Of a stretch of DNA of 64,000 bases, positions 1 through 64,000 are shown in pieces. A program made the translations under genes and the position numbers. The notes beneath the pieces were generated by a model. It worked only from the letters and a program-made list of their open reading frames with translations, was not told the DNA's origin and ran no database searches. This stretch comes from Candidatus Latescibacterota bacterium (GTDB lineage: Bacteria > Latescibacterota > UBA2968 > UBA8231). Each line of letters starts with the position of its first letter. The stretch's first letter is position 1. The stretch lies in contig OZ253462.1 of assembly GCA_965261395.1 (NCBI GenBank), positions 3,776,001 through 3,840,000 on the forward strand, given 5' to 3'.

Positions 1-560
1 GTGGGAACAAGCTTTGGATGCGCTGAACGAGCGCGCACGACACAAGCAGGGCAAACACAAGCATCCGACCTACGCCTTGGTCGATTCGCAATCGGTTAAG
101 ACCCAATATGCCAGTCAGGATCGAGGCATCGACGGGGGAAAAAAAGATCAAAGGTCGTAAACGCCACATCGCCACTGATACGCTAGGTAACATGCTAACG
201 GTCCAAGTCCATGCGGCCAATCTCGCCGATACCAGCCAAGGATGGGATGTCTGCGACCAAGTCGCCGAAAAGTATGATTCGATACAAGCGTTCTGCGGCG
301 ACCAAGGATACCGAGGCACCACCGTCGAATTCGTCGAAAACCTGTTGGGATTGCGGCTGGATATAACCGATAAGCCAACCCAAGGGTTCCAAGTGGTGCC
401 CAAACGCTGGATCATCGAACGAACGTTTGCTTGGTTGGGGGGATTTCGTCGCTTGGCCAAGGACTTTGAAATACGCACTCGATCCGCCGAAAACATGATT
501 CGTATCGCCATGATAAACATTACCGTCGCTAAATGTGTCTGAATAACTCAACAGCTTCTT
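1..560 (+). mobile_element. 3' part of an IS5-family element (IS1031/IS427-like DDE transposase), left end outside window
   Basis: Frame 2 reads ...ALVDSQSVKT...RGIDGGKK, continuing in frame 3 as IKGRKRHIATDTLG...RWIIERTFAWL...RRLAKDFE (IS5 motifs). Frame switch at G5A7 run 134-145; stop at 542. Right end approximate. Confidence 0.85.
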
Positions 561-594
561 ATGGTAGGGTCTCGGTTTGAAATCCGCAAACTAA

Positions 595-630
595 TCCGCA
601 GATGGCGCAGATAGCGCAGATAGCGCGGAG
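595..630. repeat. 9-nt tandem repeat (xGCGCAGAT) x4, degenerate
   Basis: tccgcagat ggcgcagat agcgcagat agcgcggag read directly. Confidence 0.7.
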
Positions 631-731
631 GGGTGAATCGACCGTTTTAGTGCCGACGATTTTCAGAACGAACCTACGGTCGGACAAAGAAGGACGAGAA
701 TACGCGGACGAAACCTGTCGGTTTCAAGTAA

Positions 732-1172
732 TTAGCCTCTGATCGAAGCGGCAGTGTGTATTTGCGCGAAGTCGGGATGCTGTGGATTTAAGAGGAAATT
801 GTGTTCCTGCGGAACGACGGCACTGGGAACGACGAGCACTGCTGATTCACTAGCGGCGGCCCACATTGACCCCATCTCTTGGACGTTCGGTGGTGCCGGA
901 TCGGACGACCAATTATCGGGTAAGGCGTCCAACGCTAGCATCTTGCACAGGCTGTCGTCAAATTCGACCGGAATGCTCAGATATCGATCAAGAGTTGCGG
1001 CGGAGTCGAGGTTGACGAGGATTTCGAGTGTGGCCAACGACAGCGATTCCGCCGTATAGATGATAGGGGTGCCTCGGCGATTCCAGCGTCCCCCGAAAAG
1101 ACGCGCTCCTTCTCCTGCAAAGGCTCGATCTGCGAAGCGCATCTGGACGATGCGCCAAGCCCGGATGATCAC
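732..1172 (-). CDS. RES-domain toxin (MbcT/ParT-like)
   Basis: GEGARLFGGRWNRRG...YTAESLSLATLE...VPSAVVPQEHNFLLNPQHPDF; GTG start overlaps the antitoxin stop (GTGA). Confidence 0.9.
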   Translation of the reverse strand: MIIRAWRIVQMRFADRAFAGEGARLFGGRWNRRGTPIIYTAESLSLATLEILVNLDSAATLDRYLSIPVEFDDSLCKMLALDALPDNWSSDPAPPNVQEMGSMWAAASESAVLVVPSAVVPQEHNFLLNPQHPDFAQIHTAASIRG

Positions 1173-1684
1173 GAAAACACACCGTACTCGAGGCGACCGA
1201 GGAGGTTTTCGACCTCGCGGGCACCAGGCTCGGTGTCGGCGTATTGCAATGGCGTCTTCATGCCGAGGGCCTTCTTCGGCTCTTTGAACCACGCCCTCGC
1301 CCGCTCTTGGTCGCCCAAGACTTCAATCGCCCGGTCGTATAGCACGGCAATGCGGAATAAACGCTCGGATTCATCGGTTTGGAGGCGGCCTTCTTTGCGG
1401 CGGCGATTGAGCGTCCGAACCGCGATATTAGCCGCGTTGGCCAACGTCTTGGCCGGTACGGCCATGGCGGCTTGAAGGTCGTCAAAAGCGTTCATAGGCA
1501 ACCCGCGCTTGAGCTGGCGGATCAGGGTTCCGGTATCTTTGAACGACAGTCCCGCAGAGGCCCCATAGGAAGGTCCGCTGGGGGCGTCCGCGCTGATGGT
1601 TGAAGCGGCCAAAGGCTTCGCGCCTTCGGAAGCCCAAACATAGGTGCCCGTGGGTTTATTTTTTTTCTTAGACGATGGAGACAT
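1169..1684 (-). CDS. Xre/MbcA/ParS antitoxin (DUF2384 type)
   Basis: RTLNRRRKEGRL..DESERL..RARAWFKEPKKALG..TPL..GAREVENLLGRLEYGVFS; upstream of the RES toxin. Confidence 0.9.
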   Translation of the reverse strand: MSPSSKKKNKPTGTYVWASEGAKPLAASTISADAPSGPSYGASAGLSFKDTGTLIRQLKRGLPMNAFDDLQAAMAVPAKTLANAANIAVRTLNRRRKEGRLQTDESERLFRIAVLYDRAIEVLGDQERARAWFKEPKKALGMKTPLQYADTEPGAREVENLLGRLEYGVFS

Positions 1685-1946
1685 GGTGGGAGCTCGTTCT
1701 CCTTTTCGTGAAGGAGATAAGGCTATATTGCCATATAAGATAGGCCATATGGCGTTATTGAACAATCCGCTAGCGGCAGTTCTTTACAATTTTAGCGATG
1801 TTGGCACGGGACTAAGTGGGCGTCTGTGGTAGGGTCCGGAGGTCATCCACAGGCGGTTATGTCTCTTGTGTGCGAGAGGCTGCTGTGTTGGAAATTATAT
1901 GGAGTGGCGAGACTTGCTCCGCGCTTTAGAGACGCTAATTGATCCC

Positions 1947-3022
1947 CTACTCCCATCCCGGGGGATTAGATCCGTTTAGACAGAAGAAGAGTTGGACGTG
2001 CCCACACTTGTTACAGGTGAATATCTTGAAGGCAGCCCCCCCGGATTCAACCCGAAACTTCTAGTGGCCGTAGAGTCCTTGTCCGTAAATAGTCGATACT
2101 TCCCGAAACCACAAATCCTACACGGGCGCTCAAAATCTCCTATTGGATCTGCACCGAGTCTTAGGGCATCGAGGAGATTGTCGATCTGCTCAAGTAGCAG
2201 ATCCGCGTCTTCAAGACAGTCCTTTTCATGTTCAACAAGGCACTTATCGAGCAAGTCATTAAGAAATGCCATTTCGGGCCTATCAGGGAATTGTCTCTTA
2301 AGATCGAATTCCTCTTCTTGGTGAGCCCAAAGGCGGAGAAGTGGAGTACGCGATACCATTGACCAGATGGTCTTACCCAATGAAAAGACATCGAAACTGG
2401 GTTTTATATCTTCTATCCGCATACGTGTAGCCCATGGTGGCATCCAGTCGGTACTACCCACGTTTTCGTAGGTACCGCTGAGCCTCGTGTGTTCTCTATC
2501 CATGAAAAACACGAGGCCAAAGTCGCCAAGTACTAGTTGTTCACTCTCATCTACGAAAATGTTCTCTGGCTTGATGTCACGATGGACGAGTCCCTTTCCG
2601 TGCAAGGTGGCAACCCCTTCAACGACCGGCCGAATTGCGGTTAGGGTGCGTTCTACTTGACCGATAAACCAGCCGGATCTGTCTTTCAAGGTTCCCTTGG
2701 GATGGTATTTTGAGACAAACCACTTCTCATCAAGATTATGATCTTCAATCTTCAGGAGGCTCGGGTGGTCAGCTTGCGTCATAGCCTCCAACTCGCGTTT
2801 TAGCCGTTTCTCTGCATCCTTGGAATTCCGGGCTTTATTCAGCGGGTGAAGAATTTTGAGCGCACCGTGGTTTATAGGATTTTCAGCATGCATAATTTCG
2901 GCAATGCCTTTTCGTATCTGCTCCTCTGTACTCTGATCTGGTTTCTGCAGACTGCCAACCTGCGCCAAGCCGATCGGACGCCGCATCCTTGACCAATCCT
3001 CCTTGTGATAAGCCGCGCCCAT
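1947..3022 (-). pseudogene. Hanks-type Ser/Thr kinase with C-terminal zinc ribbon; frameshifted and probably 5'-truncated
   Basis: HRDIKPEN, DFG, DVFSLG motifs. CRICG is followed in another frame by CNKCGH after a G7 run (C7 at 2036-2042). No Gly-rich loop at the N-terminus. Confidence 0.75.
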
Positions 3023-3105
3023 CCGCGTCGAAGCTAGTCACAAAAGCAGAGCACTGCCGCTGACCGAGGAAGATCAACGAGGCTTCACCACAGAGCAACC
3101 GGCGT

Positions 3106-3483
3106 TCACTGACAGAAGGCTAGCCCTAGGTCGTCTAAGTCATTGAACGATATAGCTTGCAGTGCTGAGGGTATGCACCCGGTTAACTCGTTGTCGTTGA
3201 GATATAGGTATCGCAGGTTTTCGAGTTGTCCCAACGTTTCGGGAATTGGCCCCGTCAACTGATTGTCGCTGAGCCACAGGTATTGCAGGTTATTGAGTTG
3301 TCCGATTGTTTCGGGGATCGGTCCCGTCAACCCGTTGGCGAGGAGAGATAGGCTAGTAACCCGCCCATTTTCGTCAGTTTCGACGCCGAGCCATTCGCTC
3401 AGCGGTGTTCCACTTAGCCATTTGGTGTTGTTCCCCCAGTGGTCGCCGCCGGTAGACTCATATAAAGCGACCAACGCGGCCAC
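3106..3483 (-). CDS. Second LRR module (LRRNT + 3 LRRs), probably the frameshifted C-terminus of the upstream lipoprotein
   Basis: AALVALYESTGGDHW..GVETDENGRVTSLSL..NQLTGPIPETLGQL. Confidence 0.75.
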   Translation of the reverse strand: MAALVALYESTGGDHWGNNTKWLSGTPLSEWLGVETDENGRVTSLSLLANGLTGPIPETIGQLNNLQYLWLSDNQLTGPIPETLGQLENLRYLYLNDNELTGCIPSALQAISFNDLDDLGLAFCQ

Positions 3484-4702
3484 CTGAGGCTCTTCTACTA
3501 TAATATATATGACAAGAATATAGCTCTAGGCGGTGTAAGTCATTGTTCGGTATGGCGTACAATGCTAAGGGGATGCACCCCGTCAACTGGTTGCCGCCGA
3601 GGTACAGGTCTTGCAGGTTTTTGAGTTGTCCGATTGTTTCGGGAATCGTCCCTGTCATCGTCCCTGTCAACTGATTGTTCACGAGGCTCAGGTCTTGCAG
3701 GTTGTTGAGTTGTCCGATTGTTTCGGGGATTGATCCCGTCAACTGGTTGCCGCCGAGGTACAGGTCTTGCAGGTTGTTGAGTTGTCCGATTGTTTCGGGG
3801 ATTGATCCCGTCAACTGGTTGCTGTTGAGCCATAGGTCTTGCAGGTTGTTGAGTTGTCCCAACGCTTCGGGTATCGATCCCGTCAACTCGTTGTAAGCGA
3901 GGTCTAGGCTGATGACACGCCCTTCGTCGTCAGTGGTAACGCCGTGCCATTGATCGAGCGGGTACGTGTTGATGAGCCAGTTCGTATTGTACTTCCAGTT
4001 GCCTCCGCCGGTAGCCTCATAGAACGCGACTAACACAGCCCGATCTTGTTCAACGGCGTCCGCGACCACAGTCTGTTCAGTGGCTAAACCGATTCCATCC
4101 GGCAACGTCGGGTCAAGCGGATTCGCAATATAGGTCATAATAAGAAGGACATCCGCTAGGTTTATCAGGCCGTCCTCGTTGACGTCACCTAGGGCGATAT
4201 TGCCTTGGTTGGGCGCTACGAAGGAGAAGCGTTCTAGGGTATAAAGCAGCACGAGCAGCGCGTCCGCTATATCGACTTGATTATCGTTGTTGACATCGCC
4301 CAATATGCCCACCGCTTGTGCGGCCTTGCCCGCAGCATACGACCGAGGAGCCTCATCGATGGTTATGGCCCCTCCCGTAAAAGCAAACGCCGTGTCCACA
4401 TGGGTTGTCATATAGGGACCGGAAACGCCCAACCAGTAGCTCGGTCGCTGGGGCACAGAGACCTCGAAGCCTCCTTGGTCATCCACCGGCGCACGGGCCA
4501 GCACTACTAGACGCTCCGCGTCGATGATAACCACCTCGGCCTCTGACACCGCAGAACTCTCACCCGTCACAATCTGGCCTCGTTGGACCTGTTCCGGTCC
4601 AGACGGATAGAGCGGGTTGGAAGATTGGTTTTCGAACCGGAGGTTGCTGTCGCCACAAGCGATCATCGACAAGGCGGATATCAGAACAAATAGGCTACGC
4701 AT
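3458..4702 (-). CDS. Lipoprotein with dockerin-like and plant-type LRR domains
   Basis: Lipobox MIAC; duplicated GDVNND..DIADAL / GDVNEDG..NLADV; LRR consensus NQLTGSIPETIGQLNNLQDLxL. Confidence 0.85.
   Translation of the reverse strand: MRSLFVLISALSMIACGDSNLRFENQSSNPLYPSGPEQVQRGQIVTGESSAVSEAEVVIIDAERLVVLARAPVDDQGGFEVSVPQRPSYWLGVSGPYMTTHVDTAFAFTGGAITIDEAPRSYAAGKAAQAVGILGDVNNDNQVDIADALLVLLYTLERFSFVAPNQGNIALGDVNEDGLINLADVLLIMTYIANPLDPTLPDGIGLATEQTVVADAVEQDRAVLVAFYEATGGGNWKYNTNWLINTYPLDQWHGVTTDDEGRVISLDLAYNELTGSIPEALGQLNNLQDLWLNSNQLTGSIPETIGQLNNLQDLYLGGNQLTGSIPETIGQLNNLQDLSLVNNQLTGTMTGTIPETIGQLKNLQDLYLGGNQLTGCIPLALYAIPNNDLHRLELYSCHIYYSRRASGGRVGRFI
3570..3900 (-). repeat. 72-bp coding tandem repeats (24-aa LRR units), including a 12-bp duplication (TGTM-TGTI)
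   Basis: Near-identical ggtcttgcaggttgttgagttgtccgattgtttcgggg units at 72-bp spacing. Confidence 0.9.
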
Positions 4703-4779
4703 GGCATGTTTTTCCGGTTTAGAGTGAAGGGTCTTCGTCTTTTCAGTATATCGTTTAGCGTCTTGATCTGGAGGTGTAT

Positions 4780-4998
4780 TCATGGCGAAGTAATAGGCGT
4801 GAGACTGAACACACGTGAACATTTTGCAGCGGTCTTAATGTCTCCTCGACGAAGGGCTTCCCGCACCTCGTCGAGACGATATGCGTCTTCAAGAGAAAGG
4901 TACGGGGACCATCCTTCAGGTTCTTCTAGTAGCTCTACGTCAACTTCCGCAACGTAGATTCCTTCGTGAACGAGCTTCGTCCGTTCTTTCTTATTCAC
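4780..4998 (-). CDS. Small hypothetical protein (72 aa)
   Basis: Compact, protein-like ORF (KLVHEGIYVAEVDVEL..WSPYLSLEDAYRLD) filling the gap between two genes. Confidence 0.65.
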   Translation of the reverse strand: MNKKERTKLVHEGIYVAEVDVELLEEPEGWSPYLSLEDAYRLDEVREALRRGDIKTAAKCSRVFSLTPITSP

Positions 4999-5016
4999 TG
5001 ACGTTACGCAGTGCCC

Positions 5017-5892
5017 CTACTCGGCTTCGTCTAACAGGTGCCTAAAGGCTTCGAGGCTCGGCACCTGTACAGCCGCCCGAAACAACTGCTTGAGGCGCTG
5101 CACATCGTCGATGGCCCCAATGCGGTCGGCCAACGGATCCGACGCGGCCAGCCCAAAGCGAATCTCCAGCACATCGAGCAAATCTTCAACGGCGCGTTCT
5201 CGGCCGCCTCGCTCGATGCCCTTTTCCGTGAAATACTGCACGATCGACGATTCGTACATGGTCTCCTCCGACATGATGGTCATGATGGTCTCTGATTTAT
5301 ACACCAATCCGCTCAAAATCGCAAGATCGGCCAGATAATTCGCCTTGAGAGTCTCGTCCATCGGCACCTGCTGCGCCCGGTTCACACACTGGCGCAACCA
5401 CGCTTCCGCATCCACCCCCACCGGCTGCTGCATTAACGGCGCAAAAGGGATCAAGCCCGAATGCCCCTCGTCGAGGATGCGTTGGCCGTCTAGTTCACTC
5501 AGCCGAATCACCTGGTATTGCACCAACACGCGGAAGCTGTGCCGTTCTTGGATATAGTGCCCTGGATCGGTTCGGCCCGCCTCCGGGCGCAGATAGATGA
5601 CGCTAGAATAGATCGGCAGGCCGTGCTGCTCAATGCCGCGCCCGATATAGCCAGCCATGCGGCGCGGCATCGGCGGGGTGCTGTCGGTGGTTTGAAATTC
5701 GTGATGGACTAACGCCTCCTCGCTGCCGATGCGCACGCGGATGAGGCTATCAGTGCGATGGGCTTCGACCGTGGGTTGCTCCGTGTCGATCACGTCGAGT
5801 ACCTCAAGGTCGTCTTGCTGGAGGGCGAAGCGGGCGAAGTCGTGGGGGTAGGTGTGGATGAGGTGCTTGGAAATCGTGTCGAATTCGGCCAT
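5017..5892 (-). CDS. Rpn/YhgA-like PD-(D/E)XK nuclease family protein
   Basis: FDTISKHL..RTDSL..HHEFQT..MPRRMAGY..VIYL, then MYESSI..KGIERG..LEIRFG C-terminal region. Confidence 0.8.
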   Translation of the reverse strand: MAEFDTISKHLIHTYPHDFARFALQQDDLEVLDVIDTEQPTVEAHRTDSLIRVRIGSEEALVHHEFQTTDSTPPMPRRMAGYIGRGIEQHGLPIYSSVIYLRPEAGRTDPGHYIQERHSFRVLVQYQVIRLSELDGQRILDEGHSGLIPFAPLMQQPVGVDAEAWLRQCVNRAQQVPMDETLKANYLADLAILSGLVYKSETIMTIMSEETMYESSIVQYFTEKGIERGGRERAVEDLLDVLEIRFGLAASDPLADRIGAIDDVQRLKQLFRAAVQVPSLEAFRHLLDEAE

Positions 5893-5903
5893 GGCGATCC
5901 ATC

Positions 5904-6012
5904 GGGAATTAGGAACCGAGAATTGAGAATCAGGAATTAGAGCTTGCCAAGCCGTCCGAACTGGGGGGCGGTTGGGTCTATTCATGATTCCTAATTCGTA
6001 GTTCCTAATTGC
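5904..6012. repeat. Two inverted arrays of 7-nt (RGGAATT-like) repeats upstream of the Rpn gene
   Basis: gggaatt aggaacc gagaatt gagaatc aggaatt (5904-5938); reverse-complement array ttcatgattcctaattcgtagttcctaatt (5981-6010). Confidence 0.8.
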
Positions 6013-6150
6013 AATATCCATGCCAAGGCCAAGTGCAGCGGGACGGACGGGGCCGCGCAGGGTGAGACTGTATCGGGCACAACCCATAAATGAGACCTTT
6101 AGGGGATAAGCCGACCGCGTAACATCAGTGGTATAATACGCTTAGAGTGT

Positions 6151-6963
6151 TCACTCCACAGGTATTTCGTCGTTGAAAACTTGGGTGCGTTTCATCAGGC
6201 GGCGCTGGTCTGGGGGGAAGGCGAGGCGGCGGTGCATGGTCGGGCGGTTGTCGAAGAGGACGAGGTCGCCGACTTGCCACTCATGGGTCCAGACGAAGCG
6301 CGGCTGTTCGAGATGGGCGTACAGTTCGCCGAGCAGGGCGTCGCTGTCTTGGCGGCTGAGGCCGACGACGTATTTGGTCAGGTGCGGCCCTACGTAGAGC
6401 GAGCGGCGACCTGTTTCGGGGTGCGTGCGGACGATGGGGTGGGCGATGCGCTCGGGAGGGTTTTGCGCTTCGACGTAGTGGCGATGCACGGCGCGCATTC
6501 CCTTGAGGCGGCTTTTCCAAGCGTCGTCGAGCGCTTTGTAGGCAGCCGTGCAATTGCACTACTGGGTCTGGCCGCCCTGGGAGGGAATCTCCACCGCATA
6601 GAGCACCGACAGGGTGCCAGGACGCAGCAGGTAGGAAAGATCCGAGTGGAAGGGGATCAGTTCGGCGCCTAGTTCGCCGATTGGCTCGCCGTTTTCTTTG
6701 ACATTGGAGATGAGGAAAATCTCCTTGACTCGCCGTGGGCGCTGCTTGCGCACGTGGGGTACGGGTTTGCCAAAGTGCGCGGTGAAACGCACTAGGTCCT
6801 CGTCGCTGAGTTGCTGCTGGCGAAAGAAGACCACGCCGTGATCGAGCAGTGCCTGGCGCACCTGCACAACTTGGTCGGGCGCGAGCGGTGCGGACAGGTC
6901 GCAACCTTTGATCTCCGCGCCGAGCGCGCCGCCGGTGGGCACGATTTGTATCTCAGAGTCCAT
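6151..6963 (-). pseudogene. TauD/TfdA Fe(II)/2-oxoglutarate dioxygenase interrupted by an in-frame TAG
   Basis: HSD, HPIVRTHPETGR, DNRPTMH motifs; both ORFs share a frame and are separated only by TAG at 6559-6561. Confidence 0.85.
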
Positions 6964-7067
6964 TTGAAAATCCCGCGTACGCCCCAAACAACGTCATCCC
7001 GCATCTGCGTTTAGCTGCGGATACTTTGCCCCCATGCGACCGTCGCCGGGAGTTTTTAGACGGCTTC

Positions 7068-7829
7068 TCAGACATCGCAGACTTCAAAGGCGTGAGCTAG
7101 CGAGTCAACGGGATCGCCCTTGGGCCGGTACTCGTGGCCGACGTAGCCCGCGTAGGAAGTGGCGGCGATGGCCTGCATGATCGGCGGGTAGTAAATCTCC
7201 TGCTGGTCGTCGAGATCCTGGCGACCAGGGTTGCCGGCAGTGTGGAAGTGGCCGATGCAGTCGATGTGGTCGGTGATGTTGCGGATGAGATCGCCTTCCA
7301 TGATCTGCATGTGGTAAATGTCGTAGAGCAGCTTGAAGCGGGGCGAGCCGACGGCCCGACAGAGGGCCGCGCCCCAAGCGGTGCGGTCGCACTGGTAGTC
7401 GGGATGGTTGACGCGCGAGTTGAGCAATTCCATGCAGAGGGTAATGCCTTTTTCCTCGGCGGCCCCGGTGACGCGGCGCAGGCCAGCGACGCAGTTGGCG
7501 AGCCCCTCTTCTGAGGAGCGCCCCTCGCAGTTGCCGGAAAAGCAAATCAGCGAGGGAATGCCGTGCTCAACGGCGAGGTCGATGTTGGCGAGGAGCTCGT
7601 CTTCGATGCGGTCGTGGTTTTCGGGCTTGTTGAGGCCGTCGGGCAGGGAGGCGTGGCCGGAGACAATGGCGATGGCGAGGCCGTGGTCTTGGATGAGCGG
7701 CCAGTGTTCCTGAGCGGCCATTTCTACGGATTGGTAGCCGATGCGGGCGGCGGCAGCGCCCAATTCTTGCGGACTGAGGCCGCTGCCGGTGAAGGGATTG
7801 AAGCAGACGGATTGCTTGATGGCAGGCAT
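7068..7829 (-). CDS. Hydroxypyruvate isomerase / AP-endonuclease-2 TIM barrel protein
   Basis: LLYDIYHMQIMEGD, HFHTAGNPGR, GYVGHEY. Confidence 0.9.
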   Translation of the reverse strand: MPAIKQSVCFNPFTGSGLSPQELGAAAARIGYQSVEMAAQEHWPLIQDHGLAIAIVSGHASLPDGLNKPENHDRIEDELLANIDLAVEHGIPSLICFSGNCEGRSSEEGLANCVAGLRRVTGAAEEKGITLCMELLNSRVNHPDYQCDRTAWGAALCRAVGSPRFKLLYDIYHMQIMEGDLIRNITDHIDCIGHFHTAGNPGRQDLDDQQEIYYPPIMQAIAATSYAGYVGHEYRPKGDPVDSLAHAFEVCDV

Positions 7830-7833
7830 AAAG

Positions 7834-9321
7834 CTAGGCTCCTGTGCCGAACATTTCGGCGACTGGGGTAAAAGGGGCATCGAGTTCGAGCGGGTACATG
7901 GGCCGCTGGCAGACGCCGTGCCCGAGGGTGGGCAAGTTTGCGCTGGTCGAGCCGAGGGCATCGATGTTGAAGTTTATATCGGCCCATTCGTCGAAAAAGT
8001 GCCATTGGCAGTGCGGCGACTTGATGACGATGAGGTCGTAGTCCTTGGGGTTGATGTCGTGGGCGATAAAGACCGAGCGATCGATAAAGGGCACTGAGCG
8101 GCTGACGCAGACGATGGTGAGATTGTCGCTTTGCAGCACGGCTGTAGGCCCGGCGTGTTGGGGCGTGTTCCAAGATTCGCAGAGATATTCGCCGTCGCCG
8201 AGTTGGGTGACTTCGACCTCTAGGTCGAGCGGGGCAAAGCGCGAGTCGAGCGAGCCGCCCAAAACCACGTGGATGCGCGCGCCTAGCCCGGCGTCGTGGG
8301 CCATGTACGCGGCAGGCGCATCCACTAGTGGCGCGAGCACTTGGCCGGAGTAGCCGCTGGCGTGCAGGGCTTGGAGCAGCACGTTGCTGTCGCCGGTCGC
8401 GCCCGAGGAGGGGGCATCGGCCGCGTCGGTAAAGAGCACCGGACCGCTGTATTGGGCGGCTTGGGCGACGGCGTCTTCGACCGACACGAGGTCGGGCTGC
8501 ATGAGTGCGCGGCGTTCCCAAAAGTCGGCGGCGAGTTGTAGGGCCTCACTGCGGGCAAGGTCGGGGTCGGCATCGGCCACGACGATGGCTTGGGAGCACA
8601 GCTCAGGCACATCGGTGAACGGGTTACCGATCATCATGCCGGCGGCGAGAATGTCGGGCTGTTCCTCTAGGGCTTGGCAGTAGCGGATGGACTCGCCGTA
8701 CACGCCGGAGGCGGTGATTAGCTCATTGCCGCGCACGAGCGCGGGCACCTGCACGCGGGCCACCACGGGCTGCGCGCCGGCGAGGACTTGCAGAAGCAAG
8801 TACGCGGCGCGGCGGCCGGTGTCGGCAAGATCAACGTGCGGATAGGTGTGATAAATGGCGAGGCCGTTCGAATGCTCCAGCATGCGGTGGGTGAGGATGC
8901 CGTGGAGGTCTTGCGAGATCACGATGGGGAAGTCCGGGCCAGCGCTTTGGCGGATCTCTTGCAGCAAGTAGCCCTCCGGGTCGAGTTCCTCGGTGCAGCC
9001 CATTGCGCCGTGCAGGCAGAAGTACATGCCGTCGGCCTCGGCTAGATGCGGCGTGACCTCGGCTAGCAGCTCGGCGGCAAGGCGCTCGAAATCCTGTTGG
9101 TCTAAAGGCCCGGCCGAGGGGGCGACGGCCCCGTACGTGGGGATGACTTCAACGTGGCTGTCGGCGAAGACCTGCAAGGCACCGCACAGCTCGGTCTCGC
9201 GGCCTTGGTGATAGGTGAGCAACTCGGAGCCACGGCGGACAGAGAAGTTGTCGTACGCGCCGATGACCGGGTTGAAGGAGGAGATTTCTTGCTTGCACTC
9301 GGCGACGAGGATGCGGGACAT
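7834..9321 (-). CDS. M81 family metallopeptidase (MlrC-like)
   Basis: QEISSFN, LHGAM, DLHG, YPHVD, D..DAPSSGATGD, VIKS motifs. Confidence 0.9.
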   Translation of the reverse strand: MSRILVAECKQEISSFNPVIGAYDNFSVRRGSELLTYHQGRETELCGALQVFADSHVEVIPTYGAVAPSAGPLDQQDFERLAAELLAEVTPHLAEADGMYFCLHGAMGCTEELDPEGYLLQEIRQSAGPDFPIVISQDLHGILTHRMLEHSNGLAIYHTYPHVDLADTGRRAAYLLLQVLAGAQPVVARVQVPALVRGNELITASGVYGESIRYCQALEEQPDILAAGMMIGNPFTDVPELCSQAIVVADADPDLARSEALQLAADFWERRALMQPDLVSVEDAVAQAAQYSGPVLFTDAADAPSSGATGDSNVLLQALHASGYSGQVLAPLVDAPAAYMAHDAGLGARIHVVLGGSLDSRFAPLDLEVEVTQLGDGEYLCESWNTPQHAGPTAVLQSDNLTIVCVSRSVPFIDRSVFIAHDINPKDYDLIVIKSPHCQWHFFDEWADINFNIDALGSTSANLPTLGHGVCQRPMYPLELDAPFTPVAEMFGTGA

Positions 9322-9335
9322 GGGCGTCCGTTCGG

Positions 9336-10715
9336 TTAGGTTTTGCGCGGGCGAATGTGGGGGCCTTGGGGGGTGTCTTCGATTTCGTAGCCGGCCGCGG
9401 CGATTTCGTCGCGCAGGGCGTCGGCCGTGGCCCAGTCCTTGGCAGTGCGGGCCTGTTGCCGCTGTTCGGCGAGCGCCTCGATTGCGGCGGGAACCTCCTC
9501 TGTGGGAGGCGTCCACGTAGCCAGCCCTAAGCCCATGACTTGGTCGAAGTGCAGGAGCGTGGCTTTCTTGGCGGCGGCTGGCAGATCGTCGGCCACCAGT
9601 TCCCAGCACAGGGCGAGGACGCGCGGCATGTTGAGGTCGTCCTCGACGCGCTCTTTGAACTCGGCCACGTAGCGGGCATCGAGTTCAGACGGCGCACCCC
9701 AAGCGTGGGCGGCGGCGCGCAGCCGGTCGAAGGCCGTAGCCGCGCCGCTGAGACTTTCCCAAGTGAAGGAGAGCTTGGCTCGGTAGCGCGCCCCGAGGCA
9801 GAAAAAGCGGTAGGCGAGCGGGTCGTACCCCTTTTCGACGAGGGATTCGAGGCGCAGGAAGTCGCCGCTCGACTTGGACATCTTCTCCCCGTCGAGCTGC
9901 AAGAACGCGCCGTGGAGCCAGAATTCGGCCAGCCGCGTGTCGTAGCAGGCTTGGGCTTGGGCGATCTCGTTGGTGTGGTGGACCGGGACGTGATCCTCGC
10001 CGCCGCAGTGGATGTCGAAGTACGGCCCCAAGTACTTGGCCGCCATGGCCGTGCATTCGATGTGCCAGCCGGGGAAGCCGCGCCCCCACGGGCTGTCCCA
10101 TTCCATCTGCCGCTGTGCCTCTGCCGGGCTTAACTTCCACAGCGCGAAGTCCGTGAGGCGGCGCTTCTGCCCGAGATCGACGCGCTGGCCGCCTTGCAGG
10201 CCTTTGATGTCGAGGCGGGCGAGGTGGCCGTAGTCGTTCAGGCGCGAGGTGTCGAAGTACAGGCCGTCGTCCGTGCGGTACGCATAGCCTTTTTCCTCAA
10301 TGGCGGCGATAGCCGCAATCTGCTCGCGGATGTGGTCGGTGGCCCGGCACCAGACGTGGGGCGCGCGCACGTTGAGCCACTCGAGCTTTTCTTGGAAGTC
10401 TGCGGTGTAGCGCTCGGCGATTTCCCACGCCGTCAGGCCGGTGCGCCGCGCGCCGGCCTCCATCTTGTCCTCGCCGGTGTCCGCGTCAGAGGTCAGGTGT
10501 CCCACGTCGGTGATGTTGACGACGTGATGGACTTCATAGCCGCTGTATTCGAGGGCACGCCGCAGGATGTCTTCGAAGATATAGGTGCGCAAGTTGCCGA
10601 TGTGCTGGTAGTTGTACACGGTCGGGCCGCAGGCGTACAGGCGGACTTGGGGCGGTGCGAGCGGTGTAAAGGGGCGCTCTTGGCGGGCATAGGTATCAAA
10701 AAGATGCAGGGTCAT
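9336..10715 (-). CDS. cysS: Cysteine--tRNA ligase
   Basis: CGPTVY, HIGN, PGWHIEC, KMSKS. Confidence 0.97.
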   Translation of the reverse strand: MTLHLFDTYARQERPFTPLAPPQVRLYACGPTVYNYQHIGNLRTYIFEDILRRALEYSGYEVHHVVNITDVGHLTSDADTGEDKMEAGARRTGLTAWEIAERYTADFQEKLEWLNVRAPHVWCRATDHIREQIAAIAAIEEKGYAYRTDDGLYFDTSRLNDYGHLARLDIKGLQGGQRVDLGQKRRLTDFALWKLSPAEAQRQMEWDSPWGRGFPGWHIECTAMAAKYLGPYFDIHCGGEDHVPVHHTNEIAQAQACYDTRLAEFWLHGAFLQLDGEKMSKSSGDFLRLESLVEKGYDPLAYRFFCLGARYRAKLSFTWESLSGAATAFDRLRAAAHAWGAPSELDARYVAEFKERVEDDLNMPRVLALCWELVADDLPAAAKKATLLHFDQVMGLGLATWTPPTEEVPAAIEALAEQRQQARTAKDWATADALRDEIAAAGYEIEDTPQGPHIRPRKT

Positions 10716-10769
10716 AAGTCTATTAAAGAGGGGTTAGTGGCGAGATGTGGCAATGAAGAAAGAGCCAGT

Positions 10770-11777
10770 CTATAGCTCGGCGATGGATACTTCGCGGCCC
10801 TCCATTGCGCTTTTGACGGCCGCAAAAACCATGGCCATGGACTTGAGGTTGTCGGCTGCGTTGCACTCGGGCTGGCGGCTCTCGGCCACCGCAGCGATGA
10901 ACTCGCTCAGAACGGGATTTTGCCCTTCGGTATCCGTTTGGTCGAGCGAGATCTGCCGCCTGATTTTGGGATCGGCGCGGTGCGAGTGGGTGTGGTAGAG
11001 GTCCATGCCCTCCCACGTTAGGGTGCCGCGCGGCCCCTCGTAACGCCACTCGCCGTTGTGCCCGGCCGGTACGTGCCCGACGGTGCAGCCGATGCCGCGA
11101 TGGGTGGCCACTGTGCCGTCGGCAAAGCGGAAGAGGATTATCTGGGCGGCGTCGCCTTGGTGCCAACCCCAGGGGAGGTTCCAGGTGAGGGCGTGCGCGC
11201 TGACGGGGTCTTGGCCGAGGGTGTAGCGCATCATGTCGAAGTGGTGGATGCCCATGTCGGTGAGGAACATGTACGGCTCGGTGACGTAATGAGATCCGGG
11301 TGAGTCAGCCCAATTGACGTAGAGCGAAACATCGAGCTGGCCGACCGGGCCGATGAGGTCTTCGGTGAGCAGGCGGCGAGTCGTGCGCGGCAGGCCGTTG
11401 AATCGGTAGTTCTGGGTGATCATGTGCGCGACGCTGGCTCGGGTGCCGGCCTTCACCACGCGCTGGGCAGCCTCGTACTGATCGCTGAGGGGCTTTTCCC
11501 CGAGCAAGTGTAGGCCCGCGGCAAAAGTCTGCATGGCGATTTCTTCGTGGGTGGCTGGCGGCGTCACGTCGAGGACGAAGTCGGCTTGCACAGCGTCGAG
11601 GGCTTGGCCGAGGTTGTCGTGTATCCGGTCAGTGGCGAAGCCGAGGTCGTCTATAGCGCGCTGGCGGTTTTGCGCGAAGGGTTCGACGCAGGCGACCACA
11701 TCGACGCTCGGTTGCTTCTGGCATTGGCCGAGCCAATAGCGGCCCCTGCCGCCCAACCCTACAAGTATGGCTTTCAT
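10770..11777 (-). CDS. Gfo/Idh/MocA oxidoreductase
   Basis: VGLGGRG, EKP, DMGIHHFD. Confidence 0.92.
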   Translation of the reverse strand: MKAILVGLGGRGRYWLGQCQKQPSVDVVACVEPFAQNRQRAIDDLGFATDRIHDNLGQALDAVQADFVLDVTPPATHEEIAMQTFAAGLHLLGEKPLSDQYEAAQRVVKAGTRASVAHMITQNYRFNGLPRTTRRLLTEDLIGPVGQLDVSLYVNWADSPGSHYVTEPYMFLTDMGIHHFDMMRYTLGQDPVSAHALTWNLPWGWHQGDAAQIILFRFADGTVATHRGIGCTVGHVPAGHNGEWRYEGPRGTLTWEGMDLYHTHSHRADPKIRRQISLDQTDTEGQNPVLSEFIAAVAESRQPECNAADNLKSMAMVFAAVKSAMEGREVSIAEL

Positions 11778-11942
11778 CGGAGTCCTTTCTCTATTTTTGT
11801 CTAAAATAAAGGGCTTGGCCTGCGGCCGGGCCAGTCGGCAGAAAAAATTGACACAGTTTCAGCGCAGGGCTACCTTTGGACGCTTTCAACGCGCAATGCC
11901 ATAGCGCACCGCTCGTCCCCTTGCCGCTGAGGTACGCTTCTT

Positions 11943-13109
11943 TTGGCTATACTGCATAAGGCGTCCACGCGCCTCGTCCTCGCGATTCTCGCGTGGTGCT
12001 TGAGTTGGAGCTGCGCCCGGGAAAACACCGAGGAGCTAGCGCCCGGGGTGGTGTACCACGAGATCCACCTGCCCGAGGGGCCGTGGCGGATACACGTGGT
12101 GGAAGTGGATCTGCCGCGCGCTTGGGCGGCGGGTATCCGCGTACGCACGGCCAAGCAGAAAGAGGCGCAAAAGACCAGTAGCTTGGCCGCCGGCGCTTTA
12201 GCGGCCATAAACGGGGACTTCTTATTTCCCGGTGAGTCCAGCCAGCCAGCCGGGTTGTACATCGAGTCCGGCAATCTCATCCGCATCCCACAGCGACGCT
12301 CGGCCTTTGCCATTACCGAGGCGGGCCAGCCCTTGATTGCAGTATACAAGATGGAATGGGGCCTGTTGACGGCTGAGGGCGAGCACCTGCTCGTCGCGGG
12401 CTTTAACCGCGAGCCAGCGCTAGGGGAACTGTCCGTATTCAATAATCGCGCGCAGGGGCAAGGAGATTCGCTACAAGCAGCCACGGGCTTTTTGTTGCAA
12501 GGGCTGGGCAACACCTCCATTGCCAACGACACGATTTCCTTTCGGGTTCAACAAATCCGGCGGGAGGCTTGGCCGCTGTCTCTCCAGCGCGACCAATGGC
12601 TGTTGGCCGCTGGCGCTGAATACGAGGCGACGGAACAGATCGCCTTGGGCGACACGGTGCAGCTGTATTGTCGGCTGGCACCTGCCCACGCCAAGCTAAT
12701 GGAGGCCATCAGTGGCGGCCCGCGCATCCTGCGCAACGGCGCAGTATCCATTGAAGTAGAAAATGAACGGCTCAGCCGCAGCTTTGCCGACAAGCGACAC
12801 CCGCGCACGGCTATTGGGTATTCCCAAAACGCGCAGGTGCTCTTTCTGATTGTGGTTGATGGGCGGCAGCCAGGATACAGCGTTGGCATGAGCTTACAGG
12901 AAATGGCCGAATTTATGCGCACGCGCTTGGCCGAATTTTCCCGCGCCAAGGTCAACGCCTATCAGGGGTTAAACCTCGACGGCGGCGGCTCGACGACGAT
13001 GGTCGTAAGCGAGCAGGTGGTCAACAAGCCCTCCGATCCCACGGGCGAGCGGCCGGTGGCCAACGCCCTGTTGGTCGTGGCGGACACTTGGGACGAGGAG
13101 CGGCCCTAG
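11943..13109 (+). CDS. Secreted phosphodiester glycosidase (NAGPA-like) family protein
   Basis: AAINGDF, HPRTAIG, VDGRQ, NLDGGGST; N-terminal signal/lipobox; start uncertain. Confidence 0.88.
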   Translation: MAILHKASTRLVLAILAWCLSWSCARENTEELAPGVVYHEIHLPEGPWRIHVVEVDLPRAWAAGIRVRTAKQKEAQKTSSLAAGALAAINGDFLFPGESSQPAGLYIESGNLIRIPQRRSAFAITEAGQPLIAVYKMEWGLLTAEGEHLLVAGFNREPALGELSVFNNRAQGQGDSLQAATGFLLQGLGNTSIANDTISFRVQQIRREAWPLSLQRDQWLLAAGAEYEATEQIALGDTVQLYCRLAPAHAKLMEAISGGPRILRNGAVSIEVENERLSRSFADKRHPRTAIGYSQNAQVLFLIVVDGRQPGYSVGMSLQEMAEFMRTRLAEFSRAKVNAYQGLNLDGGGSTTMVVSEQVVNKPSDPTGERPVANALLVVADTWDEERP

Positions 13110-14173
13110 TGCCGACCTTGCGCGCCGAAGACCTCGATGGGCTGGCAAGGGCTTGCTTGCGACAGGTCGGCGTTCCCCCGGCTGATGCCGCGTTGGTGGC
13201 CGAGCACTTGGTCGAAGCCGGGCTGATGGGGCACGATACCCACAGCGTGTTGCGGCTGCCCCAATACGTGAACATGGTGCGCGACGGCCAAGTCGAGCCT
13301 GGAGCCGCATTGGTGGTGTTGGACGAAAGCGAGTGCGGCGGGCGGCTGAGCGGCCAGTGGAATTACGGCCCGGTGACCGCGACCGAGGCCGTGCGCTGGG
13401 CGCTGGATAAGCTCGACGGCGGGGCCGTGGCGGTCGTCGGAGTGCGCGACTGCAACCACGTGGCGCGGCTGGGGCGTTTCGCCGAAATCGCTACCCGCGC
13501 CGATTGCATCGCCCTGATCGCAGCCAATGGCCACGGCGGCGATTGGTCGGTGGCTCCCTTTGGCGGTCGCAGCCGTCGCCTGCCGACGAATCCAATTTGC
13601 TGCGGCATTCCCACCGGCGGCGATTGGCCCGTGATCCTAGACATGACGACGAGCATGATTTCTGGCGGGGATATGCGGCTTTTGCGCAACAGGGGTGAGG
13701 ACGCTCCACCCGGAATGCTAATCGACGCAGAGGGCCGCCCGACGACGAGCGTGGACGCGTACTACGGCCCGCCAACTGGCGCCATGTTGCCGCTCGGTTT
13801 TCCGCAGAGCGGGCACAAGGGCTATGGGCTTTCCGTGCTCGTCGATATTTTGGCCGGGTCGCTTTCCGGAGTTGGGATGACGCAAGAAGCGCCCGCGCGC
13901 ACCGGTAACGCGCTTTTCATTGCCGTGCTCAAGGTCGCGGCTTTCCTGCCGTTGGACGAGTTTTACGCCGAGGTCGCGGGCTTTGTCGAGTGGGTCAAGT
14001 CGTGCCCGCCAGCCCCTGGAGTGGCCGAGGTGTTGCTGCCCGGGGAGCGGGCGCACCAGCGGTTGCAGGCGCGCCGGCGCGATGGGTTGTACGTAGATGA
14101 GACGGCTTGGACCGAGATAGGGGCTTTGGCGACCGGTTTGGGAGTGGAGCTGCCCATGCCGGTGGCCGCTTAA
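13109..14173 (+). CDS. Ldh_2 family (type 2 malate/L-lactate/sulfolactate) dehydrogenase
   Basis: GHDTHSV, PFGG..TNP, LDMTTS, GHKGYGL, LPGE. Confidence 0.9.
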   Translation: MPTLRAEDLDGLARACLRQVGVPPADAALVAEHLVEAGLMGHDTHSVLRLPQYVNMVRDGQVEPGAALVVLDESECGGRLSGQWNYGPVTATEAVRWALDKLDGGAVAVVGVRDCNHVARLGRFAEIATRADCIALIAANGHGGDWSVAPFGGRSRRLPTNPICCGIPTGGDWPVILDMTTSMISGGDMRLLRNRGEDAPPGMLIDAEGRPTTSVDAYYGPPTGAMLPLGFPQSGHKGYGLSVLVDILAGSLSGVGMTQEAPARTGNALFIAVLKVAAFLPLDEFYAEVAGFVEWVKSCPPAPGVAEVLLPGERAHQRLQARRRDGLYVDETAWTEIGALATGLGVELPMPVAA

Positions 14174-14193
14174 AAATTAACAAGGAGTTTGCG

Positions 14194-15189
14194 ATGCTTC
14201 ACATTGGTATTGTCGGCATGGGTGGAATTGGCAACAACCATGCCCGCTGCTACGCTGCAAACGAAAACGCAAAGATCGTCGCCGTGTGCGATATGGTTAA
14301 AGAGCAAGCGGATAAAGCGGCCGAGTCCTACGGGGCGCAGGCCTTTTATTCGGTCGAGGAAATGGTCGCTAGCGGCCTGCGGCTCGACGCCTGTTCGGTG
14401 ACTACGGCTGGGGTGGAGAACGGGGGCGATCACTACGAGCCGACGATGGCGCTTTTACGGGCTGGCATTCCGGTGCTGGGCGAGAAGCCGATTTCCAATG
14501 AAATTCCCAAGGCGCGGGAGATGGTGGCCTTGGCCGAAGAAAAGCAATTGCCCTACGGGATCAACCTGAACCACCGCTTCACGCCCGCAGCCGCCAAGGC
14601 CAAGGAATGGCTGATCAATGGGCGGCTCGGCGAGCTACAGATAGTCAACATGACGATGTGGATCAACAATCCCAACGAGTCGAGCCCGTGGTTCCACATT
14701 CGCGCCCTGCATCCGCACTCGCTGGACGTGATGAGCTATTTCGCCGGAGGGGTGGATCGGGCACAGGCCTTTTTCAAGAAAGGCAAAGGGCGGCAGATCT
14801 GGTCCAATGTGCAGGCGAACCTGCTGTACGAGAATGGCGTCATCGGGCATTTGACCGGGTCGTACGACGCCGGGGGGAGCTACGGCTTGGAGACCTTGGA
14901 ATTAGTTGGTTCGGAGGGACGGATCATCATCAATGAAGCCTGCGAGAAGCTGACGTTTTACCCGCGCTTTTCGCGGGAAGTGGAAAGCTACGATCACCTC
15001 GGAGGCATGGGTGGCTTTGGGGATACCTTTCCGGCGCGCATCAACGCTTGGATCGACGACTTGCGCAACCAAGTCCCGCCTTCGCAGGTGGATGCCAAAG
15101 GAGCGGACGCCCTGCGGGTCCAGCTCGTAATTGAGTCGCTCATCGAAAGCTGGGAAACCGGGCAGGTGGTGAAGGTGCCGCAGCGGTAA
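14194..15189 (+). CDS. Gfo/Idh/MocA oxidoreductase
   Basis: IVGMGGIG, EKP, NHRF; AAGGAG RBS upstream. Confidence 0.9.
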   Translation: MLHIGIVGMGGIGNNHARCYAANENAKIVAVCDMVKEQADKAAESYGAQAFYSVEEMVASGLRLDACSVTTAGVENGGDHYEPTMALLRAGIPVLGEKPISNEIPKAREMVALAEEKQLPYGINLNHRFTPAAAKAKEWLINGRLGELQIVNMTMWINNPNESSPWFHIRALHPHSLDVMSYFAGGVDRAQAFFKKGKGRQIWSNVQANLLYENGVIGHLTGSYDAGGSYGLETLELVGSEGRIIINEACEKLTFYPRFSREVESYDHLGGMGGFGDTFPARINAWIDDLRNQVPPSQVDAKGADALRVQLVIESLIESWETGQVVKVPQR

Positions 15190-15247
15190 GCGCAAATGGC
15201 GGCTAAGGGGGTAGTTTATTATACTCAGGTCTGAGGAGATACTGAGG

Positions 15248-15952
15248 ATGAAGCACGCCAAGCAAAAGTCCGAACTCGGCCAATACCTGTATTCTATACT
15301 GACCGTCGTGGGTTTGTTTCTGGTTATTCGCACCAGTGTGGTGCAGGCCTTTTACATCCCTTCCAGTTCAATGGAAGATACGCTCTTGGTGGGCGATTAT
15401 CTGCTGGCCAACAAGTTTGTCTACGGCGTTCCGGTTGATGTGCCCCTGACGAGCATTTCCCTCTTCCGCCTGCCCACGCTCAGGGAACCGCAGCCGGGCG
15501 ACATCGTCATTTTCCGCTCTCTGCAGGACGAGGGGCGCGACTTGATCAAGCGCTGCGTCGCCGTCGGGGGACAGCAAGTGGAGATTGTCAACAAGGTGCT
15601 CTACGTCGATGGCGAGCCGGTGCAAGACCCGCCGTTGTCCAAGCACACCGACCGCACGTACTATCCGCGGGAGCTCAATCCCCGCGATAATTTCGGTCCA
15701 TATATCGTGCCCGAAGATCATTTCTTTATGATGGGCGACAACCGCGACAACAGCCACGACAGCCGTTACTTTCGCGCTGTGCCCAAGCGGTTGATCAAGG
15801 GCAAGGCCATGATCATCTATTGGTCGTGGGAGCCCGACACCCGCGGTCCGTACTACAGTGACTTGAGTTCGCTGCCCGCGGTGGTGGCCAGCTTTATTTG
15901 GCGCCTGCCTAGCCGAGTGCGCTACGGGCGACTCGGCGACGTTATTTACTAG
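15248..15952 (+). CDS. lepB: Signal peptidase I
   Basis: IPSSSMEDTL, LIKR, MGDNRDNSHDSR. Confidence 0.96.
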   Translation: MKHAKQKSELGQYLYSILTVVGLFLVIRTSVVQAFYIPSSSMEDTLLVGDYLLANKFVYGVPVDVPLTSISLFRLPTLREPQPGDIVIFRSLQDEGRDLIKRCVAVGGQQVEIVNKVLYVDGEPVQDPPLSKHTDRTYYPRELNPRDNFGPYIVPEDHFFMMGDNRDNSHDSRYFRAVPKRLIKGKAMIIYWSWEPDTRGPYYSDLSSLPAVVASFIWRLPSRVRYGRLGDVIY

Positions 15953-16014
15953 TACTTCTTCCCTTGCTGTCACGCCTAAAGGCGCGGTGAAGCGGCGAGG
16001 GAACGGATTGAAAC

Positions 16015-17709
16015 ATGAACCGCAGAGAATCACACGAATACGACCAGGACCAAGAGCCGGAAGAGCAGGCCGCCGAGCCATTGCGCTTGGTCGATCAGCT
16101 ACTCGCGCTAGCTCCAGACCGCGATCCGGCTCGGCCCCTGCTGTACCGCCTCCGGCGTCAGCTCATGGAGCGGGAGATTTCCTTTCAGGAGGCGCGTCGT
16201 GCCCTCGTGGAGATGGAAGCTGCCCTAGAGAAGGTGACGGCACCGGCCAACCGCGTCGGCATCTTTCTCGGCATGCCGAGCGAGGGGATTGCCACGGTCT
16301 TCGTCGGCAGCGCCGAGTACTATGCCAATATCGACCCGCGCGTCGATGCAGCTCAGCTCAAGGTCGGCTGTCGGGTGCTGGTAAACGAAGCCTACGCGGT
16401 CGTCGGCAATTTGGGGCACAGCCCCTCTGGGCCGGTGGCCAAGGTCGGCGATCTGCTCCCAGAGGGTCGGTTGCGGATCACCCAAGCGCACGGCACCCAA
16501 GAGGTGGTCGTGGAGCGCGCCGCGGAATTGGCTGACGAGGATTTGCAAATCGGCGACGAGGTGCGGATGGACCCGGCCTACAAGGTCGCGCTGGAAGTGT
16601 TGCAGTCCGCCGAGAGCAAGGAGTACTTCATCGAAGACGTCCTCCCGACTCCCTGGGAGAGCATCGGCGGCCAAGCCGAAGCAATCGAGGCCATCCGCGA
16701 CACCATTGAACTGCCCGCGTTGCACCCCCAGCTCTTCGAGCGCTTCGAGTACTCGACGCCCAAGGGCTTTCTGCTCTACGGCCCTCCGGGCTGCGGCAAG
16801 ACCCTCATCGGCAGGGCCACGGCGTACAACTTGGTGCAGCACATGCGCGAGGTCGAGGGATTGGAGCTGGAAGAGTACTTCATGCACATCAAGGGGCCGG
16901 AGATCCTCAACATGTGGCTCGGTGAGACCGAGCGCATGGTGCGCGAGGTCTTTGCCCAAGCGCGCCAAAAGCGCAAGGAAGGCTATTTGCCCTTTGTCTT
17001 TATCGACGAAGCCGAGTCGATCTTGGGCACTCGGCGCTCGATGCGCAGCCACAACATCTCCAACACGGTCGTGCCGATGTTTTGCACTGAGATGGACGGC
17101 ATTGAGTCGCTGCACGATGTGGTGCTGATTTTGGCCTCCAACCGCCACGATCTGATTGATCCGGCCGTGCTCCGACCCGGCCGCATCGACCGCAAGATCA
17201 AGGTCGCGCGCCCCAACTACGAGGCGGCCGGCGACATTTTGGGGATTTACCTCAAGCCCGAGCTACCGCTCGACTGCGCCGAGGTGGAGCAGCACGGCGG
17301 CGCAGCGGCGGCGCGCGAGGCCCTGATACAGGAGGGTCTAGACGAGTTGTTTTCCAAAGGCGAAGAGGCCCGCTTCTTGGAGGTGTCGTTGCGCAGTGGC
17401 CGCCAAGAAGTGCTCTATCGCGGCGACCTGATTTCCGGGGCCATCATCGCCTCGGTCGTATCGCGGGCCAAGGAAATGGCGATCAAGCGCGCCATAGCCG
17501 AGGGCGACCCCGAAGGCGGGATCCGCGCCGAGGATCTGCGGCAGGCGACGCGGGCTGAATACCGCGAGAACGAGGTGTTCCCACCCTCGGACAGCGTCGA
17601 GGACTGGCTCAAGCTGCTCGACTACGAGCCGGAGAACGTGGTGAGGGTGATACCCGTTAGACCTCAGCCGGAAAAGGCAGCGGAAAAGCGCGTCGGTCAG
17701 GTGATCTGA
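16015..17709 (+). CDS. arc: Proteasome-associated AAA ATPase (ARC/Mpa)
   Basis: N-terminal coiled coil, OB region, GPPGCGKT, IKGPEILN, FIDEAES, RPGRIDRKI; first gene of the proteasome operon. Confidence 0.95.
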   Translation: MNRRESHEYDQDQEPEEQAAEPLRLVDQLLALAPDRDPARPLLYRLRRQLMEREISFQEARRALVEMEAALEKVTAPANRVGIFLGMPSEGIATVFVGSAEYYANIDPRVDAAQLKVGCRVLVNEAYAVVGNLGHSPSGPVAKVGDLLPEGRLRITQAHGTQEVVVERAAELADEDLQIGDEVRMDPAYKVALEVLQSAESKEYFIEDVLPTPWESIGGQAEAIEAIRDTIELPALHPQLFERFEYSTPKGFLLYGPPGCGKTLIGRATAYNLVQHMREVEGLELEEYFMHIKGPEILNMWLGETERMVREVFAQARQKRKEGYLPFVFIDEAESILGTRRSMRSHNISNTVVPMFCTEMDGIESLHDVVLILASNRHDLIDPAVLRPGRIDRKIKVARPNYEAAGDILGIYLKPELPLDCAEVEQHGGAAAAREALIQEGLDELFSKGEEARFLEVSLRSGRQEVLYRGDLISGAIIASVVSRAKEMAIKRAIAEGDPEGGIRAEDLRQATRAEYRENEVFPPSDSVEDWLKLLDYEPENVVRVIPVRPQPEKAAEKRVGQVI

Positions 17710-17717
17710 CTCAGCTC

Positions 17718-19262
17718 ATGCAGCGGCTCTGCGGGCTAGAAACCGAATACGGCATCCAAGTTGGTGAGGGCGAGTCCATAGACGTGGTGGTAGAATCCAT
17801 GGAGTTGATCCGCTGCTATGTGCGCCAGGATTTTGTCGCCCTCTGGAATTACGCGCTCGAAAACCCGCGGCTCGACATGCGCGGCTTTGAGGTCGCCGAG
17901 CTTCGCAACGACAAGGACGAGACCGTCCACTTGCAGAAGGATCGCCAGCGCCCGATCCAGCTAGCGGACCTCAAAAGCGACTTGATCGTCCACAACGGTG
18001 CCCGCCTCTACAACGACCACACCCACCCGGAATTTTCTACTCCCGAATGCTATAGCCTCCGCGACTTAGTAGCTGTCGATCGCGCCGGGGAGCGGATTCT
18101 TCTCCAATGCGCGCGCCAGCGCACCGAGGATCGCGGCCGGGGCGTGGTGCGCTTGTACAAAAACAACACCGACTTCGAGGGGCACAGCTATGGCTGCCAC
18201 GAGAACTTCCTGCTCAGCCGCGACATGCCCTTCCAGCAGGTGATCAACGGGCTGCTGCCCTTTGTGGTGACGCGGCAAATTTTTGCCGGGGCCGGCAAGG
18301 TCGGCATTGAACAGGACACCCGGGCGCGGGCCGCCATCTATCAGCTAACCCAGCGCGCGGACTTTTTCGAAGTCATCGCCAGCGTCGATACCATGCACCG
18401 CCGCCCGCTGGTCAATACCCGCGACGAGCCGCACGCCGATCCAGCGCTCTACCGCCGCCTGCATCTGATCATCGGTGACGCCAACATGTGCGAATACGCC
18501 ACCGCGCTCAAGGTCGGCACGGCTTCCTTGGTGCTGGACCTGCTAGAGGCCGGCGCGTTGCCCGCGTTTGCCTTGGCCGATCCCATTGGCGCGCTCAAAG
18601 CCATTTCCCGCGACGAGTCCCGGCAGTGGCCGGTGGCCTTGTCCGGAGGAGATTCGAGCTCGGCGCTGGAGATCCAGACGGCCATTATGGCGGCGGCGGC
18701 GCGGATTTTTCAAGGCCGCGACGCGGAGACCGATTGGGTGCTCGCGGCTTGGCGCGACGTGTTGGAATCCCTCGCGCGCGACCCGCAAGAGCTGATTGGA
18801 CGCCTCGATTGGGTGACCAAAAAGTGGCTTTTGGATGCGTTTGCCGAGTCCGAGGGGCTCGATTGGGAACGACCGGAGGACCGCGCTTGGCTGCAAAGCC
18901 AAGATCTCGAATACCACAACATCGACCCGGCTGAGGGGCTATACTCGACGCTCGAAGCCGCCGGCCAAGTAGAGCGCATTGTCTCCGAGGAGGCGGTGGG
19001 CCGGGCGTTGGTCGATCCGCCCGGGGACACGCGGGCCTATTTCCGCGGCAAGATGTTGCAGAAATTTGCCGCCGCGGTGCGCTCGCTCAACTGGGACAGC
19101 ATTGAGCTGGAACTCGACGGCCGCTGCGAGGTCATTGACCTCAAGGCTTGTGTCAGCCGGGAGACAGCGGCTTATTATAATCAAGCCCTAGACGCGGCTT
19201 TGAGCATCGAGGATTTGCTCGCCAGATTGGGTAGAAACCCGAAACCGGAGGTATCACCATGA
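17718..19262 (+). CDS. dop: Dop-like deamidase/deconjugase (PafA2 family)
   Basis: GLETEYG, NGARLYNDHTHPEFSTPEC (Dop-type), SYGCHEN, NTRDEPHAD. Confidence 0.9.
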   Translation: MQRLCGLETEYGIQVGEGESIDVVVESMELIRCYVRQDFVALWNYALENPRLDMRGFEVAELRNDKDETVHLQKDRQRPIQLADLKSDLIVHNGARLYNDHTHPEFSTPECYSLRDLVAVDRAGERILLQCARQRTEDRGRGVVRLYKNNTDFEGHSYGCHENFLLSRDMPFQQVINGLLPFVVTRQIFAGAGKVGIEQDTRARAAIYQLTQRADFFEVIASVDTMHRRPLVNTRDEPHADPALYRRLHLIIGDANMCEYATALKVGTASLVLDLLEAGALPAFALADPIGALKAISRDESRQWPVALSGGDSSSALEIQTAIMAAAARIFQGRDAETDWVLAAWRDVLESLARDPQELIGRLDWVTKKWLLDAFAESEGLDWERPEDRAWLQSQDLEYHNIDPAEGLYSTLEAAGQVERIVSEEAVGRALVDPPGDTRAYFRGKMLQKFAAAVRSLNWDSIELELDGRCEVIDLKACVSRETAAYYNQALDAALSIEDLLARLGRNPKPEVSP

Positions 19263-19447
19263 GCGATTTTATCCACTACCGGGAGCGCGTCCCTCGGCCG
19301 ACCAAGCCGATCGACGATGGCGAGGAGCCGGATACCGGTCCGCGCCGGCCGAGAGTCGAGCGCCCCAGCACGGACGACATTCTCAAGCGGATGCGCCGAG
19401 TAGATCCGAATCAGGCCCGTCGCTACCGCCAGCGCACCGGACAGTAG
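19259..19447 (+). CDS. ubact: UBact prokaryotic ubiquitin-like modifier (62 aa)
   Basis: Disordered-looking small protein ending LKRMRRVDPNQARRYRQRTGQ, between dop and prcB; GGAGG RBS. Confidence 0.9.
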   Translation: MSDFIHYRERVPRPTKPIDDGEEPDTGPRRPRVERPSTDDILKRMRRVDPNQARRYRQRTGQ

Positions 19448-19453
19448 CCGCCG

Positions 19454-20212
19454 ATGGAAAGCTGCGATTTCCTTGAGTTGCTCAAGGAGCGGGGGCTTTT
19501 GCCCGCCGCCCCGCCCTTTGCTCCAGAAGCGTCTTTGCAGCCAGTCGAGGGCACCACGATTATAGCGGTGCGCTGCGCCGACGGGGTGGTGGTAGCCGGC
19601 GACCGCCGCGCCACCATGGGCAACTCGGTGGTGTACGACCGCGCCGACAAAGTGCTGATCATCGACGATGAAGCGGTCATGGCCATTGCCGGCTCGCCGG
19701 CGGTGGCGTGGGACATTGCGCGCATGCTGGAAATGTCGGTGCAGTACTATCGCCGCAGCCAGCTCCAAGGGCTGAGCTTGGACGGCAAGGTGCGGACTTT
19801 GTCGCGGCTGTTGCGCCAGAACCTGCCGCTGGCCATGCAGGGGATTGGCGCGGTGGTGCCGATCTTTGCGGCCTTTGACCACGCGGCCGCGGAGGGCAAA
19901 ATTTTCTTTTACGATCTCTTGGGGGCTGAGTTCGAGTGTGTGGATTTCTGCGCCACCGGGTCGGGCGCGCACATTGTGCGCGGCGCGCTGTACTACCAAA
20001 ACCGCTGGGGGCCACAGCCGCTGCGGGAGATGGCCGGGGAGCAGGCTGTCGAACTGTTGCTCAAGATGCTGGAGACGGCCGCTGAATACGACACGGCGAC
20101 CGGCGGCTTCCGCGAGTCCGCGCACATCTTTCCCCAGGTCGTACAGGTGACGGCCGCGGGCTTGAGTGCCGTGCCCGAAGCAGAGCTGGCCGCGCTCTAT
20201 CAAAGGGCTTGA
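19454..20212 (+). CDS. prcB: 20S proteasome beta subunit
   Basis: Propeptide then G|TT, AGDRRATMGN, ATGSG. Confidence 0.93.
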   Translation: MESCDFLELLKERGLLPAAPPFAPEASLQPVEGTTIIAVRCADGVVVAGDRRATMGNSVVYDRADKVLIIDDEAVMAIAGSPAVAWDIARMLEMSVQYYRRSQLQGLSLDGKVRTLSRLLRQNLPLAMQGIGAVVPIFAAFDHAAAEGKIFFYDLLGAEFECVDFCATGSGAHIVRGALYYQNRWGPQPLREMAGEQAVELLLKMLETAAEYDTATGGFRESAHIFPQVVQVTAAGLSAVPEAELAALYQRA

Positions 20213-20217
20213 GGCGC

Positions 20218-20979
20218 ATGTTAGAAGAACCTTATCGCTGGGTCGAGGCCATCAACAACCGCCGCGAATACTTGGAAGACCAACTCGCGAGCGGCAGTCC
20301 GGTGGTGGGTACGACGTATGCCGACGGGGTGCTGCTGCTGACAGCTACTCCAGGCCCGCGCAAGCTCTTTGAGGTGTACGACGAGATTGCCTTCGCGGCC
20401 GTGGGGCACCCGTCCGACATTGAGAAGCTGCGCAAAGCCGTCATCGACATCGCCCATCTCGAAGGATTTAACCTGTCGGCCAACGACGTGACCTTGCAGC
20501 GGTTGGTCAGCTTTGGCATTGGCCCGCTGATGAAGGCGGCTTTCGACGAGCTATTTCGCTCGCCCTTCATCGCCCGCGTGATGATGGCCGAGCTAGACCC
20601 GGACGGCGGCGGAGACTCCTTTTTCACCATTGACGCCGATGGGTCCTTTGCCCGGAGCGGCGGGGTGGCGGCCCTCAGCGGCAGCGCGGAGAGCGCGCAG
20701 GCCATGACGGCACAACTGCAAGCGGCCGACCCGGAGCTGCCTCTCAGCCAAGCCTTGGGCGCGGCGTTGGAGGTATGGGGATTGGGCCGGTTGACCCTCG
20801 ACGCCCGCGATGGCGAGGTGCCCAACGCGGAGGCGGTTTGCGATTTTCTCAAGGGCGGTTTGCAAGGGCTGACCATCGAGGCCGCAGTACTCGACCGCGA
20901 GCGCGTCGCCAAGTCGAAGTTCCGCATGCTCACCGCGGAACAACTAGCCGAGCCACTTGCTTCCTACTTCGAGGTCTAG
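20218..20979 (+). CDS. prcA: 20S proteasome alpha subunit
   Basis: GSPVV, KLFEVYDEIAFAAVG, EAAVLDR; follows prcB. Confidence 0.9.
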   Translation: MLEEPYRWVEAINNRREYLEDQLASGSPVVGTTYADGVLLLTATPGPRKLFEVYDEIAFAAVGHPSDIEKLRKAVIDIAHLEGFNLSANDVTLQRLVSFGIGPLMKAAFDELFRSPFIARVMMAELDPDGGGDSFFTIDADGSFARSGGVAALSGSAESAQAMTAQLQAADPELPLSQALGAALEVWGLGRLTLDARDGEVPNAEAVCDFLKGGLQGLTIEAAVLDRERVAKSKFRMLTAEQLAEPLASYFEV

Positions 20980-20980
20980 T

Positions 20981-22408
20981 ATGGAAGATCGCATCTACGG
21001 GATAGAGACCGAGTACGGCTGTCTGCCGCCGGCTTCAGATCCCTTTTTGAGTCCCGATTTCGTTTCGATAAAGGTCAAGGACTGCGTGTTCTACCGCGAG
21101 GGCTTGGGCATTGTCGATATGCACTATCGGGGCCGAGACGAGCCGCCCGGCAACGGCGGCTTTCTCTTCAACGGTGGGCGCGTGTACATCGACATGGGCC
21201 ACGTCGAGTACGCCACCCCGGAATGCACCGGCCTTTTTGATTTGGTGGCCGCCGACCGGGCTGGCGAGCGGTTGGTGCAGCGCGCGCTAGACCAGCTTGG
21301 CTTGGCCGATAGCGCGGCCTTTTTCAAGAACAATATCGACCACTACACAGGGGCTACTTTTGGCTGTCACGAAAACTACCTCGTGCGGCGGGAGGTGCCG
21401 TTTTCGCAAGTATTATTGCCGACCATGTTGCCCTTTTTCGTCACCCGCCAGATATTCGCCGGCGCTGGCCGAGTCGGTTGTCACACGGATATTTTCGAGT
21501 ACGGCAATGCCGAGGACGAAGGCGTTGAATTCCAACTCTCGCAGCGGGCCGATCACATCGTCACCGAGATCTACCAGTGGATCCAGTTCAGTCGCGCGAT
21601 CATTAACACGCGCGACGAGCCGCTGGCCGATTGGGGGCTGTACCGCCGCTTGCACCTGCTGGTAGGCGACTCGAATATGATGGAGTACGCCACGGCCCTG
21701 AAAGTGGGCACCACGGCCTTGGTGTTGCAGCTTTTGGAAGAGCAAGAGCGCGTGATCTGCGACGACATCAAGCTCCTCGATCCGGTGCAGGCCATCCGCG
21801 ACATTTCGCGCGACATGACCTATCGCTGGGAAGTGCAGCTAGAGGACGGCCGCTACACTACTGCGACGGAGATACAGCGCACGTATCTCGACTTGGCCGA
21901 GCGCTACCTGCGCGGTCGGGATGAAGAGGGTGACTGGGTGTTGGATGAGTGGCGCTTTGTCATCGACGCCTTAGAACACGATCCCGGGTGCTTGGTCGAT
22001 CGCGTCGATTGGGTGGCCAAGAAGTGGCTGTTGGAGTACTTCATGCGGGAAGAGGGGCTGGACTGGCAGGATACTTGGATCCAAAGTTTGGATTTGGAAT
22101 ACCACAATCTCAACACGGCGCGAAGCCTCTATTTCGATCTGTACGAGCGCGGGTTGGTCAAGCGAATCGTCAGCGACGAGCAGATCAATCAGGCCATCAC
22201 GCATCCCCCGGCCAATACCCGCGCTCTCGCCCGCTCCCGAGTGATGAGGGCGCTGACCGACCAGAAGACGCGTTACCAAATTGATTGGGACTCCATTTGC
22301 GTGGGCGACGATAAGTTCCTCAGCCTCGACGACCCCTTTCTCATCTATGATCGCGAAGCCGAAGTCTTCATCCGCGAATGCCGGCAGATGCCGGTCGATA
22401 AGTTTTGA
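20981..22408 (+). CDS. pafA: PafA-like modifier--protein ligase
   Basis: RIYGIETEYG, NGGRVYIDMGHVEYATPEC, FGCHENY, NTRDEP, RRLHL. Confidence 0.9.
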   Translation: MEDRIYGIETEYGCLPPASDPFLSPDFVSIKVKDCVFYREGLGIVDMHYRGRDEPPGNGGFLFNGGRVYIDMGHVEYATPECTGLFDLVAADRAGERLVQRALDQLGLADSAAFFKNNIDHYTGATFGCHENYLVRREVPFSQVLLPTMLPFFVTRQIFAGAGRVGCHTDIFEYGNAEDEGVEFQLSQRADHIVTEIYQWIQFSRAIINTRDEPLADWGLYRRLHLLVGDSNMMEYATALKVGTTALVLQLLEEQERVICDDIKLLDPVQAIRDISRDMTYRWEVQLEDGRYTTATEIQRTYLDLAERYLRGRDEEGDWVLDEWRFVIDALEHDPGCLVDRVDWVAKKWLLEYFMREEGLDWQDTWIQSLDLEYHNLNTARSLYFDLYERGLVKRIVSDEQINQAITHPPANTRALARSRVMRALTDQKTRYQIDWDSICVGDDKFLSLDDPFLIYDREAEVFIRECRQMPVDKF

Positions 22409-22446
22409 TGTAGGCCGCTAGGCCATGCAAGTCTCAGGAGATTGTC

Positions 22447-22710
22447 ATGCGTAGCTATAGAGCACTCCTCCACGGGAACCGTCTCGAGTGGCTGGAAGAA
22501 GCACCAGAACCTCATAAAGACGTGCCGTTGCAGGTCCATGTAATGGTGCTAGAGCAAGCGAGTTTCGCCGATACGGACACAAGGGGACGCGCTATGGCGG
22601 CGATACTTGAAAAGCTAGCGGAAAGCGGTGCGTTTTCCGCGATTGCTGACCCTGCAAAGTGGCAACGCGCACTCCGTCGAGACCGCGTATTGCCGGAGCG
22701 CGAAGAGTAG
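22447..22710 (+). CDS. Putative antitoxin of the downstream PIN toxin
   Basis: 87-aa ORF with AGGAG RBS; its stop overlaps the vapC start. Confidence 0.7.
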   Translation: MRSYRALLHGNRLEWLEEAPEPHKDVPLQVHVMVLEQASFADTDTRGRAMAAILEKLAESGAFSAIADPAKWQRALRRDRVLPEREE

Positions 22711-23093
22711 TGCTCATTGACAGCAACATTCTTATCTATGCATCCCAATCTACACATGCTCATCTGAGACAGTTGATTGTTAAGTATGCGCCGGCCATTT
22801 CAGCCGTCAGTTACGTAGAAGTCCTCGGGTATCATCAACTCGATGACGAGGAGCGGCAATACTTGGAGGCATTTTTTCGCTTGGCTCAGGTCCTACCTCT
22901 TTCGCAAGACGTCCTCGACCGAGCAGTAACCCTCCGACAGCAGAAAAAAATGTCCCTCGGTGATGCCCTCGTAGCCGGGACTGCGCTAATACACGAACTG
23001 ACGTTGGTAACTCGTAATGTGGAGGATTTTCAGTGGATTCAGGAATTGTCATTATTGAACCCTTTTGAATCTGGAACTCTACAAGACCACTAA
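22710..23093 (+). CDS. vapC: VapC PIN-domain toxin
   Basis: LIDSNILIY..E..DALVAGTAL..LVTRNVEDF. Confidence 0.9.
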   Translation: MLIDSNILIYASQSTHAHLRQLIVKYAPAISAVSYVEVLGYHQLDDEERQYLEAFFRLAQVLPLSQDVLDRAVTLRQQKKMSLGDALVAGTALIHELTLVTRNVEDFQWIQELSLLNPFESGTLQDH

Positions 23094-23323
23094 GTCCACT
23101 CCCGATAGGGAATTCTCAAAATGAACAGATGGACTAAGTTAAGCATCGATTATGCAAACCAGAGGTCGTACTTGGATGATTTATTTCAAGTCTATCCAAC
23201 GATTCCAGAAGGAATAAGAGATATAGACAAAAAATCTTGGGCCAAAATTGAGCAAGCATTTTATGATGAAGATAATTATACTCTAGTCTGCGAGTTATTA
23301 GAACTTGACTTATTTCCAATAAA

Positions 23324-24499
23324 GGCTTTGGTGCATGGATCGGTATTTTTGGGTTTCTCGGTTGAATAAAGACAGGCTCCTCAGTAGATTGGGCATGACT
23401 TTTTTGCGAAAAGACTCTATGCCTTCTCTTCCAAGGAACCTGTCCTGTCCAACGTATCGTCTGCTCCGTCTTCGGTCAAGCCCCGTCGCCGTCGCTCGAA
23501 GGTTGTGTATCGGGTGCGTAATTGGCCTGATTATGATGCGGGGCTTACCCAGCGCGGTAGCCTGACGGTGTGGTTTTCCCCCCAAGCGGTCGAAGCGTGG
23601 TATTATCAAGGGCCGCGCCAACGGGGGGCGCAATATACCTTTTCGGACGTAGCCATCCACACGGCGTTGACGTTGCGGCTTATGTATCACTTGCCGCTAC
23701 GCCAAACCGAGGGGTTTGTCGCTTCCATTGTAGCCTTGATGGGCTTGGCTATACGGGTGCCGGATCATACGACCCTCTCGCGGCGTCAGGCTGACTTGAC
23801 AGTAGCGTTGCCTACCCAGCCCACGGATCAACCCCGGCATTGGGTCGTTGATTCGACGGGGTTGAAGGGGTATGGCGAAGGCGAGTGGAAGGTGCGTCAG
23901 CACGGCTGGGGCAAGCGGCGCACCTGGCGCAAATTGCACCTTGGGGTCGACGAAGCCACCGGCGAGATCGTCGCCCAGACGTTGACGGCCAATCGCCCAG
24001 ATGATGCCGGGCAGGTCGAGCCGTTGCTGGAGCAAGTCGCGGCCCCCATCGCGGCGGTGGGCGGGGATGGAGCCTATGATAAACGCAAGGTGTTTGAGGC
24101 GTTGGCTGCGCCGGACCGAGGGCCGCCGATCCGGCCGATCATTCCGCCGCGCAAAGACGCCAAAATCCAGCAACATGGCAACTGCAACGCGGAGCCGTTG
24201 CCCCGCGATGAGACGATCCGAACCATCCGTAGCCGGGGCCGTCGAACCTGGAAAAAAACCAGTGGCTATCATCGCCGATCCCTCGTCGAAACCCAGATCG
24301 GCCGCTACAAACAGAGCCTCGGCGACACCTTGCACGCCCGAACCCTATCCCACCAACAAACCGAAACACGAGTGGGATGTGCCATACTCAACCGGCTATT
24401 GCATTTGGCTAAGCCCGAGTCCTATCCGATAACCAAGGAAGTCTAAAACACACCAGACAAGGGGCAACACGGCCCCGACAGTTTTCATGCACCAAAGCC
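23324..24499 (+). mobile_element. Complete IS5-family (IS903 group) element, 1176 bp
   Basis: Perfect 14-bp IRs GGCTTTGGTGCATG / CATGCACCAAAGCC; 9-bp TSD TCCAATAAA at 23315-23323 and 24500-24508. Confidence 0.95.
23505..24446 (+). CDS. IS903-like DDE transposase
   Basis: YRVRNW..RGSLT, DSTGLK.GEGEW, WRKLH, DGAYD, GYHRRSLVET. Confidence 0.95.
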   Translation: MYRVRNWPDYDAGLTQRGSLTVWFSPQAVEAWYYQGPRQRGAQYTFSDVAIHTALTLRLMYHLPLRQTEGFVASIVALMGLAIRVPDHTTLSRRQADLTVALPTQPTDQPRHWVVDSTGLKGYGEGEWKVRQHGWGKRRTWRKLHLGVDEATGEIVAQTLTANRPDDAGQVEPLLEQVAAPIAAVGGDGAYDKRKVFEALAAPDRGPPIRPIIPPRKDAKIQQHGNCNAEPLPRDETIRTIRSRGRRTWKKTSGYHRRSLVETQIGRYKQSLGDTLHARTLSHQQTETRVGCAILNRLLHLAKPESYPITKEV

Positions 24500-25106
24500 T
24501 CCAATAAAAGATAGCTATATTGCCTATCTGAGAAGAGATAGAAGTGCATTAGGCAGAAATCCTAGAACGATAAATAGAATATGCGGTAGGTTATATGAAA
24601 TGGGCATTGACAAAATTTTTGAAAGATGCACTGAACCGAAAGAAACTAATAGACAAATTGGCCCTATGTTTCGAGATTGGTTAAGAAAAAAATCATTGGG
24701 TGTTAGTCCTGTCGATTTAGCAACTTTTGTATCAAGTACTGGAGATGCAGTTTTAGATGGAAGTGATGAAGAAAATATGAATTTTGCTAAAAAGTATTTA
24801 GGCTATAAACACAATAAAGGATTAGATATTGTGGCGAGATTTAACAATAAGTATGTGATTGGGGAAGCAAAATTTCTTACAGATTTTGGCGGACATCAAA
24901 ATGCCCAATTTAACGATGCTATTAGTACTGTGGAAACAGAGGGCGTAAATGCTGTAAAGGTTGCCATATTGGATGGGGTTCTTTATATAAAAAGAAAAAA
25001 TAAAATGCATAAATTAATAACCGAAGATTATAAAGGATATAACATTATGAGTGCTCTTGTATTGCGAGACTTTTTGTACCAAATATAATTGAGGAGGTAT
25101 ATACCT

Positions 25107-25652
25107 GTGAATTTACTTATCCAAGGTCAACTGTTCTATTTCCCGATGAACTTCCTCAAGAAGGCTACCGGACTCATTGACAAATATCTAGAGAACCTTG
25201 ATGAGAGAAAAGAGAATTGTCCTGATCCCGATAGCTTTGGGTTCTACGACGATGGCGAGCATATCACTGGTCTTGGTTTCGTTGTATGCCAGTACTACAT
25301 CACAGCCATTTATTCTTTTTATAAAGAAAACAAATCGGCAGCACTAAAGCGCGGTCCAAAACATTGTACAGGCCTACCTTTTGCAGAACTGATAAACGCA
25401 TGCGCCAATTATTGGAAGCATCATGAAGAGTGGCGAGGAGTGCCGAAGGAACAATTGAGGCCTGACTCTGCCAAGACCATTAAGGCCATGAAGAGTTTAG
25501 GGATTAAAGCGGCAGAGGGTTACTATCCGCTTAATAACGCCTTCTGTAAATTGCTCGGTTCCCCTCCTTATAGGTTCAACGCTCTCCTACCGCTTCTGAA
25601 AGAATGGAGAGAAGCAGTGCGTCAAGCGGCTAAAGAGGCTAAAGGGCCTTGA
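25107..25652 (+). CDS. Hypothetical protein between the REase and MTase genes
   Basis: GAGGAGG RBS + GTG; 181-aa ORF containing ANYWKHH. Confidence 0.7.
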   Translation: MNLLIQGQLFYFPMNFLKKATGLIDKYLENLDERKENCPDPDSFGFYDDGEHITGLGFVVCQYYITAIYSFYKENKSAALKRGPKHCTGLPFAELINACANYWKHHEEWRGVPKEQLRPDSAKTIKAMKSLGIKAAEGYYPLNNAFCKLLGSPPYRFNALLPLLKEWREAVRQAAKEAKGP

Positions 25653-25719
25653 ACCATGACGTCGAACTGGACCAACTATACGATGTGGACGGATGCCAAT
25701 CTAGACGAGGTATATACTG

Positions 25720-26760
25720 ATGAACCTACTCATTGAAGGCGACAACACCAAAGGCTTGAACTACCTTCTACGAGAAAAAAATATCAAAGAAAAAATAGAC
25801 TTGGTGTACATCGATCCGCCCTTTGCCACTGGTATTAATTTCACCATTACCGAAGATCGCGCTGCGACGATTAGCAATTCAAAACGTGGATCCGTCGCTT
25901 ATTCTGATCGATTAGTAGGTTCTGAGTTTGTTGATTTTTTGCGCGAAAGATTGCTCTTGCTAAGGGAACTTTTATCTACAAGTGGTTCAATTTACTTGCA
26001 TATCGACTATAAGATCGGCCATTACATCAAAGTTATGATGGACGAAGTGTTCGGCATAGAGAATTTTCGCAACGACATAACGAGAATAAAGTGCAATCCC
26101 AAGAATTTTAAGAGAACGGGCTATGGCAACGTAAAAGACTTGATTCTCTTTTACAGTAAAACAGCGCATCCTATATGGAATGAACCAAGAGAGAAATACT
26201 CGGCAGAAGATATAGGGAGGCTATTCCCTAAGACGGACAAACGAGGAAGGCGCTATACTACAGTGCCGATTCACGCGCCGGGAGAAACTCAACGCGGAAA
26301 ATCCAATCAGCCATTTAGAGGCATGATGCCGCCAAAGGGCCGGCATTGGAGAACTGATGTCGAGACGCTAGAAAGATGGGATAAAGAGGGTCTGATAGAA
26401 TGGTCGGCAACGGGTAACCCAAGAAAAGTAGTATTTGCAGATGAGAGAGAGGGTAAGAGGGTACAAGATATTTGGGAGTATAAAGACCCCCAATATCCAG
26501 TGTATCCAACGGAGAAAAACTCCGAACTCTTGGACTTGATTATTCGCACTTCTTCCAATCCGGGAAGTATTGTGCTGGACTGTTTCTGCGGATCAGGGAC
26601 GACGTTAAAATCCGCTCAGCGGCTCAACAGAAATTGGATCGGTATTGACCAATCGGAACACGCGATTAAAGCAACGGTCGAAAAACTTGAGGACATCGAA
26701 GACGATTTTTTTACGGGCAAGCTAGAATACGAGTTTTTGAAACTCGCTGTGGCGGATTGA
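25720..26760 (+). CDS. Site-specific amino (N6/N4) DNA methyltransferase, beta class
   Basis: YIDPPF before YPTEK and DCFCGSGTT. Confidence 0.95.
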   Translation: MNLLIEGDNTKGLNYLLREKNIKEKIDLVYIDPPFATGINFTITEDRAATISNSKRGSVAYSDRLVGSEFVDFLRERLLLLRELLSTSGSIYLHIDYKIGHYIKVMMDEVFGIENFRNDITRIKCNPKNFKRTGYGNVKDLILFYSKTAHPIWNEPREKYSAEDIGRLFPKTDKRGRRYTTVPIHAPGETQRGKSNQPFRGMMPPKGRHWRTDVETLERWDKEGLIEWSATGNPRKVVFADEREGKRVQDIWEYKDPQYPVYPTEKNSELLDLIIRTSSNPGSIVLDCFCGSGTTLKSAQRLNRNWIGIDQSEHAIKATVEKLEDIEDDFFTGKLEYEFLKLAVAD

Positions 26761-26788
26761 AAGCAGCACTTTTGAAAGTGAGCATTCT

Positions 26789-27028
26789 ATGCTAACGGCC
26801 TATATCCAATCGGCAATGAGACGCGCGACATACGAGATCCTCGACGATCAAACGTTTTATGGAGAAATCATTGGATTTCAAGGCGTGTATGCAAATACTG
26901 ATACTTTAGAACAGTGCCACGAAGAATTGCAATCCGTGCTTGAAGGCTGGATCATCCTCGGATTGAGAATGGACCATCTGATTCCACAAGTAGATGGGTT
27001 GCGCTTGGATAGCGTACTTACTATCTAA
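26789..27028 (+). CDS. HicB-family antitoxin-like protein (no hicA adjacent)
   Basis: YGEI.GFQGVYA..TLEQC.EEL..VLEGWI pattern. Confidence 0.75.
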   Translation: MLTAYIQSAMRRATYEILDDQTFYGEIIGFQGVYANTDTLEQCHEELQSVLEGWIILGLRMDHLIPQVDGLRLDSVLTI

Positions 27029-27098
27029 CGGATAAAACACCGTTGCGATGCCTAGGGCTAATTTTTTGGAATTTCACTATGGGACCAACCCTAAAGGA

Positions 27099-30000
27099 AT
27101 GGCGTGTAGGTTATTCCTTTTCCTTGTCCTCGTCCTCCCTTCCCAAGTCCTAGCCGCCGAGTTTGCCTGCGCGGCGTTGGAGCCGTCAGCGCGACGGGTT
27201 GCGCAGACGCCGGAGCATCTGAGCGCGCTGGTTATATTTTCGCAGTTCCAGAACGAGGGTGCCCCTGCCACTGCACCCTCTTGGGCGAACGACCTTTTCG
27301 ACGCTGAGTTGCCCGGCAGTTTTGCTCACTTCTACCGCGAGATGTCGGGCGGACGGATCCATGTCGATGGCCAGGTGCTGCCTCGGCGCTACCGCTCGCG
27401 CATGGCAGCAGATACCTACTTGGCCGATACTCCAGGGGCCTTGGGCCAGTTTGGTCGCTTCAACTTGGAGATTCTCACAGCAGCCGACGCGGACGTCGAT
27501 TTGGGGCATTTCGACAATGACGGTCCCGACGGGGTACCCAACTCCGGCGACGACGACGGCTACGTCGATATCGTCTTTATCAATTTGCAGACCGCGCCCC
27601 GCGACTTCTTCGTCGGTGCGGCCACTGGCATCGCTAGTTTGGGGATGGACGCCGATTACATCAGCGGCGATCCGGCAGCCAGCGGCGGCTTTGTGCGGGT
27701 GCGGAGTCGCTTCACAGGTTTCAGTGGCACCACGCAGCGGGGCCACACCTTCAGCGTCACGGCCTCGACGATGTGCCACGAGTTCGCGCACATATTGGGG
27801 TTGCCCGATCTCTTCGATCAGACGGCGTTGACCGTGAGCGAGCTGGACCCGGAGGAGGACTCCGCGGGCATTGGCAATTGGGGGATCATGGGCTGGGGGA
27901 CGCTCGGTTGGGGCGTGGAAGATGGTCCCAACGCCTTTTCAGCTTGGTCGCTGGCCACCCTTGGTTGGGTCGAGGTGATAGAAGTGGAAGGGAGCGTCGA
28001 AGGGCTGGAGATCGGGGAGATCTTCAGCGATCGGAAGGCGTACAAAATTCCCCTGACCCAAGACGAGTACTTCCTGCTGGAACACCGGCGAGCTGGCGGT
28101 TCGTACTACAACCGCAATATCCCACAAGACGGCCTGCTCATCTGGCACGTAGACGAGCAGGCGGACAACGACGAGGAACGCCACAAACAGGTCGATTTAG
28201 TCTGTGCCGATGGACTTTTTGCCGACCAAGGCTTTCCCAACGGCGACCCCGATGCCGTGGAGGGACGGGACAATCTCGACTTCTGGGCACGGGACTTGGC
28301 GTACTCCTCGGCCCACAACGGTAACAAAGGCGACGCGACCGATCCCTTTGACGGCGTCCGCTTCCGCCGCTTCGCCTGGGACACGAACCCGGCCTTCAGC
28401 GGGCACACGGGCTTTGTGCGGAACTTGCCGTTGGGCATGGCCATAGAAAATATCCGCCCGCACGGCGCAGCCATGGTCGTCGATGTGGTGCGGCAGCAAC
28501 TCGTCGGCCACATTGTCGGCGACGCGACGTGGACGGGCCGGGTGGATTTGGACGGGGACGTGATCGTGGCACCGGGCGCAACACTGACCATTGATACCGA
28601 TGCGGAGATCCGCTTTGCCCGCGGCGATGCGCAGGACACGGGGTTTGATCCAGACCGCAGTGAGTTGATCGTCTATGGCGATCTCAAAATTGGGGAGGGC
28701 GCATCTTTTAAGTCGAGTGCGACACGCACCGGGCCCTTGGACTGGTCGGGTATTTATTTGCTCGACGGCCAAGCGGTCGATCCAGCGGCCATCGCGATTG
28801 AACACGCCCATCGTGGGATTATCGGCTTCCGCCTACCCCCGGGACGGACGCAGTGGCTGGACGAGCAGGCCGTGTACGCGGATTTGCTGGTGCCGGCCGG
28901 GTCTGAACTGCACATCGGTCCGAGCAGTGTGTCCTTTCCTCGCTTTGATCTCAGCCGGCGCGGCGTGTCCCCGGACTTCGCCGAGCTGATCGTGGAAGGC
29001 GCGTTGACGATTGAGGGGATGGCCGGAGATCGGGCACAGCTAACCACTGATCCCGGCCCGGACAACGACGGCTTGTGGTATGGCATTCGCGTGCTGCCGG
29101 GTGCCCAAGTCGAGGTGCAGCACGCCGAGCTAACGCGCACGGCTTTTGCCTTTAGCGGCGAGATTGACGAGGTGACGACCCTGCGCATCGCCGACTCCGC
29201 GGTGAGCGAAAGCGGCGGCAACGGCTTGCTGCTGAGGCTAAACGGTCAAGCACAGGTAGATCGGACTCAGTTTACGTTCATCTCTGGCCCGGCCGTGTTC
29301 ATCGCCGGCAGCGGGCAACTCGCGCTGCGCAACGTCACCATTGAGGGCAATGGCCAAGAGGGGATCTTGCTCAATAACGCATCCTTAGAGGCCATCCGCG
29401 TCGCCGTAATCGACAACGGCCAGCTCGACCCAGACGACCCACGGACTGGGGTGCGGGCCATAGGCGGCCGCGGCCAGCGCATCGAGATGTGGAAGTCGCA
29501 GATTGAGCAAAACACCGCGCACGGCATGGATTTGGAGGAGTGGCTGGGCGAGGTGGAATTGCACGACAGCCGCATTGTTGGCAACCAAGGCGATGGCTTG
29601 CGCGCCGGGGGTGCGGCGCGTTTGGTCCTTGCGCAGGTACTGGTCGAGCGCAACTTGCGCGTCGGTGCCGAAATCGCCGGGTCGCTGGTGGAGATATGGA
29701 ATTCGACGTTTAGGGCCCATGTTACTGCGGGTCTGCGCTTAGGGTTGGGGACGAGAGGGGTAATCGAGATGAGCGCGTTTGTCGGGGGCCGGGGTTTGGA
29801 GCTAGCCGGCGTGGAGGCGCTGGAGATTCGTGCCAGCGAGTTTGTCCGTGGGACGCCGGCCATCCAATCCGTGGATTCTGCGCCGCATATCGTCGGCAAC
29901 CGCTTTGCCGACAATGCCGTGGCCATCCGGGTCGAAGGGCGACGGGTGCCGCTGGGGATCCACGGCAACACCTTTGCCAACAACTCCACGGCCATTGAGA

Positions 30001-30422
30001 ACTTGAGCACCGAGGAGCTGAACGCCCAAGACAACTACTGGAGCGGGGCCGACAGCGCGGCTATTGCCGCGCAGATCGAGGGCGCGGTGGCGTGGACGCC
30101 GTTTCGCACGGAGGAAGGAGTGTCCAAGGCGGTGGTCCTGCCTGCCGACTTCGCACTACATCCGGCCTATCCCAATCCCTTCAACGCCGAGGTCGCGCTG
30201 TCGTTTGACCTGCCGAAGGCGGCGGCGGTCGGCCTAGTGCTCTACGATGCGCTGGGCCGGCCTGTGCGCCATCTTGTGGATGGGCCGTTAGCGGCTGGTC
30301 GCTATCGGTTTGTCTGGGATGGGCGCGACCGAGGCGGGCAGGCGGTGGCTTCGGGGATTTACTTTTATCGCTTGGCGGCGGATTCGTTTGTCGCGGTGGG
30401 CCGCTTGGCCTTGGTGCGTTGA
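27099..30422 (+). CDS. Secreted M6 (immune inhibitor A-like) metalloprotease with beta-helix and C-terminal FlgD-Ig/YPNPFN domain
   Basis: Signal peptide, CHEFAHILGLPDL, EYFLLEHR, GLLIWHVD, parallel beta-helix repeats, YPNPFN..WDG..SGIYFYRL. Confidence 0.88.
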   Translation: MACRLFLFLVLVLPSQVLAAEFACAALEPSARRVAQTPEHLSALVIFSQFQNEGAPATAPSWANDLFDAELPGSFAHFYREMSGGRIHVDGQVLPRRYRSRMAADTYLADTPGALGQFGRFNLEILTAADADVDLGHFDNDGPDGVPNSGDDDGYVDIVFINLQTAPRDFFVGAATGIASLGMDADYISGDPAASGGFVRVRSRFTGFSGTTQRGHTFSVTASTMCHEFAHILGLPDLFDQTALTVSELDPEEDSAGIGNWGIMGWGTLGWGVEDGPNAFSAWSLATLGWVEVIEVEGSVEGLEIGEIFSDRKAYKIPLTQDEYFLLEHRRAGGSYYNRNIPQDGLLIWHVDEQADNDEERHKQVDLVCADGLFADQGFPNGDPDAVEGRDNLDFWARDLAYSSAHNGNKGDATDPFDGVRFRRFAWDTNPAFSGHTGFVRNLPLGMAIENIRPHGAAMVVDVVRQQLVGHIVGDATWTGRVDLDGDVIVAPGATLTIDTDAEIRFARGDAQDTGFDPDRSELIVYGDLKIGEGASFKSSATRTGPLDWSGIYLLDGQAVDPAAIAIEHAHRGIIGFRLPPGRTQWLDEQAVYADLLVPAGSELHIGPSSVSFPRFDLSRRGVSPDFAELIVEGALTIEGMAGDRAQLTTDPGPDNDGLWYGIRVLPGAQVEVQHAELTRTAFAFSGEIDEVTTLRIADSAVSESGGNGLLLRLNGQAQVDRTQFTFISGPAVFIAGSGQLALRNVTIEGNGQEGILLNNASLEAIRVAVIDNGQLDPDDPRTGVRAIGGRGQRIEMWKSQIEQNTAHGMDLEEWLGEVELHDSRIVGNQGDGLRAGGAARLVLAQVLVERNLRVGAEIAGSLVEIWNSTFRAHVTAGLRLGLGTRGVIEMSAFVGGRGLELAGVEALEIRASEFVRGTPAIQSVDSAPHIVGNRFADNAVAIRVEGRRVPLGIHGNTFANNSTAIENLSTEELNAQDNYWSGADSAAIAAQIEGAVAWTPFRTEEGVSKAVVLPADFALHPAYPNPFNAEVALSFDLPKAAAVGLVLYDALGRPVRHLVDGPLAAGRYRFVWDGRDRGGQAVASGIYFYRLAADSFVAVGRLALVR

Positions 30423-30545
30423 GAGGCCAAGCGGGTACGTGAGCTGTCAGCAAGTGGGCGACAGGAGAAAGTTCTTCAGATCCGCACGGGAGACGGCGGT
30501 ATCGAATCCGACATCGCAGGGACGAGGAAGCCTTGGGACGCTGGA

Positions 30546-31685
30546 TTAGGGTAGCCCTACTTCGCAGCAGAAGGTAGAAAACGGCAGAACGCGCGTGTTG
30601 GTGGTGGCGTTGCCAAAGTCTTTTGTGCCGAGGTGTACCTGATAGAATCGTGGAATATCTGTTCGCTCCCTGAAGTACCGGCAGGTGGGCGCAGCGTTTC
30701 GCTCACCGCTTTTGCACTCTACGGCGAATTCCGCCCTGCCATCGCGGAGAACGACGAAGTCCACCTCGCGCTTGTCGGTATCGCGAATGAAGCGCAATTC
30801 CATCTCATGCCCTTCGGTATCTTCGACATAGTGGCAGTACTTCAGCAGATGGCCAGCCACCATGTTCTCAAATCGAGCACCCCGGTCGGCCACGCGCGAC
30901 CAGTCCCAGAAATACAGCTTTTTCTCCTTGCGGACAGCCCGGACCCGCTTGGCTCCAAACGGCGGAATGCGGTAGCACAGGTACAGCCGTTCAAAGATCG
31001 TCAGCCAGCGCTCGACGGTTTCATACGCCACTTGTAGCAGTTTGCTGAGGCTGTTGACCGAAAGAGGGGAGCCTACGCACGCCGGCAAGTGCGACAGCAG
31101 CAATTCTAGCATGGACACCTCGCGGACATTCTCCAGATCGCGGAGGTCTTCATAGAGGACTCTTGCGGAATGCTCGCGCAGCCAGCGGCGCTGAAAGCGC
31201 TCCTCGCCCCTGAGAAAAGGCTCGGGGAAACCGCCAAACCTGAGTAATTGTTCCACGAGTGCGTCATCGGGTGCCCGCCCGTATTCCATTGCCGTGAACG
31301 GATGAAGCCGGTAGTAGTGATACCGGCCCTGCAAGGAGTCGCCGCCTTTGCGATAGTAATCCAGACGCGCCGAGCCGGTGACGATGAAGGAAACGGCGCT
31401 CTTGTTCTTGTCGAATAATCCCTTCATCAGGTTGCGCCAGCGCGCGTACTTGTGAATCTCGTCAAAAATGACGCGGGTCTGATCAGCGGGAAGTCGCTCG
31501 GCCAGAATGTCCTCGCGATCGGCCAACACATCCCAGTTCAGATAAGCTGGCGACGATTCGTCTTGGCCGCGGTCCAGTAGAGATAGGGCGAGGGTTGTTT
31601 TGCCAACTTGGCGTGGCCCGCCGATGAATACCATCCTGTCCGCAAGATCCGCTTCAAGACTATCTTTGATATAGCGCGGCTCCAT
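30546..31685 (-). CDS. AAA_14 ATPase with DUF4143 / PD-(D/E)XK-like C-terminus
   Basis: GPRQVGKT, FDEIH, TGSA, SLQGR, GGFP, EVDF..VECK. Confidence 0.92.
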   Translation of the reverse strand: MEPRYIKDSLEADLADRMVFIGGPRQVGKTTLALSLLDRGQDESSPAYLNWDVLADREDILAERLPADQTRVIFDEIHKYARWRNLMKGLFDKNKSAVSFIVTGSARLDYYRKGGDSLQGRYHYYRLHPFTAMEYGRAPDDALVEQLLRFGGFPEPFLRGEERFQRRWLREHSARVLYEDLRDLENVREVSMLELLLSHLPACVGSPLSVNSLSKLLQVAYETVERWLTIFERLYLCYRIPPFGAKRVRAVRKEKKLYFWDWSRVADRGARFENMVAGHLLKYCHYVEDTEGHEMELRFIRDTDKREVDFVVLRDGRAEFAVECKSGERNAAPTCRYFRERTDIPRFYQVHLGTKDFGNATTNTRVLPFSTFCCEVGLP

Positions 31686-31714
31686 CCTGCTGACTTTCTC
31701 GATTATTGCGTTGT

Positions 31715-31747
31715 TATTTTAGATTGTACTCTAAAATACTCATGAGT
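31715..31747. promoter_or_regulatory. Inverted repeat upstream of the AAA ATPase (possible operator)
   Basis: TATTTTAGA-6nt-TCTAAAATA followed by the palindrome ACTCATGAGT. Confidence 0.5.
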
Positions 31748-32130
31748 GTTTCAGAGTCAACAGGAAAACGAGGATATGGAGTCGAGTGGTAGGAATCGAC
31801 GCTAGCAACCCACTAGTGGATTGCCGGAGTCGGGGTGAGTGGATAGCTGAGCAGAGGCTATTTGCAATAGATCGCAGATTGTAAATATGTACTTGCATAT
31901 CAAGCCTACGACCGTGGAGGATTGTTCATAGGGCAGCCTATGGCTCCTCTGTGCCAAGAGGCGGGAGCGAAGACCGCGCAACTGCTGGAAGACTACTTGG
32001 CGGAGGGGCACGGTTGGTAGCTGCGCGGGACGGGCTGACCGCTGCCGAACAAGGGACTATCGACAGAAATATCACCGGAGGTCCTGTTTAGACTACGGCA
32101 TACGAGGAGGCTGCCACTCGCCATTGACCA

Positions 32131-33534
32131 TCAATCGACGATGCCGCAGGCTGCGTCCGTCAGGTTGTCGTAGTAGTGTACGTAGGTCACTCCGTCGATG
32201 ACTATGCGGTCGGTGTGGGGCAGGTCCTCTTCCCAAGTCATCTCCTCGCCCCAATTGTGCGGCGGGGCGTCTTTTTTGCCCCAGCGGTTGCCGTTGTAGC
32301 GGCGGAATAGCACTGTGCGTCCGGCTTGGGTGATATAGGCTTCGACCATGACGTCGCGCTCGGTGGCCTCTTGCTCGATTTCGAAGACGCGCAGGCAAGT
32401 GAAACGCTGCTGACCGATATGCACGTCGAACACCCCTGCGCCTATTATTTTGGGTGCGTCGGTCTGGCTTGCGAACGAGCCGTCGGCCTGGGGGCGCAGG
32501 CAGCCACAGTCCTCGATCAGGCGTGGTGAAGGGTCCCAATCGTCGTAAAATCCTTCGTCGAGAAAAGTCATCAGTTCCCGCGTGCCGTCGGGGCACAGCG
32601 ATTCCACCGCCATCCACTCCACCGCGTCCTCGGTCAGAGCGCCCCAGACTTTGGTGCGGCTATCCTTTTTTTCGCTGGGCGTATTGTCGCCCGTCATTCC
32701 CGCGAGATGCTGGTTCTCCACCTCGATTTCGACGCAGGGCCGGCCGTGGATGACCGCGGGTCGGCAGGCTGCTAGCGAGACGGTTTCGGACAGTCTCCAG
32801 GGTGCGTCACCTTCTTTGGGTGGCCCATACGAGCCATAGCGGATGCCGTCGCCCACTTCCGGCACGACGAACCACCAAGACATCTCCTTGAAATCAATGC
32901 GGAAGGGGGCCTCTTGGCTCGGCTCAATGCGTATTTCGGGCCGGTACTGGGGGAAGGGCCGTTGCTGGCTAGCACTCATGGTCTTGCTCCTCGTCTTGGG
33001 GGTGACGCCCAACACCGTGCGGATTCGGTCGCGCCCGTGCGACAGGCGGCGCTTGACCGTGCCGTCGGGACAGCGGTGGCGGGCGGCTATTTCGGCAATG
33101 CTCAGGCCGTCCAGGTAAAAGGCCTGCAAGGCAGCCCGCTCGCGGTCGGGCACTTCCTCCATGGCCTCGACGATGGCCGCGGCGGCTTCTCGCTGCCGGG
33201 CTTGGGCCACGCCAAAGCGATTGACCATAGGTGCCAAAGCCTCTGTCTCGACAAACAGCTCGCGGCGCTGGGTCGAGCGGAAGTAATCGCGGCAGCGGTT
33301 GCGAGCCACTTGCAGCAACCAAGCCCGCACATCGCGGGGAGTGTCCCGGCGCAGGCCGCTCCAGACGTGTACTAGGGTTTCCTGCAGTACGTCCTGCACT
33401 TGGTCGCCGGAACCGACCCGGTGGCGGATTAATCCCACTAGGGTGCGCTCGTAGCGCCGAATCAGGCGGACGAGAGCTTGCTCGTTGCCCTGCCGCACCT
33501 GCTCGGCTAATAGCTGATCGCTTGGACTGGTCAT
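32131..33534 (-). CDS. ECF sigma-70 factor with a large C-terminal extension
   Basis: QDVLQET, WLLQVARNRCRD, GLSIAEIA..GTVKRRL, then about 280 extra residues. Confidence 0.9.
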   Translation of the reverse strand: MTSPSDQLLAEQVRQGNEQALVRLIRRYERTLVGLIRHRVGSGDQVQDVLQETLVHVWSGLRRDTPRDVRAWLLQVARNRCRDYFRSTQRRELFVETEALAPMVNRFGVAQARQREAAAAIVEAMEEVPDRERAALQAFYLDGLSIAEIAARHRCPDGTVKRRLSHGRDRIRTVLGVTPKTRSKTMSASQQRPFPQYRPEIRIEPSQEAPFRIDFKEMSWWFVVPEVGDGIRYGSYGPPKEGDAPWRLSETVSLAACRPAVIHGRPCVEIEVENQHLAGMTGDNTPSEKKDSRTKVWGALTEDAVEWMAVESLCPDGTRELMTFLDEGFYDDWDPSPRLIEDCGCLRPQADGSFASQTDAPKIIGAGVFDVHIGQQRFTCLRVFEIEQEATERDVMVEAYITQAGRTVLFRRYNGNRWGKKDAPPHNWGEEMTWEEDLPHTDRIVIDGVTYVHYYDNLTDAACGIVD

Positions 33535-33620
33535 ACGTCATCTGTCCTTTACCTTACAAGGCGGACATTAGCGGGTAAAGGTTCACCGAATCCATCCACT
33601 CCTTTAGAAGAAGATCTGCC

Positions 33621-34769
33621 ATGAAACTGTTTTACGTCGCCTGTATTGCGGCCATCGCGTTCGCCGCTTGTGAGGATAAGACTTCTCTGTCTTCCACTGC
33701 GGACGGCGGTGGCACTCCCGTTAAAATTGGATTTCTCGTGTCGGGCGACCGCACTACCTATCCGAATGGGGCGAAGATCGCGGTGGACGAAGTCAACGAG
33801 CGCGGGGGGCTGTTGGGCCGGTCCGTTGAATTGGTCACGCGGATTAACATAGAGGAAGCGGCGGCGGCCGTGCAGGCCGCTGAGACCATGATCCTCACAG
33901 ATCAAGTCGTCGCCCTCATTGGTCCCAACCGCTCCTCGCACGCCATTGAGGTAGGGGCCGCAGCCCAGCGCCACGGCGTGCCGATGATTACCACGGCAGC
34001 CACCAACCCAGCCGTGACCGCAGCCGGTGTCTTTGTCTTCATGGCCGCTTTCACCGACCAGTTTCAAGGGTGGGTCATGGCGCAGTTCGCCAAAGAGACG
34101 CTCGGGGTGGATGCGGTCGCTGTTTTGACGCAGCGCGGGGAAGTCTATACCGAGGGGATCGCCGAATTTTTTACCGCCCATTTTAGCGGCTTTGGGGGAG
34201 AGATCGTCGCCGACGAGTTCTACGAAAGCGGTGCGACGGATTTCGCAGCGCAATTGACCCGCATCGCGGCGGCGGCTCCCGAGGCGGTTTTCCTGTCGGG
34301 TCTGCCGCCAGAAGTAGCGCTGATGACCAAGCAGGCGCGTGCGCTGCCGCTGCAAAATGCAGCCGGGGAACCGACGCTTTTTCTCGGGGCCGATGCCTGG
34401 GACAATCCGACGCTGTTAGACAATGAAGAAGCGGCCGTGGATGGCAGCTTTTTCAGCAGCCACTTTTCGCCGGACACGGACGAGCCGAGTGCGCGTGCGT
34501 TTATCGACGCATACCAAGCCCTGTACGGGATTGTGCCCACCGGCGGCGATGCGGTGAGCTACGATGCGGTGCGCTTGCTCTTGGAAGCTGCAGAGCGAGC
34601 GGGTAGCCTCGACGCGGACGCGATACGGCGGCAACTGTTGGCTACCGAACAGTATGCTGGGGCGACGCGCATTGCCGGCTACGACGAAAACCGCCATCCA
34701 ACCAAAAGCGCGGTGATTATGACCATTGAGAATGGCGCGAAGAAATTCTACCAGCAGGTGGATCCGTAG
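33621..34769 (+). CDS. LivJ/LivK-type ABC substrate-binding lipoprotein (no permease nearby)
   Basis: Lipobox FAAC, AVDEVNERGGLLGR, TDFAAQL, YDAV. Confidence 0.9.
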   Translation: MKLFYVACIAAIAFAACEDKTSLSSTADGGGTPVKIGFLVSGDRTTYPNGAKIAVDEVNERGGLLGRSVELVTRINIEEAAAAVQAAETMILTDQVVALIGPNRSSHAIEVGAAAQRHGVPMITTAATNPAVTAAGVFVFMAAFTDQFQGWVMAQFAKETLGVDAVAVLTQRGEVYTEGIAEFFTAHFSGFGGEIVADEFYESGATDFAAQLTRIAAAAPEAVFLSGLPPEVALMTKQARALPLQNAAGEPTLFLGADAWDNPTLLDNEEAAVDGSFFSSHFSPDTDEPSARAFIDAYQALYGIVPTGGDAVSYDAVRLLLEAAERAGSLDADAIRRQLLATEQYAGATRIAGYDENRHPTKSAVIMTIENGAKKFYQQVDP

Positions 34770-34922
34770 GGGATTGTATAGGAAAGAATCGGATTCAGAT
34801 ATCCGTCACGTACTTACGCACAAAGCCTACGACCGTGGAGAATGGACGACATGAGTATCATTACCCCACAGCTTCAGCAATTCGCCGGGGAAGCACCCTG
34901 AACCCGGCCGCGGAATGGGCTG

Positions 34923-35762
34923 TCAGTTCTGGCCTTTAAAGTAGATCTCTAGAGCGTTCTTCCCCAAAATCCACGCCTTGTCTTCAACGCTGAAAAAGGG
35001 GATCAACTCCTGCATAATGAGCAGTTCGTAAAAATTGGCCCATACCATCCGCCGCGGCCCAAAGCGGTCGTACACCCGCTCCAAAAAGGGCCAGACATCG
35101 CGGAAGGGCGGTCGTTCCTTGGAAGGATTGTGCAGCGAGGTGCGGATGTACACATTGGGCCAGCGGGCTAGATCGAGCAGCGGCCCAAAGCCCTCGCTAT
35201 CGGGGGCGCTGATGTCGATCATCGCCAGATGGTCGATGACCACTTTGACCCTGGGGAAGCGCTCGGCCATGGCCGCCACCTGCCCCACTTGGTGCGGCGC
35301 TAGGAAGATGTTGAACACCGCGCCCAACTCCTCGGCCCGGTGCCACAGCGGATAGCTGACCTCATCACTGAGCCAGACCACGTCGCGGTCGTAGATGGGA
35401 CTCAAGCGTAGCCCTGCCAAGCCCTGCTCTCGCACGGCCCGTTCCAAGCGCGCCGGATTCTCCGGATCGGCCGGATCGTGCAGCCGGTGTCCCACTAAAA
35501 GGCCGATGGCGGCAAAGCGGTCGGGATAGCGCTGTACGCAGTGGCTGGCATAGCGGTTGTCGCGGCCGTAGTAGCACACCTGGCTGATGACGACCTTGTC
35601 GACTCCATAGGTCCGCATGTGTTCGATGAGGTCTTCGGCCGACTGCTCATAGTCGGGCTTGGCACCGGGGCAGTTGGACAGACATGGGTCGGGCTTAAAG
35701 CGGGGGTCGTGGAGCACCCAGGCGTGCTCGGCGCCGTTGACAATGGGGTAAGAGGTGGCCAC
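34923..35762 (-). CDS. Amidohydrolase_2 family protein
   Basis: HEH, VIDHLA, FGPRRMVW. Confidence 0.85.
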   Translation of the reverse strand: MATSYPIVNGAEHAWVLHDPRFKPDPCLSNCPGAKPDYEQSAEDLIEHMRTYGVDKVVISQVCYYGRDNRYASHCVQRYPDRFAAIGLLVGHRLHDPADPENPARLERAVREQGLAGLRLSPIYDRDVVWLSDEVSYPLWHRAEELGAVFNIFLAPHQVGQVAAMAERFPRVKVVIDHLAMIDISAPDSEGFGPLLDLARWPNVYIRTSLHNPSKERPPFRDVWPFLERVYDRFGPRRMVWANFYELLIMQELIPFFSVEDKAWILGKNALEIYFKGQN

Positions 35763-35964
35763 GGCTCACGAAGCGGCAGCGCTGAGCGTGGGCGCGTGCA
35801 ATGCACTCATAGACAATCTTTTGGTTGCGGATTCGCCGGACGGAGCGAGCCTAGAAATGCGCGCTAAAAGTACCTCCTACCGCGGCCCCGGGCAAGCTGC
35901 TCAACGAAATGATGCTTTAATGCGCGCCCAGGTATCGACCGCTACTGTAGCAATGAATTTCAGT

Positions 35965-37752
35965 TCACCGAGCGCCTTGTCCCTCGCCGTACCACTGCGC
36001 CTGCAAAGCCCATAAGCGGGCGTATTCTCCCTTTTGAGACAGCAATTCGTCGTGCGTCCCGTTTTCGAGCAGGCGGCCCTCTTTTAGCACCAAGATCCGG
36101 TCGCACAGACGGGCGGAGCCCAAGCGGTGGGAGACCACGATGGTGGTCCGCTCGCCGGACATGGCGAGAAAGCGCCGGAACACGTCGGCCTCGGCTTGGG
36201 GATCGAGCGACGCGGTCGGCTCGTCGAGCACGATCAGGGCCGCGTTGCGCATGAATCCCCTAGAGATGGCGACGCGCTGCCACTCGCCGCCGGACAGTTC
36301 GGTGCCGCCGGCAAATTCCTTGGTGAGAAGGGTCTGGTAGCGCTTCGGTAGTTGCTCGGCGATGGGGGCGGCTCCACCTTGGTGGGCGGCGTGCTCGATG
36401 GCCGCTTGATCGCCCATCCGCTCGGTGCGTCCCAAGCCGATGTTTTCACCTAGGGAAAAGGCGAAGCGGGTGTAATCTTGGAACACTGCGGTCGATTGGT
36501 CCCACAGGACGTTCCGATCTGCTTGGGTCAGATCGACATCGCCGTAGAGCACCTTTCCTTCCGTGGGGTGGAACAAGCCCAACAGCACCTTGACGAGCGT
36601 GGTCTTGCCCGAGCCGTTGGCACCGACGAGAGCCACGCGCTCGCCGGGCTGGATGGTGAACGAGATGTCGTCGATTGCCGGGCGTTCCGCCTGTGGATAG
36701 CGAAAGGAGAGACCGTTGACCGCAATCGGGACCTCGCCGACGCGGTCGATTGGCTCGCCACCCCTTGGGTCTTCCGGGCCTAGGTCGAGGTAAGTGAAGA
36801 GATCGGCGATGTACAGAAGGCGATTGCCGAGATAACCAAACCGCCAGAAGACCAAATCGACGTGCGTACAGACTTGCTGCAGCGCAACCATCATGGCGGC
36901 GAACTGCCCAGGGGAGAGGTTGCCGTTGGCCACGGCCCAAGCCGACCAGCCGATGCCGGCGGCCAGACCGGCCAAGCTGAAAGCCGATAGCAAGATATTA
37001 ACCTGAGACTGCGAGCGGTGCTGCTGAAAGAGCCGGTCGGCCACCTGCCAGTAGAGATGCTCCCACCAACCGAGCAGGGCCGATCCCAAGTTGAAGACTC
37101 GCACCTCCTTGGCGGCGGCGCGCTCGGTGAGAATGCGCTCCAAGTAGGCCCGCAGGCGCTCGCGCTGGGTCTGCTCGCGCTTGAGGAGAAAGGTGTTCTT
37201 CTCTTGGAGAATCCGAGCTAGTGGCGGCGGCACTGAGACCAAGGCGATGGCGATCAGAAGCAGCGGATTCCACAGCCCGACGACTAAGGCGACGGAGGCG
37301 ACCGTCAGCGTTCCGGTAATTATCGTGTGGATCTCGCCTATGAGGTTGAGAAAGAAGCCGGGCGAGGCTGCCTCTTGTGCCCGGCGCAACACGTCGTGGA
37401 AATCGGCGCGCTCGAAGGTTTCGAGCCGCAGGACGCTTGCTTTGCGCTGGAGTTGGGTGAGTAGCCGGTCCTCCATTTCCTGTTTCAGCCGCTCGACGAG
37501 TAAAGAGAAAAGTTCCAACCTGAACACCACGTGCGCGAGTGCCAGCACGACCCACAGAGCGATCCACACCAGCATGTCTGTCACGGGCAGGTGCCCCTCG
37601 TACACCGCGAGGCTGCGATCGAAAAGCGCCCGCACGACCCATACCGACGCGGCCGGCAGCAGACCGGTGGCGAACTGGAGCACTAGTAAGACGATGGAGT
37701 AGCGGGGATCTGTCTGGATCATCCACTTCAGAAAGCGCAAGAGCGTGCGCAT
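35965..37752 (-). CDS. ABC exporter, fused permease/ATPase
   Basis: TM helices, GANGSGKT, LSGGEWQR, LDEPT; start uncertain. Confidence 0.9.
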   Translation of the reverse strand: MRTLLRFLKWMIQTDPRYSIVLLVLQFATGLLPAASVWVVRALFDRSLAVYEGHLPVTDMLVWIALWVVLALAHVVFRLELFSLLVERLKQEMEDRLLTQLQRKASVLRLETFERADFHDVLRRAQEAASPGFFLNLIGEIHTIITGTLTVASVALVVGLWNPLLLIAIALVSVPPPLARILQEKNTFLLKREQTQRERLRAYLERILTERAAAKEVRVFNLGSALLGWWEHLYWQVADRLFQQHRSQSQVNILLSAFSLAGLAAGIGWSAWAVANGNLSPGQFAAMMVALQQVCTHVDLVFWRFGYLGNRLLYIADLFTYLDLGPEDPRGGEPIDRVGEVPIAVNGLSFRYPQAERPAIDDISFTIQPGERVALVGANGSGKTTLVKVLLGLFHPTEGKVLYGDVDLTQADRNVLWDQSTAVFQDYTRFAFSLGENIGLGRTERMGDQAAIEHAAHQGGAAPIAEQLPKRYQTLLTKEFAGGTELSGGEWQRVAISRGFMRNAALIVLDEPTASLDPQAEADVFRRFLAMSGERTTIVVSHRLGSARLCDRILVLKEGRLLENGTHDELLSQKGEYARLWALQAQWYGEGQGAR

Positions 37753-37787
37753 GGTAGGCGGGCGGGCCGCTTTTGCGTCCTGTGAGA

Positions 37788-39701
37788 CTACCGGTACCAC
37801 GAGGCTTGTTCCTCCCACATGGCAGCATAGATACCGCCCTTTGCCACTAGGTCGTCGTGGTGTCCTTGCTCGGCGATGCGCCCGTCCTTGAGAACGAGAA
37901 TGCGGTCGGCCATGCGGGCCGAGCCCAGCCGGTGGCTGATCAACAGGGCGGTGCGGCCGGCGAGCAGTTCGCCAAATTGCCGGTACACTTCGGCTTCGGC
38001 CATGGGGTCCAGAGCCGCGGTCGGCTCGTCGAGGATCAGCAACTCGGGCTGGCGAATGAATGCGCGGGCAATGGCCATGCGCTGCCACTCGCCCCCGGAA
38101 AGCCCTTGCCCACCGTCTAGGACGTGTCCTACCGGAGTGTCGTAGCTGTGGGGCAGGCGCGCGGCGATGGCATCGACTCCGGCTCGCCGCGCTGCGTTTT
38201 CTACCACCGCTGGATCGGGCGGCAGCCACGCCGGCCACAAGTCATCCTCCCGGTCGCTACCGCTGCTGCCAAGGGCACCGATTCCGATTGACTGAGAGGC
38301 GGTGAGTTCAAAGTTGAAGAAGTCTTGGAACGCGGCGCTGACCGCGCTCGCAAGGCTCGTCTGGTCGATCTCGCCGTAGAGGATGCCGTCTACCGCGATC
38401 TCGCCCGACGTTGGTTGGTACAGGCCCAACAGGAGCTTGGCGAGGGTCGATTTTCCCGTGCCATTCTCGCCGACGAGGGCCACTCGTTCTCCTGGCTCAA
38501 GGCGCAGGCTCACTCCTCGCAGAACGGGACGGGGTCTCTCGGCCTCGGTGGTGTCCGCTGCCGGATAGGCGAACCAGACGTCTTCGACGGAAAACCCCTC
38601 ACGCAGCGGTTTGGGGAAGGGCTGGGTTGGTTCGCGGTCGGCTGGTGGTCGTTGCAGCCAAGCGCCGTCGTCCTCGGGCAGGTCGAGAAATTCACGCGCA
38701 TAGCTGATTTCAGCGTTTTGGTTTTGCAGTTCCCGCGAATGATAGCCGAGGCTGGAACCGGCTCTTAGCATGTCGTCCACTCCCCGGAACAGAGCGACAA
38801 AACGGCCGGGCGTGAGGAGCCGGTCGCCGAGAAAATAGGCCAGCGCAACGGCGACGCCGGCTGAGACGCCGAAACGCAAACAGGTGACGGGAAGGGCTCC
38901 TCGGGCCTGTTGCTTTTGTTGTCGCCAGAGTTGCTTTCGCAATGACCGGCGCATGGCCTGCCACCGCTGGCTTAGCGTCTGGTGGAGGGCAAAGAGGCGC
39001 GTCTCTTTTTGTTCGCCCCGTCCGGTGAGGAACCGATTGACGTAGTCGGCCCGGCGCATTTCCTCGGTCTGGCCGTAGGTGAAGCTCATGAATCGCCGGC
39101 TTTATTCGATCGATAGCCGGATCTGCGGGACCAGTACAATTAGAAGAGCCAGTGAGATCCACAGAGAGACTGGGACGAACATGGCCGCAATGGAGAGGGC
39201 TTGGATGCCGGCTCGGAATACGTGCATGGCCGAAAAGAAGAACCGATCGAGCGTACGCCCTGGATTCTTAGCACGTTCCAGTTGGTCGTAAAACGCGCTC
39301 ACCTCAAAGAAGACGAGCGGCAGCCGTGACGCCTTGGCCAGAAAGCGACGGCCGAGCGCGTGTTCGAGGTTCTGTTCGAGCCGTAGATGGAGCGCGTCTC
39401 GGATCTGCCACTGCACGTCGCTTGTGAGCAGGAGGACGAGCCCGAATGCCAGAAGCCACGGCAGGGTCTGTTCAAAGCCAGCGCCCCCTGCACCGGCGGA
39501 GGCGACGACGGTGTCGATGAGGTGCTGGGTGATGTAGATGAGTAGCGCGGGCTGGATGCCCAGGAGTATTTGCACGGCGACGATGCCCAAGGCTGGTGCC
39601 CGTCCGTGCGCCCAGATGTGGGCGAGGGTCCAGCGCAGGTTGGTCCATATGGTCGCTACGTTCGTGCGTCGGTTCCAGAACTCGGGATCGCTCCTCGACA
39701 A
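37788..39701 (-). pseudogene. ABC exporter, fused permease/ATPase, split by an in-frame TAA
   Basis: ORFs 39102-39701 and 37788-39089 share a frame; stop at 39102-39104; GENGTGKS, LSGGEWQR. Confidence 0.85.
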
Positions 39702-39728
39702 GGTTCCTCCTTAGCTGAAAAGCGACAA

Positions 39729-41303
39729 CTAGTGCGGCAGTACGGTCACTTCCACCTCGTCAATGACGACAGCCCCTTCGGGGAGGCCGGAAGACAACAA
39801 GCGGACGCCGAGGGCATTGTCGCCGTCGCGTATGAGCGGCGACGACAGATCGATAATGCAGGTCGTATGCGCGGGGAGCGGCCGTCCCTGATTCGGGTGC
39901 CGGCCATCGCTGTGCCAGATGTGGCGCACCCTGTCGGCGGGGATGGCCGTGCCGTTGATATCGACCGCAATCTGATCGTAAGGCCCTAAGCCCGTAGCGC
40001 GGAAGAACAGCTTGGCGAAGACGATCTCGTCGAAGTTTTCGTACAGGCGAAAATGATACTGCCCATAAGGCTGCTTCTCCGTCCGCTCAAGGTGGATCTT
40101 GGTGTCTCTGACGATCCCACCTGCGGTCATGCCCGGGGAGCCAAAGGCCATAGAGCCGCCCCACATGGGGTGAAAGAGATAGTGCCGAGCGCCAGCGGCA
40201 ATTTTGGCCGGATCGCGCAGTTCCCGCAGGTAGCTAAGGGCCAGGGGATACATGGCCTCTGACCCGGGATCGCGGGTCGATTTCCAGAAGGCATCCCAGT
40301 GCATCTGAAAATTGTACATGGAGACCCCGTCGGCACCTTGGCGGGCAAACGAGTGGGCCAAGGCGCGGTAGTTTTCGAGCGTCAACGGCGGCCCCGTGCG
40401 GTCGAGGTTGGCGCAATAGGGGAGGAGGCCGGGGATGAGTTCGCACTTGGTGGCTTTGGTGAGTTGGCTGAACTCTTGGTACGGGGCGTTGCAATCCGAA
40501 TACATGGCATCTTGGGGAGCGACGTAGTCGATGAGCGCTTCCGCTATCCAGGTAGGCACATCGAGACCGCAGTTGTGGCACTCCTCCAACGCCTCCGGGA
40601 CGCGGACCCCCAACACTAGGTCGCGGCCTCGGCTGCTTCCGGCTTGGTCCAGCATGTCTCGCACCCGCCGGATCAATTCAGTCATAAGCGGTTGGCGCTC
40701 GCGCGCTAGGCTTCTATCGCCTTGGGGAGCTGGAAAGTAAAGACCTTCGCGGAAGACCAGCTCAAGCCCATCTACGTCGAATTGATCGACGACCTCTGCC
40801 ATTACTGAAAAGAGATAATCGCGCACGCCATCAAAGGTAAAATCCATCCTGTTGCCGGGAACGAAGGCCGCGCCCTGCGGCATCTCCGCAAGTTTCCACT
40901 GCGGATTCTTGTGAAGGAACATCCCCCCTTGGTCGGGCGCGCCGTGGCTGTCGTTCATGCGAAAACCGGCGAGAAAATTCATCCCGTGCTTGCGGGCTTG
41001 GTCCAGCATCACCTGCAGCGGCATGATCCCGTCGTCCATCATGGGGATAAAGCGCCGATGCTGGGGACGGGCGTCGTACTCGAAGCGCGGGGAGCGAAAG
41101 TACAAGGTCCAACCGGCGTTATAGACCTCTTGGATAAAGGTATCGGGTCGGTTGGCAGCGACGTTATCGATTATGCGCCGCAGTTCCTCTGGCTTGGCGG
41201 GGTGTGAGGTTATGAGGGGACGCGCTTTGCCCGGGTCAAAATCGTAGTTGGCATTGCCCGAGGGGTCGCTGACGTAGATGAGCCTCCATTTATCGTGCGG
41301 CAT
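39729..41303 (-). CDS. Hypothetical TIM-barrel protein, glycosyl hydrolase-like (GHL10-like)
   Basis: GFRMNDSH, DFTFDGVRDY, FDVDGLEL, GADGVSMYNF; GGAGG RBS. Confidence 0.65.
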   Translation of the reverse strand: MPHDKWRLIYVSDPSGNANYDFDPGKARPLITSHPAKPEELRRIIDNVAANRPDTFIQEVYNAGWTLYFRSPRFEYDARPQHRRFIPMMDDGIMPLQVMLDQARKHGMNFLAGFRMNDSHGAPDQGGMFLHKNPQWKLAEMPQGAAFVPGNRMDFTFDGVRDYLFSVMAEVVDQFDVDGLELVFREGLYFPAPQGDRSLARERQPLMTELIRRVRDMLDQAGSSRGRDLVLGVRVPEALEECHNCGLDVPTWIAEALIDYVAPQDAMYSDCNAPYQEFSQLTKATKCELIPGLLPYCANLDRTGPPLTLENYRALAHSFARQGADGVSMYNFQMHWDAFWKSTRDPGSEAMYPLALSYLRELRDPAKIAAGARHYLFHPMWGGSMAFGSPGMTAGGIVRDTKIHLERTEKQPYGQYHFRLYENFDEIVFAKLFFRATGLGPYDQIAVDINGTAIPADRVRHIWHSDGRHPNQGRPLPAHTTCIIDLSSPLIRDGDNALGVRLLSSGLPEGAVVIDEVEVTVLPH

Positions 41304-41508
41304 CTTGTCCTCCAGTAGGAGCTAACGTCGCCGAGTCGGATGGCTTTCGTTTGACCGACTCTGCGATTCCTCGCCTTTAGGCGAAGCAACGTTTATTTTT
41401 ATGGAGTTGTAGAAGGAAGGGCTTTTTGGTGAAACGGCTGCCGACTACCAAATGTGCGTCGCAGTTAGGTCGGACTAATTATGTCCAACCCGTGTGCGAC
41501 GCGATGTT

Positions 41509-41584
41509 TGGTGGAGCTGATCGGGATCGAACCGACGACCTCAGGCTTGCAAAGCCCGCGCTCTCCCAGCTGAGCTACAGCCCC
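41509..41584 (-). tRNA. tRNA-Ala (TGC), CCA encoded
   Basis: GGGGCTGTAGCTCAGCTGGGAGAGCG..TTTGCAA..GGTTCGATCCC..CTCCACCA, 76 nt. Confidence 0.97.
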
Positions 41585-41659
41585 ATATCCGGTGAGAAAA
41601 AAAGTTAAGTTAGTGGCTGCACTGCGTCAACGCGGCCACGTATAAGCGAAAGGTGGAAT

Positions 41660-42841
41660 ATGGTAGATCCAGTTGTAGTCAGTGCCCGACGCACGGCCAC
41701 GGGCCGCTTTGGTGGTGCGCTGCAAGACGTGACCGCGGCAGAGCTAGGCGGGAAGGTGCTCGCCGCGGCATTGGCGGAGAGCCAAGTGGAAGCGCGCGAA
41801 GTAGATGAAGTGCTGATGGGTATGGTGTATCAGGGCGGGGCCGGGGCCAATCCGGCGCGCCAGGCGGCCATCGCTGCCGGGCTGCCGTACGAGGTGCCGT
41901 CGATGACGGTCAACAAACTCTGCGGCTCGGGGCTGAAGGCGATTGCGCTGGCTGCGCAAGCCTTGCGGGCCGGCGAGGCCGAGGTGGTGCTGGCCGGGGG
42001 CATGGAGAATATGAGCCAAGCACCCTACGTCCTGCACGGGGGGCGATGGGGACAGCGACTGGGGCACGGCCAAGTCGAGGACATGCTACTGCTCGATGGG
42101 CTGTGGGATTGTTTTTACGACTGCCACATGGGGGTTACGGCCGAAAACTTGGCCGCAGAATACGGGATTACCCGCGCCGAACAGGACCAATTCGCCGCGC
42201 GGAGTCAACAGCGGTGGGCCAGTACCCAGGAGCAGCAGGCATTTAAAGGCCAGATTGTCCCCATATCCATCGCGCAAAAAGGTGGGGAGACCGCCTTTGC
42301 AACAGATGAGCATCCGCGTCCCGGGACCACCGTCGAGCAGCTAAGTCAGCTCAAACCGGCGTTCAAGAAAGATGGGACCGTGACCGCGGGCAATGCTTCG
42401 GGCATCAACGATGGGGCCGCCGCGCTGCTGTTAATGACCGAAGAGGGGGCCAAGGCGCGTGGGCTGGTGCCACTGGCCTATCTCCGGGGCACGGCCAGTG
42501 CTGGTGTCGATCCCCGCATTATGGGTATCGGCCCGGCACCAGCGATCCGCAAGCTGTTGGCCCAGACCGGTACCCGGTTAGAAGACGTAGATCGGATCGA
42601 ACTCAACGAAGCGTTCGCCGCCCAGAGCTTGGCCGTAGGTCGGGAACTGGATTGGGACTGGGATAAGGTCAACGTCCAAGGCGGAGCCATTGCTATGGGC
42701 CATGCCGTCGGTGCCAGCGGTGCACGCATGGCCACCACGCTTTTGCACCAAATGCAGCAGCGCAGCGTCAGGCTGGGTATAGCTGCGCTGTGCATTGGCG
42801 GGGGGATGGGCATTGCCGCGCTCTTCGAGCGAGTGGAATAA
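41660..42841 (+). CDS. Acetyl-CoA C-acetyltransferase (thiolase)
   Basis: NKLCGSG, NEAFA, GHAVGASG, LCIGGG. Confidence 0.95.
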   Translation: MVDPVVVSARRTATGRFGGALQDVTAAELGGKVLAAALAESQVEAREVDEVLMGMVYQGGAGANPARQAAIAAGLPYEVPSMTVNKLCGSGLKAIALAAQALRAGEAEVVLAGGMENMSQAPYVLHGGRWGQRLGHGQVEDMLLLDGLWDCFYDCHMGVTAENLAAEYGITRAEQDQFAARSQQRWASTQEQQAFKGQIVPISIAQKGGETAFATDEHPRPGTTVEQLSQLKPAFKKDGTVTAGNASGINDGAAALLLMTEEGAKARGLVPLAYLRGTASAGVDPRIMGIGPAPAIRKLLAQTGTRLEDVDRIELNEAFAAQSLAVGRELDWDWDKVNVQGGAIAMGHAVGASGARMATTLLHQMQQRSVRLGIAALCIGGGMGIAALFERVE

Positions 42842-42910
42842 GCGCGGGCCGGGCGCGGCGCGTCTCGTTCGTCCGCCGACTGCACCCGCCTGCCCGCGCA
42901 CATTCCTTGC

Positions 42911-43312
42911 TCAAGCCGCCTGGAGGGCGGTTTCTTCCTGCACATCTTCCTCCTGCGTGTCTTCCGCATCTTTTTCCAGAACTTGCAGGTTCCGCACCTG
43001 CACTTGGACGCGGAAGTGGGGCTGGTCGGCGTCGTCGCGCCAAGAATGGCTTTGCAGGCGGCCGGTGATAAAGACCGGCGTGCCCTTGTGCAGGCGTTTG
43101 GCCAAGGTCTCGGCCGCTTTCTGCCAGAGGATGATGTCGAAGAAGGAGGTCTCCTCTTGCCATTCTTGATTGCGGTCGCGATAGGAGCGGTTGACGGCGA
43201 CCCGCCCTCGCAGGCGGGCGGCGCCGTTGTCCATGAAGCGGAAGTCGGGCTCTTGCACCAAGCGGCCGCTGAGGGCGACTTGGTTGATATTGGGCATCCT
43301 TAGGGTCGGCAT
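42911..43312 (-). CDS. ssb: Single-stranded DNA-binding protein, short form
   Basis: INQVALSGRL..P..AVNR..KG..V.ITGRLQ..W; lacks the DDIPF tail. Confidence 0.9.
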   Translation of the reverse strand: MPTLRMPNINQVALSGRLVQEPDFRFMDNGAARLRGRVAVNRSYRDRNQEWQEETSFFDIILWQKAAETLAKRLHKGTPVFITGRLQSHSWRDDADQPHFRVQVQVRNLQVLEKDAEDTQEEDVQEETALQAA

Positions 43313-43371
43313 GAAGTTCCTCCTGATAGATGAGTGAGGCGTCCGTTGGCGGACCGCATGACCATGGCGTT

Positions 43372-43387
43372 AGCAGAAAGTGTGCCA
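43372..43387 (-). promoter_or_regulatory. Putative sigma54 (-24/-12) promoter of ssb
   Basis: TGGCACACTTTCTGCT on the minus strand, GG-N10-GC spacing, 60 bp upstream of the ATG. Confidence 0.7.
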
Positions 43388-43486
43388 GCGAGCCGCCTAC
43401 GCGCTCAATGGTTTGTTCGGCAATTCGTTATATAGGTCGTTTGACGAGCCGCGATAAGAGGCCATTGCCCCAAATGGGATACACTG

Positions 43487-44964
43487 ATGAGTAACGGAGG
43501 AAACGCGAAGATCCTAGCGCAGCACTTTACGCCCGCAGCGGTAGCACAACTGGCTTGGGATGCGGTGCGCACGCTCGCGGAAAAAGAGTTGAGTGCCGGT
43601 GCACGCGTGATCGATCCAGCCGCGGGCGAAGGGGCGTTGTTGGCCGTGGTCGGACGAGCCTATCAGACCACGGGCATTGAGATCGACGAGGGGCTAGCCG
43701 AGCGGGGGCGCAAGCAAGCGGATCGGTTTTATACCGGAGACGGCTTGCTCGGCACCTTTCCCGAGGTGGCGGACGAGTCATTCGATTGCGTGTTGGCCAA
43801 TCCGCCTTTTGGCAAGTTGGGGACGATGCGGTCCTTGTTTGAGGCGGATGGTTCTCGTCGGCTCGCCCAGCGCTTTAGGCTCCTCGATGGGCAAAAGCAG
43901 ATGCGCGCCTTCCCGGTGGAATCGCTTTTTGTCGAGCGCGCACTGCAACTAACCCGGCCCGCTGGTTGGATGGCCCTGATATTGCCCGAGGGATTCCTCG
44001 CCAATGCCCGGCGGCAGGGCGTGCGCGACTGGCTGCTCGCGCGCGCTGAGGTGCGGGCCGTCGTCGCCCTGCCTGGAGCCTTCAACAAGGTGCAGACGGC
44101 CTTAGTCGTCTTGCGCCGCAGCTGGCCGCTGGCCCGGACCAAGGCACGGCTGATCGCACCGGTCGGGAAAAAGCCGAGCGTGGAGCAGTACGCGCAGCGT
44201 ACCCAGCTTTTGCTCGGCGCACCCGCCCGTCGCGGGCCGGAGGCCGCGTTCCTGAGCGTAGGGCAGCACGCGCTGCGTGCCCGGCGTTGGGATCCGCGCT
44301 TCTGGCAAGGGCGCGCAGCCGTGCGCCGCTTGGCGGGCCGCTTGCGACTGGTCCCGTTGGGGGAGTACATCTGCTATTTGACATACGGGCCTATTGTCAC
44401 GGGCAGCCGTCCTCAGCACGTAGAGGCCGGAGTGCCGGTCATCCGGCAGGGCGACATTGCCGAAACCGGGCTCGACGAGCACGCGCTCTTGTGCGTCGCG
44501 CCCGCAGGCGCGCACGATCCGTCACGCAGCCGCCACGCAGCCGCGTGCGCCCCGGGGATTTGCTGTTGCCTCGGTCTGGGGCCGGGGCCTTGGGCCGGAA
44601 CCGCCTCGCGGTATATCTGGGGAGCAGGCCGGCTAATGTGGGTTGTTTTGTCGATCTGATCCGGCTGGAGGGGCTCAATCCGTTTTACGCTTGGTTTTTT
44701 TTCAAGACGCGGCTGGGCCGCGAGCAGATCGCCGCGCAAGCCAACGGAGTGGGCACGCCGAATATCAGCTTTGGCGAAATTCGCGCGTTGCAGATTGCGG
44801 CCTTGCCCTCGGCCTATCAGGACGCACTCGAAAGGCGCTATCGGGAGCAAGTGTGGCCCCTGCACTGCCGCCGCGAGCGTGCGGAATTTCGCGCCGAGGC
44901 AGAGCGGCGCTTCCGCGCTATCGTCGGCGAGCTAGAAGACTACTTACAGACGCGATGCCAATAG
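43487..44964 (+). pseudogene. N6-adenine MTase fused to an HsdS-like TRD, frameshifted by an 11-bp duplication
   Basis: QHFTP, DPAAGEG, NPPF, LPEG; tandem CACGCAGCCGC x2 at 44523-44544; TRD-like RVRPGDLL..SG..G..GTPNIS in the next frame. Confidence 0.8.
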
Positions 44965-45021
44965 GCAAGTTAGGTTATTCCTCTATCGCCAACGGCCCTC
45001 GAATCGTATTTTATCATAACT

Positions 45022-47082
45022 ATGTCCGATCACAAACACATCAACCGGCTCGCCGACGAATCCAGCCCGTACTTGCGCCAGCACGCCCACAATCCCGTCG
45101 ATTGGTATCCTTGGGGAGAGGAGGCGCTAGCCGCGGCCCGCGACGCCGATCGGCCCATCTTGCTCTCAGTGGGGTATTCGGCCTGTCATTGGTGCCACGT
45201 CATGGAGCGCGAATCATTTGAAGACGAGCAAATCGCCCAGCGCATGAACGCGTACTTTATCAACATCAAGGTCGATCGCGAAGAACGGCCCGATGTCGAT
45301 GAGATTTACATGACGGCCGTGCAGGCCATGACCGGCCAGGGAGGCTGGCCGATGACGGTGTTCCTAACGCCGGACTTGAAGCCTTTTTACGGCGGGACGT
45401 ACTTCCCTCCAGAAGACCGCCACGGGCGGCCGGGCTTTCCCAGGGTGCTGCAAGCGATAGCGGATTACTACCGGGAAAACCGCGCCGGAGTCGCCGAAAA
45501 AACGGCCGAACTCATGCGCGCCCTCCAGCAACACGCTCAGTTTTTGACGCCGGGAGGCGTTCCTGGCGAAGAAGTCCTCGACGGGGCCTGTGAGCAGCTC
45601 AAATCCACGTACGACCGCACGTACGGAGGGTTTGGCGGCGCGCCCAAATTTCCGCCGAGCATGAGCTTGTCTTTGCTGTTGCGGCGCTATGCTAGACGAG
45701 GTGACCAGCGCGCGCTAGAAATCGCTGAGCACACGCTCAAGCACATGGCGAGAGGGGGGATGTACGACCAGCTTGGAGGGGGCTTTCACCGCTACTCGGT
45801 GGATGAGCGCTGGCTCGTGCCCCACTTTGAGAAAATGCTCTACGACAATGCCTTGCTGGTGTGGACCTACCTCGACGCCTATCAGGCGACCCAAGACGAA
45901 TTCTACCGCGAGGTCGTCGAGCACACCCTCGGCTATGTGCTGCGCGAGATGACGCAGCCCGCAGGCGGCTTCTACGCGGCGCAGGACGCGGACAGCGAGG
46001 GCGAGGAAGGCCTGTTTTTTACTTGGCTTTTAGAGGATATTGAGGCCCTGCTGGGCGAAGAAGATGCCGCGCTGTTTGCCCGCTATTACGGCGTGGTGCC
46101 CGAGGGCAACTTCGAGCACGGGCGAAATATCTTGCACGTGGAAAACGAGCTAGAGGGGGTTGCGCTCTTTCTCAAGGTAGCGCCGGAGCGGCTGGCTCAA
46201 GTGGTGGAGCGCGGCAGCGCGGTGCTGCTAGCGGCGCGGCAACAGCGCGTTGCCCCCGGGCGCGACGACAAAATTCTGACGGCTTGGAACGGGCTGATGA
46301 TCAGCGCGATGGCCCGTGCCTACCAAGTTATCGGGGAGGAGCGCTACCTACGAGCGGCTGTCGAGGCGGCCGACTTTATTTTAGAACGCATGGTCTGCGA
46401 CGGCCAACTCCTGCACACCTACAAGGACGGTCGGGCACGGATTTCGGCCTATCAGGACGACTACGCCGGCCTAGTCAACGGCCTGCTGGACCTTTATGAG
46501 GCGAGTTTTGAGCTGCGCTTTTTTGCGGCGGCAGAGCGCTGGGCTGCCGAGATGGTTGCGCGGTTTTGGGATGGGGAGCAGGGCGGGTTTTTCTATGCAG
46601 GGGCCGAGGCGACCGACTTGATCGTGCGCACCAAGAACCCGTTTGACAACGCCACGCCCTCGGGCAACTCGCTGGGTGCTTTGGCGCTTTTGCGCTTGGG
46701 AGCGATGAAGGGCGATCAGGCGTTGTGGCAGCAGGGCGAGCAAGCTCTCGTCCTCTTCGAGCAGCTATTGCGCCGCGCTCCTTCCGCTGGGGCGCAGATG
46801 CTCTGCGCCCTCGACTTCTACTTGGCTAGGCCCACGGAGATTGCCTTGGTGGGGGACCAAGCCGAGTGCTGTGCTTTTGCGGCGGCGCTGCACGGGTGCT
46901 TTGTGCCCAATAAGGTCGTGTTGGCCGCATCCGTTGGGGCGGATGAAGCCGCTGCTGCACTGCCGCTGCTAGAGGGGAAGTTGTCCGTCAGCGGGCGGGC
47001 GTACGTGTGCCGTGACGAGACTTGCTCACAGCCGCTAACTACGGCTGCGGACTTGGTGGAGCAGCTGAAGGCCGAGGGATGA
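45022..47082 (+). CDS. YyaL/SSP411 thioredoxin-domain protein
   Basis: [32 protein letters not shown]. Confidence 0.95.
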
Positions 47083-48032
47083 GCAAGCGCAAGACCGCAG
47101 ATGACATGTTGCAGTTAGTAGGGGACACGCCCCTCGTGCGTCTCTACCGCGTCGTGCCCGCCAATGGCAGCCAACTCTACGGCAAACTCGAAGCGCGCAA
47201 TCCAACCGGCAGCGTCAAAGACCGCATCGGCGTTAGCATGATCCGCGCCGCCGAGGCGGCCGGTCAGCTCAAAAAGGGCATGACCATCGTAGAGCCTACC
47301 AGCGGCAATACCGGAATTGCGCTGGCCCTCGCCGCGGCCGTACTGGGCTACCGGCTAGTGCTGACCATGCCCGAGAGCATGAGCTTGGAGCGGCGGCAAG
47401 TTATGGCCAGTTACGGTGCGGAAATCGAGCTGACGCCCGGGGATGAAGACATGTCCGGGGCTATCCGCAAGGCCGAAGAACTCCAAGCTGACGATCCCGG
47501 GGGTGTGTTTATTCCGCAGCAATTTGCCAACTTGGCCAACCCAGAAGCCCATCGCCGCACCACGGCCGAGGAGATTCTCGCGTCCACTGGGGGTGAGCTA
47601 GACGCCTTTGTCGCGGGGGTGGGAACTGGCGGCACCATAACCGGCGTTGGGGAGGTGCTCAAGCAGGCCGTGCCGGACGTGCGCATAGTAGCGGTTGAGC
47701 CTAAGCGCTCGCCCGTGCTCTCGGGGGGCGCAGCTAATTTGCACGGCATTCAGGGGATTGGCGCAGGTTTTGTTCCCGAAGTCCTCGAGCGGGAATTGAT
47801 TGACCAAATCGTGCAGATAGACGACGACGAGGCCTTTCACTACACTCGCCGCTTGGCCCGCGAGGAAGGGTTGCTGTTGGGGCCTTCGTCCGGGGCCAAT
47901 GTGGCGGCCAGCTTACAGGTGGCCAGCGCTCTAGGCCCGGAGGCCCGTCTGGTGACCATGCTCTGCGATACGGGGTTTCGCTATTTCAGCGTTGATGGGT
48001 TTATTGACGCTGAAGGCTCAGCGCAAGAGTAA
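47079..48032 (+). CDS. cysK: Cysteine synthase
   Basis: [25 protein letters not shown]. Confidence 0.93.
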
Positions 48033-50540
48033 CATCTTCGTTGCTTGGCTGGTCGCGCCCGCGCGCATGATGAGCAAGTAGGTGCCGCTGGCCAACGCCC
48101 TTCCCTGATCGTCCTTTCCATCCCAATGAATCTGATGCGTCCCCACGTCCCGATGCTGGCGCAAGAGAGTGCGCACGGCTTGGCCGAGGGCGTTGTGTAC
48201 GCGCAGCTCTACCAAGGTGCCGGCGGCGAGTGTGTAGGTGATTTGCGTCGAGCCATTGAAGGGGTTGGGGAACGCAGGTGCAAGGGCGAAGCGGGTCGGT
48301 TGTTGGCCTATAGCCGTGGGCCAAACCGGCTGTGCCAGTGCGATGCCGCGTGGATTCTGGCCGGCTGCGTAGTGGCCGACGACTTCTTCGCGCATGGCAT
48401 CAACGATGTGGATCTCATTGGAAAAGGAGCTGGTGACGTACGCTTGCGTGCCGTCGGGCGAGAAGGCAATGGCCCGTGGATTGCGGCCGATGGCGAGCTT
48501 TTTGCGCAGTGTTCCGCTGGCGGCATCGACGATTAGTAGGGAGCCTTCTTCGTGCGCGGTCAAATAGAGCTTGCGGCCATCGGGGCTGGGCGCGATGGCA
48601 AAGGTGCCGCTGACGCCTAAGTCGATGGAGCGCGAGACGGTCGCGCCATCGACATCAATGGCGGTCAAGCGGCCCGTGTCCATGCTGGTTACGTAAAGCG
48701 TCTTGCCGTCGGGCGCAAGAGCGAGGGAGCGCGGTTTCGGCGGTACTGATATGCGGCTGGTTATGTGGCCTTGCGGCGAGAGGACGAGTACGCGGCTGCC
48801 AGCGATGTCGGTGGTGAATATCTTATCGGCGGTAGCGGCGACGCCGTACAGCCCTTCACTCGTGTCAGCGAGTGAAACGGTGCGCGCTTGGCCCGACTCG
48901 ATATCGACGATAGTCAGCGCACTCGTGCCCGAGTTAGTCGCGTAGAGGGTTTTGCCGTCGGGCGCGAGGGCCATGTCGAGGGGCTGGATGGCGGTCTCGA
49001 TGCGCGTCTGGACTTGGAAGGTCGCGGTGTCGATGACGTGGAGGTCGTTCGACGAGAGATTGGACACGAAGAGTTGGTCGCCGACTAGGAGCACTTGGAT
49101 CGGCTCGTCGCCGACGGGGATACGCGCTAGCTCGCGACGGGTATCCGTATCGACGACGCCGATGGCATCGTCGTCGCGCAAGGCGGTAAAGGCCAGCGGG
49201 GCCCCGGTCAGCTCGACGATGGTGAAATCGAGCCAAGCGTCTGCGTAGGGAAAGTACGAGACCTTGCCGTCGGCACCGTGGGCTTCGATCTGATAGGCGG
49301 TGTGCGTGCCGACGTGCTGTCCGGGAATTTGGGCGACGAAGAAGCCGTCTTGCTGCTGCATCCGCAGGTGCTGTATGCTCCCTCCGTCAATTTGATAAAG
49401 AAGCCACAAGTTGACGGCATCGCGGGCTTCGACGCGCACTGGATAAGGGCCTTGTGTATCGGGGGTGTTGGTGACCAGCGCTATGGGGAGGACGAAGGGA
49501 TAGCCGGGCACGGCAAGACCCGTGACGAAATCAACATCGTCGATGTGCTGAGCAGCAGCCAAGTCGAGGATGGGGGCATAGGCGTCGTCGCGGGCGTTGT
49601 CGTAGAACTCCGCGGGGAATCCAATGGCAAAATCAGTGAAAATACCGCCGAAGTTCTCTTCGTTAATCGCCCCTGCAATGGGCGCGAGGCTCAGGCGGTA
49701 GCGACCCGGTGTCAAGCCGTGCAGCCGGTAGTGCCCGACCGTGGTGGCACTGGGGTCGGCACCCGAGACGGTGCTGAACAGTTGGCCGGTGTCGAGGTTT
49801 TCGGCTTTGATATGGGTGCCGAAGAGTGGCTGCTGGTCGAAGTTGCGGACTTGGCCGGTGATGCTGCCGACGCTGGCTTGATAGCCAACGGTCGGATAGA
49901 GGAAGCTGATGCCGGCGATGTCGTCGGGTTCGAGGCTTTGCGCTTCGCCGAAGTCGTCTCTGTAGTTGAAGGGGTTCATAGTCGGGCGGATATGCGGGGG
50001 GCCGTCGAGAGGAGTGTGTTCAAGTCCGAGCAGGTGGCCGATTTCGTGAATGGCCACGTCTTTGAGGTTTATCAAGCGGCCGCCGTTATCGCCAGCGGAA
50101 AAGCGGAAGTCGCGCCCGTTAAAGATGATGTCCGCGTCGGTGATATGGCCGGTCGTGGAATGGGACCTGATGCGAGTTAAGGCGATGACGCCGGTCTCGG
50201 GCGGGGCGTCTAGGTAGCGTCCGGTCTCGTCGAAGTAGATCAGGTTGCGCCTGTCTCTTTGCGTTGGGACGCTGCTTTGGGTCGTGCCCTGATCGACAAA
50301 GTCCACCCGCGCCGTAGGTACGTCACTCCAGACCTGAAAGCTTTCGCGTATCAGTGCACGGGTCCGGGTGGGAGATAGGTCGTCGGAACCGGCGGCGTGG
50401 AGCGCGAAGGGAATGCGGTCGGGGTGACGCCAGGTCTGCTGGACTTGGTGCCCAAATGGGGATTCAACGGTCTGGATGAGAAAGCCGTGGCTGGGCATGG
50501 CGACGAGCAGACTGCCAAGCAGCAGGCCGCTAGTGCGCAT
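48018..50540 (-). CDS. Secreted matrixin-like metalloprotease with YVTN beta-propeller and C-terminal FlgD-Ig domain
   Basis: Signal peptide, DADI, HEIGHLLGLEH + Met-turn (PTMNP), PDGKTLYVT repeats, FPNPFN..WDG. Confidence 0.85.
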   Translation of the reverse strand: MRTSGLLLGSLLVAMPSHGFLIQTVESPFGHQVQQTWRHPDRIPFALHAAGSDDLSPTRTRALIRESFQVWSDVPTARVDFVDQGTTQSSVPTQRDRRNLIYFDETGRYLDAPPETGVIALTRIRSHSTTGHITDADIIFNGRDFRFSAGDNGGRLINLKDVAIHEIGHLLGLEHTPLDGPPHIRPTMNPFNYRDDFGEAQSLEPDDIAGISFLYPTVGYQASVGSITGQVRNFDQQPLFGTHIKAENLDTGQLFSTVSGADPSATTVGHYRLHGLTPGRYRLSLAPIAGAINEENFGGIFTDFAIGFPAEFYDNARDDAYAPILDLAAAQHIDDVDFVTGLAVPGYPFVLPIALVTNTPDTQGPYPVRVEARDAVNLWLLYQIDGGSIQHLRMQQQDGFFVAQIPGQHVGTHTAYQIEAHGADGKVSYFPYADAWLDFTIVELTGAPLAFTALRDDDAIGVVDTDTRRELARIPVGDEPIQVLLVGDQLFVSNLSSNDLHVIDTATFQVQTRIETAIQPLDMALAPDGKTLYATNSGTSALTIVDIESGQARTVSLADTSEGLYGVAATADKIFTTDIAGSRVLVLSPQGHITSRISVPPKPRSLALAPDGKTLYVTSMDTGRLTAIDVDGATVSRSIDLGVSGTFAIAPSPDGRKLYLTAHEEGSLLIVDAASGTLRKKLAIGRNPRAIAFSPDGTQAYVTSSFSNEIHIVDAMREEVVGHYAAGQNPRGIALAQPVWPTAIGQQPTRFALAPAFPNPFNGSTQITYTLAAGTLVELRVHNALGQAVRTLLRQHRDVGTHQIHWDGKDDQGRALASGTYLLIMRAGATSQATKMLLLR

Positions 50541-51099
50541 CGCGTGTCTCCGGGGTTTGGTCTTCGGTCAGGGCGTGCACCCGCGCCAAAAATTGGTCGA
50601 GCAGCATGCCTTGGACCGGTTCGTTGGGCGGCGCCTTTTTGGGCGCGCTCTGCGGCTCGGCGTGCAGCGTAAGGCCGTCTAGCTCTTGGAAGACGTGTGG
50701 TCTGTTGGCTCCGCTGCGCTTTATGGCGAAGTGTCCCTGAGCCAGTCCGACCGGCCAGGAGTGCCCCAATGCGTTCGCCGCGGTGAGAAAGAGCACCGCC
50801 TCGTCGCCGGGGGCGAAGACGGGCATGCCGACGATATGGGTAAAAACGCCTTGCAGATTTCCGCCGGGCAGGTGCAATTCCAGTTGCGAGATCGCTGGCC
50901 CTTTGATGGCTTGGGAGACGGAGAACACATAGCGGGTATAGATCTGTCCGCGCACCCATTGAGGCTGGGCTTGGCTACAGACTCCGACGACGATGCGTTC
51001 GGCACTGGCGGTCAGAGCCGCCAAATCGAAGCGCTGGACTGTAGTAGCCGCAAGTGGAGTGGTTAGCCAGACTAGACAGAATGCAATGCGAGCGATCAT
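50530..51099 (-). CDS. Secreted hypothetical protein translationally coupled to the matrixin gene
   Basis: Signal peptide; GAGGAG RBS; 11-bp overlap with the downstream gene. Confidence 0.8.
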   Translation of the reverse strand: MIARIAFCLVWLTTPLAATTVQRFDLAALTASAERIVVGVCSQAQPQWVRGQIYTRYVFSVSQAIKGPAISQLELHLPGGNLQGVFTHIVGMPVFAPGDEAVLFLTAANALGHSWPVGLAQGHFAIKRSGANRPHVFQELDGLTLHAEPQSAPKKAPPNEPVQGMLLDQFLARVHALTEDQTPETRDAH

Positions 51100-51153
51100 T
51101 GCGCTTATCTCCTCAGGGATACTCGCTCTTTGCGCATAGAATCAATATCCATA

Positions 51154-51181
51154 TTAGACGCTAGGGAGCGGTTAGGGTTGC
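51154..51181 (-). promoter_or_regulatory. Putative ECF-sigma promoter of the matrixin operon
   Basis: GCAACC-N15-CGTCTAA on the minus strand (AAC/CGT ECF pattern). Confidence 0.5.
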
Positions 51182-51267
51182 CTAGGGGGCTTGGGATACT
51201 CGCTCTCTCGGAGATGTTGGTTTAAAATATTATAAAGCAATAAGTTAAGTTCTGTTTGGCCTATTCA

Positions 51268-51296
51268 TTGACACTTACGTTCACGTCAAGTACATT
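51268..51296 (+). promoter_or_regulatory. Sigma70 promoter with a MerR-type palindrome in the spacer
   Basis: TTGACA-CTTACGTTCACGTCAAG-TACATT. Confidence 0.75.
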
Positions 51297-51329
51297 GCTT
51301 GCCAGAACCTCGCAGCGAAGGATGTCTCC

Positions 51330-51791
51330 ATGCAAATAGGGGATCTGGCCGCTAAGGCCGGAGTTACGCCGCGCACGATTCGCTACTATGAAGAATTGGG
51401 AATCGTCGAGCCGGAGGAGCGCACCGCAGGCGGGTTTCGCCTGTATTCGGAAGCGCAATTGCGCCGCTTGCAAATCGTCCAAAACCTCAAGGATTTGGGG
51501 TTCGGGCTAGAGCATATCCGTGCGTTTTTCAACCTGAAGCACTGCAACGAGTCGGGGGGGGGCTTGGCGCGCGAGCTCGTCGAGCACCTAACCGAGCAAG
51601 AGCGCCAGATCGACGAGCGCATTCGCCAGTACTCGCTTATGAAGGAGCGGAATCGGCGGGCCATTGAAATTCTCAGTGGCTGTTTTTGCTGTACGGTCAA
51701 GGTCGTCGAGCGAGATTGCCACCACTGTGAGGTCTATCGGAAGCACGACGAGGTTCCCGACCTCATCGAATGCGCCATTTACGAATCTTGA
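51330..51791 (+). CDS. MerR-family regulator with a Cys-rich C-terminus
   Basis: IGDLA..GVTPRTIRYYE..G..GFRLYS HTH; CFCC-x8-CHHC-x13-C. Confidence 0.92.
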   Translation: MQIGDLAAKAGVTPRTIRYYEELGIVEPEERTAGGFRLYSEAQLRRLQIVQNLKDLGFGLEHIRAFFNLKHCNESGGGLARELVEHLTEQERQIDERIRQYSLMKERNRRAIEILSGCFCCTVKVVERDCHHCEVYRKHDEVPDLIECAIYES

Positions 51792-51804
51792 GGGGATGTA
51801 ATCT

Positions 51805-52128
51805 ATGGTAACTATAACGGAAGCTGCGGCTGAGAAGATTAGGGATTTGCTCGGCGAACAGGGCAACGAGGGGCACGGGTTGCGCATGGGCGTGATGGGT
51901 GGGGGGTGTTCGGGGTTCCAGTACAAGCTGGATTTCGAGCAAAGTGCCGGCGACATGGACCACGTCTTTGATATCTCCGGCGTCAAGATCATCATCGACA
52001 TGAAGAGCAGTCTCTATCTCAGCGGCGTGACGCTCGACTACCACGACGGGCTGATGGGGGCGGGTTTTAAGATCGAAAATCCCAACGCCCGCACTACCTG
52101 TGGATGCGGTGAGTCCTTCAGCGCCTGA
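51805..52128 (+). CDS. iscA: A-type Fe-S carrier (IscA/ErpA/HesB)
   Basis: GGGCSG, NPN..TCGCGESF. Confidence 0.93.
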   Translation: MVTITEAAAEKIRDLLGEQGNEGHGLRMGVMGGGCSGFQYKLDFEQSAGDMDHVFDISGVKIIIDMKSSLYLSGVTLDYHDGLMGAGFKIENPNARTTCGCGESFSA

Positions 52129-52138
52129 GCGACGGGCC

Positions 52139-53311
52139 GTGCAGATCCCAGTCTATATGGACAACATGGCCACCACGCCGGTTGATCCGCGCGTCTTGGC
52201 AGACATGTTGCCGTACTTCGGCACGCACTTCGGCAATGCGGCCAGCAAGACCCACGCCTTTGGTTTAGCAGCCGCCGACGCCGTTGAGAGGGCACGAGAA
52301 GAGGTGGCTGGGTTGATCGGCGCGCGTGCTCAGGAGATCGTCTTTACGGCCGGAGCTACAGAGGCCAACAATTTGGCTATAAAAGGCACGGTTCAGATGG
52401 CACCCCTTGGGGCGCATATCGTCACCTGTGCCATTGAGCATAAGGCCGTCTTGGAGTGTTGCCACACCTTGGAGAAGCAAGGGGTGGAGGTTACTTATTT
52501 GCCCGTGGACCGCGACGGTCAGATTGACCTCGACCAGCTAGCGGCGGCAATCACGCCGCGGACGGTCCTCATCTCGCTCATGGCCGCCAACAACGAGATT
52601 GGGGTCTTGCAGCCGCTGACGGCGATTGGGCGGCTAGCCCGCGAGCGCGGCGTCTTGTGGCACTGCGACGCAGCTCAAGCCGTCGGCAAGGTGCCGCTCG
52701 ATGTGGAAGCGCTCGGCATCGACCTGCTCTCGGCCTCCGGTCACAAGCTCTACGCTCCTAAGGGCGTCGGCTTTCTCTACGTGCGCTCGCGCAAGCCGCG
52801 CGTGCGTTTGCAGGCTCAAGTCGAAGGTGGCGGGCAGGAGCGCGGCCTGCGCGGCGGCACCCTCAATGTGCCAGGGATCGTCGGTTTGGGGCGCGCCTGT
52901 CAGTTGGGGCGAGAGGAGATGTCTGCGGAAGCGGCGCGGCTGGTGCAGATGCGGCGGCGGCTATGCGCCGGGTTAGAGGCCGCGATCGGTCCCTTGGGCG
53001 TCAACGGCCATGCGGAAGAGCGCCTGCCGGGCAACCTCAACGTGAGCTTTCCCGGGGTTGACGGCACTGAACTACTCTTGGGATTGCGCGAGATCGCGCT
53101 GTCTTCGGGCGCGGCCTGCTCATCGCGGACGGGTGCGCCCTCACACGTCCTCAGAGCCATCGGCGCAAGCGACGATTTGGCGCGGGCCTCCCTGCGCTTT
53201 GGGTTGGGGCGTTTTAATACTATGGCAGAAGTGGAGTTTGCCATCGACCGCACAGCCGCGCAGGTTGCGCGCTTGCGCGACGGTGCATTAGCAATCGAGG
53301 AGAGAGTATGA
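52139..53311 (+). CDS. iscS: Cysteine desulfurase, IscS class
   Basis: YMDNMATTP, ANNEIG, SGHKLY, SSGAACSS. Confidence 0.94.
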   Translation: MQIPVYMDNMATTPVDPRVLADMLPYFGTHFGNAASKTHAFGLAAADAVERAREEVAGLIGARAQEIVFTAGATEANNLAIKGTVQMAPLGAHIVTCAIEHKAVLECCHTLEKQGVEVTYLPVDRDGQIDLDQLAAAITPRTVLISLMAANNEIGVLQPLTAIGRLARERGVLWHCDAAQAVGKVPLDVEALGIDLLSASGHKLYAPKGVGFLYVRSRKPRVRLQAQVEGGGQERGLRGGTLNVPGIVGLGRACQLGREEMSAEAARLVQMRRRLCAGLEAAIGPLGVNGHAEERLPGNLNVSFPGVDGTELLLGLREIALSSGAACSSRTGAPSHVLRAIGASDDLARASLRFGLGRFNTMAEVEFAIDRTAAQVARLRDGALAIEERV

Positions 53312-54495
53312 CTGTTACATCCAATCAGCTACTAGAGCGCGTAAAGGCCGAAATCGCCGAAGTGCCCCCGGCCGCGGTCCAAGCGGCCCGCCAAGCCGGC
53401 CGGCCGGTTCACATCGTAGATGTGCGCGAGCGGGAAGAGGTCATGGACGGCTATATCCCTGGGGCCGATTTGATCCCACGCGGTTTTTTGGAACTCAACA
53501 TCGAGGAAGACGTGACCGTAGATCGCGACGCGGAAATCGTGCTCTATTGCGCCGGGGGCAACCGCTCGGCCTTGGCGGTGCGCGATTTGGCCTTTATGGG
53601 CTACACCAATGCCAAGTCCATGATCGGCGGTTTCAAAGGCTGGAAGGATGCCGGCTATGCGATCGAGCAGGGCGGCCTGCTCTCCGAAGAGGACTTGCAG
53701 CGCTACGCCCGGCATCTCATTCTGCCCGAAGTCGGGGAGAAGGGGCAGCAGCAGTTGCTCAAGGGGCGGGTGCTGCTGGTAGGGGCGGGTGGCTTGGGTT
53801 GCCCGACGGCCCTCTACTTGGCCGCGGCCGGCGTTGGCAAGATCGGCTTGGTAGATGCCGATGTCGTCGATAAAAGCAACTTGCAGCGGCAAGTGCTTTT
53901 CGGCGAGTCCGATCTCGGTCGGCCCAAAGTCGAGGCCGCCCGCGACCGGCTGCTCGATATCAATCCCGGCATCGAGGTACACACGCACTACGAGCTACTG
54001 ACATCGCACAATATTTTCGAGGTCATGGATGGCTACGACATCGTAGTCAATGGCTGCGACAACTTCCCGACCCGCTATTTGGTCAACGACGCGGCCGTAA
54101 TGCAGAAAAAGCCCGTGGTTGACGGCAGTATTTTTCGCTTTGAGGGCCAAGCCACCGTGTACGTACCCGGGGACGGCCCGTGCTATCGCTGCCTCTATCC
54201 CGAGCCGCCGCCGCCCGGGGAGGTGCCTAGCTGCGCCGAGGGTGGGGTCTTAGGGGTCTTGCCCGGCATCATCGGGTTAGTGCAGGCCACCGAGGTCATC
54301 AAGCTGCTGTTGGGACAGGGCACCTCCTTGGTGGGGAGGGTGATGCTCTACGACGCGATGGAGATGAAATTCCGCGAACTCAAGCTCCGGCGCGACAGTG
54401 AGTGCCCGGTGTGTGGCGACAGCCCGACCGTCACCGAGCTGATTGACTACGAGCAGTTTTGCGGCCTGCCCTCGCATAGCGAGGCCGCGGGTTGA
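53308..54495 (+). CDS. moeB: Rhodanese-MoeB fusion (sulfur-carrier adenylyltransferase/sulfurtransferase)
   Basis: N-terminal rhodanese (DVRE, YCAGGNRS), RYARH, GAGGLG, SNLQRQ, CYRC, CPVC. Confidence 0.93.
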   Translation: MTVTSNQLLERVKAEIAEVPPAAVQAARQAGRPVHIVDVREREEVMDGYIPGADLIPRGFLELNIEEDVTVDRDAEIVLYCAGGNRSALAVRDLAFMGYTNAKSMIGGFKGWKDAGYAIEQGGLLSEEDLQRYARHLILPEVGEKGQQQLLKGRVLLVGAGGLGCPTALYLAAAGVGKIGLVDADVVDKSNLQRQVLFGESDLGRPKVEAARDRLLDINPGIEVHTHYELLTSHNIFEVMDGYDIVVNGCDNFPTRYLVNDAAVMQKKPVVDGSIFRFEGQATVYVPGDGPCYRCLYPEPPPPGEVPSCAEGGVLGVLPGIIGLVQATEVIKLLLGQGTSLVGRVMLYDAMEMKFRELKLRRDSECPVCGDSPTVTELIDYEQFCGLPSHSEAAG

Positions 54496-54521
54496 TCTCG
54501 ATTCACAGTTATTATTTGCAC

Positions 54522-54557
54522 GGCGCTCTCTCGCACTAGGGGGAGCGCCTTTTCTTT
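54522..54557 (+). terminator. Intrinsic terminator after moeB
   Basis: GGCGCTCTC...GGGAGCGCC stem followed by TTTTCTTT. Confidence 0.7.
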
Positions 54558-54569
54558 GGGGATAATTTG

Positions 54570-55172
54570 ATGGAGGAGACCGGGGCGGGTTTTTTGGCGT
54601 TACCGGATAACCCAGACCGGGACCCGACGTTGGTTTGGCGGGAAGTTTTTGGCAACGACCAGCCGGTGGAGGTCGAAATCGGCATTGGCAAAGGACGCTT
54701 TATTATTGATGCTGCCAGCCGTCAGCCCGCAGTGAATTTCGTTGGGGTCGAATGGGCGGCCAAATACGTGCGCATTGCCCGCCAGCGCACCGCGCGTCGC
54801 AACCTTGGCAACGTGCGGTGCGCACATATGGATGCGCGGGAATTCGTCGAGCTCTTCGTGGCCGCTGCATCGGTGCGGGCCTATCACATCTATTTTCCCG
54901 ATCCCTGGCCCAAGAAGCGGCATCACAAGCGGCGGCTCTTCAATGAGGAATTTCTGCGCGAAGTCGAACGCACTTTGTGCGTGGGTGGTCAGTTATGGCT
55001 GGCCACGGATTACGCCGACTATTTCGACGTCATGCTCGCCGCGTTGGAAACTAGCTCGTGCTTGGTGGAGGCGGATGCCGAGTGGCTTGGGGCGCGGACG
55101 AATTACGAAGACAAGTTTCTCGCGCAGGGCAAGCCGATCTACCGCCGGGTCATGGAGAAGATACCGGCGTAA
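54570..55172 (+). CDS. trmB: tRNA (guanine-N7)-methyltransferase
   Basis: EIGIGKG, FPDPWPKKRHHKRRL, ATD, TNYEDKF. Confidence 0.95.
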   Translation: MEETGAGFLALPDNPDRDPTLVWREVFGNDQPVEVEIGIGKGRFIIDAASRQPAVNFVGVEWAAKYVRIARQRTARRNLGNVRCAHMDAREFVELFVAAASVRAYHIYFPDPWPKKRHHKRRLFNEEFLREVERTLCVGGQLWLATDYADYFDVMLAALETSSCLVEADAEWLGARTNYEDKFLAQGKPIYRRVMEKIPA

Positions 55173-55192
55173 AGGTACCCACTGAGCACGCA

Positions 55193-55227
55193 AAAAGGGG
55201 TTGGCCATCGCATGGCCAACCCCTTTT
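55193..55227. terminator. Bidirectional intrinsic terminator
   Basis: Perfect 16-bp IR AAAAGGGGTTGGCCAT-cgc-ATGGCCAACCCCTTTT. Confidence 0.85.
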
Positions 55228-55373
55228 CTATGTCAAGATGACAGTAGAGGCGATAATTAAAGAGAGCGGGTAGTAATTGGGGTGCACACAAGATAGTGTG
55301 ATATGCACACAAATAAGTGTAATCAATTCTTTAAAATGGCCGTATCTATCTGAAAAATATGGAAAAAATGTGC

Positions 55374-55437
55374 TTGACAGTCCTATTCACATAGGTGTAT
55401 TTTGGAAAGTGGTGGAAAGTGGTGGAAAGTGGTGGAA
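55374..55437 (+). promoter_or_regulatory. dcw promoter with MraZ-binding repeats
   Basis: TTGACA at 55374; TGGAAAGTGG x3 (GTGG-N6-GTGG) at 55403-55437. Confidence 0.85.
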
Positions 55438-55466
55438 CAGGGATTTTAACCTGACACAGGCATCAA

Positions 55467-55901
55467 ATGGCACAGTTTTTCACAGGGAGACACGAGGTTC
55501 CTGTCGATGACAAGGGAAGGATTTTTGTGCCTGCGGAGTTCCGCAAGAAACTGCCGCCAGAAGCTGACGACACGCTCGTGGTGGTGCGGGGTTTCGACCG
55601 ATGCCTGACGGCCTATCCCCTGCACATTTGGGAAGAGACCGCTCAAAAGCTGTTAGACTTGCCCCAGACCAATCCCGAAGTGAGGGCCTTTATCCGCTCC
55701 ATGCTCTCGCACGCAGCTGAAGTCAAAATGGACCGGCAGGGGCGAATCGGTATTCGGCGAGATCTCTTGAAGCTCGCTAATATCAACGGCCAGATGGTGA
55801 TTATTGGAGTTTTGAACAAGTTGGAGTTTTGGAATCCAGACGACTGCGAGGAGTTCCCGCCCATGGAAGAAGTGGCGGATAGCTTCGATATAAACCTGTA
55901 A
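55467..55901 (+). CDS. mraZ: Transcriptional regulator MraZ
   Basis: DDKGR and DRQGR motifs; first gene of the dcw cluster. Confidence 0.95.
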   Translation: MAQFFTGRHEVPVDDKGRIFVPAEFRKKLPPEADDTLVVVRGFDRCLTAYPLHIWEETAQKLLDLPQTNPEVRAFIRSMLSHAAEVKMDRQGRIGIRRDLLKLANINGQMVIIGVLNKLEFWNPDDCEEFPPMEEVADSFDINL

Positions 55902-55931
55902 AGAATTAAACAATGCTAAACTGGGAACAAC

Positions 55932-56858
55932 ATGGCGTACCACATTCCGGTCATGGTCGAGGAAGTGGTCGCGGGGCTGGTCGCCGATCCGGACGGAGCG
56001 TACGTGGATGCGACGGTCGGCGGCGGCGGCCACAGTTGGGCATTGCTTCAGGCCCTCGGTCCCAAGGGGCGATTGCTCGCAGTGGATCGGGACCAGGAAG
56101 CCGTAGCGGCAGCGCGAGCGAGATTGGCGGCAGATACGAGGGTCGTCGTGCGGCGCGGTCGCTTTGCCGAGTTGAGCGAGTTGCTGGTGCAGGAGGGGAT
56201 CGGGCCGTTGAGCGGAGTCCTGTTCGACTTAGGGGTTTCTTCGCATCAGATAGACGCACCGGTTCGGGGATTCAGCTATCAGGCCGATGGGCCTCTCGAC
56301 ATGCGGATGGAGGCGGAAGTTGGCCCCACGGCCGCCGAATTGATAGCGATGTGCAGCGAGGCCGAACTGACCGAGCTGATTACGCGCTACGGGGAAGAGC
56401 GCGCGGCGCGGCGCATCGCGCGCTCGATCTGCCGACAGCAGCGGCTCGCACCCTTGACCACTACGCAGGCTTTGCGGCAGGCTGTAGCCGCTACACGGCC
56501 CCAGATGCTCAACAAGACGCTGGCGCGCGTGTTCCAAGCGCTGCGCATTGCCGTCAACGACGAGTTGGGGCAGTTGCAGGCGGGGTTGACGGCTGTGGAG
56601 GTGGGGCTGAAGCCCGGCGGCCGGCTGGCCGCCGTGGCCTATCACTCCTTGGAGGATCGGTTGGTCAAGCAGCATCTCGCGGCACTGGTGCGCGGCTGTA
56701 TTTGTCCGCCGCGCATGCCCGTTTGCACCTGCGGGCGGAAACCGTCGTTCAAGCGAGTGGGTCACAAGTTGCAGAAGGCGAGCGAGGCCGAGGTGAAACA
56801 AAATACTCGAGCGCGCAGCGCCGTTTTGAGAATCTACGAAAAAACCGAGGTAGGCTGA
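55932..56858 (+). CDS. rsmH: 16S rRNA C1402 methyltransferase
   Basis: HIPVM, DAT.GGGGHS, DLGVSS, FQALRIAVNDEL, HSLEDR. Confidence 0.97.
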   Translation: MAYHIPVMVEEVVAGLVADPDGAYVDATVGGGGHSWALLQALGPKGRLLAVDRDQEAVAAARARLAADTRVVVRRGRFAELSELLVQEGIGPLSGVLFDLGVSSHQIDAPVRGFSYQADGPLDMRMEAEVGPTAAELIAMCSEAELTELITRYGEERAARRIARSICRQQRLAPLTTTQALRQAVAATRPQMLNKTLARVFQALRIAVNDELGQLQAGLTAVEVGLKPGGRLAAVAYHSLEDRLVKQHLAALVRGCICPPRMPVCTCGRKPSFKRVGHKLQKASEAEVKQNTRARSAVLRIYEKTEVG

Positions 56859-56859
56859 T

Positions 56860-57159
56860 ATGAGCAAAGGTGGAATTTTCTGTGCGAAGTACGTGCTCCT
56901 CATAGGGATACTGGCCGGGGCGGCCCTCTTCCACGTCTGGCAAAAGGTCGAAATGGCCCGGGTGGCCGGCGGTATTAGCACGGCTGAGACGCAAATAGTC
57001 GAACTCGACAGAGAACGCACCCAGCTATTGGCAGCCATCTCGGTGCGGAAAAAATCCGGTTTTGTCGAGAAGGTGGCCTTCGGACAGCTCGGCATGGTCT
57101 ACCCCTCGAAAACGGTGGATAGCATGGGCGGCGCATTGGCGCATTGGGAAGGGGATTGA
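56860..57159 (+). CDS. ftsL: Cell division protein FtsL-like
   Basis: Single TM helix + coiled coil, LGM motif; between rsmH and ftsI. Confidence 0.8.
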   Translation: MSKGGIFCAKYVLLIGILAGAALFHVWQKVEMARVAGGISTAETQIVELDRERTQLLAAISVRKKSGFVEKVAFGQLGMVYPSKTVDSMGGALAHWEGD

Positions 57160-59123
57160 TGGGACCACGGGTCCACCATACGGGCATTGGTCGGCTGCGC
57201 TGGGTCGTAGTTTTGGGTGCGGTGGCGTGGTTAGGTTTGTCCGCACGCCTCGTCCAAATCCAGATTTTCAGGCACGAGGCGTACAGCGCCGAGGCCCACG
57301 AGCAGTATCTTGCGCGTCGCACCCTGAAAGCGAGTCGGGGTCGGGTCGTAGATCGGCGCGGCAACAACTTGGCCGTGGATGTCCAAGCCACGTCTTTTTA
57401 CGCCAACCCCGAGCAGGTTGAGGAGCCCAAGCGCGTAGCTGCCCACTTCGCGCCCCTGAGCGATAATCGGGCCGAGTCCATCGAGCGCCAATTGCGCGGG
57501 GACAAGCAATTTATCTATCTGGCGCGTCAGGTAGTTGACGCGAACGTGGGCAAGGTCGCGTACGCCGGCGTGTTCCAACACCCGGAGACCCGCCGCCAGT
57601 ACCCCTTGGGGTCGCTGGCCGGCCAACTCATCGGGCACACCAACATCGACAACATCGGCCGCGAGGGGATTGAGCGGGCCTTCGACGACATGCTGCGCGA
57701 AAAGGACGGCTCGATATTGGAATACGTCGATGCGCGGGGCAAGCAAGTGCCCGGGCGGCATCAGCGACGCGAAGAGCCGGAGCATGGCCGCGACCTGATG
57801 CTGACCATCGACGCGGTCTATCAGAGCATTCTAGAGGAAGAGTTGCAACGGGCCATAGACGGCTCAAAGGCCCAAGGAGCTTTGGGCGTCATCATCGCCC
57901 CGCGCAGCGGCGAGGTACTGGCTATGGCCAATCTGCCGCTTTTCGACCCCAATAAGGCGTCTCGCTCATCGCCGGAACTCAGGCGCAACCGCGCAATAAC
58001 TGACGTGTACGAACCGGGTTCAACCTTCAAAATCATCGCGGTCGCCGCCGTCCTTGAAGACAGGCTTGCCAGCCTACACGATCGCGTCTTTTGCGAACAG
58101 GGAATATTCAAGTTAGCCAATGGGGACACGATCCGCGATACTCAGCCCCACGGCGATTTGCTCTTTGCTCAGGTTTTGGAAAAATCGAGTAACATCGGCA
58201 CGATCAAGCTGGCACAGCGGCTGTCGCGGGCCCGTTTTTACGAATACATCCGCAATTTTGGCTTTGCCATTCGCACCGGCATTGACTTGCCGGCGGAAAC
58301 GCCTGGTTTATTGCAGGAGGTCGATGAGTGGTCCAAGCGGTCGCTGGCGACCATTGCTATCGGGCAGGAAATTGGCGTGACCGCCTTACAGCTCGCCATG
58401 GCGTACGGGGCTATTGCCAACGGCGGTGTGCTGATGGTACCGAGGCTCGTCGCCGGAACGATTGGCCCGAAGGGTCAGTTCGACGATCGCGGTGGTCCCC
58501 AACCGATCCGTCGGGTTGTGAGCCGGCAGACGGCAAGGACGCTGAACGAGGTGCTGACCGGAGTCGTGGAAAGGGGTACCGGACAAAAGGCCCGCATCAA
58601 GGGTGTGGCCGTGGCCGGGAAGACGGGCACAGCCCAGCGCGCCGTAGTCGGTGGTAGTGGCTACGACCCCAACGCCAGAATCGCTTCATTCGTCGGATTC
58701 CTACCGGCTAACGATCCTCAGTACGCGTGCGTGATTATGGTCGAAAATCCCCGCGTGAACGGGTGGGGAGGATACGTAGCGGCCCCGGCCTTCCGCCGGG
58801 TGATGGAGCGGATCATCAGCCTGCCCGGCGGCCTGTTGGTCGAGCCGGCGGCCAAACATCCGCAGAAAGAGGAGCCAGCCGTGCCGGACCTGCGCGGCAT
58901 GACCCAAGCGGTCGCCCGCTTTCAGGCAAAGATGCGGGGATTGCCGGTGGCCTTTTCCGGCGCGGGCACCGTGGTCGTCAATCAGTCACCCCTGCCGGGC
59001 CGGGCCGGCCACGTCGAGCAAATTAACTGCATGCTGGGCAATGAGGCCGCCCGTGGCTCGTGGAAAACGCGGCAGGCGCGCTTGGTCGGAAACATTCCAG
59101 CCCAAAGTTCGGGAGGTATTTAG
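57159..59123 (+). CDS. ftsI: Class B PBP (FtsI) with a PASTA-like tail
   Basis: RG..DR, EPGSTFK, SSN, KTG. Confidence 0.93.
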   Translation: MGPRVHHTGIGRLRWVVVLGAVAWLGLSARLVQIQIFRHEAYSAEAHEQYLARRTLKASRGRVVDRRGNNLAVDVQATSFYANPEQVEEPKRVAAHFAPLSDNRAESIERQLRGDKQFIYLARQVVDANVGKVAYAGVFQHPETRRQYPLGSLAGQLIGHTNIDNIGREGIERAFDDMLREKDGSILEYVDARGKQVPGRHQRREEPEHGRDLMLTIDAVYQSILEEELQRAIDGSKAQGALGVIIAPRSGEVLAMANLPLFDPNKASRSSPELRRNRAITDVYEPGSTFKIIAVAAVLEDRLASLHDRVFCEQGIFKLANGDTIRDTQPHGDLLFAQVLEKSSNIGTIKLAQRLSRARFYEYIRNFGFAIRTGIDLPAETPGLLQEVDEWSKRSLATIAIGQEIGVTALQLAMAYGAIANGGVLMVPRLVAGTIGPKGQFDDRGGPQPIRRVVSRQTARTLNEVLTGVVERGTGQKARIKGVAVAGKTGTAQRAVVGGSGYDPNARIASFVGFLPANDPQYACVIMVENPRVNGWGGYVAAPAFRRVMERIISLPGGLLVEPAAKHPQKEEPAVPDLRGMTQAVARFQAKMRGLPVAFSGAGTVVVNQSPLPGRAGHVEQINCMLGNEAARGSWKTRQARLVGNIPAQSSGGI

Positions 59124-60608
59124 ATGGAACTAAAATACCTACTCGAAGAGCTACCTGACGCCTGCGTGGAGGGTGACCCAGATATTGATTTAGGGCAGAT
59201 CCGTTGCGATTCGCGCTGTGTGGAGGAAGGCGACTTTTTCGTGGCCGTGCGCGGGGGACAGGAGCAGGACCGACACCGCTTTGTCGACCATGCCATAGCC
59301 CGCGGTGCCCGTGCCGTGATGGTGGAGGAACGGATCGATTGTGCCGGAGCGACCCGGGTACAGGTGGCGGACTGCCGGGCCGCGCTAGCCCGAATGGCGG
59401 CGCGCTTTTACGCCTTTCCTGGACGAGCGCTGCTCAACGTCGGCGTCACTGGCACCAATGGCAAGACCACTACCGCCTTTCTGCTCAGGAGCGCCCTCGA
59501 AGCCGCCGGTTTGCCGTGCGGGTACTTGGGGACTTTGGGATTCTGGGGCGATGGCGAATTGGAGAAGGTGAACAATACTACGCCCGAGGCCGTCCAGCTA
59601 CACGGCTTACTGCGCCGGTTCGTTGATGCCGGCAAGCGAGCAGCCGTGCTAGAAGTGTCTTCCCATGGACTGGCATTAAAGAGGGTGGAGGGCATTCCCT
59701 TCCGGGCGGCGATCTTTACCAATTTGACGCGTGATCACTTGGATTTTCACGGGACTTGGGAGGCGTACTTTGCCGCCAAGGCTCGGCTTTTTGAGGACCT
59801 GCAAGAAGGCGGGATTGCGGTGATTAACGCCGACGACGCCCACGCAGATGAATTGGCCCGCAGGACCCAGGCGCGCGTTGTAACGTACGGCTGTGGCCCG
59901 GAGGCCGAGGTGCGGTTGCAAAGCGCCGATGTTGGCCCGCAGGGAACGCATCTGTGTTTGGACACCCCAGCCGGCCCCATCGAGGTACAGACGCATTTGA
60001 TCGGCCGCTTCAACTACTACAACGCCATGGCCGTCGTGGCCACCGGATTGGCATTGGATTTGGATACCGCGGCTCTGTGCCGTGGCTTGGCCGCCCTAGA
60101 GAGCGTCCCAGGCCGCTGTGAGCAGATCGTCGAGGGGCAGGACTTCGCGGTCGTCGTGGATTACGCCCACACTCCGGACGCGCTGGAAAGGGTTTTGCAC
60201 GCCGCCCGAGACTTGGGGAGCGGCCGTTTGATCTGCGTCTGCGGTTGCGGCGGGGATCGGGACCGAGGCAAGCGGGCTTTGATGGGCCGCGTCGCCGGCG
60301 AGTTGGCCGATTGGACGGTCTTAACCTCGGACAACCCGCGTAGCGAGGACCCACAGCATATCATCGACGAGATGGCTGCTGGCGCGCCCGATAGCAGTGC
60401 GGTACACAGCGAAATTGACCGCGCACAAGCCATTGCCATGGCTCTCGCCGCTGCGCATAGCGGGGATGTCGTGGTAATTGCCGGCAAGGGGCATGAACAG
60501 AAACAGGAACAGGCTGATCGCGTAGTGGCCTTTGACGACCGCGAAGTTGCGCGGCGCGTGCTGAGAGGCTTGCGCGCTGGGGAAAGGCAGCTATCATGCG
60601 CGCCGTGA
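59124..60608 (+). CDS. murE: UDP-MurNAc-tripeptide synthetase (mDAP type)
   Basis: TGTNGKTT, EVSSH, DHLD, DYAHTPD, DNPR. Confidence 0.96.
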   Translation: MELKYLLEELPDACVEGDPDIDLGQIRCDSRCVEEGDFFVAVRGGQEQDRHRFVDHAIARGARAVMVEERIDCAGATRVQVADCRAALARMAARFYAFPGRALLNVGVTGTNGKTTTAFLLRSALEAAGLPCGYLGTLGFWGDGELEKVNNTTPEAVQLHGLLRRFVDAGKRAAVLEVSSHGLALKRVEGIPFRAAIFTNLTRDHLDFHGTWEAYFAAKARLFEDLQEGGIAVINADDAHADELARRTQARVVTYGCGPEAEVRLQSADVGPQGTHLCLDTPAGPIEVQTHLIGRFNYYNAMAVVATGLALDLDTAALCRGLAALESVPGRCEQIVEGQDFAVVVDYAHTPDALERVLHAARDLGSGRLICVCGCGGDRDRGKRALMGRVAGELADWTVLTSDNPRSEDPQHIIDEMAAGAPDSSAVHSEIDRAQAIAMALAAAHSGDVVVIAGKGHEQKQEQADRVVAFDDREVARRVLRGLRAGERQLSCAP

Positions 60609-61972
60609 CCCTGAGCGAGATGATGCAGTGGACGGCTGCCGATCTGGTCGGCAGCCTCCGGCCAGATTGCGCCCTACAAGCGGTGGCGACCGACAGCCGG
60701 TCCATCGACGAGGGCGAGTTGTTCGTTGCGCTGCGGGGCGAGCACTTCGACGGGCACGACTTCGTCGAGGCCGCCTTTGCCCGCGGCGCGTGCGCGGCCT
60801 TAGTGGAACGCCGTTGGCCAGGGTTGGACCGGGCGGCCTCCGGTCCGCTGTTGGCCGTTGACTCGACGCTGCAAGCGCTGGGCGATATGGCGCGGGCGTA
60901 TCGACGGCACTGGGAGGTACCGGTGGTGGCTGTCGTAGGCAGCGCGGGCAAGACGACGACCAAGGAAATGATCGCTGCTGTCTTGGGACAGCGGTATAGC
61001 ATTTTGAAAACCATCGGCAGCGAGAACAACGAGATAGGGGTGCCCCGCACTCTGCTGCAATTGTCGCCGAGCCACGAGGCGGTGGTGTTGGAACTGGCGG
61101 CGCGGCGGGTGGGGGACATTCGCTACTTGTGTTCGGTTGCCGAGCCTACCATTGGGGTTCTGCTCAACATTGGGACTGCACACATAGAATTTTTCGGGTC
61201 TGTAGAAGGAGTGGCCAAAGCTAAAGGGGAGCTTCTGGATTATTTGGGCGAGTCTTTAACGGCTCTCGTCAACGCCGATGACCGTGTCGTGGCTCAGGAG
61301 GTAAAGAGGACAAAGGGGAGACTCCTGACCTTCGGTTTTGCGCGTGAGAGCGAGTTTCGTGGGGAGAGGCTCGTACTCGACCAGAAGGGCTGCGGCCACT
61401 TCCTTCTACACCATGTTCCCATTGATCTCAATATTCCGGGGCGGCACAACGCGTACAACGCCTTGGCTGCGGCCGCCGTCGGTCGCATCCTCGGCGTGCC
61501 TTGGGAAGGGATCCAGCGCGCCCTCGCCGGGTTCCAAGCGGTGAGCCAACGCAGCGAGGTCGTGTGCAAAAATGGGATCGCAGTAATCGACGATTGCTAC
61601 AACGCCAGTCCCGGCTCGATGTCGGCCGCACTCGACCTTCTCGTCGATGTGCCCGGTGAGCGGAAAATTGCCGTGCTCGGCGACATGCTAGAGCTCGGTG
61701 CGGAGAGCGGCCCGTTGCACGCGGCCGTCGGCGAGAAGGCTGCCGCGTGCGCCGATGTCATACTGGCTGCCGGCCGCGAAAGCGCGCACTTGGTGGCCGC
61801 GGCCCGCGCGGCTGGTATGGCCCAAGACGCGGCTCGCCACTTCGAGCAGCCCGAGCAACTTGGTGAATTCGCCGCCGAGCAATTGCGCCACGGCGATGCG
61901 GTCTTAGTCAAGGCCTCCCGGGCCATGGCCTTTGACCGAGTCGTCGAGCGCATTCTGCAGCAGTTGAGATAG
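60596..61972 (+). CDS. murF: UDP-MurNAc-pentapeptide synthetase
   Basis: GSAGKTTTKE, NNEIG, DDCYNA, GDMLELG, VKASR. Confidence 0.95.
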   Translation: MRAVTLSEMMQWTAADLVGSLRPDCALQAVATDSRSIDEGELFVALRGEHFDGHDFVEAAFARGACAALVERRWPGLDRAASGPLLAVDSTLQALGDMARAYRRHWEVPVVAVVGSAGKTTTKEMIAAVLGQRYSILKTIGSENNEIGVPRTLLQLSPSHEAVVLELAARRVGDIRYLCSVAEPTIGVLLNIGTAHIEFFGSVEGVAKAKGELLDYLGESLTALVNADDRVVAQEVKRTKGRLLTFGFARESEFRGERLVLDQKGCGHFLLHHVPIDLNIPGRHNAYNALAAAAVGRILGVPWEGIQRALAGFQAVSQRSEVVCKNGIAVIDDCYNASPGSMSAALDLLVDVPGERKIAVLGDMLELGAESGPLHAAVGEKAAACADVILAAGRESAHLVAAARAAGMAQDAARHFEQPEQLGEFAAEQLRHGDAVLVKASRAMAFDRVVERILQQLR

Positions 61973-62026
61973 CTCGCTCCCACCGGGCGCGTTCTCAATC
62001 CCCTAGCAACTAGCGAGTTCCTGCTG

Positions 62027-63148
62027 ATGATAGCTGTTCAGCGCGACAGCATGTTCGTGTTGCTGATCTGCATGACGCTAGTAGGCCTGGGGCTGGTCAT
62101 GGTCTATAGCGCTAGTTCGGTTTTGGCTAACGTGCGCTTTGGCGACTCGGGCCTTTTCCTTAAGAAGCAATCCATCCGCGTCCTCATCGGCTTGGTGCTC
62201 ATGCTCGCGTTTTCGCGGCTGCCTTTGCATTGGTGGGCGCGGCTTTCGCGCCCCATCATGTTGTTGTCGCTCTTGTCGCTCTTGCTGGTCTTGGCATGGG
62301 GCCATGGTGCAGCCCAACGCTGGTTGAGCATTCCGGCCTTGGGCGGTGGCTTAGTCTTTCAGCCGGCCGAGTTCGCCAAGCTGGCGCTGGTTCTCTACTT
62401 GGCGGATGTCTTGGTGCGCAAGCGCGACGAGCTACACGACTTTAGCCGCGGGTTTGTCCCCCGTTTGTTGGTCGTCGGCTTCGCCCTCGTGCTCATAGTA
62501 TTACAGCCCGACTTGGGGACGGCCATTGCGCTGGGGCTGATTGCCTTGATCATGCTGTGGGTCGGCGGAATGCGCCTGTACCACTTGGCCGGGGCTGGGT
62601 TGCTCGCGCTATTGGGCGTTGGGCTTTCCCTGATGAATTCGAGTTATCAGATGCGCCGCTTGATCAACTTTATTGACCCAGAACGCGATCCGGCGGGTTC
62701 CTACCAACTCTTGCAGTCGCTCTGCGGCATGGGTAACGGCGGCCTTTTTGGGGTGGGTTTGGGCAACAGCATGCAAAAAGAGCAGTACCTCCCCGAGCCA
62801 CACACGGATTTTGTCTTCTCGGTCATCGGCGAGGAAATGGGTCTTATGGGTACGCTAGTCGTACTAGGGCTTTTCGCGGCATTTTCATTTTACGGGTTGC
62901 GCATCGGTGCCCGCGCCGGAGATACGTACGGCTTTTTGGTCGCCACCGGCATTACGGCAATGATTTCGATATACGCCTTGCTGAACATCGGCGTGGTCAT
63001 CGGGGTACTACCCACCACTGGCTTGCCGCTGCCCTTCGTCAGCTACGGAGGTTCGTCGCTGATGGGGAATATGGCGGGAGTGGGCATCTTGCTAGGGGTC
63101 GCCCGCACGGCCCCCGGACACCAAGAGGGGTTGGTGCGTTGGCAGTGA
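62027..63148 (+). CDS. ftsW: SEDS glycosyltransferase FtsW
   Basis: QPAEFAK, QPDLG, PEPHTDF, SYGGSS. Confidence 0.95.
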   Translation: MIAVQRDSMFVLLICMTLVGLGLVMVYSASSVLANVRFGDSGLFLKKQSIRVLIGLVLMLAFSRLPLHWWARLSRPIMLLSLLSLLLVLAWGHGAAQRWLSIPALGGGLVFQPAEFAKLALVLYLADVLVRKRDELHDFSRGFVPRLLVVGFALVLIVLQPDLGTAIALGLIALIMLWVGGMRLYHLAGAGLLALLGVGLSLMNSSYQMRRLINFIDPERDPAGSYQLLQSLCGMGNGGLFGVGLGNSMQKEQYLPEPHTDFVFSVIGEEMGLMGTLVVLGLFAAFSFYGLRIGARAGDTYGFLVATGITAMISIYALLNIGVVIGVLPTTGLPLPFVSYGGSSLMGNMAGVGILLGVARTAPGHQEGLVRWQ

Positions 63149-64000
63149 TGAAGACTCTCTTCGACCAATATCGCCGCGTGCACCTCGTCGGAATCGGCGG
63201 AGCGGGCATGGAGGGCTTGGCCCGGCTCCTTGCGGCCAAAGGCTGTGTGGTAAGCGGATCGGATCAGGCCGATTCGCGCAGCGTCGCGCTACTGCGCCAA
63301 GAGGGATTCTCAGTCGCAGTGGGGCACGATGGCCAGCTCGTACAAGACGTGGATCTAGTGGTGTATTCGGCCGCCGTACCGGCTGACAACCTCGAGCGGC
63401 GGGCTGCCGCGCAAGAGGGAATTCCCACGGCGAGTCGGGCCGAGGTGCTCGGGGAACTGTCCCGCGCACCGTTGACCCTCGCCGTAGCTGGTGCCCACGG
63501 CAAGACGACGACCGCTTCGATGGTGGCGGCGATCTTGCGCCGCGCTGGCCTCGATCCCCAAGTCTTGATCGGGGGCTGGATAAACGGGCGGCCGCAGGCC
63601 GAGTTGGGCAGCGGCGAGGTCTTTGTGGTAGAGGCCGATGAGTTTGCCGGCAGCTTCTTGCACTTGTATCCGAGTTTGGCCATCGTGACAGGTGTCGACG
63701 CCGAACATCTCGACTACTATGGGAGCTTGGAAACCCTCGAACGGGCCTTCGGCCAATTTCTCGCGCGTTTGCCCTTCTGCGGTCGTAGCGTGCTGGCCGG
63801 GGACGGGCTGGTCGGGGAGCGGGTGCTGGCCGACTTGCAGCGCCCCCATCAGACCTATGGCATGGATGGCGACAACGACTACCGGATCGCCGAGCTCGAA
63901 GAGCGGGCTTGGGGCAGCCGGTTTGCCCTGTGTTTCGACGGGCAAAAGCTAGGCGAGATCGAACTACAGGTCCACGGCGTACACAATGTCCGCAATGCCG
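63148..64000 (+). CDS. murC: UDP-MurNAc--L-alanine ligase, runs off the window end
   Basis: Translated by hand: MKTLFDQYRRVHLVGIGGAGMEGLA..GSD..AGAHGKTTT..VEADE..EHLD. Confidence 0.93.
   Translation, partial: MKTLFDQYRRVHLVGIGGAGMEGLARLLAAKGCVVSGSDQADSRSVALLRQEGFSVAVGHDGQLVQDVDLVVYSAAVPADNLERRAAAQEGIPTASRAEVLGELSRAPLTLAVAGAHGKTTTASMVAAILRRAGLDPQVLIGGWINGRPQAELGSGEVFVVEADEFAGSFLHLYPSLAIVTGVDAEHLDYYGSLETLERAFGQFLARLPFCGRSVLAGDGLVGERVLADLQRPHQTYGMDGDNDYRIAELEERAWGSRFALCFDGQKLGEIELQVHGVHNVRNA

Follow-up and report, generated by a model that had tools for sequence, protein, structure and literature searches.

Does the six-gene cluster of this Latescibacterota chromosome encode a working tagging and degradation system, and how does it relate to the actinobacterial Pup-proteasome? 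The window, the whole 64,000-nucleotide stretch that we analyzed, lies on a closed 6.55-Mb chromosome of a 95%-complete genome. The original prediction read a complete, contiguous and intact arc-dop-ubact-prcB-prcA-pafA operon within it. The open reading frames confirm this observation: all six genes are in place and all six products are matched by Pfam and NCBIfam models, including the UBact and Pup_ligase models whose use had been proposed as a check (Table 1). The interpretation of the individual genes is supported as well. By analogy with the actinobacterial system, the region is probably a working UBact-proteasome operon that corresponds, outside the actinobacteria, to the Pup-proteasome. 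In the following, P1 and P2 denote the Dop-like and the PafA-like member of the Pup-ligase family, respectively.

Table 1. Coordinates and model matches of the operon genes and the upstream neighbor.
Gene	Product	Coordinates	Strand	Length (aa)	Model matches
	signal peptidase I (62 nt upstream of arc)	15248..15952	+		PF10502, 159.6 bits
arc	ARC/Mpa-like ring ATPase	16015..17709	+	564	PF17758, 59.9 bits; PF16450, 51.7 bits; PF00004, 106 bits
P1	Dop-like Pup-ligase family member	17718..19262	+	514	PF03136, 525 bits
ubact	UBact tag, ends RRYRQRTGQ	19259..19447	+	62	PF20513, 73.1 bits (curated cut-off 27.8); NF033388, 74.6 bits (curated cut-off 35)
prcB	20S β subunit	19454..20212	+	252	PF00227, 102 bits
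prcA	20S α subunit	20209..20979	+	256	PF00227, 29.2 bits (cut-off 22.4)
P2	PafA-like Pup-ligase family member	20981..22408	+	475	PF03136, 476 bits

Gene organization and distribution

The six genes are intact, tightly packed and, by the open reading frame check, devoid of internal stops, with zero stops and zero frameshifts over the 6.4 kb of operon DNA. Adjacent genes overlap or are separated by 2-9 nt, which suggests that the six are co-translated. The TTG start of prcA (20209) overlaps the stop codon of prcB, and an alternative start is available at ATG 20218. The reading frame of P2 spans 20957-22408 and opens with TTG 20957; its true start is probably ATG 20981, two bases past the prcA stop, because the family match starts there and near-identical proteins are publicly called at 475 aa.

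In the whole genome, P1 and P2 are the only Pup-ligase paralogues and prcB and prcA the only proteasome-family genes, and HslV is absent. The genome had been described as Gram-negative-type. Omp85/BamA-family genes are present and agree with this part of the description, but LpxC and LpxB were not found in the 95%-complete genome.

The six-gene order is conserved in 71 of 80 related loci, the remaining nine ending at contig edges. Across the phylum, 131 of 168 Latescibacterota genomes carry the Pup-ligase enzyme family, almost always in two copies. The carriers are concentrated in five taxonomic families (130 of 133 genomes), with none among the 34 genomes of the other nine. This distribution points to long vertical retention under selection.

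Lehmann et al. 2017 (Lehmann, Udasin, Livneh and Ciechanover, BBRC 483:946) reportedly described UBact-proteasome loci of Gram-negative phyla. The system is already known and is catalogued as PF20513 and NF033388, and with such a record it is an ordinary one. The statement that UBact has been described bioinformatically fits the searchable literature, since none of the 21 papers naming UBact was an experimental study of it, as judged by title and abstract. Compared on gene order, tag models and terminus, the locus shows nothing of substance that departs from known UBact loci: it has the same six genes in the same order, a tag above both curated cut-offs, and a terminus, RRYRQRTGQ, that is among the common family forms. 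It is one further intact copy of a database-named system and not a discovery. Its value is that of a clean template, with a closed chromosome, two Pup-ligase paralogues only, and an HslV-free background.

An earlier description, in the accessible part of Iyer, Burroughs and Aravind 2008, concerns 'Pup' loci in nitrospirae, verrucomicrobia, planctomycetes and deltaproteobacteria. As here, those tags measure 50-90 residues, end in G[EQ] and are encoded beside one of a pair of PafA paralogues, in most cases with proteasome genes as well. The paper is older than the UBact name and regards the tags as Pup orthologues, and Latescibacterota are not mentioned in that part of it.

The UBact tag

The translation of ubact ends in ...NQARRYRQRTGQ, and its terminus is RRYRQRTGQ rather than the GGQ or GGE of actinobacterial Pup, exactly as first read. 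The ATG overlaps the stop codon of P1 (ATGA) and is preceded by a GGAGG Shine-Dalgarno motif 8 nt upstream. Of 80 related loci, 76 encode a UBact homologue in the same slot, flanked by the Dop-like gene and prcB; contig ends truncate the remaining four. Over the last 27 codons, these 76 genes comprise 71 distinct DNA sequences that encode just 30 peptides. Variable sites at codon positions 1, 2 and 3 number 18, 8 and 26 of 27, and the differences from the window gene amount to 716 synonymous and 231 non-synonymous codon changes. Judged by its codons, the gene is under strong purifying selection. Conserved placement, codon pattern and Shine-Dalgarno motif together argue that ubact is not a chance reading frame.

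Among 20 relatives, UBact residues R44, M45, V48, D49, P50, Q52 and R55-G61 are invariant. The terminal residue is Gln in 49 and Glu in 27 of the 76 related loci and alternates among close relatives, with at least six switches on the P2 tree. Full-length P1 is present in 46 Q-type and 26 E-type loci. The actinobacterial system shares both this dimorphism (12 GGQ and 8 GGE termini in 20 Pup comparators) and the retention of a Dop-like enzyme either way. Within the UBact family, 126 of the best 150 of 180 cluster representatives end in G[QE]; the same 150 include 122 R[TS]G[QE] termini, divided into RTGQ (66), RTGE (29), RSGE (14) and RSGQ (13).

The Pup model PF05639 does not match UBact at an E-value of 0.01 or better, and alignment of UBact with Pup by hhalign is not significant (probability 0.31, E 0.2). 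By these sequence comparisons, no relatedness of UBact to Pup is detectable.

The Dop-like enzyme P1

P1 is clearly Dop-like by profile search, Dop-loop, diagnostic residues and predicted fold. It scores 445.9 bits against the NCBIfam Dop model TIGR03688, below the cut-off of 492.3, and 86 bits less (359.9) against the PafA model TIGR03686. Among solved structures, Dop 4b0r matches best, with 403 bits across residues 1-504, compared to 250 bits for PafA. PafA lacks the Dop-loop, a conserved element about 40 residues long (PMC12288473, PMC7947786). In P1 the loop aligns with that of solved Dop, and 20 relatives all share its residues W43, Y45, E48, D53, R55, G56 and F57 as well as the catalytic residues E8, E10, D100, H161, R213, R235 and H249. 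Of the Dop-specific residues that Table 1 of Hecht et al. 2020 lists near the catalytic Asp and within the α-loop, P1 has S27, L82, A83, I90, D100-H101, S107, P109, F216, E218 and V219, whereas N99, T102, S222, H227 and N458 deviate.

The AlphaFold model of P1 has a pLDDT of 84.5. Its α-loop is non-helical, with residues 217-222 forming a strand and 223-228 a coil. In Foldseek, the model lies closer to Dop (7oyh_A, TM 0.83, rmsd 2.7) than to PafA (4bjr_A, TM 0.77, rmsd 5.2); P1 resembles solved Dop both in sequence and in predicted fold. The predicted activities of P1 are deamidation of UBact-Gln and release of UBact from tagged proteins.

The PafA-like enzyme P2

P2 looks ligase-like because the Dop-loop is missing and several of its residues are of the PafA type. 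Its residue 57 aligns with residue 50 of PafA and 81 of Dop, and a loop of its own, of about 28 residues, occupies the place where the Dop-loop would sit. The His that follows the catalytic Asp in Dop, the position with the top conservation score in Table 1 of Hecht et al. 2020, is likewise missing. Among the PafA-specific residues of that table, P2 has the PafA states F61, G73, A78, H192, S204 and D437, and it shares the N-terminal LSPD and C-terminal DPF motifs with actinobacterial PafA. No variation is seen among 20 relatives in the catalytic residues E9, E11, D71, H130, R189, R211 and H225.

Other features depart from PafA. P2 lacks the one-residue Val insertion after the catalytic Asp as well as Ser67, and it mismatches PafA at the α-loop positions W190, E191, G192, S194, S195, A196 and R199. 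The α-loop Thr-Thr, which is conserved in both actinobacterial enzymes and matters for PafA activity, is absent; in the P2 α-loop (HIVTEIYQWIQFSRA), I-Q...S-R replaces T-T...S-R and does not vary among 20 relatives. TIGR03686 (PafA) and TIGR03688 (Dop) each give P2 367.6 bits, under both cut-offs, which falls short of the 551.3 of the PafA equivalog and gives no edge over the Dop model. Among solved structures, Dop (292 bits) outscores PafA (247).

The P2 model alone is poor (pLDDT 49). In complex with UBact residues 27-62, P2 reaches an ipSAE of 0.84 (best of three controls, 0.01), a score that may reflect memory of the solved PafA-Pup structure 4BJR. Of 157 solved complexes, 116 attain the ipSAE mark reached by this one; of 215 mismatched pairs, 2 do. 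UBact residues 44-62 lie in the predicted groove and contact E11 and D71-H74; three runs share at least 93% of the contacts, with a partner pLDDT of at least 69. On the basis of sequence and modelling, we predict that P2 is the UBact ligase. The original label pafA is to be read as a functional one and not as proven orthology to PafA, given the 367.6-bit tie and the closer match to solved Dop.

Charge of tag and enzymes

Compared to actinobacteria, the charges of tag and enzymes are inverted in sequence and predicted interface, with a basic tag facing more acidic enzyme grooves. The last 26 residues carry a net charge of +4.6 in UBact, which ends in R-T-G-Q, and of -5.9 in Pup, which is acidic and ends in G-G-Q. 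Both enzymes of the locus are far more acidic than their counterparts: the whole-protein net charge is -28.6 for P2 compared to +6.1 for actinobacterial PafA, and -27.6 for P1 compared to -15.8 for Dop. At the predicted interface columns, the values are -8.2 for P2 and -1.2 for PafA, and -8.5 for P1 and -0.5 for Dop. Within the predicted tag-binding groove, P1 and P2 have the states W366, S369 and E373 in common; such sharing would be expected if the two enzymes had both adapted to a single basic tag.

Unfoldase and proteasome core

In the ATPase, a helical N-terminal region is combined with two OB domains and a single AAA module. Walker A (GPPGCGKT) lies at 256, Walker B (FIDE) at 329 and the pore loop (WLG) at 301. 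The score against TIGR03689, 448.2 bits, is under the cut-off of 504.75. In actinobacteria, the GQYL tail of the ATPase has a role in docking. The C-terminus here, GQVI, does not match this Mpa/ARC docking tail. In 67 of 71 related loci the ATPase ends in VI, IV or VV, and the penultimate Tyr is missing in all 71, whereas all 11 actinobacterial comparators end in TGQYL. Docking of the ATPase to the 20S core is not assured because the penultimate Tyr of GQYL is missing.

PrcB has a 33-residue propeptide, so that Thr1 of the mature protein corresponds to Thr34. The G|TT cleavage motif, Asp17 (D50) and Lys33 (K66) occur at this locus and at 75 of 77 related ones. With a β subunit carrying propeptide, Thr1, Asp17 and Lys33, an α partner, and both subunits above the Pfam cut-off, the pair has the features of a bacterial 20S core. 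PrcB and PrcA score 169.2 bits against TIGR03690 (cut-off 191.9) and 83.4 bits against TIGR03691 (cut-off 139.05). All five actinobacterial equivalog models (ARC, Dop, PafA, β and α) thus score under their curated cut-offs at this locus. The actinobacterial system (Mpa/ARC, Dop, Pup, PrcB, PrcA, PafA) nevertheless has the same enzyme families, catalytic residues and gene order, the latter with the difference that pafA directly follows prcA here.

Proposed mechanism

In the mechanism that we propose, UBact would be synthesized with a C-terminal Gln, which P1 would convert to Glu by deamidation. An ARC/Mpa-like hexamer would bind the tag, unfold the tagged protein and feed it into the PrcA/PrcB 20S core, inside which Thr1 of mature PrcB would cleave it; removal of the tag would again fall to P1. 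All of these steps are drawn by analogy, as the literature searched yielded no experiment on any UBact system. In mycobacteria, according to the accessible part of PMC3511204, the terminal Gln is deamidated before ligation. The original prediction extended this order to UBact, which is reasonable in view of the Dop-loop, catalytic set and Dop-like predicted fold of P1 and of the Pup-like Gln/Glu dimorphism.

Alternative readings of the locus

The argument for a working system would fail if the locus were a silent or decaying relic. Promoter-like and terminator-like sites around the operon are at chance level, as this reading would have it, but the frames are unbroken over 6.4 kb, the catalytic residues are invariant, the smallest gene is strongly purified by selection, and 131 of 168 genomes of the phylum have kept the family; we regard decay as barely credible. 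P2 might also be a second hydrolase or a regulatory paralogue, with ligation carried out by P1 or not at all. The preference of P2 for solved Dop over solved PafA, the tie of the NCBIfam models and an α-loop unlike either enzyme class are in line with this. However, P2 lacks both the Dop-loop and the His of Dop after the catalytic Asp and shows PafA states at five diagnostic positions, while nearly all Dop-specific states are retained by P1. A Gly-Gln or Gly-Glu tag would moreover be useless without a ligase, and the genome has just two family members. A non-ligase P2 is highly improbable. Alternatively, the operon could be a horizontally acquired actinobacterial Pup-proteasome, with UBact as a fast-evolving Pup and no separate kind of system. 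Enzyme families and gene order match those of actinobacteria, and the C-terminal halves of UBact and Pup are collinear (D-x-[IL]-L ... R-x-[YF]-x-Q-x-x-G). Hecht et al. 2020, in its accessible part, proposes that the system arose in Actinobacteria and was later passed on to other phyla, and the portion of Iyer et al. 2008 considered above names non-actinobacterial tags with a G[EQ] terminus Pup orthologues. Against this stand the failure of the Pup Pfam model to find UBact, the non-significant profile comparison, the charge inversion of the tag and both enzymes, and branches of 0.65 to 1.55 changes per site that set the four enzyme groups apart; the UBact-type groups are not nested within the actinobacterial sample, which is narrow. 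Horizontal acquisition from actinobacteria appears doubtful, if a real possibility, and any transfer was old, given that nearly every genome in five families of the phylum carries the system.

A functional UBact-proteasome could, finally, contain a P2 that is no orthologue of PafA but arose by a separate Dop-like duplication in the UBact lineage, the ligase having evolved twice. P2 is far closer in profile score to its neighbor P1 (824) than to Dop (609) or PafA (592). Signature columns at a consensus of at least 60% pair P1 with P2 and Dop with PafA in ten cases, versus eight for orthology, and at a consensus of at least 90% in five versus two. The missing Val insertion and α-loop Thr-Thr point the same way, and the tree joining P1 and P2 is just 3.2 log-likelihood units worse than the best one (p-AU 0.49). 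The best tree, however, places P1 with Dop and P2 with PafA (UFBoot 85, SH-aLRT 65). P2 also has the LSPD and DPF motifs of PafA together with its experimentally defined states F61, A78, H192, S204 and D437, the common groove states are explicable by co-adaptation to the basic tag, and the accessible part of Hecht et al. 2020 reports Dop and PafA, Nitrospirae included, as two well-supported clusters. The AU test rejects none of the three enzyme arrangements (p 0.60, 0.49 and 0.29), and by these trees P2 may be orthologous to actinobacterial PafA. We consider a separate duplication rather unlikely, and more so the combined view of UBact as a charge-inverted parallel system, and not a drifted version of the Pup one, in which P2 stems from such a duplication and the unfoldase docks by a Tyr-less tail. 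If the separate duplication were true, the switch from hydrolase to ligase would have occurred twice, by different α-loop solutions. The origin of P2 bears on the hydrolase-to-ligase change, a topic that Hecht et al. 2020 addressed by experiment with Dop and PafA.

For a reconstituted UBact system, we predict that Gln-ended tags need P1 before P2, whereas the Glu-ended tags of close relatives do not. Tag binding should depend on acidic groove residues common to P1 and P2 (for example E373 in P2), and docking of the ATPase to the 20S core should proceed without a penultimate tyrosine.

Upstream neighbor

Of the 68 related loci with sufficient upstream sequence, 54 have a signal peptidase I gene as the immediate upstream neighbor of arc, in the same orientation. 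By position, it is a conserved neighbor and a candidate association with the UBact system only.

Organization of the UBact operon

Six forward-strand genes make up the UBact/20S proteasome operon: an ARC/Mpa-like ATPase (arc), a first enzyme of the Pup-ligase family (P1), the UBact tag, prcB, prcA, and a second Pup-ligase-family enzyme (P2). All six are ORFs without internal stops that match Pfam and NCBIfam models. The operon is complete and contiguous, as the original prediction had it. In Pfam, the arc product contains AAA and both proteasomal-ATPase OB domains, and the Proteasome family is matched by both prcB and prcA. The two models proposed for checking the prediction also find their targets: Pup_ligase matches P1 with 525 bits and P2 with 476 bits, and the small ORF, which does end in RRYRQRTGQ, is recognized as UBact (73.1 bits; cut-off 27.8). 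The NCBIfam model for UBact, NF033388, gives 74.6 bits (cut-off 35). All five actinobacterial equivalog models of NCBIfam match as well, each under its curated cut-off.

The UBact ATG shares ATGA with the stop of P1 and has a GGAGG 8 nt upstream, while the TTG of prcA overlaps the prcB stop. The prcA stop is followed by two bases and then by ATG 20981, which we take as the start of P2 because gene calls of near-identical public proteins comprise 475 amino acids. A promoter and terminator scan gave 5 promoter-like sites (2.2 ± 1.8 expected) and 7 terminator-like sites (7.1 ± 2.7 expected), and no usable operon boundaries. The ATPase gene is preceded, at a distance of 62 nt, by the signal peptidase I gene, which holds this position in 54 of the 68 related loci with enough upstream sequence.

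Features of the operon and its flanks, with scores of the actinobacterial NCBIfam models
Feature	Position	Strand	Product or model positions	NCBIfam model, bits (cut-off)
Signal peptidase I gene	15248-15952	+		
arc (AAA ATPase)	16015-17709	+	564 aa	ARC, 448 (505)
P1, first Pup-ligase-family gene	17718-19262	+	514 aa	Dop, 446 (492)
UBact ORF	19259-19447	+	62 aa	
prcB	19454-20212	+	252 aa	beta, 169 (192)
prcA	20209-20979	+	256 aa	alpha, 83 (139)
P2, second Pup-ligase-family gene	ORF 20957-22408	+	475 aa from ATG 20981	PafA, 368 (551)
Variable island	22409-27090			
87-aa ORF and PIN-domain gene	22447-23093			
Split Tsp45I-type endonuclease gene	23121-25088			
N-terminal piece	23121-23369		model positions 1-67	
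DDE transposase gene	23505-24446			
C-terminal piece	24600-25088		model positions 98-260	
N6/N4 DNA methylase gene	25720-26760		intact	

The UBact name and the six-gene locus reportedly originate from Lehmann et al. 2017. The tag has its own family models in Pfam and NCBIfam. A 2008 study describes small G[EQ]-ended tags beside two PafA paralogues and proteasome genes outside Actinobacteria (PMC2588565), and Hecht et al. 2020 name additional phyla and suggest a transfer from Actinobacteria (PMC7947786). The view that these loci have been described bioinformatically holds: a full-text search for 'UBact' returned no experimental study by title and abstract, and its matches mostly use the word for something else. 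By the same measure, a search for 'Latescibacter' with 'proteasome' returned nothing on topic. The operon is real, intact, typical and already known, and we infer its mechanism entirely by homology. The additions made here are modest and comprise a charge inversion, a Tyr-less ATPase tail and the question of the origin of P2.

Conservation of the operon and the UBact tag

When species-representative genomes were scanned with P2, 237 relatives were identified, of which the best 80 were used. Their records are mostly labelled Candidatus Latescibacterota, with some Gemmatimonadota, Planctomycetota or Handelsmanbacteria. The six-gene order of the window is seen in full in 71 of the 80 related loci; in the remaining 9, a contig end cuts the locus. 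Within the phylum, 131 of 168 genomes have Pup_ligase genes, almost always as a pair; individual families stand at 72/75, 3/3, 22/22, 31/31 and 2/2, and nine other families have 0/34. Public proteins resembling P2 are all at least 79% identical among the 120 matches listed, with no outgroups among them. Two related loci show interruptions that may be insertions: in L006 (about 4348-6148), the Dop-like gene is split by ~1.8 kb, and in L076 (about 764-2067 and 5420-7103), the ATPase gene is broken in two and 1.7 kb separate prcB from prcA.

Of the 80 related loci, 76 contain the UBact ORF. Over its last 27 codons, 71 distinct DNAs encode 30 peptides, with 18, 8 and 26 variable sites at the three codon positions and 716 synonymous against 231 non-synonymous differences; this is the pattern of an ORF evolving under protein-coding constraint. 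When 1.84 billion proteins were searched with a profile of 20 UBact sequences, 180 clusters (50% identity) were returned. Among the best 150 of these, 126 end in G[QE] (Q 81, E 45), and the most common terminal tetrapeptides are RTGQ (66), RTGE (29), RSGE (14) and RSGQ (13); the remaining 24 look like gene-call artefacts. Since RTGQ and G[QE] termini are common in these clusters, the UBact of the window is a typical family member.

Proteasome core and ATPase

PrcB exhibits a G|TT processing site, and its residues Thr34, Asp50 and Lys66 correspond to Thr1, Asp17 and Lys33 of the mature protein. Processing site and Thr/Asp/Lys set are also found in 75 of 77 related loci. The ATPase features Walker A, Walker B and a W-L-G pore loop. 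The Tyr-containing form of the ATPase tail serves in docking to the 20S core. All 11 actinobacterial comparator ATPases end in TGQYL, whereas the tail in the window is GQVI, and the penultimate Tyr is found in none of 71 related loci (54 VI, 10 IV, 3 VV, 4 other).

P1 is a Dop-like enzyme

P1 is clearly Dop-like. The Dop model scores 86 bits above the PafA model, and P1 aligns end to end with the solved Dop 4b0r (403 bits, compared to 250 for PafA). The Dop-loop, a conserved stretch of ~40 residues absent in PafA (PMC12288473), is kept in P1, with motif residues that do not vary across 20 relatives. P1 further has the Dop state at most of the positions that Hecht et al. 2020 list as discriminating in their Table 1 (PMC7947786) and probed by mutagenesis. 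The AlphaFold model of P1 (pLDDT 84.5, pTM 0.89) is closest to Dop (7oyh_A, TM 0.83, rmsd 2.7; PafA 4bjr_A, TM 0.77, rmsd 5.2), and its alpha-loop segment is not helical, like that of Dop.

P2 is the probable ligase

P2 is less easily placed by score. The PafA and Dop models tie at 367.6 bits each, P2 scores 292 bits against solved Dop and 247 bits against solved PafA, and its profile scores are highest for the neighbouring P1 (824), followed by actinobacterial Dop (609) and PafA (592). The Dop-loop motif is absent, the alignment with PafA spans residues 1 to 464, and P2 shares with PafA the N-terminal LSPD and C-terminal DPF motifs as well as the PafA states F61, G73, A78, H192, S204 and D437. 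P2 also departs from PafA. The extra residue that PafA has behind the catalytic Asp is missing (D-M-G-H compared to D-V-G-S-H), and residue 215 is a Leu (EPLAD), invariant in 20 relatives, where P1, Dop and PafA have His (NTRDEP-H-AD / EPHAD). In its invariant alpha-loop, HIVTEIYQWIQFSRA, P2 has no Thr-Thr, a pair that is conserved in both actinobacterial enzymes and relevant to PafA activity. An AlphaFold model of P2 from a 20-row alignment (mean pLDDT 49) was unusable for assigning the alpha-loop as helix or loop. On these sequence features, P2 is probably the ligase. Close relatives are named 'proteasome accessory factor PafA2 family protein' by NCBI.

Orthology of P2 and PafA was assessed in a tree of 56 sequences, namely 15 P1 and 15 P2 (the window and 14 of the 80 related loci) and 13 each of actinobacterial Dop and PafA (13 of 25 actinobacterial loci holding both genes). 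These comparators are one Nonomuraea record and metagenome contigs 81-91% identical to its PafA, and thus represent a narrow slice of Actinobacteria. Each of the four groups is recovered at 100%, but the pairing of P1 with Dop and of P2 with PafA reaches only UFBoot 85 and SH-aLRT 65. An AU test on 26 of the 56 rows, using fast constrained searches under LG+F+G4, a weaker model than the mixture model of the tree, rejected none of the three pairings (p 0.60, 0.49 and 0.29). The signature columns point in different directions: with a 60% consensus, 8 follow orthology, 10 group P1 with P2 and 4 show a third pattern, and at 90% consensus the numbers are 2, 5 and 1. Because the pairing support is modest, the AU test rejects no pairing and the columns are split, we name P2 as the probable ligase without claiming PafA orthology.

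Charge inversion and predicted P2-UBact complex

The C-terminal 26 residues of UBact have a mean charge of +4.6 (63 sequences; +4.7 for 126 sequences of the wider family), in contrast to -5.9 for Pup (19 sequences). An alignment of UBact with Pup by hhalign was not significant. The enzymes are inverted correspondingly: the basic PafA of Actinobacteria has a net charge of +6.1 (pI 8.85) and the acidic P2 one of -28.6 (pI 4.85), and P1 (-27.6) is more acidic than Dop (-15.8).

A predicted complex of P2 with UBact residues 27-62 reaches an ipSAE of 0.84, compared to 0.01 for the best of 3 controls; among solved complexes, 116 of 157 attain this mark, and among mismatched pairs, 2 of 215. Runs share at least 93% of contacts, with a partner pLDDT of at least 69. 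UBact residues 44-62 run along P2 residues 350-390, reaching E11 and D71-H74. As the PafA-Pup complex is solved (4BJR), we regard the prediction as a likeness and no proof of binding. Net charge at the alignment columns of this predicted interface is -8.2 in P2 and -8.5 in P1, compared to -1.2 in PafA and -0.5 in Dop. W366, S369 and E373, which belong to the columns grouping P1 with P2, sit in the predicted interface. The columns shared by P1 and P2, which could be read as a sign of a separate duplication, therefore have a simple alternative explanation in the co-adaptation of both enzymes to a basic tag.

Tag terminus and deamidation

Across the 76 related loci with a UBact ORF, the terminal residue is Gln in 49 and Glu in 27, a one-base difference (CAG/CAA or GAG/GAA) that has switched at least six times on the tree of the neighbouring P2. 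Actinobacterial Pup exhibits the same mix, with 12 GGQ and 8 GGE among 20 comparator genes. In mycobacteria, according to PMC3511204, the terminal Gln is deamidated by Dop and ligation by PafA follows. Given this order and the shared Gln/Glu mix, the natural reading is that P1 would deamidate UBact-Gln before ligation by P2. Full-length P1 accompanies 46 Gln-type and 26 Glu-type tags, the other 4 loci being at contig ends or interrupted. As P1 is kept beside Glu-ended tags, it would have to do more than deamidate, and this extra role is presumably tag removal.

Host genome and envelope

The window covers positions 3,776,001-3,840,000 of a single 6.55-Mb contig, 95% complete. Exactly two Pup_ligase genes are present on this contig, both in the window. 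The only two Proteasome-family genes of the genome are the prcB and prcA described here, and HslV is therefore absent. The phylum Latescibacterota belongs to the FCB group. The 'Gram-negative-type' genome of the original prediction is borne out for the outer-membrane protein machine, with 8 Omp85/BamA-family matches (best 170 bits), and not for lipopolysaccharide, since LpxC and LpxB were not found in this 95%-complete single-contig genome. Their non-detection beside eight Omp85-family genes may mean that the outer membrane lacks classical lipid A or that the enzymes are too divergent for detection.

Flanking DNA

Directly 3' of the operon lies a variable island with a G+C content of 0.45-0.53, compared to ~0.62 around it. 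It contains an 87-aa ORF and a PIN-domain gene, which look like a toxin-antitoxin pair. A Tsp45I-type restriction endonuclease gene follows, split by an insertion sequence, with the DDE transposase gene between its two pieces and a DNA methylase gene adjoining. In one related locus (L003), both the PIN pair and the methylase are present, and the endonuclease and insertion-sequence part is missing. In five others (L007, L008, L009, L011 and L013), pafA is followed directly by conserved downstream DNA.
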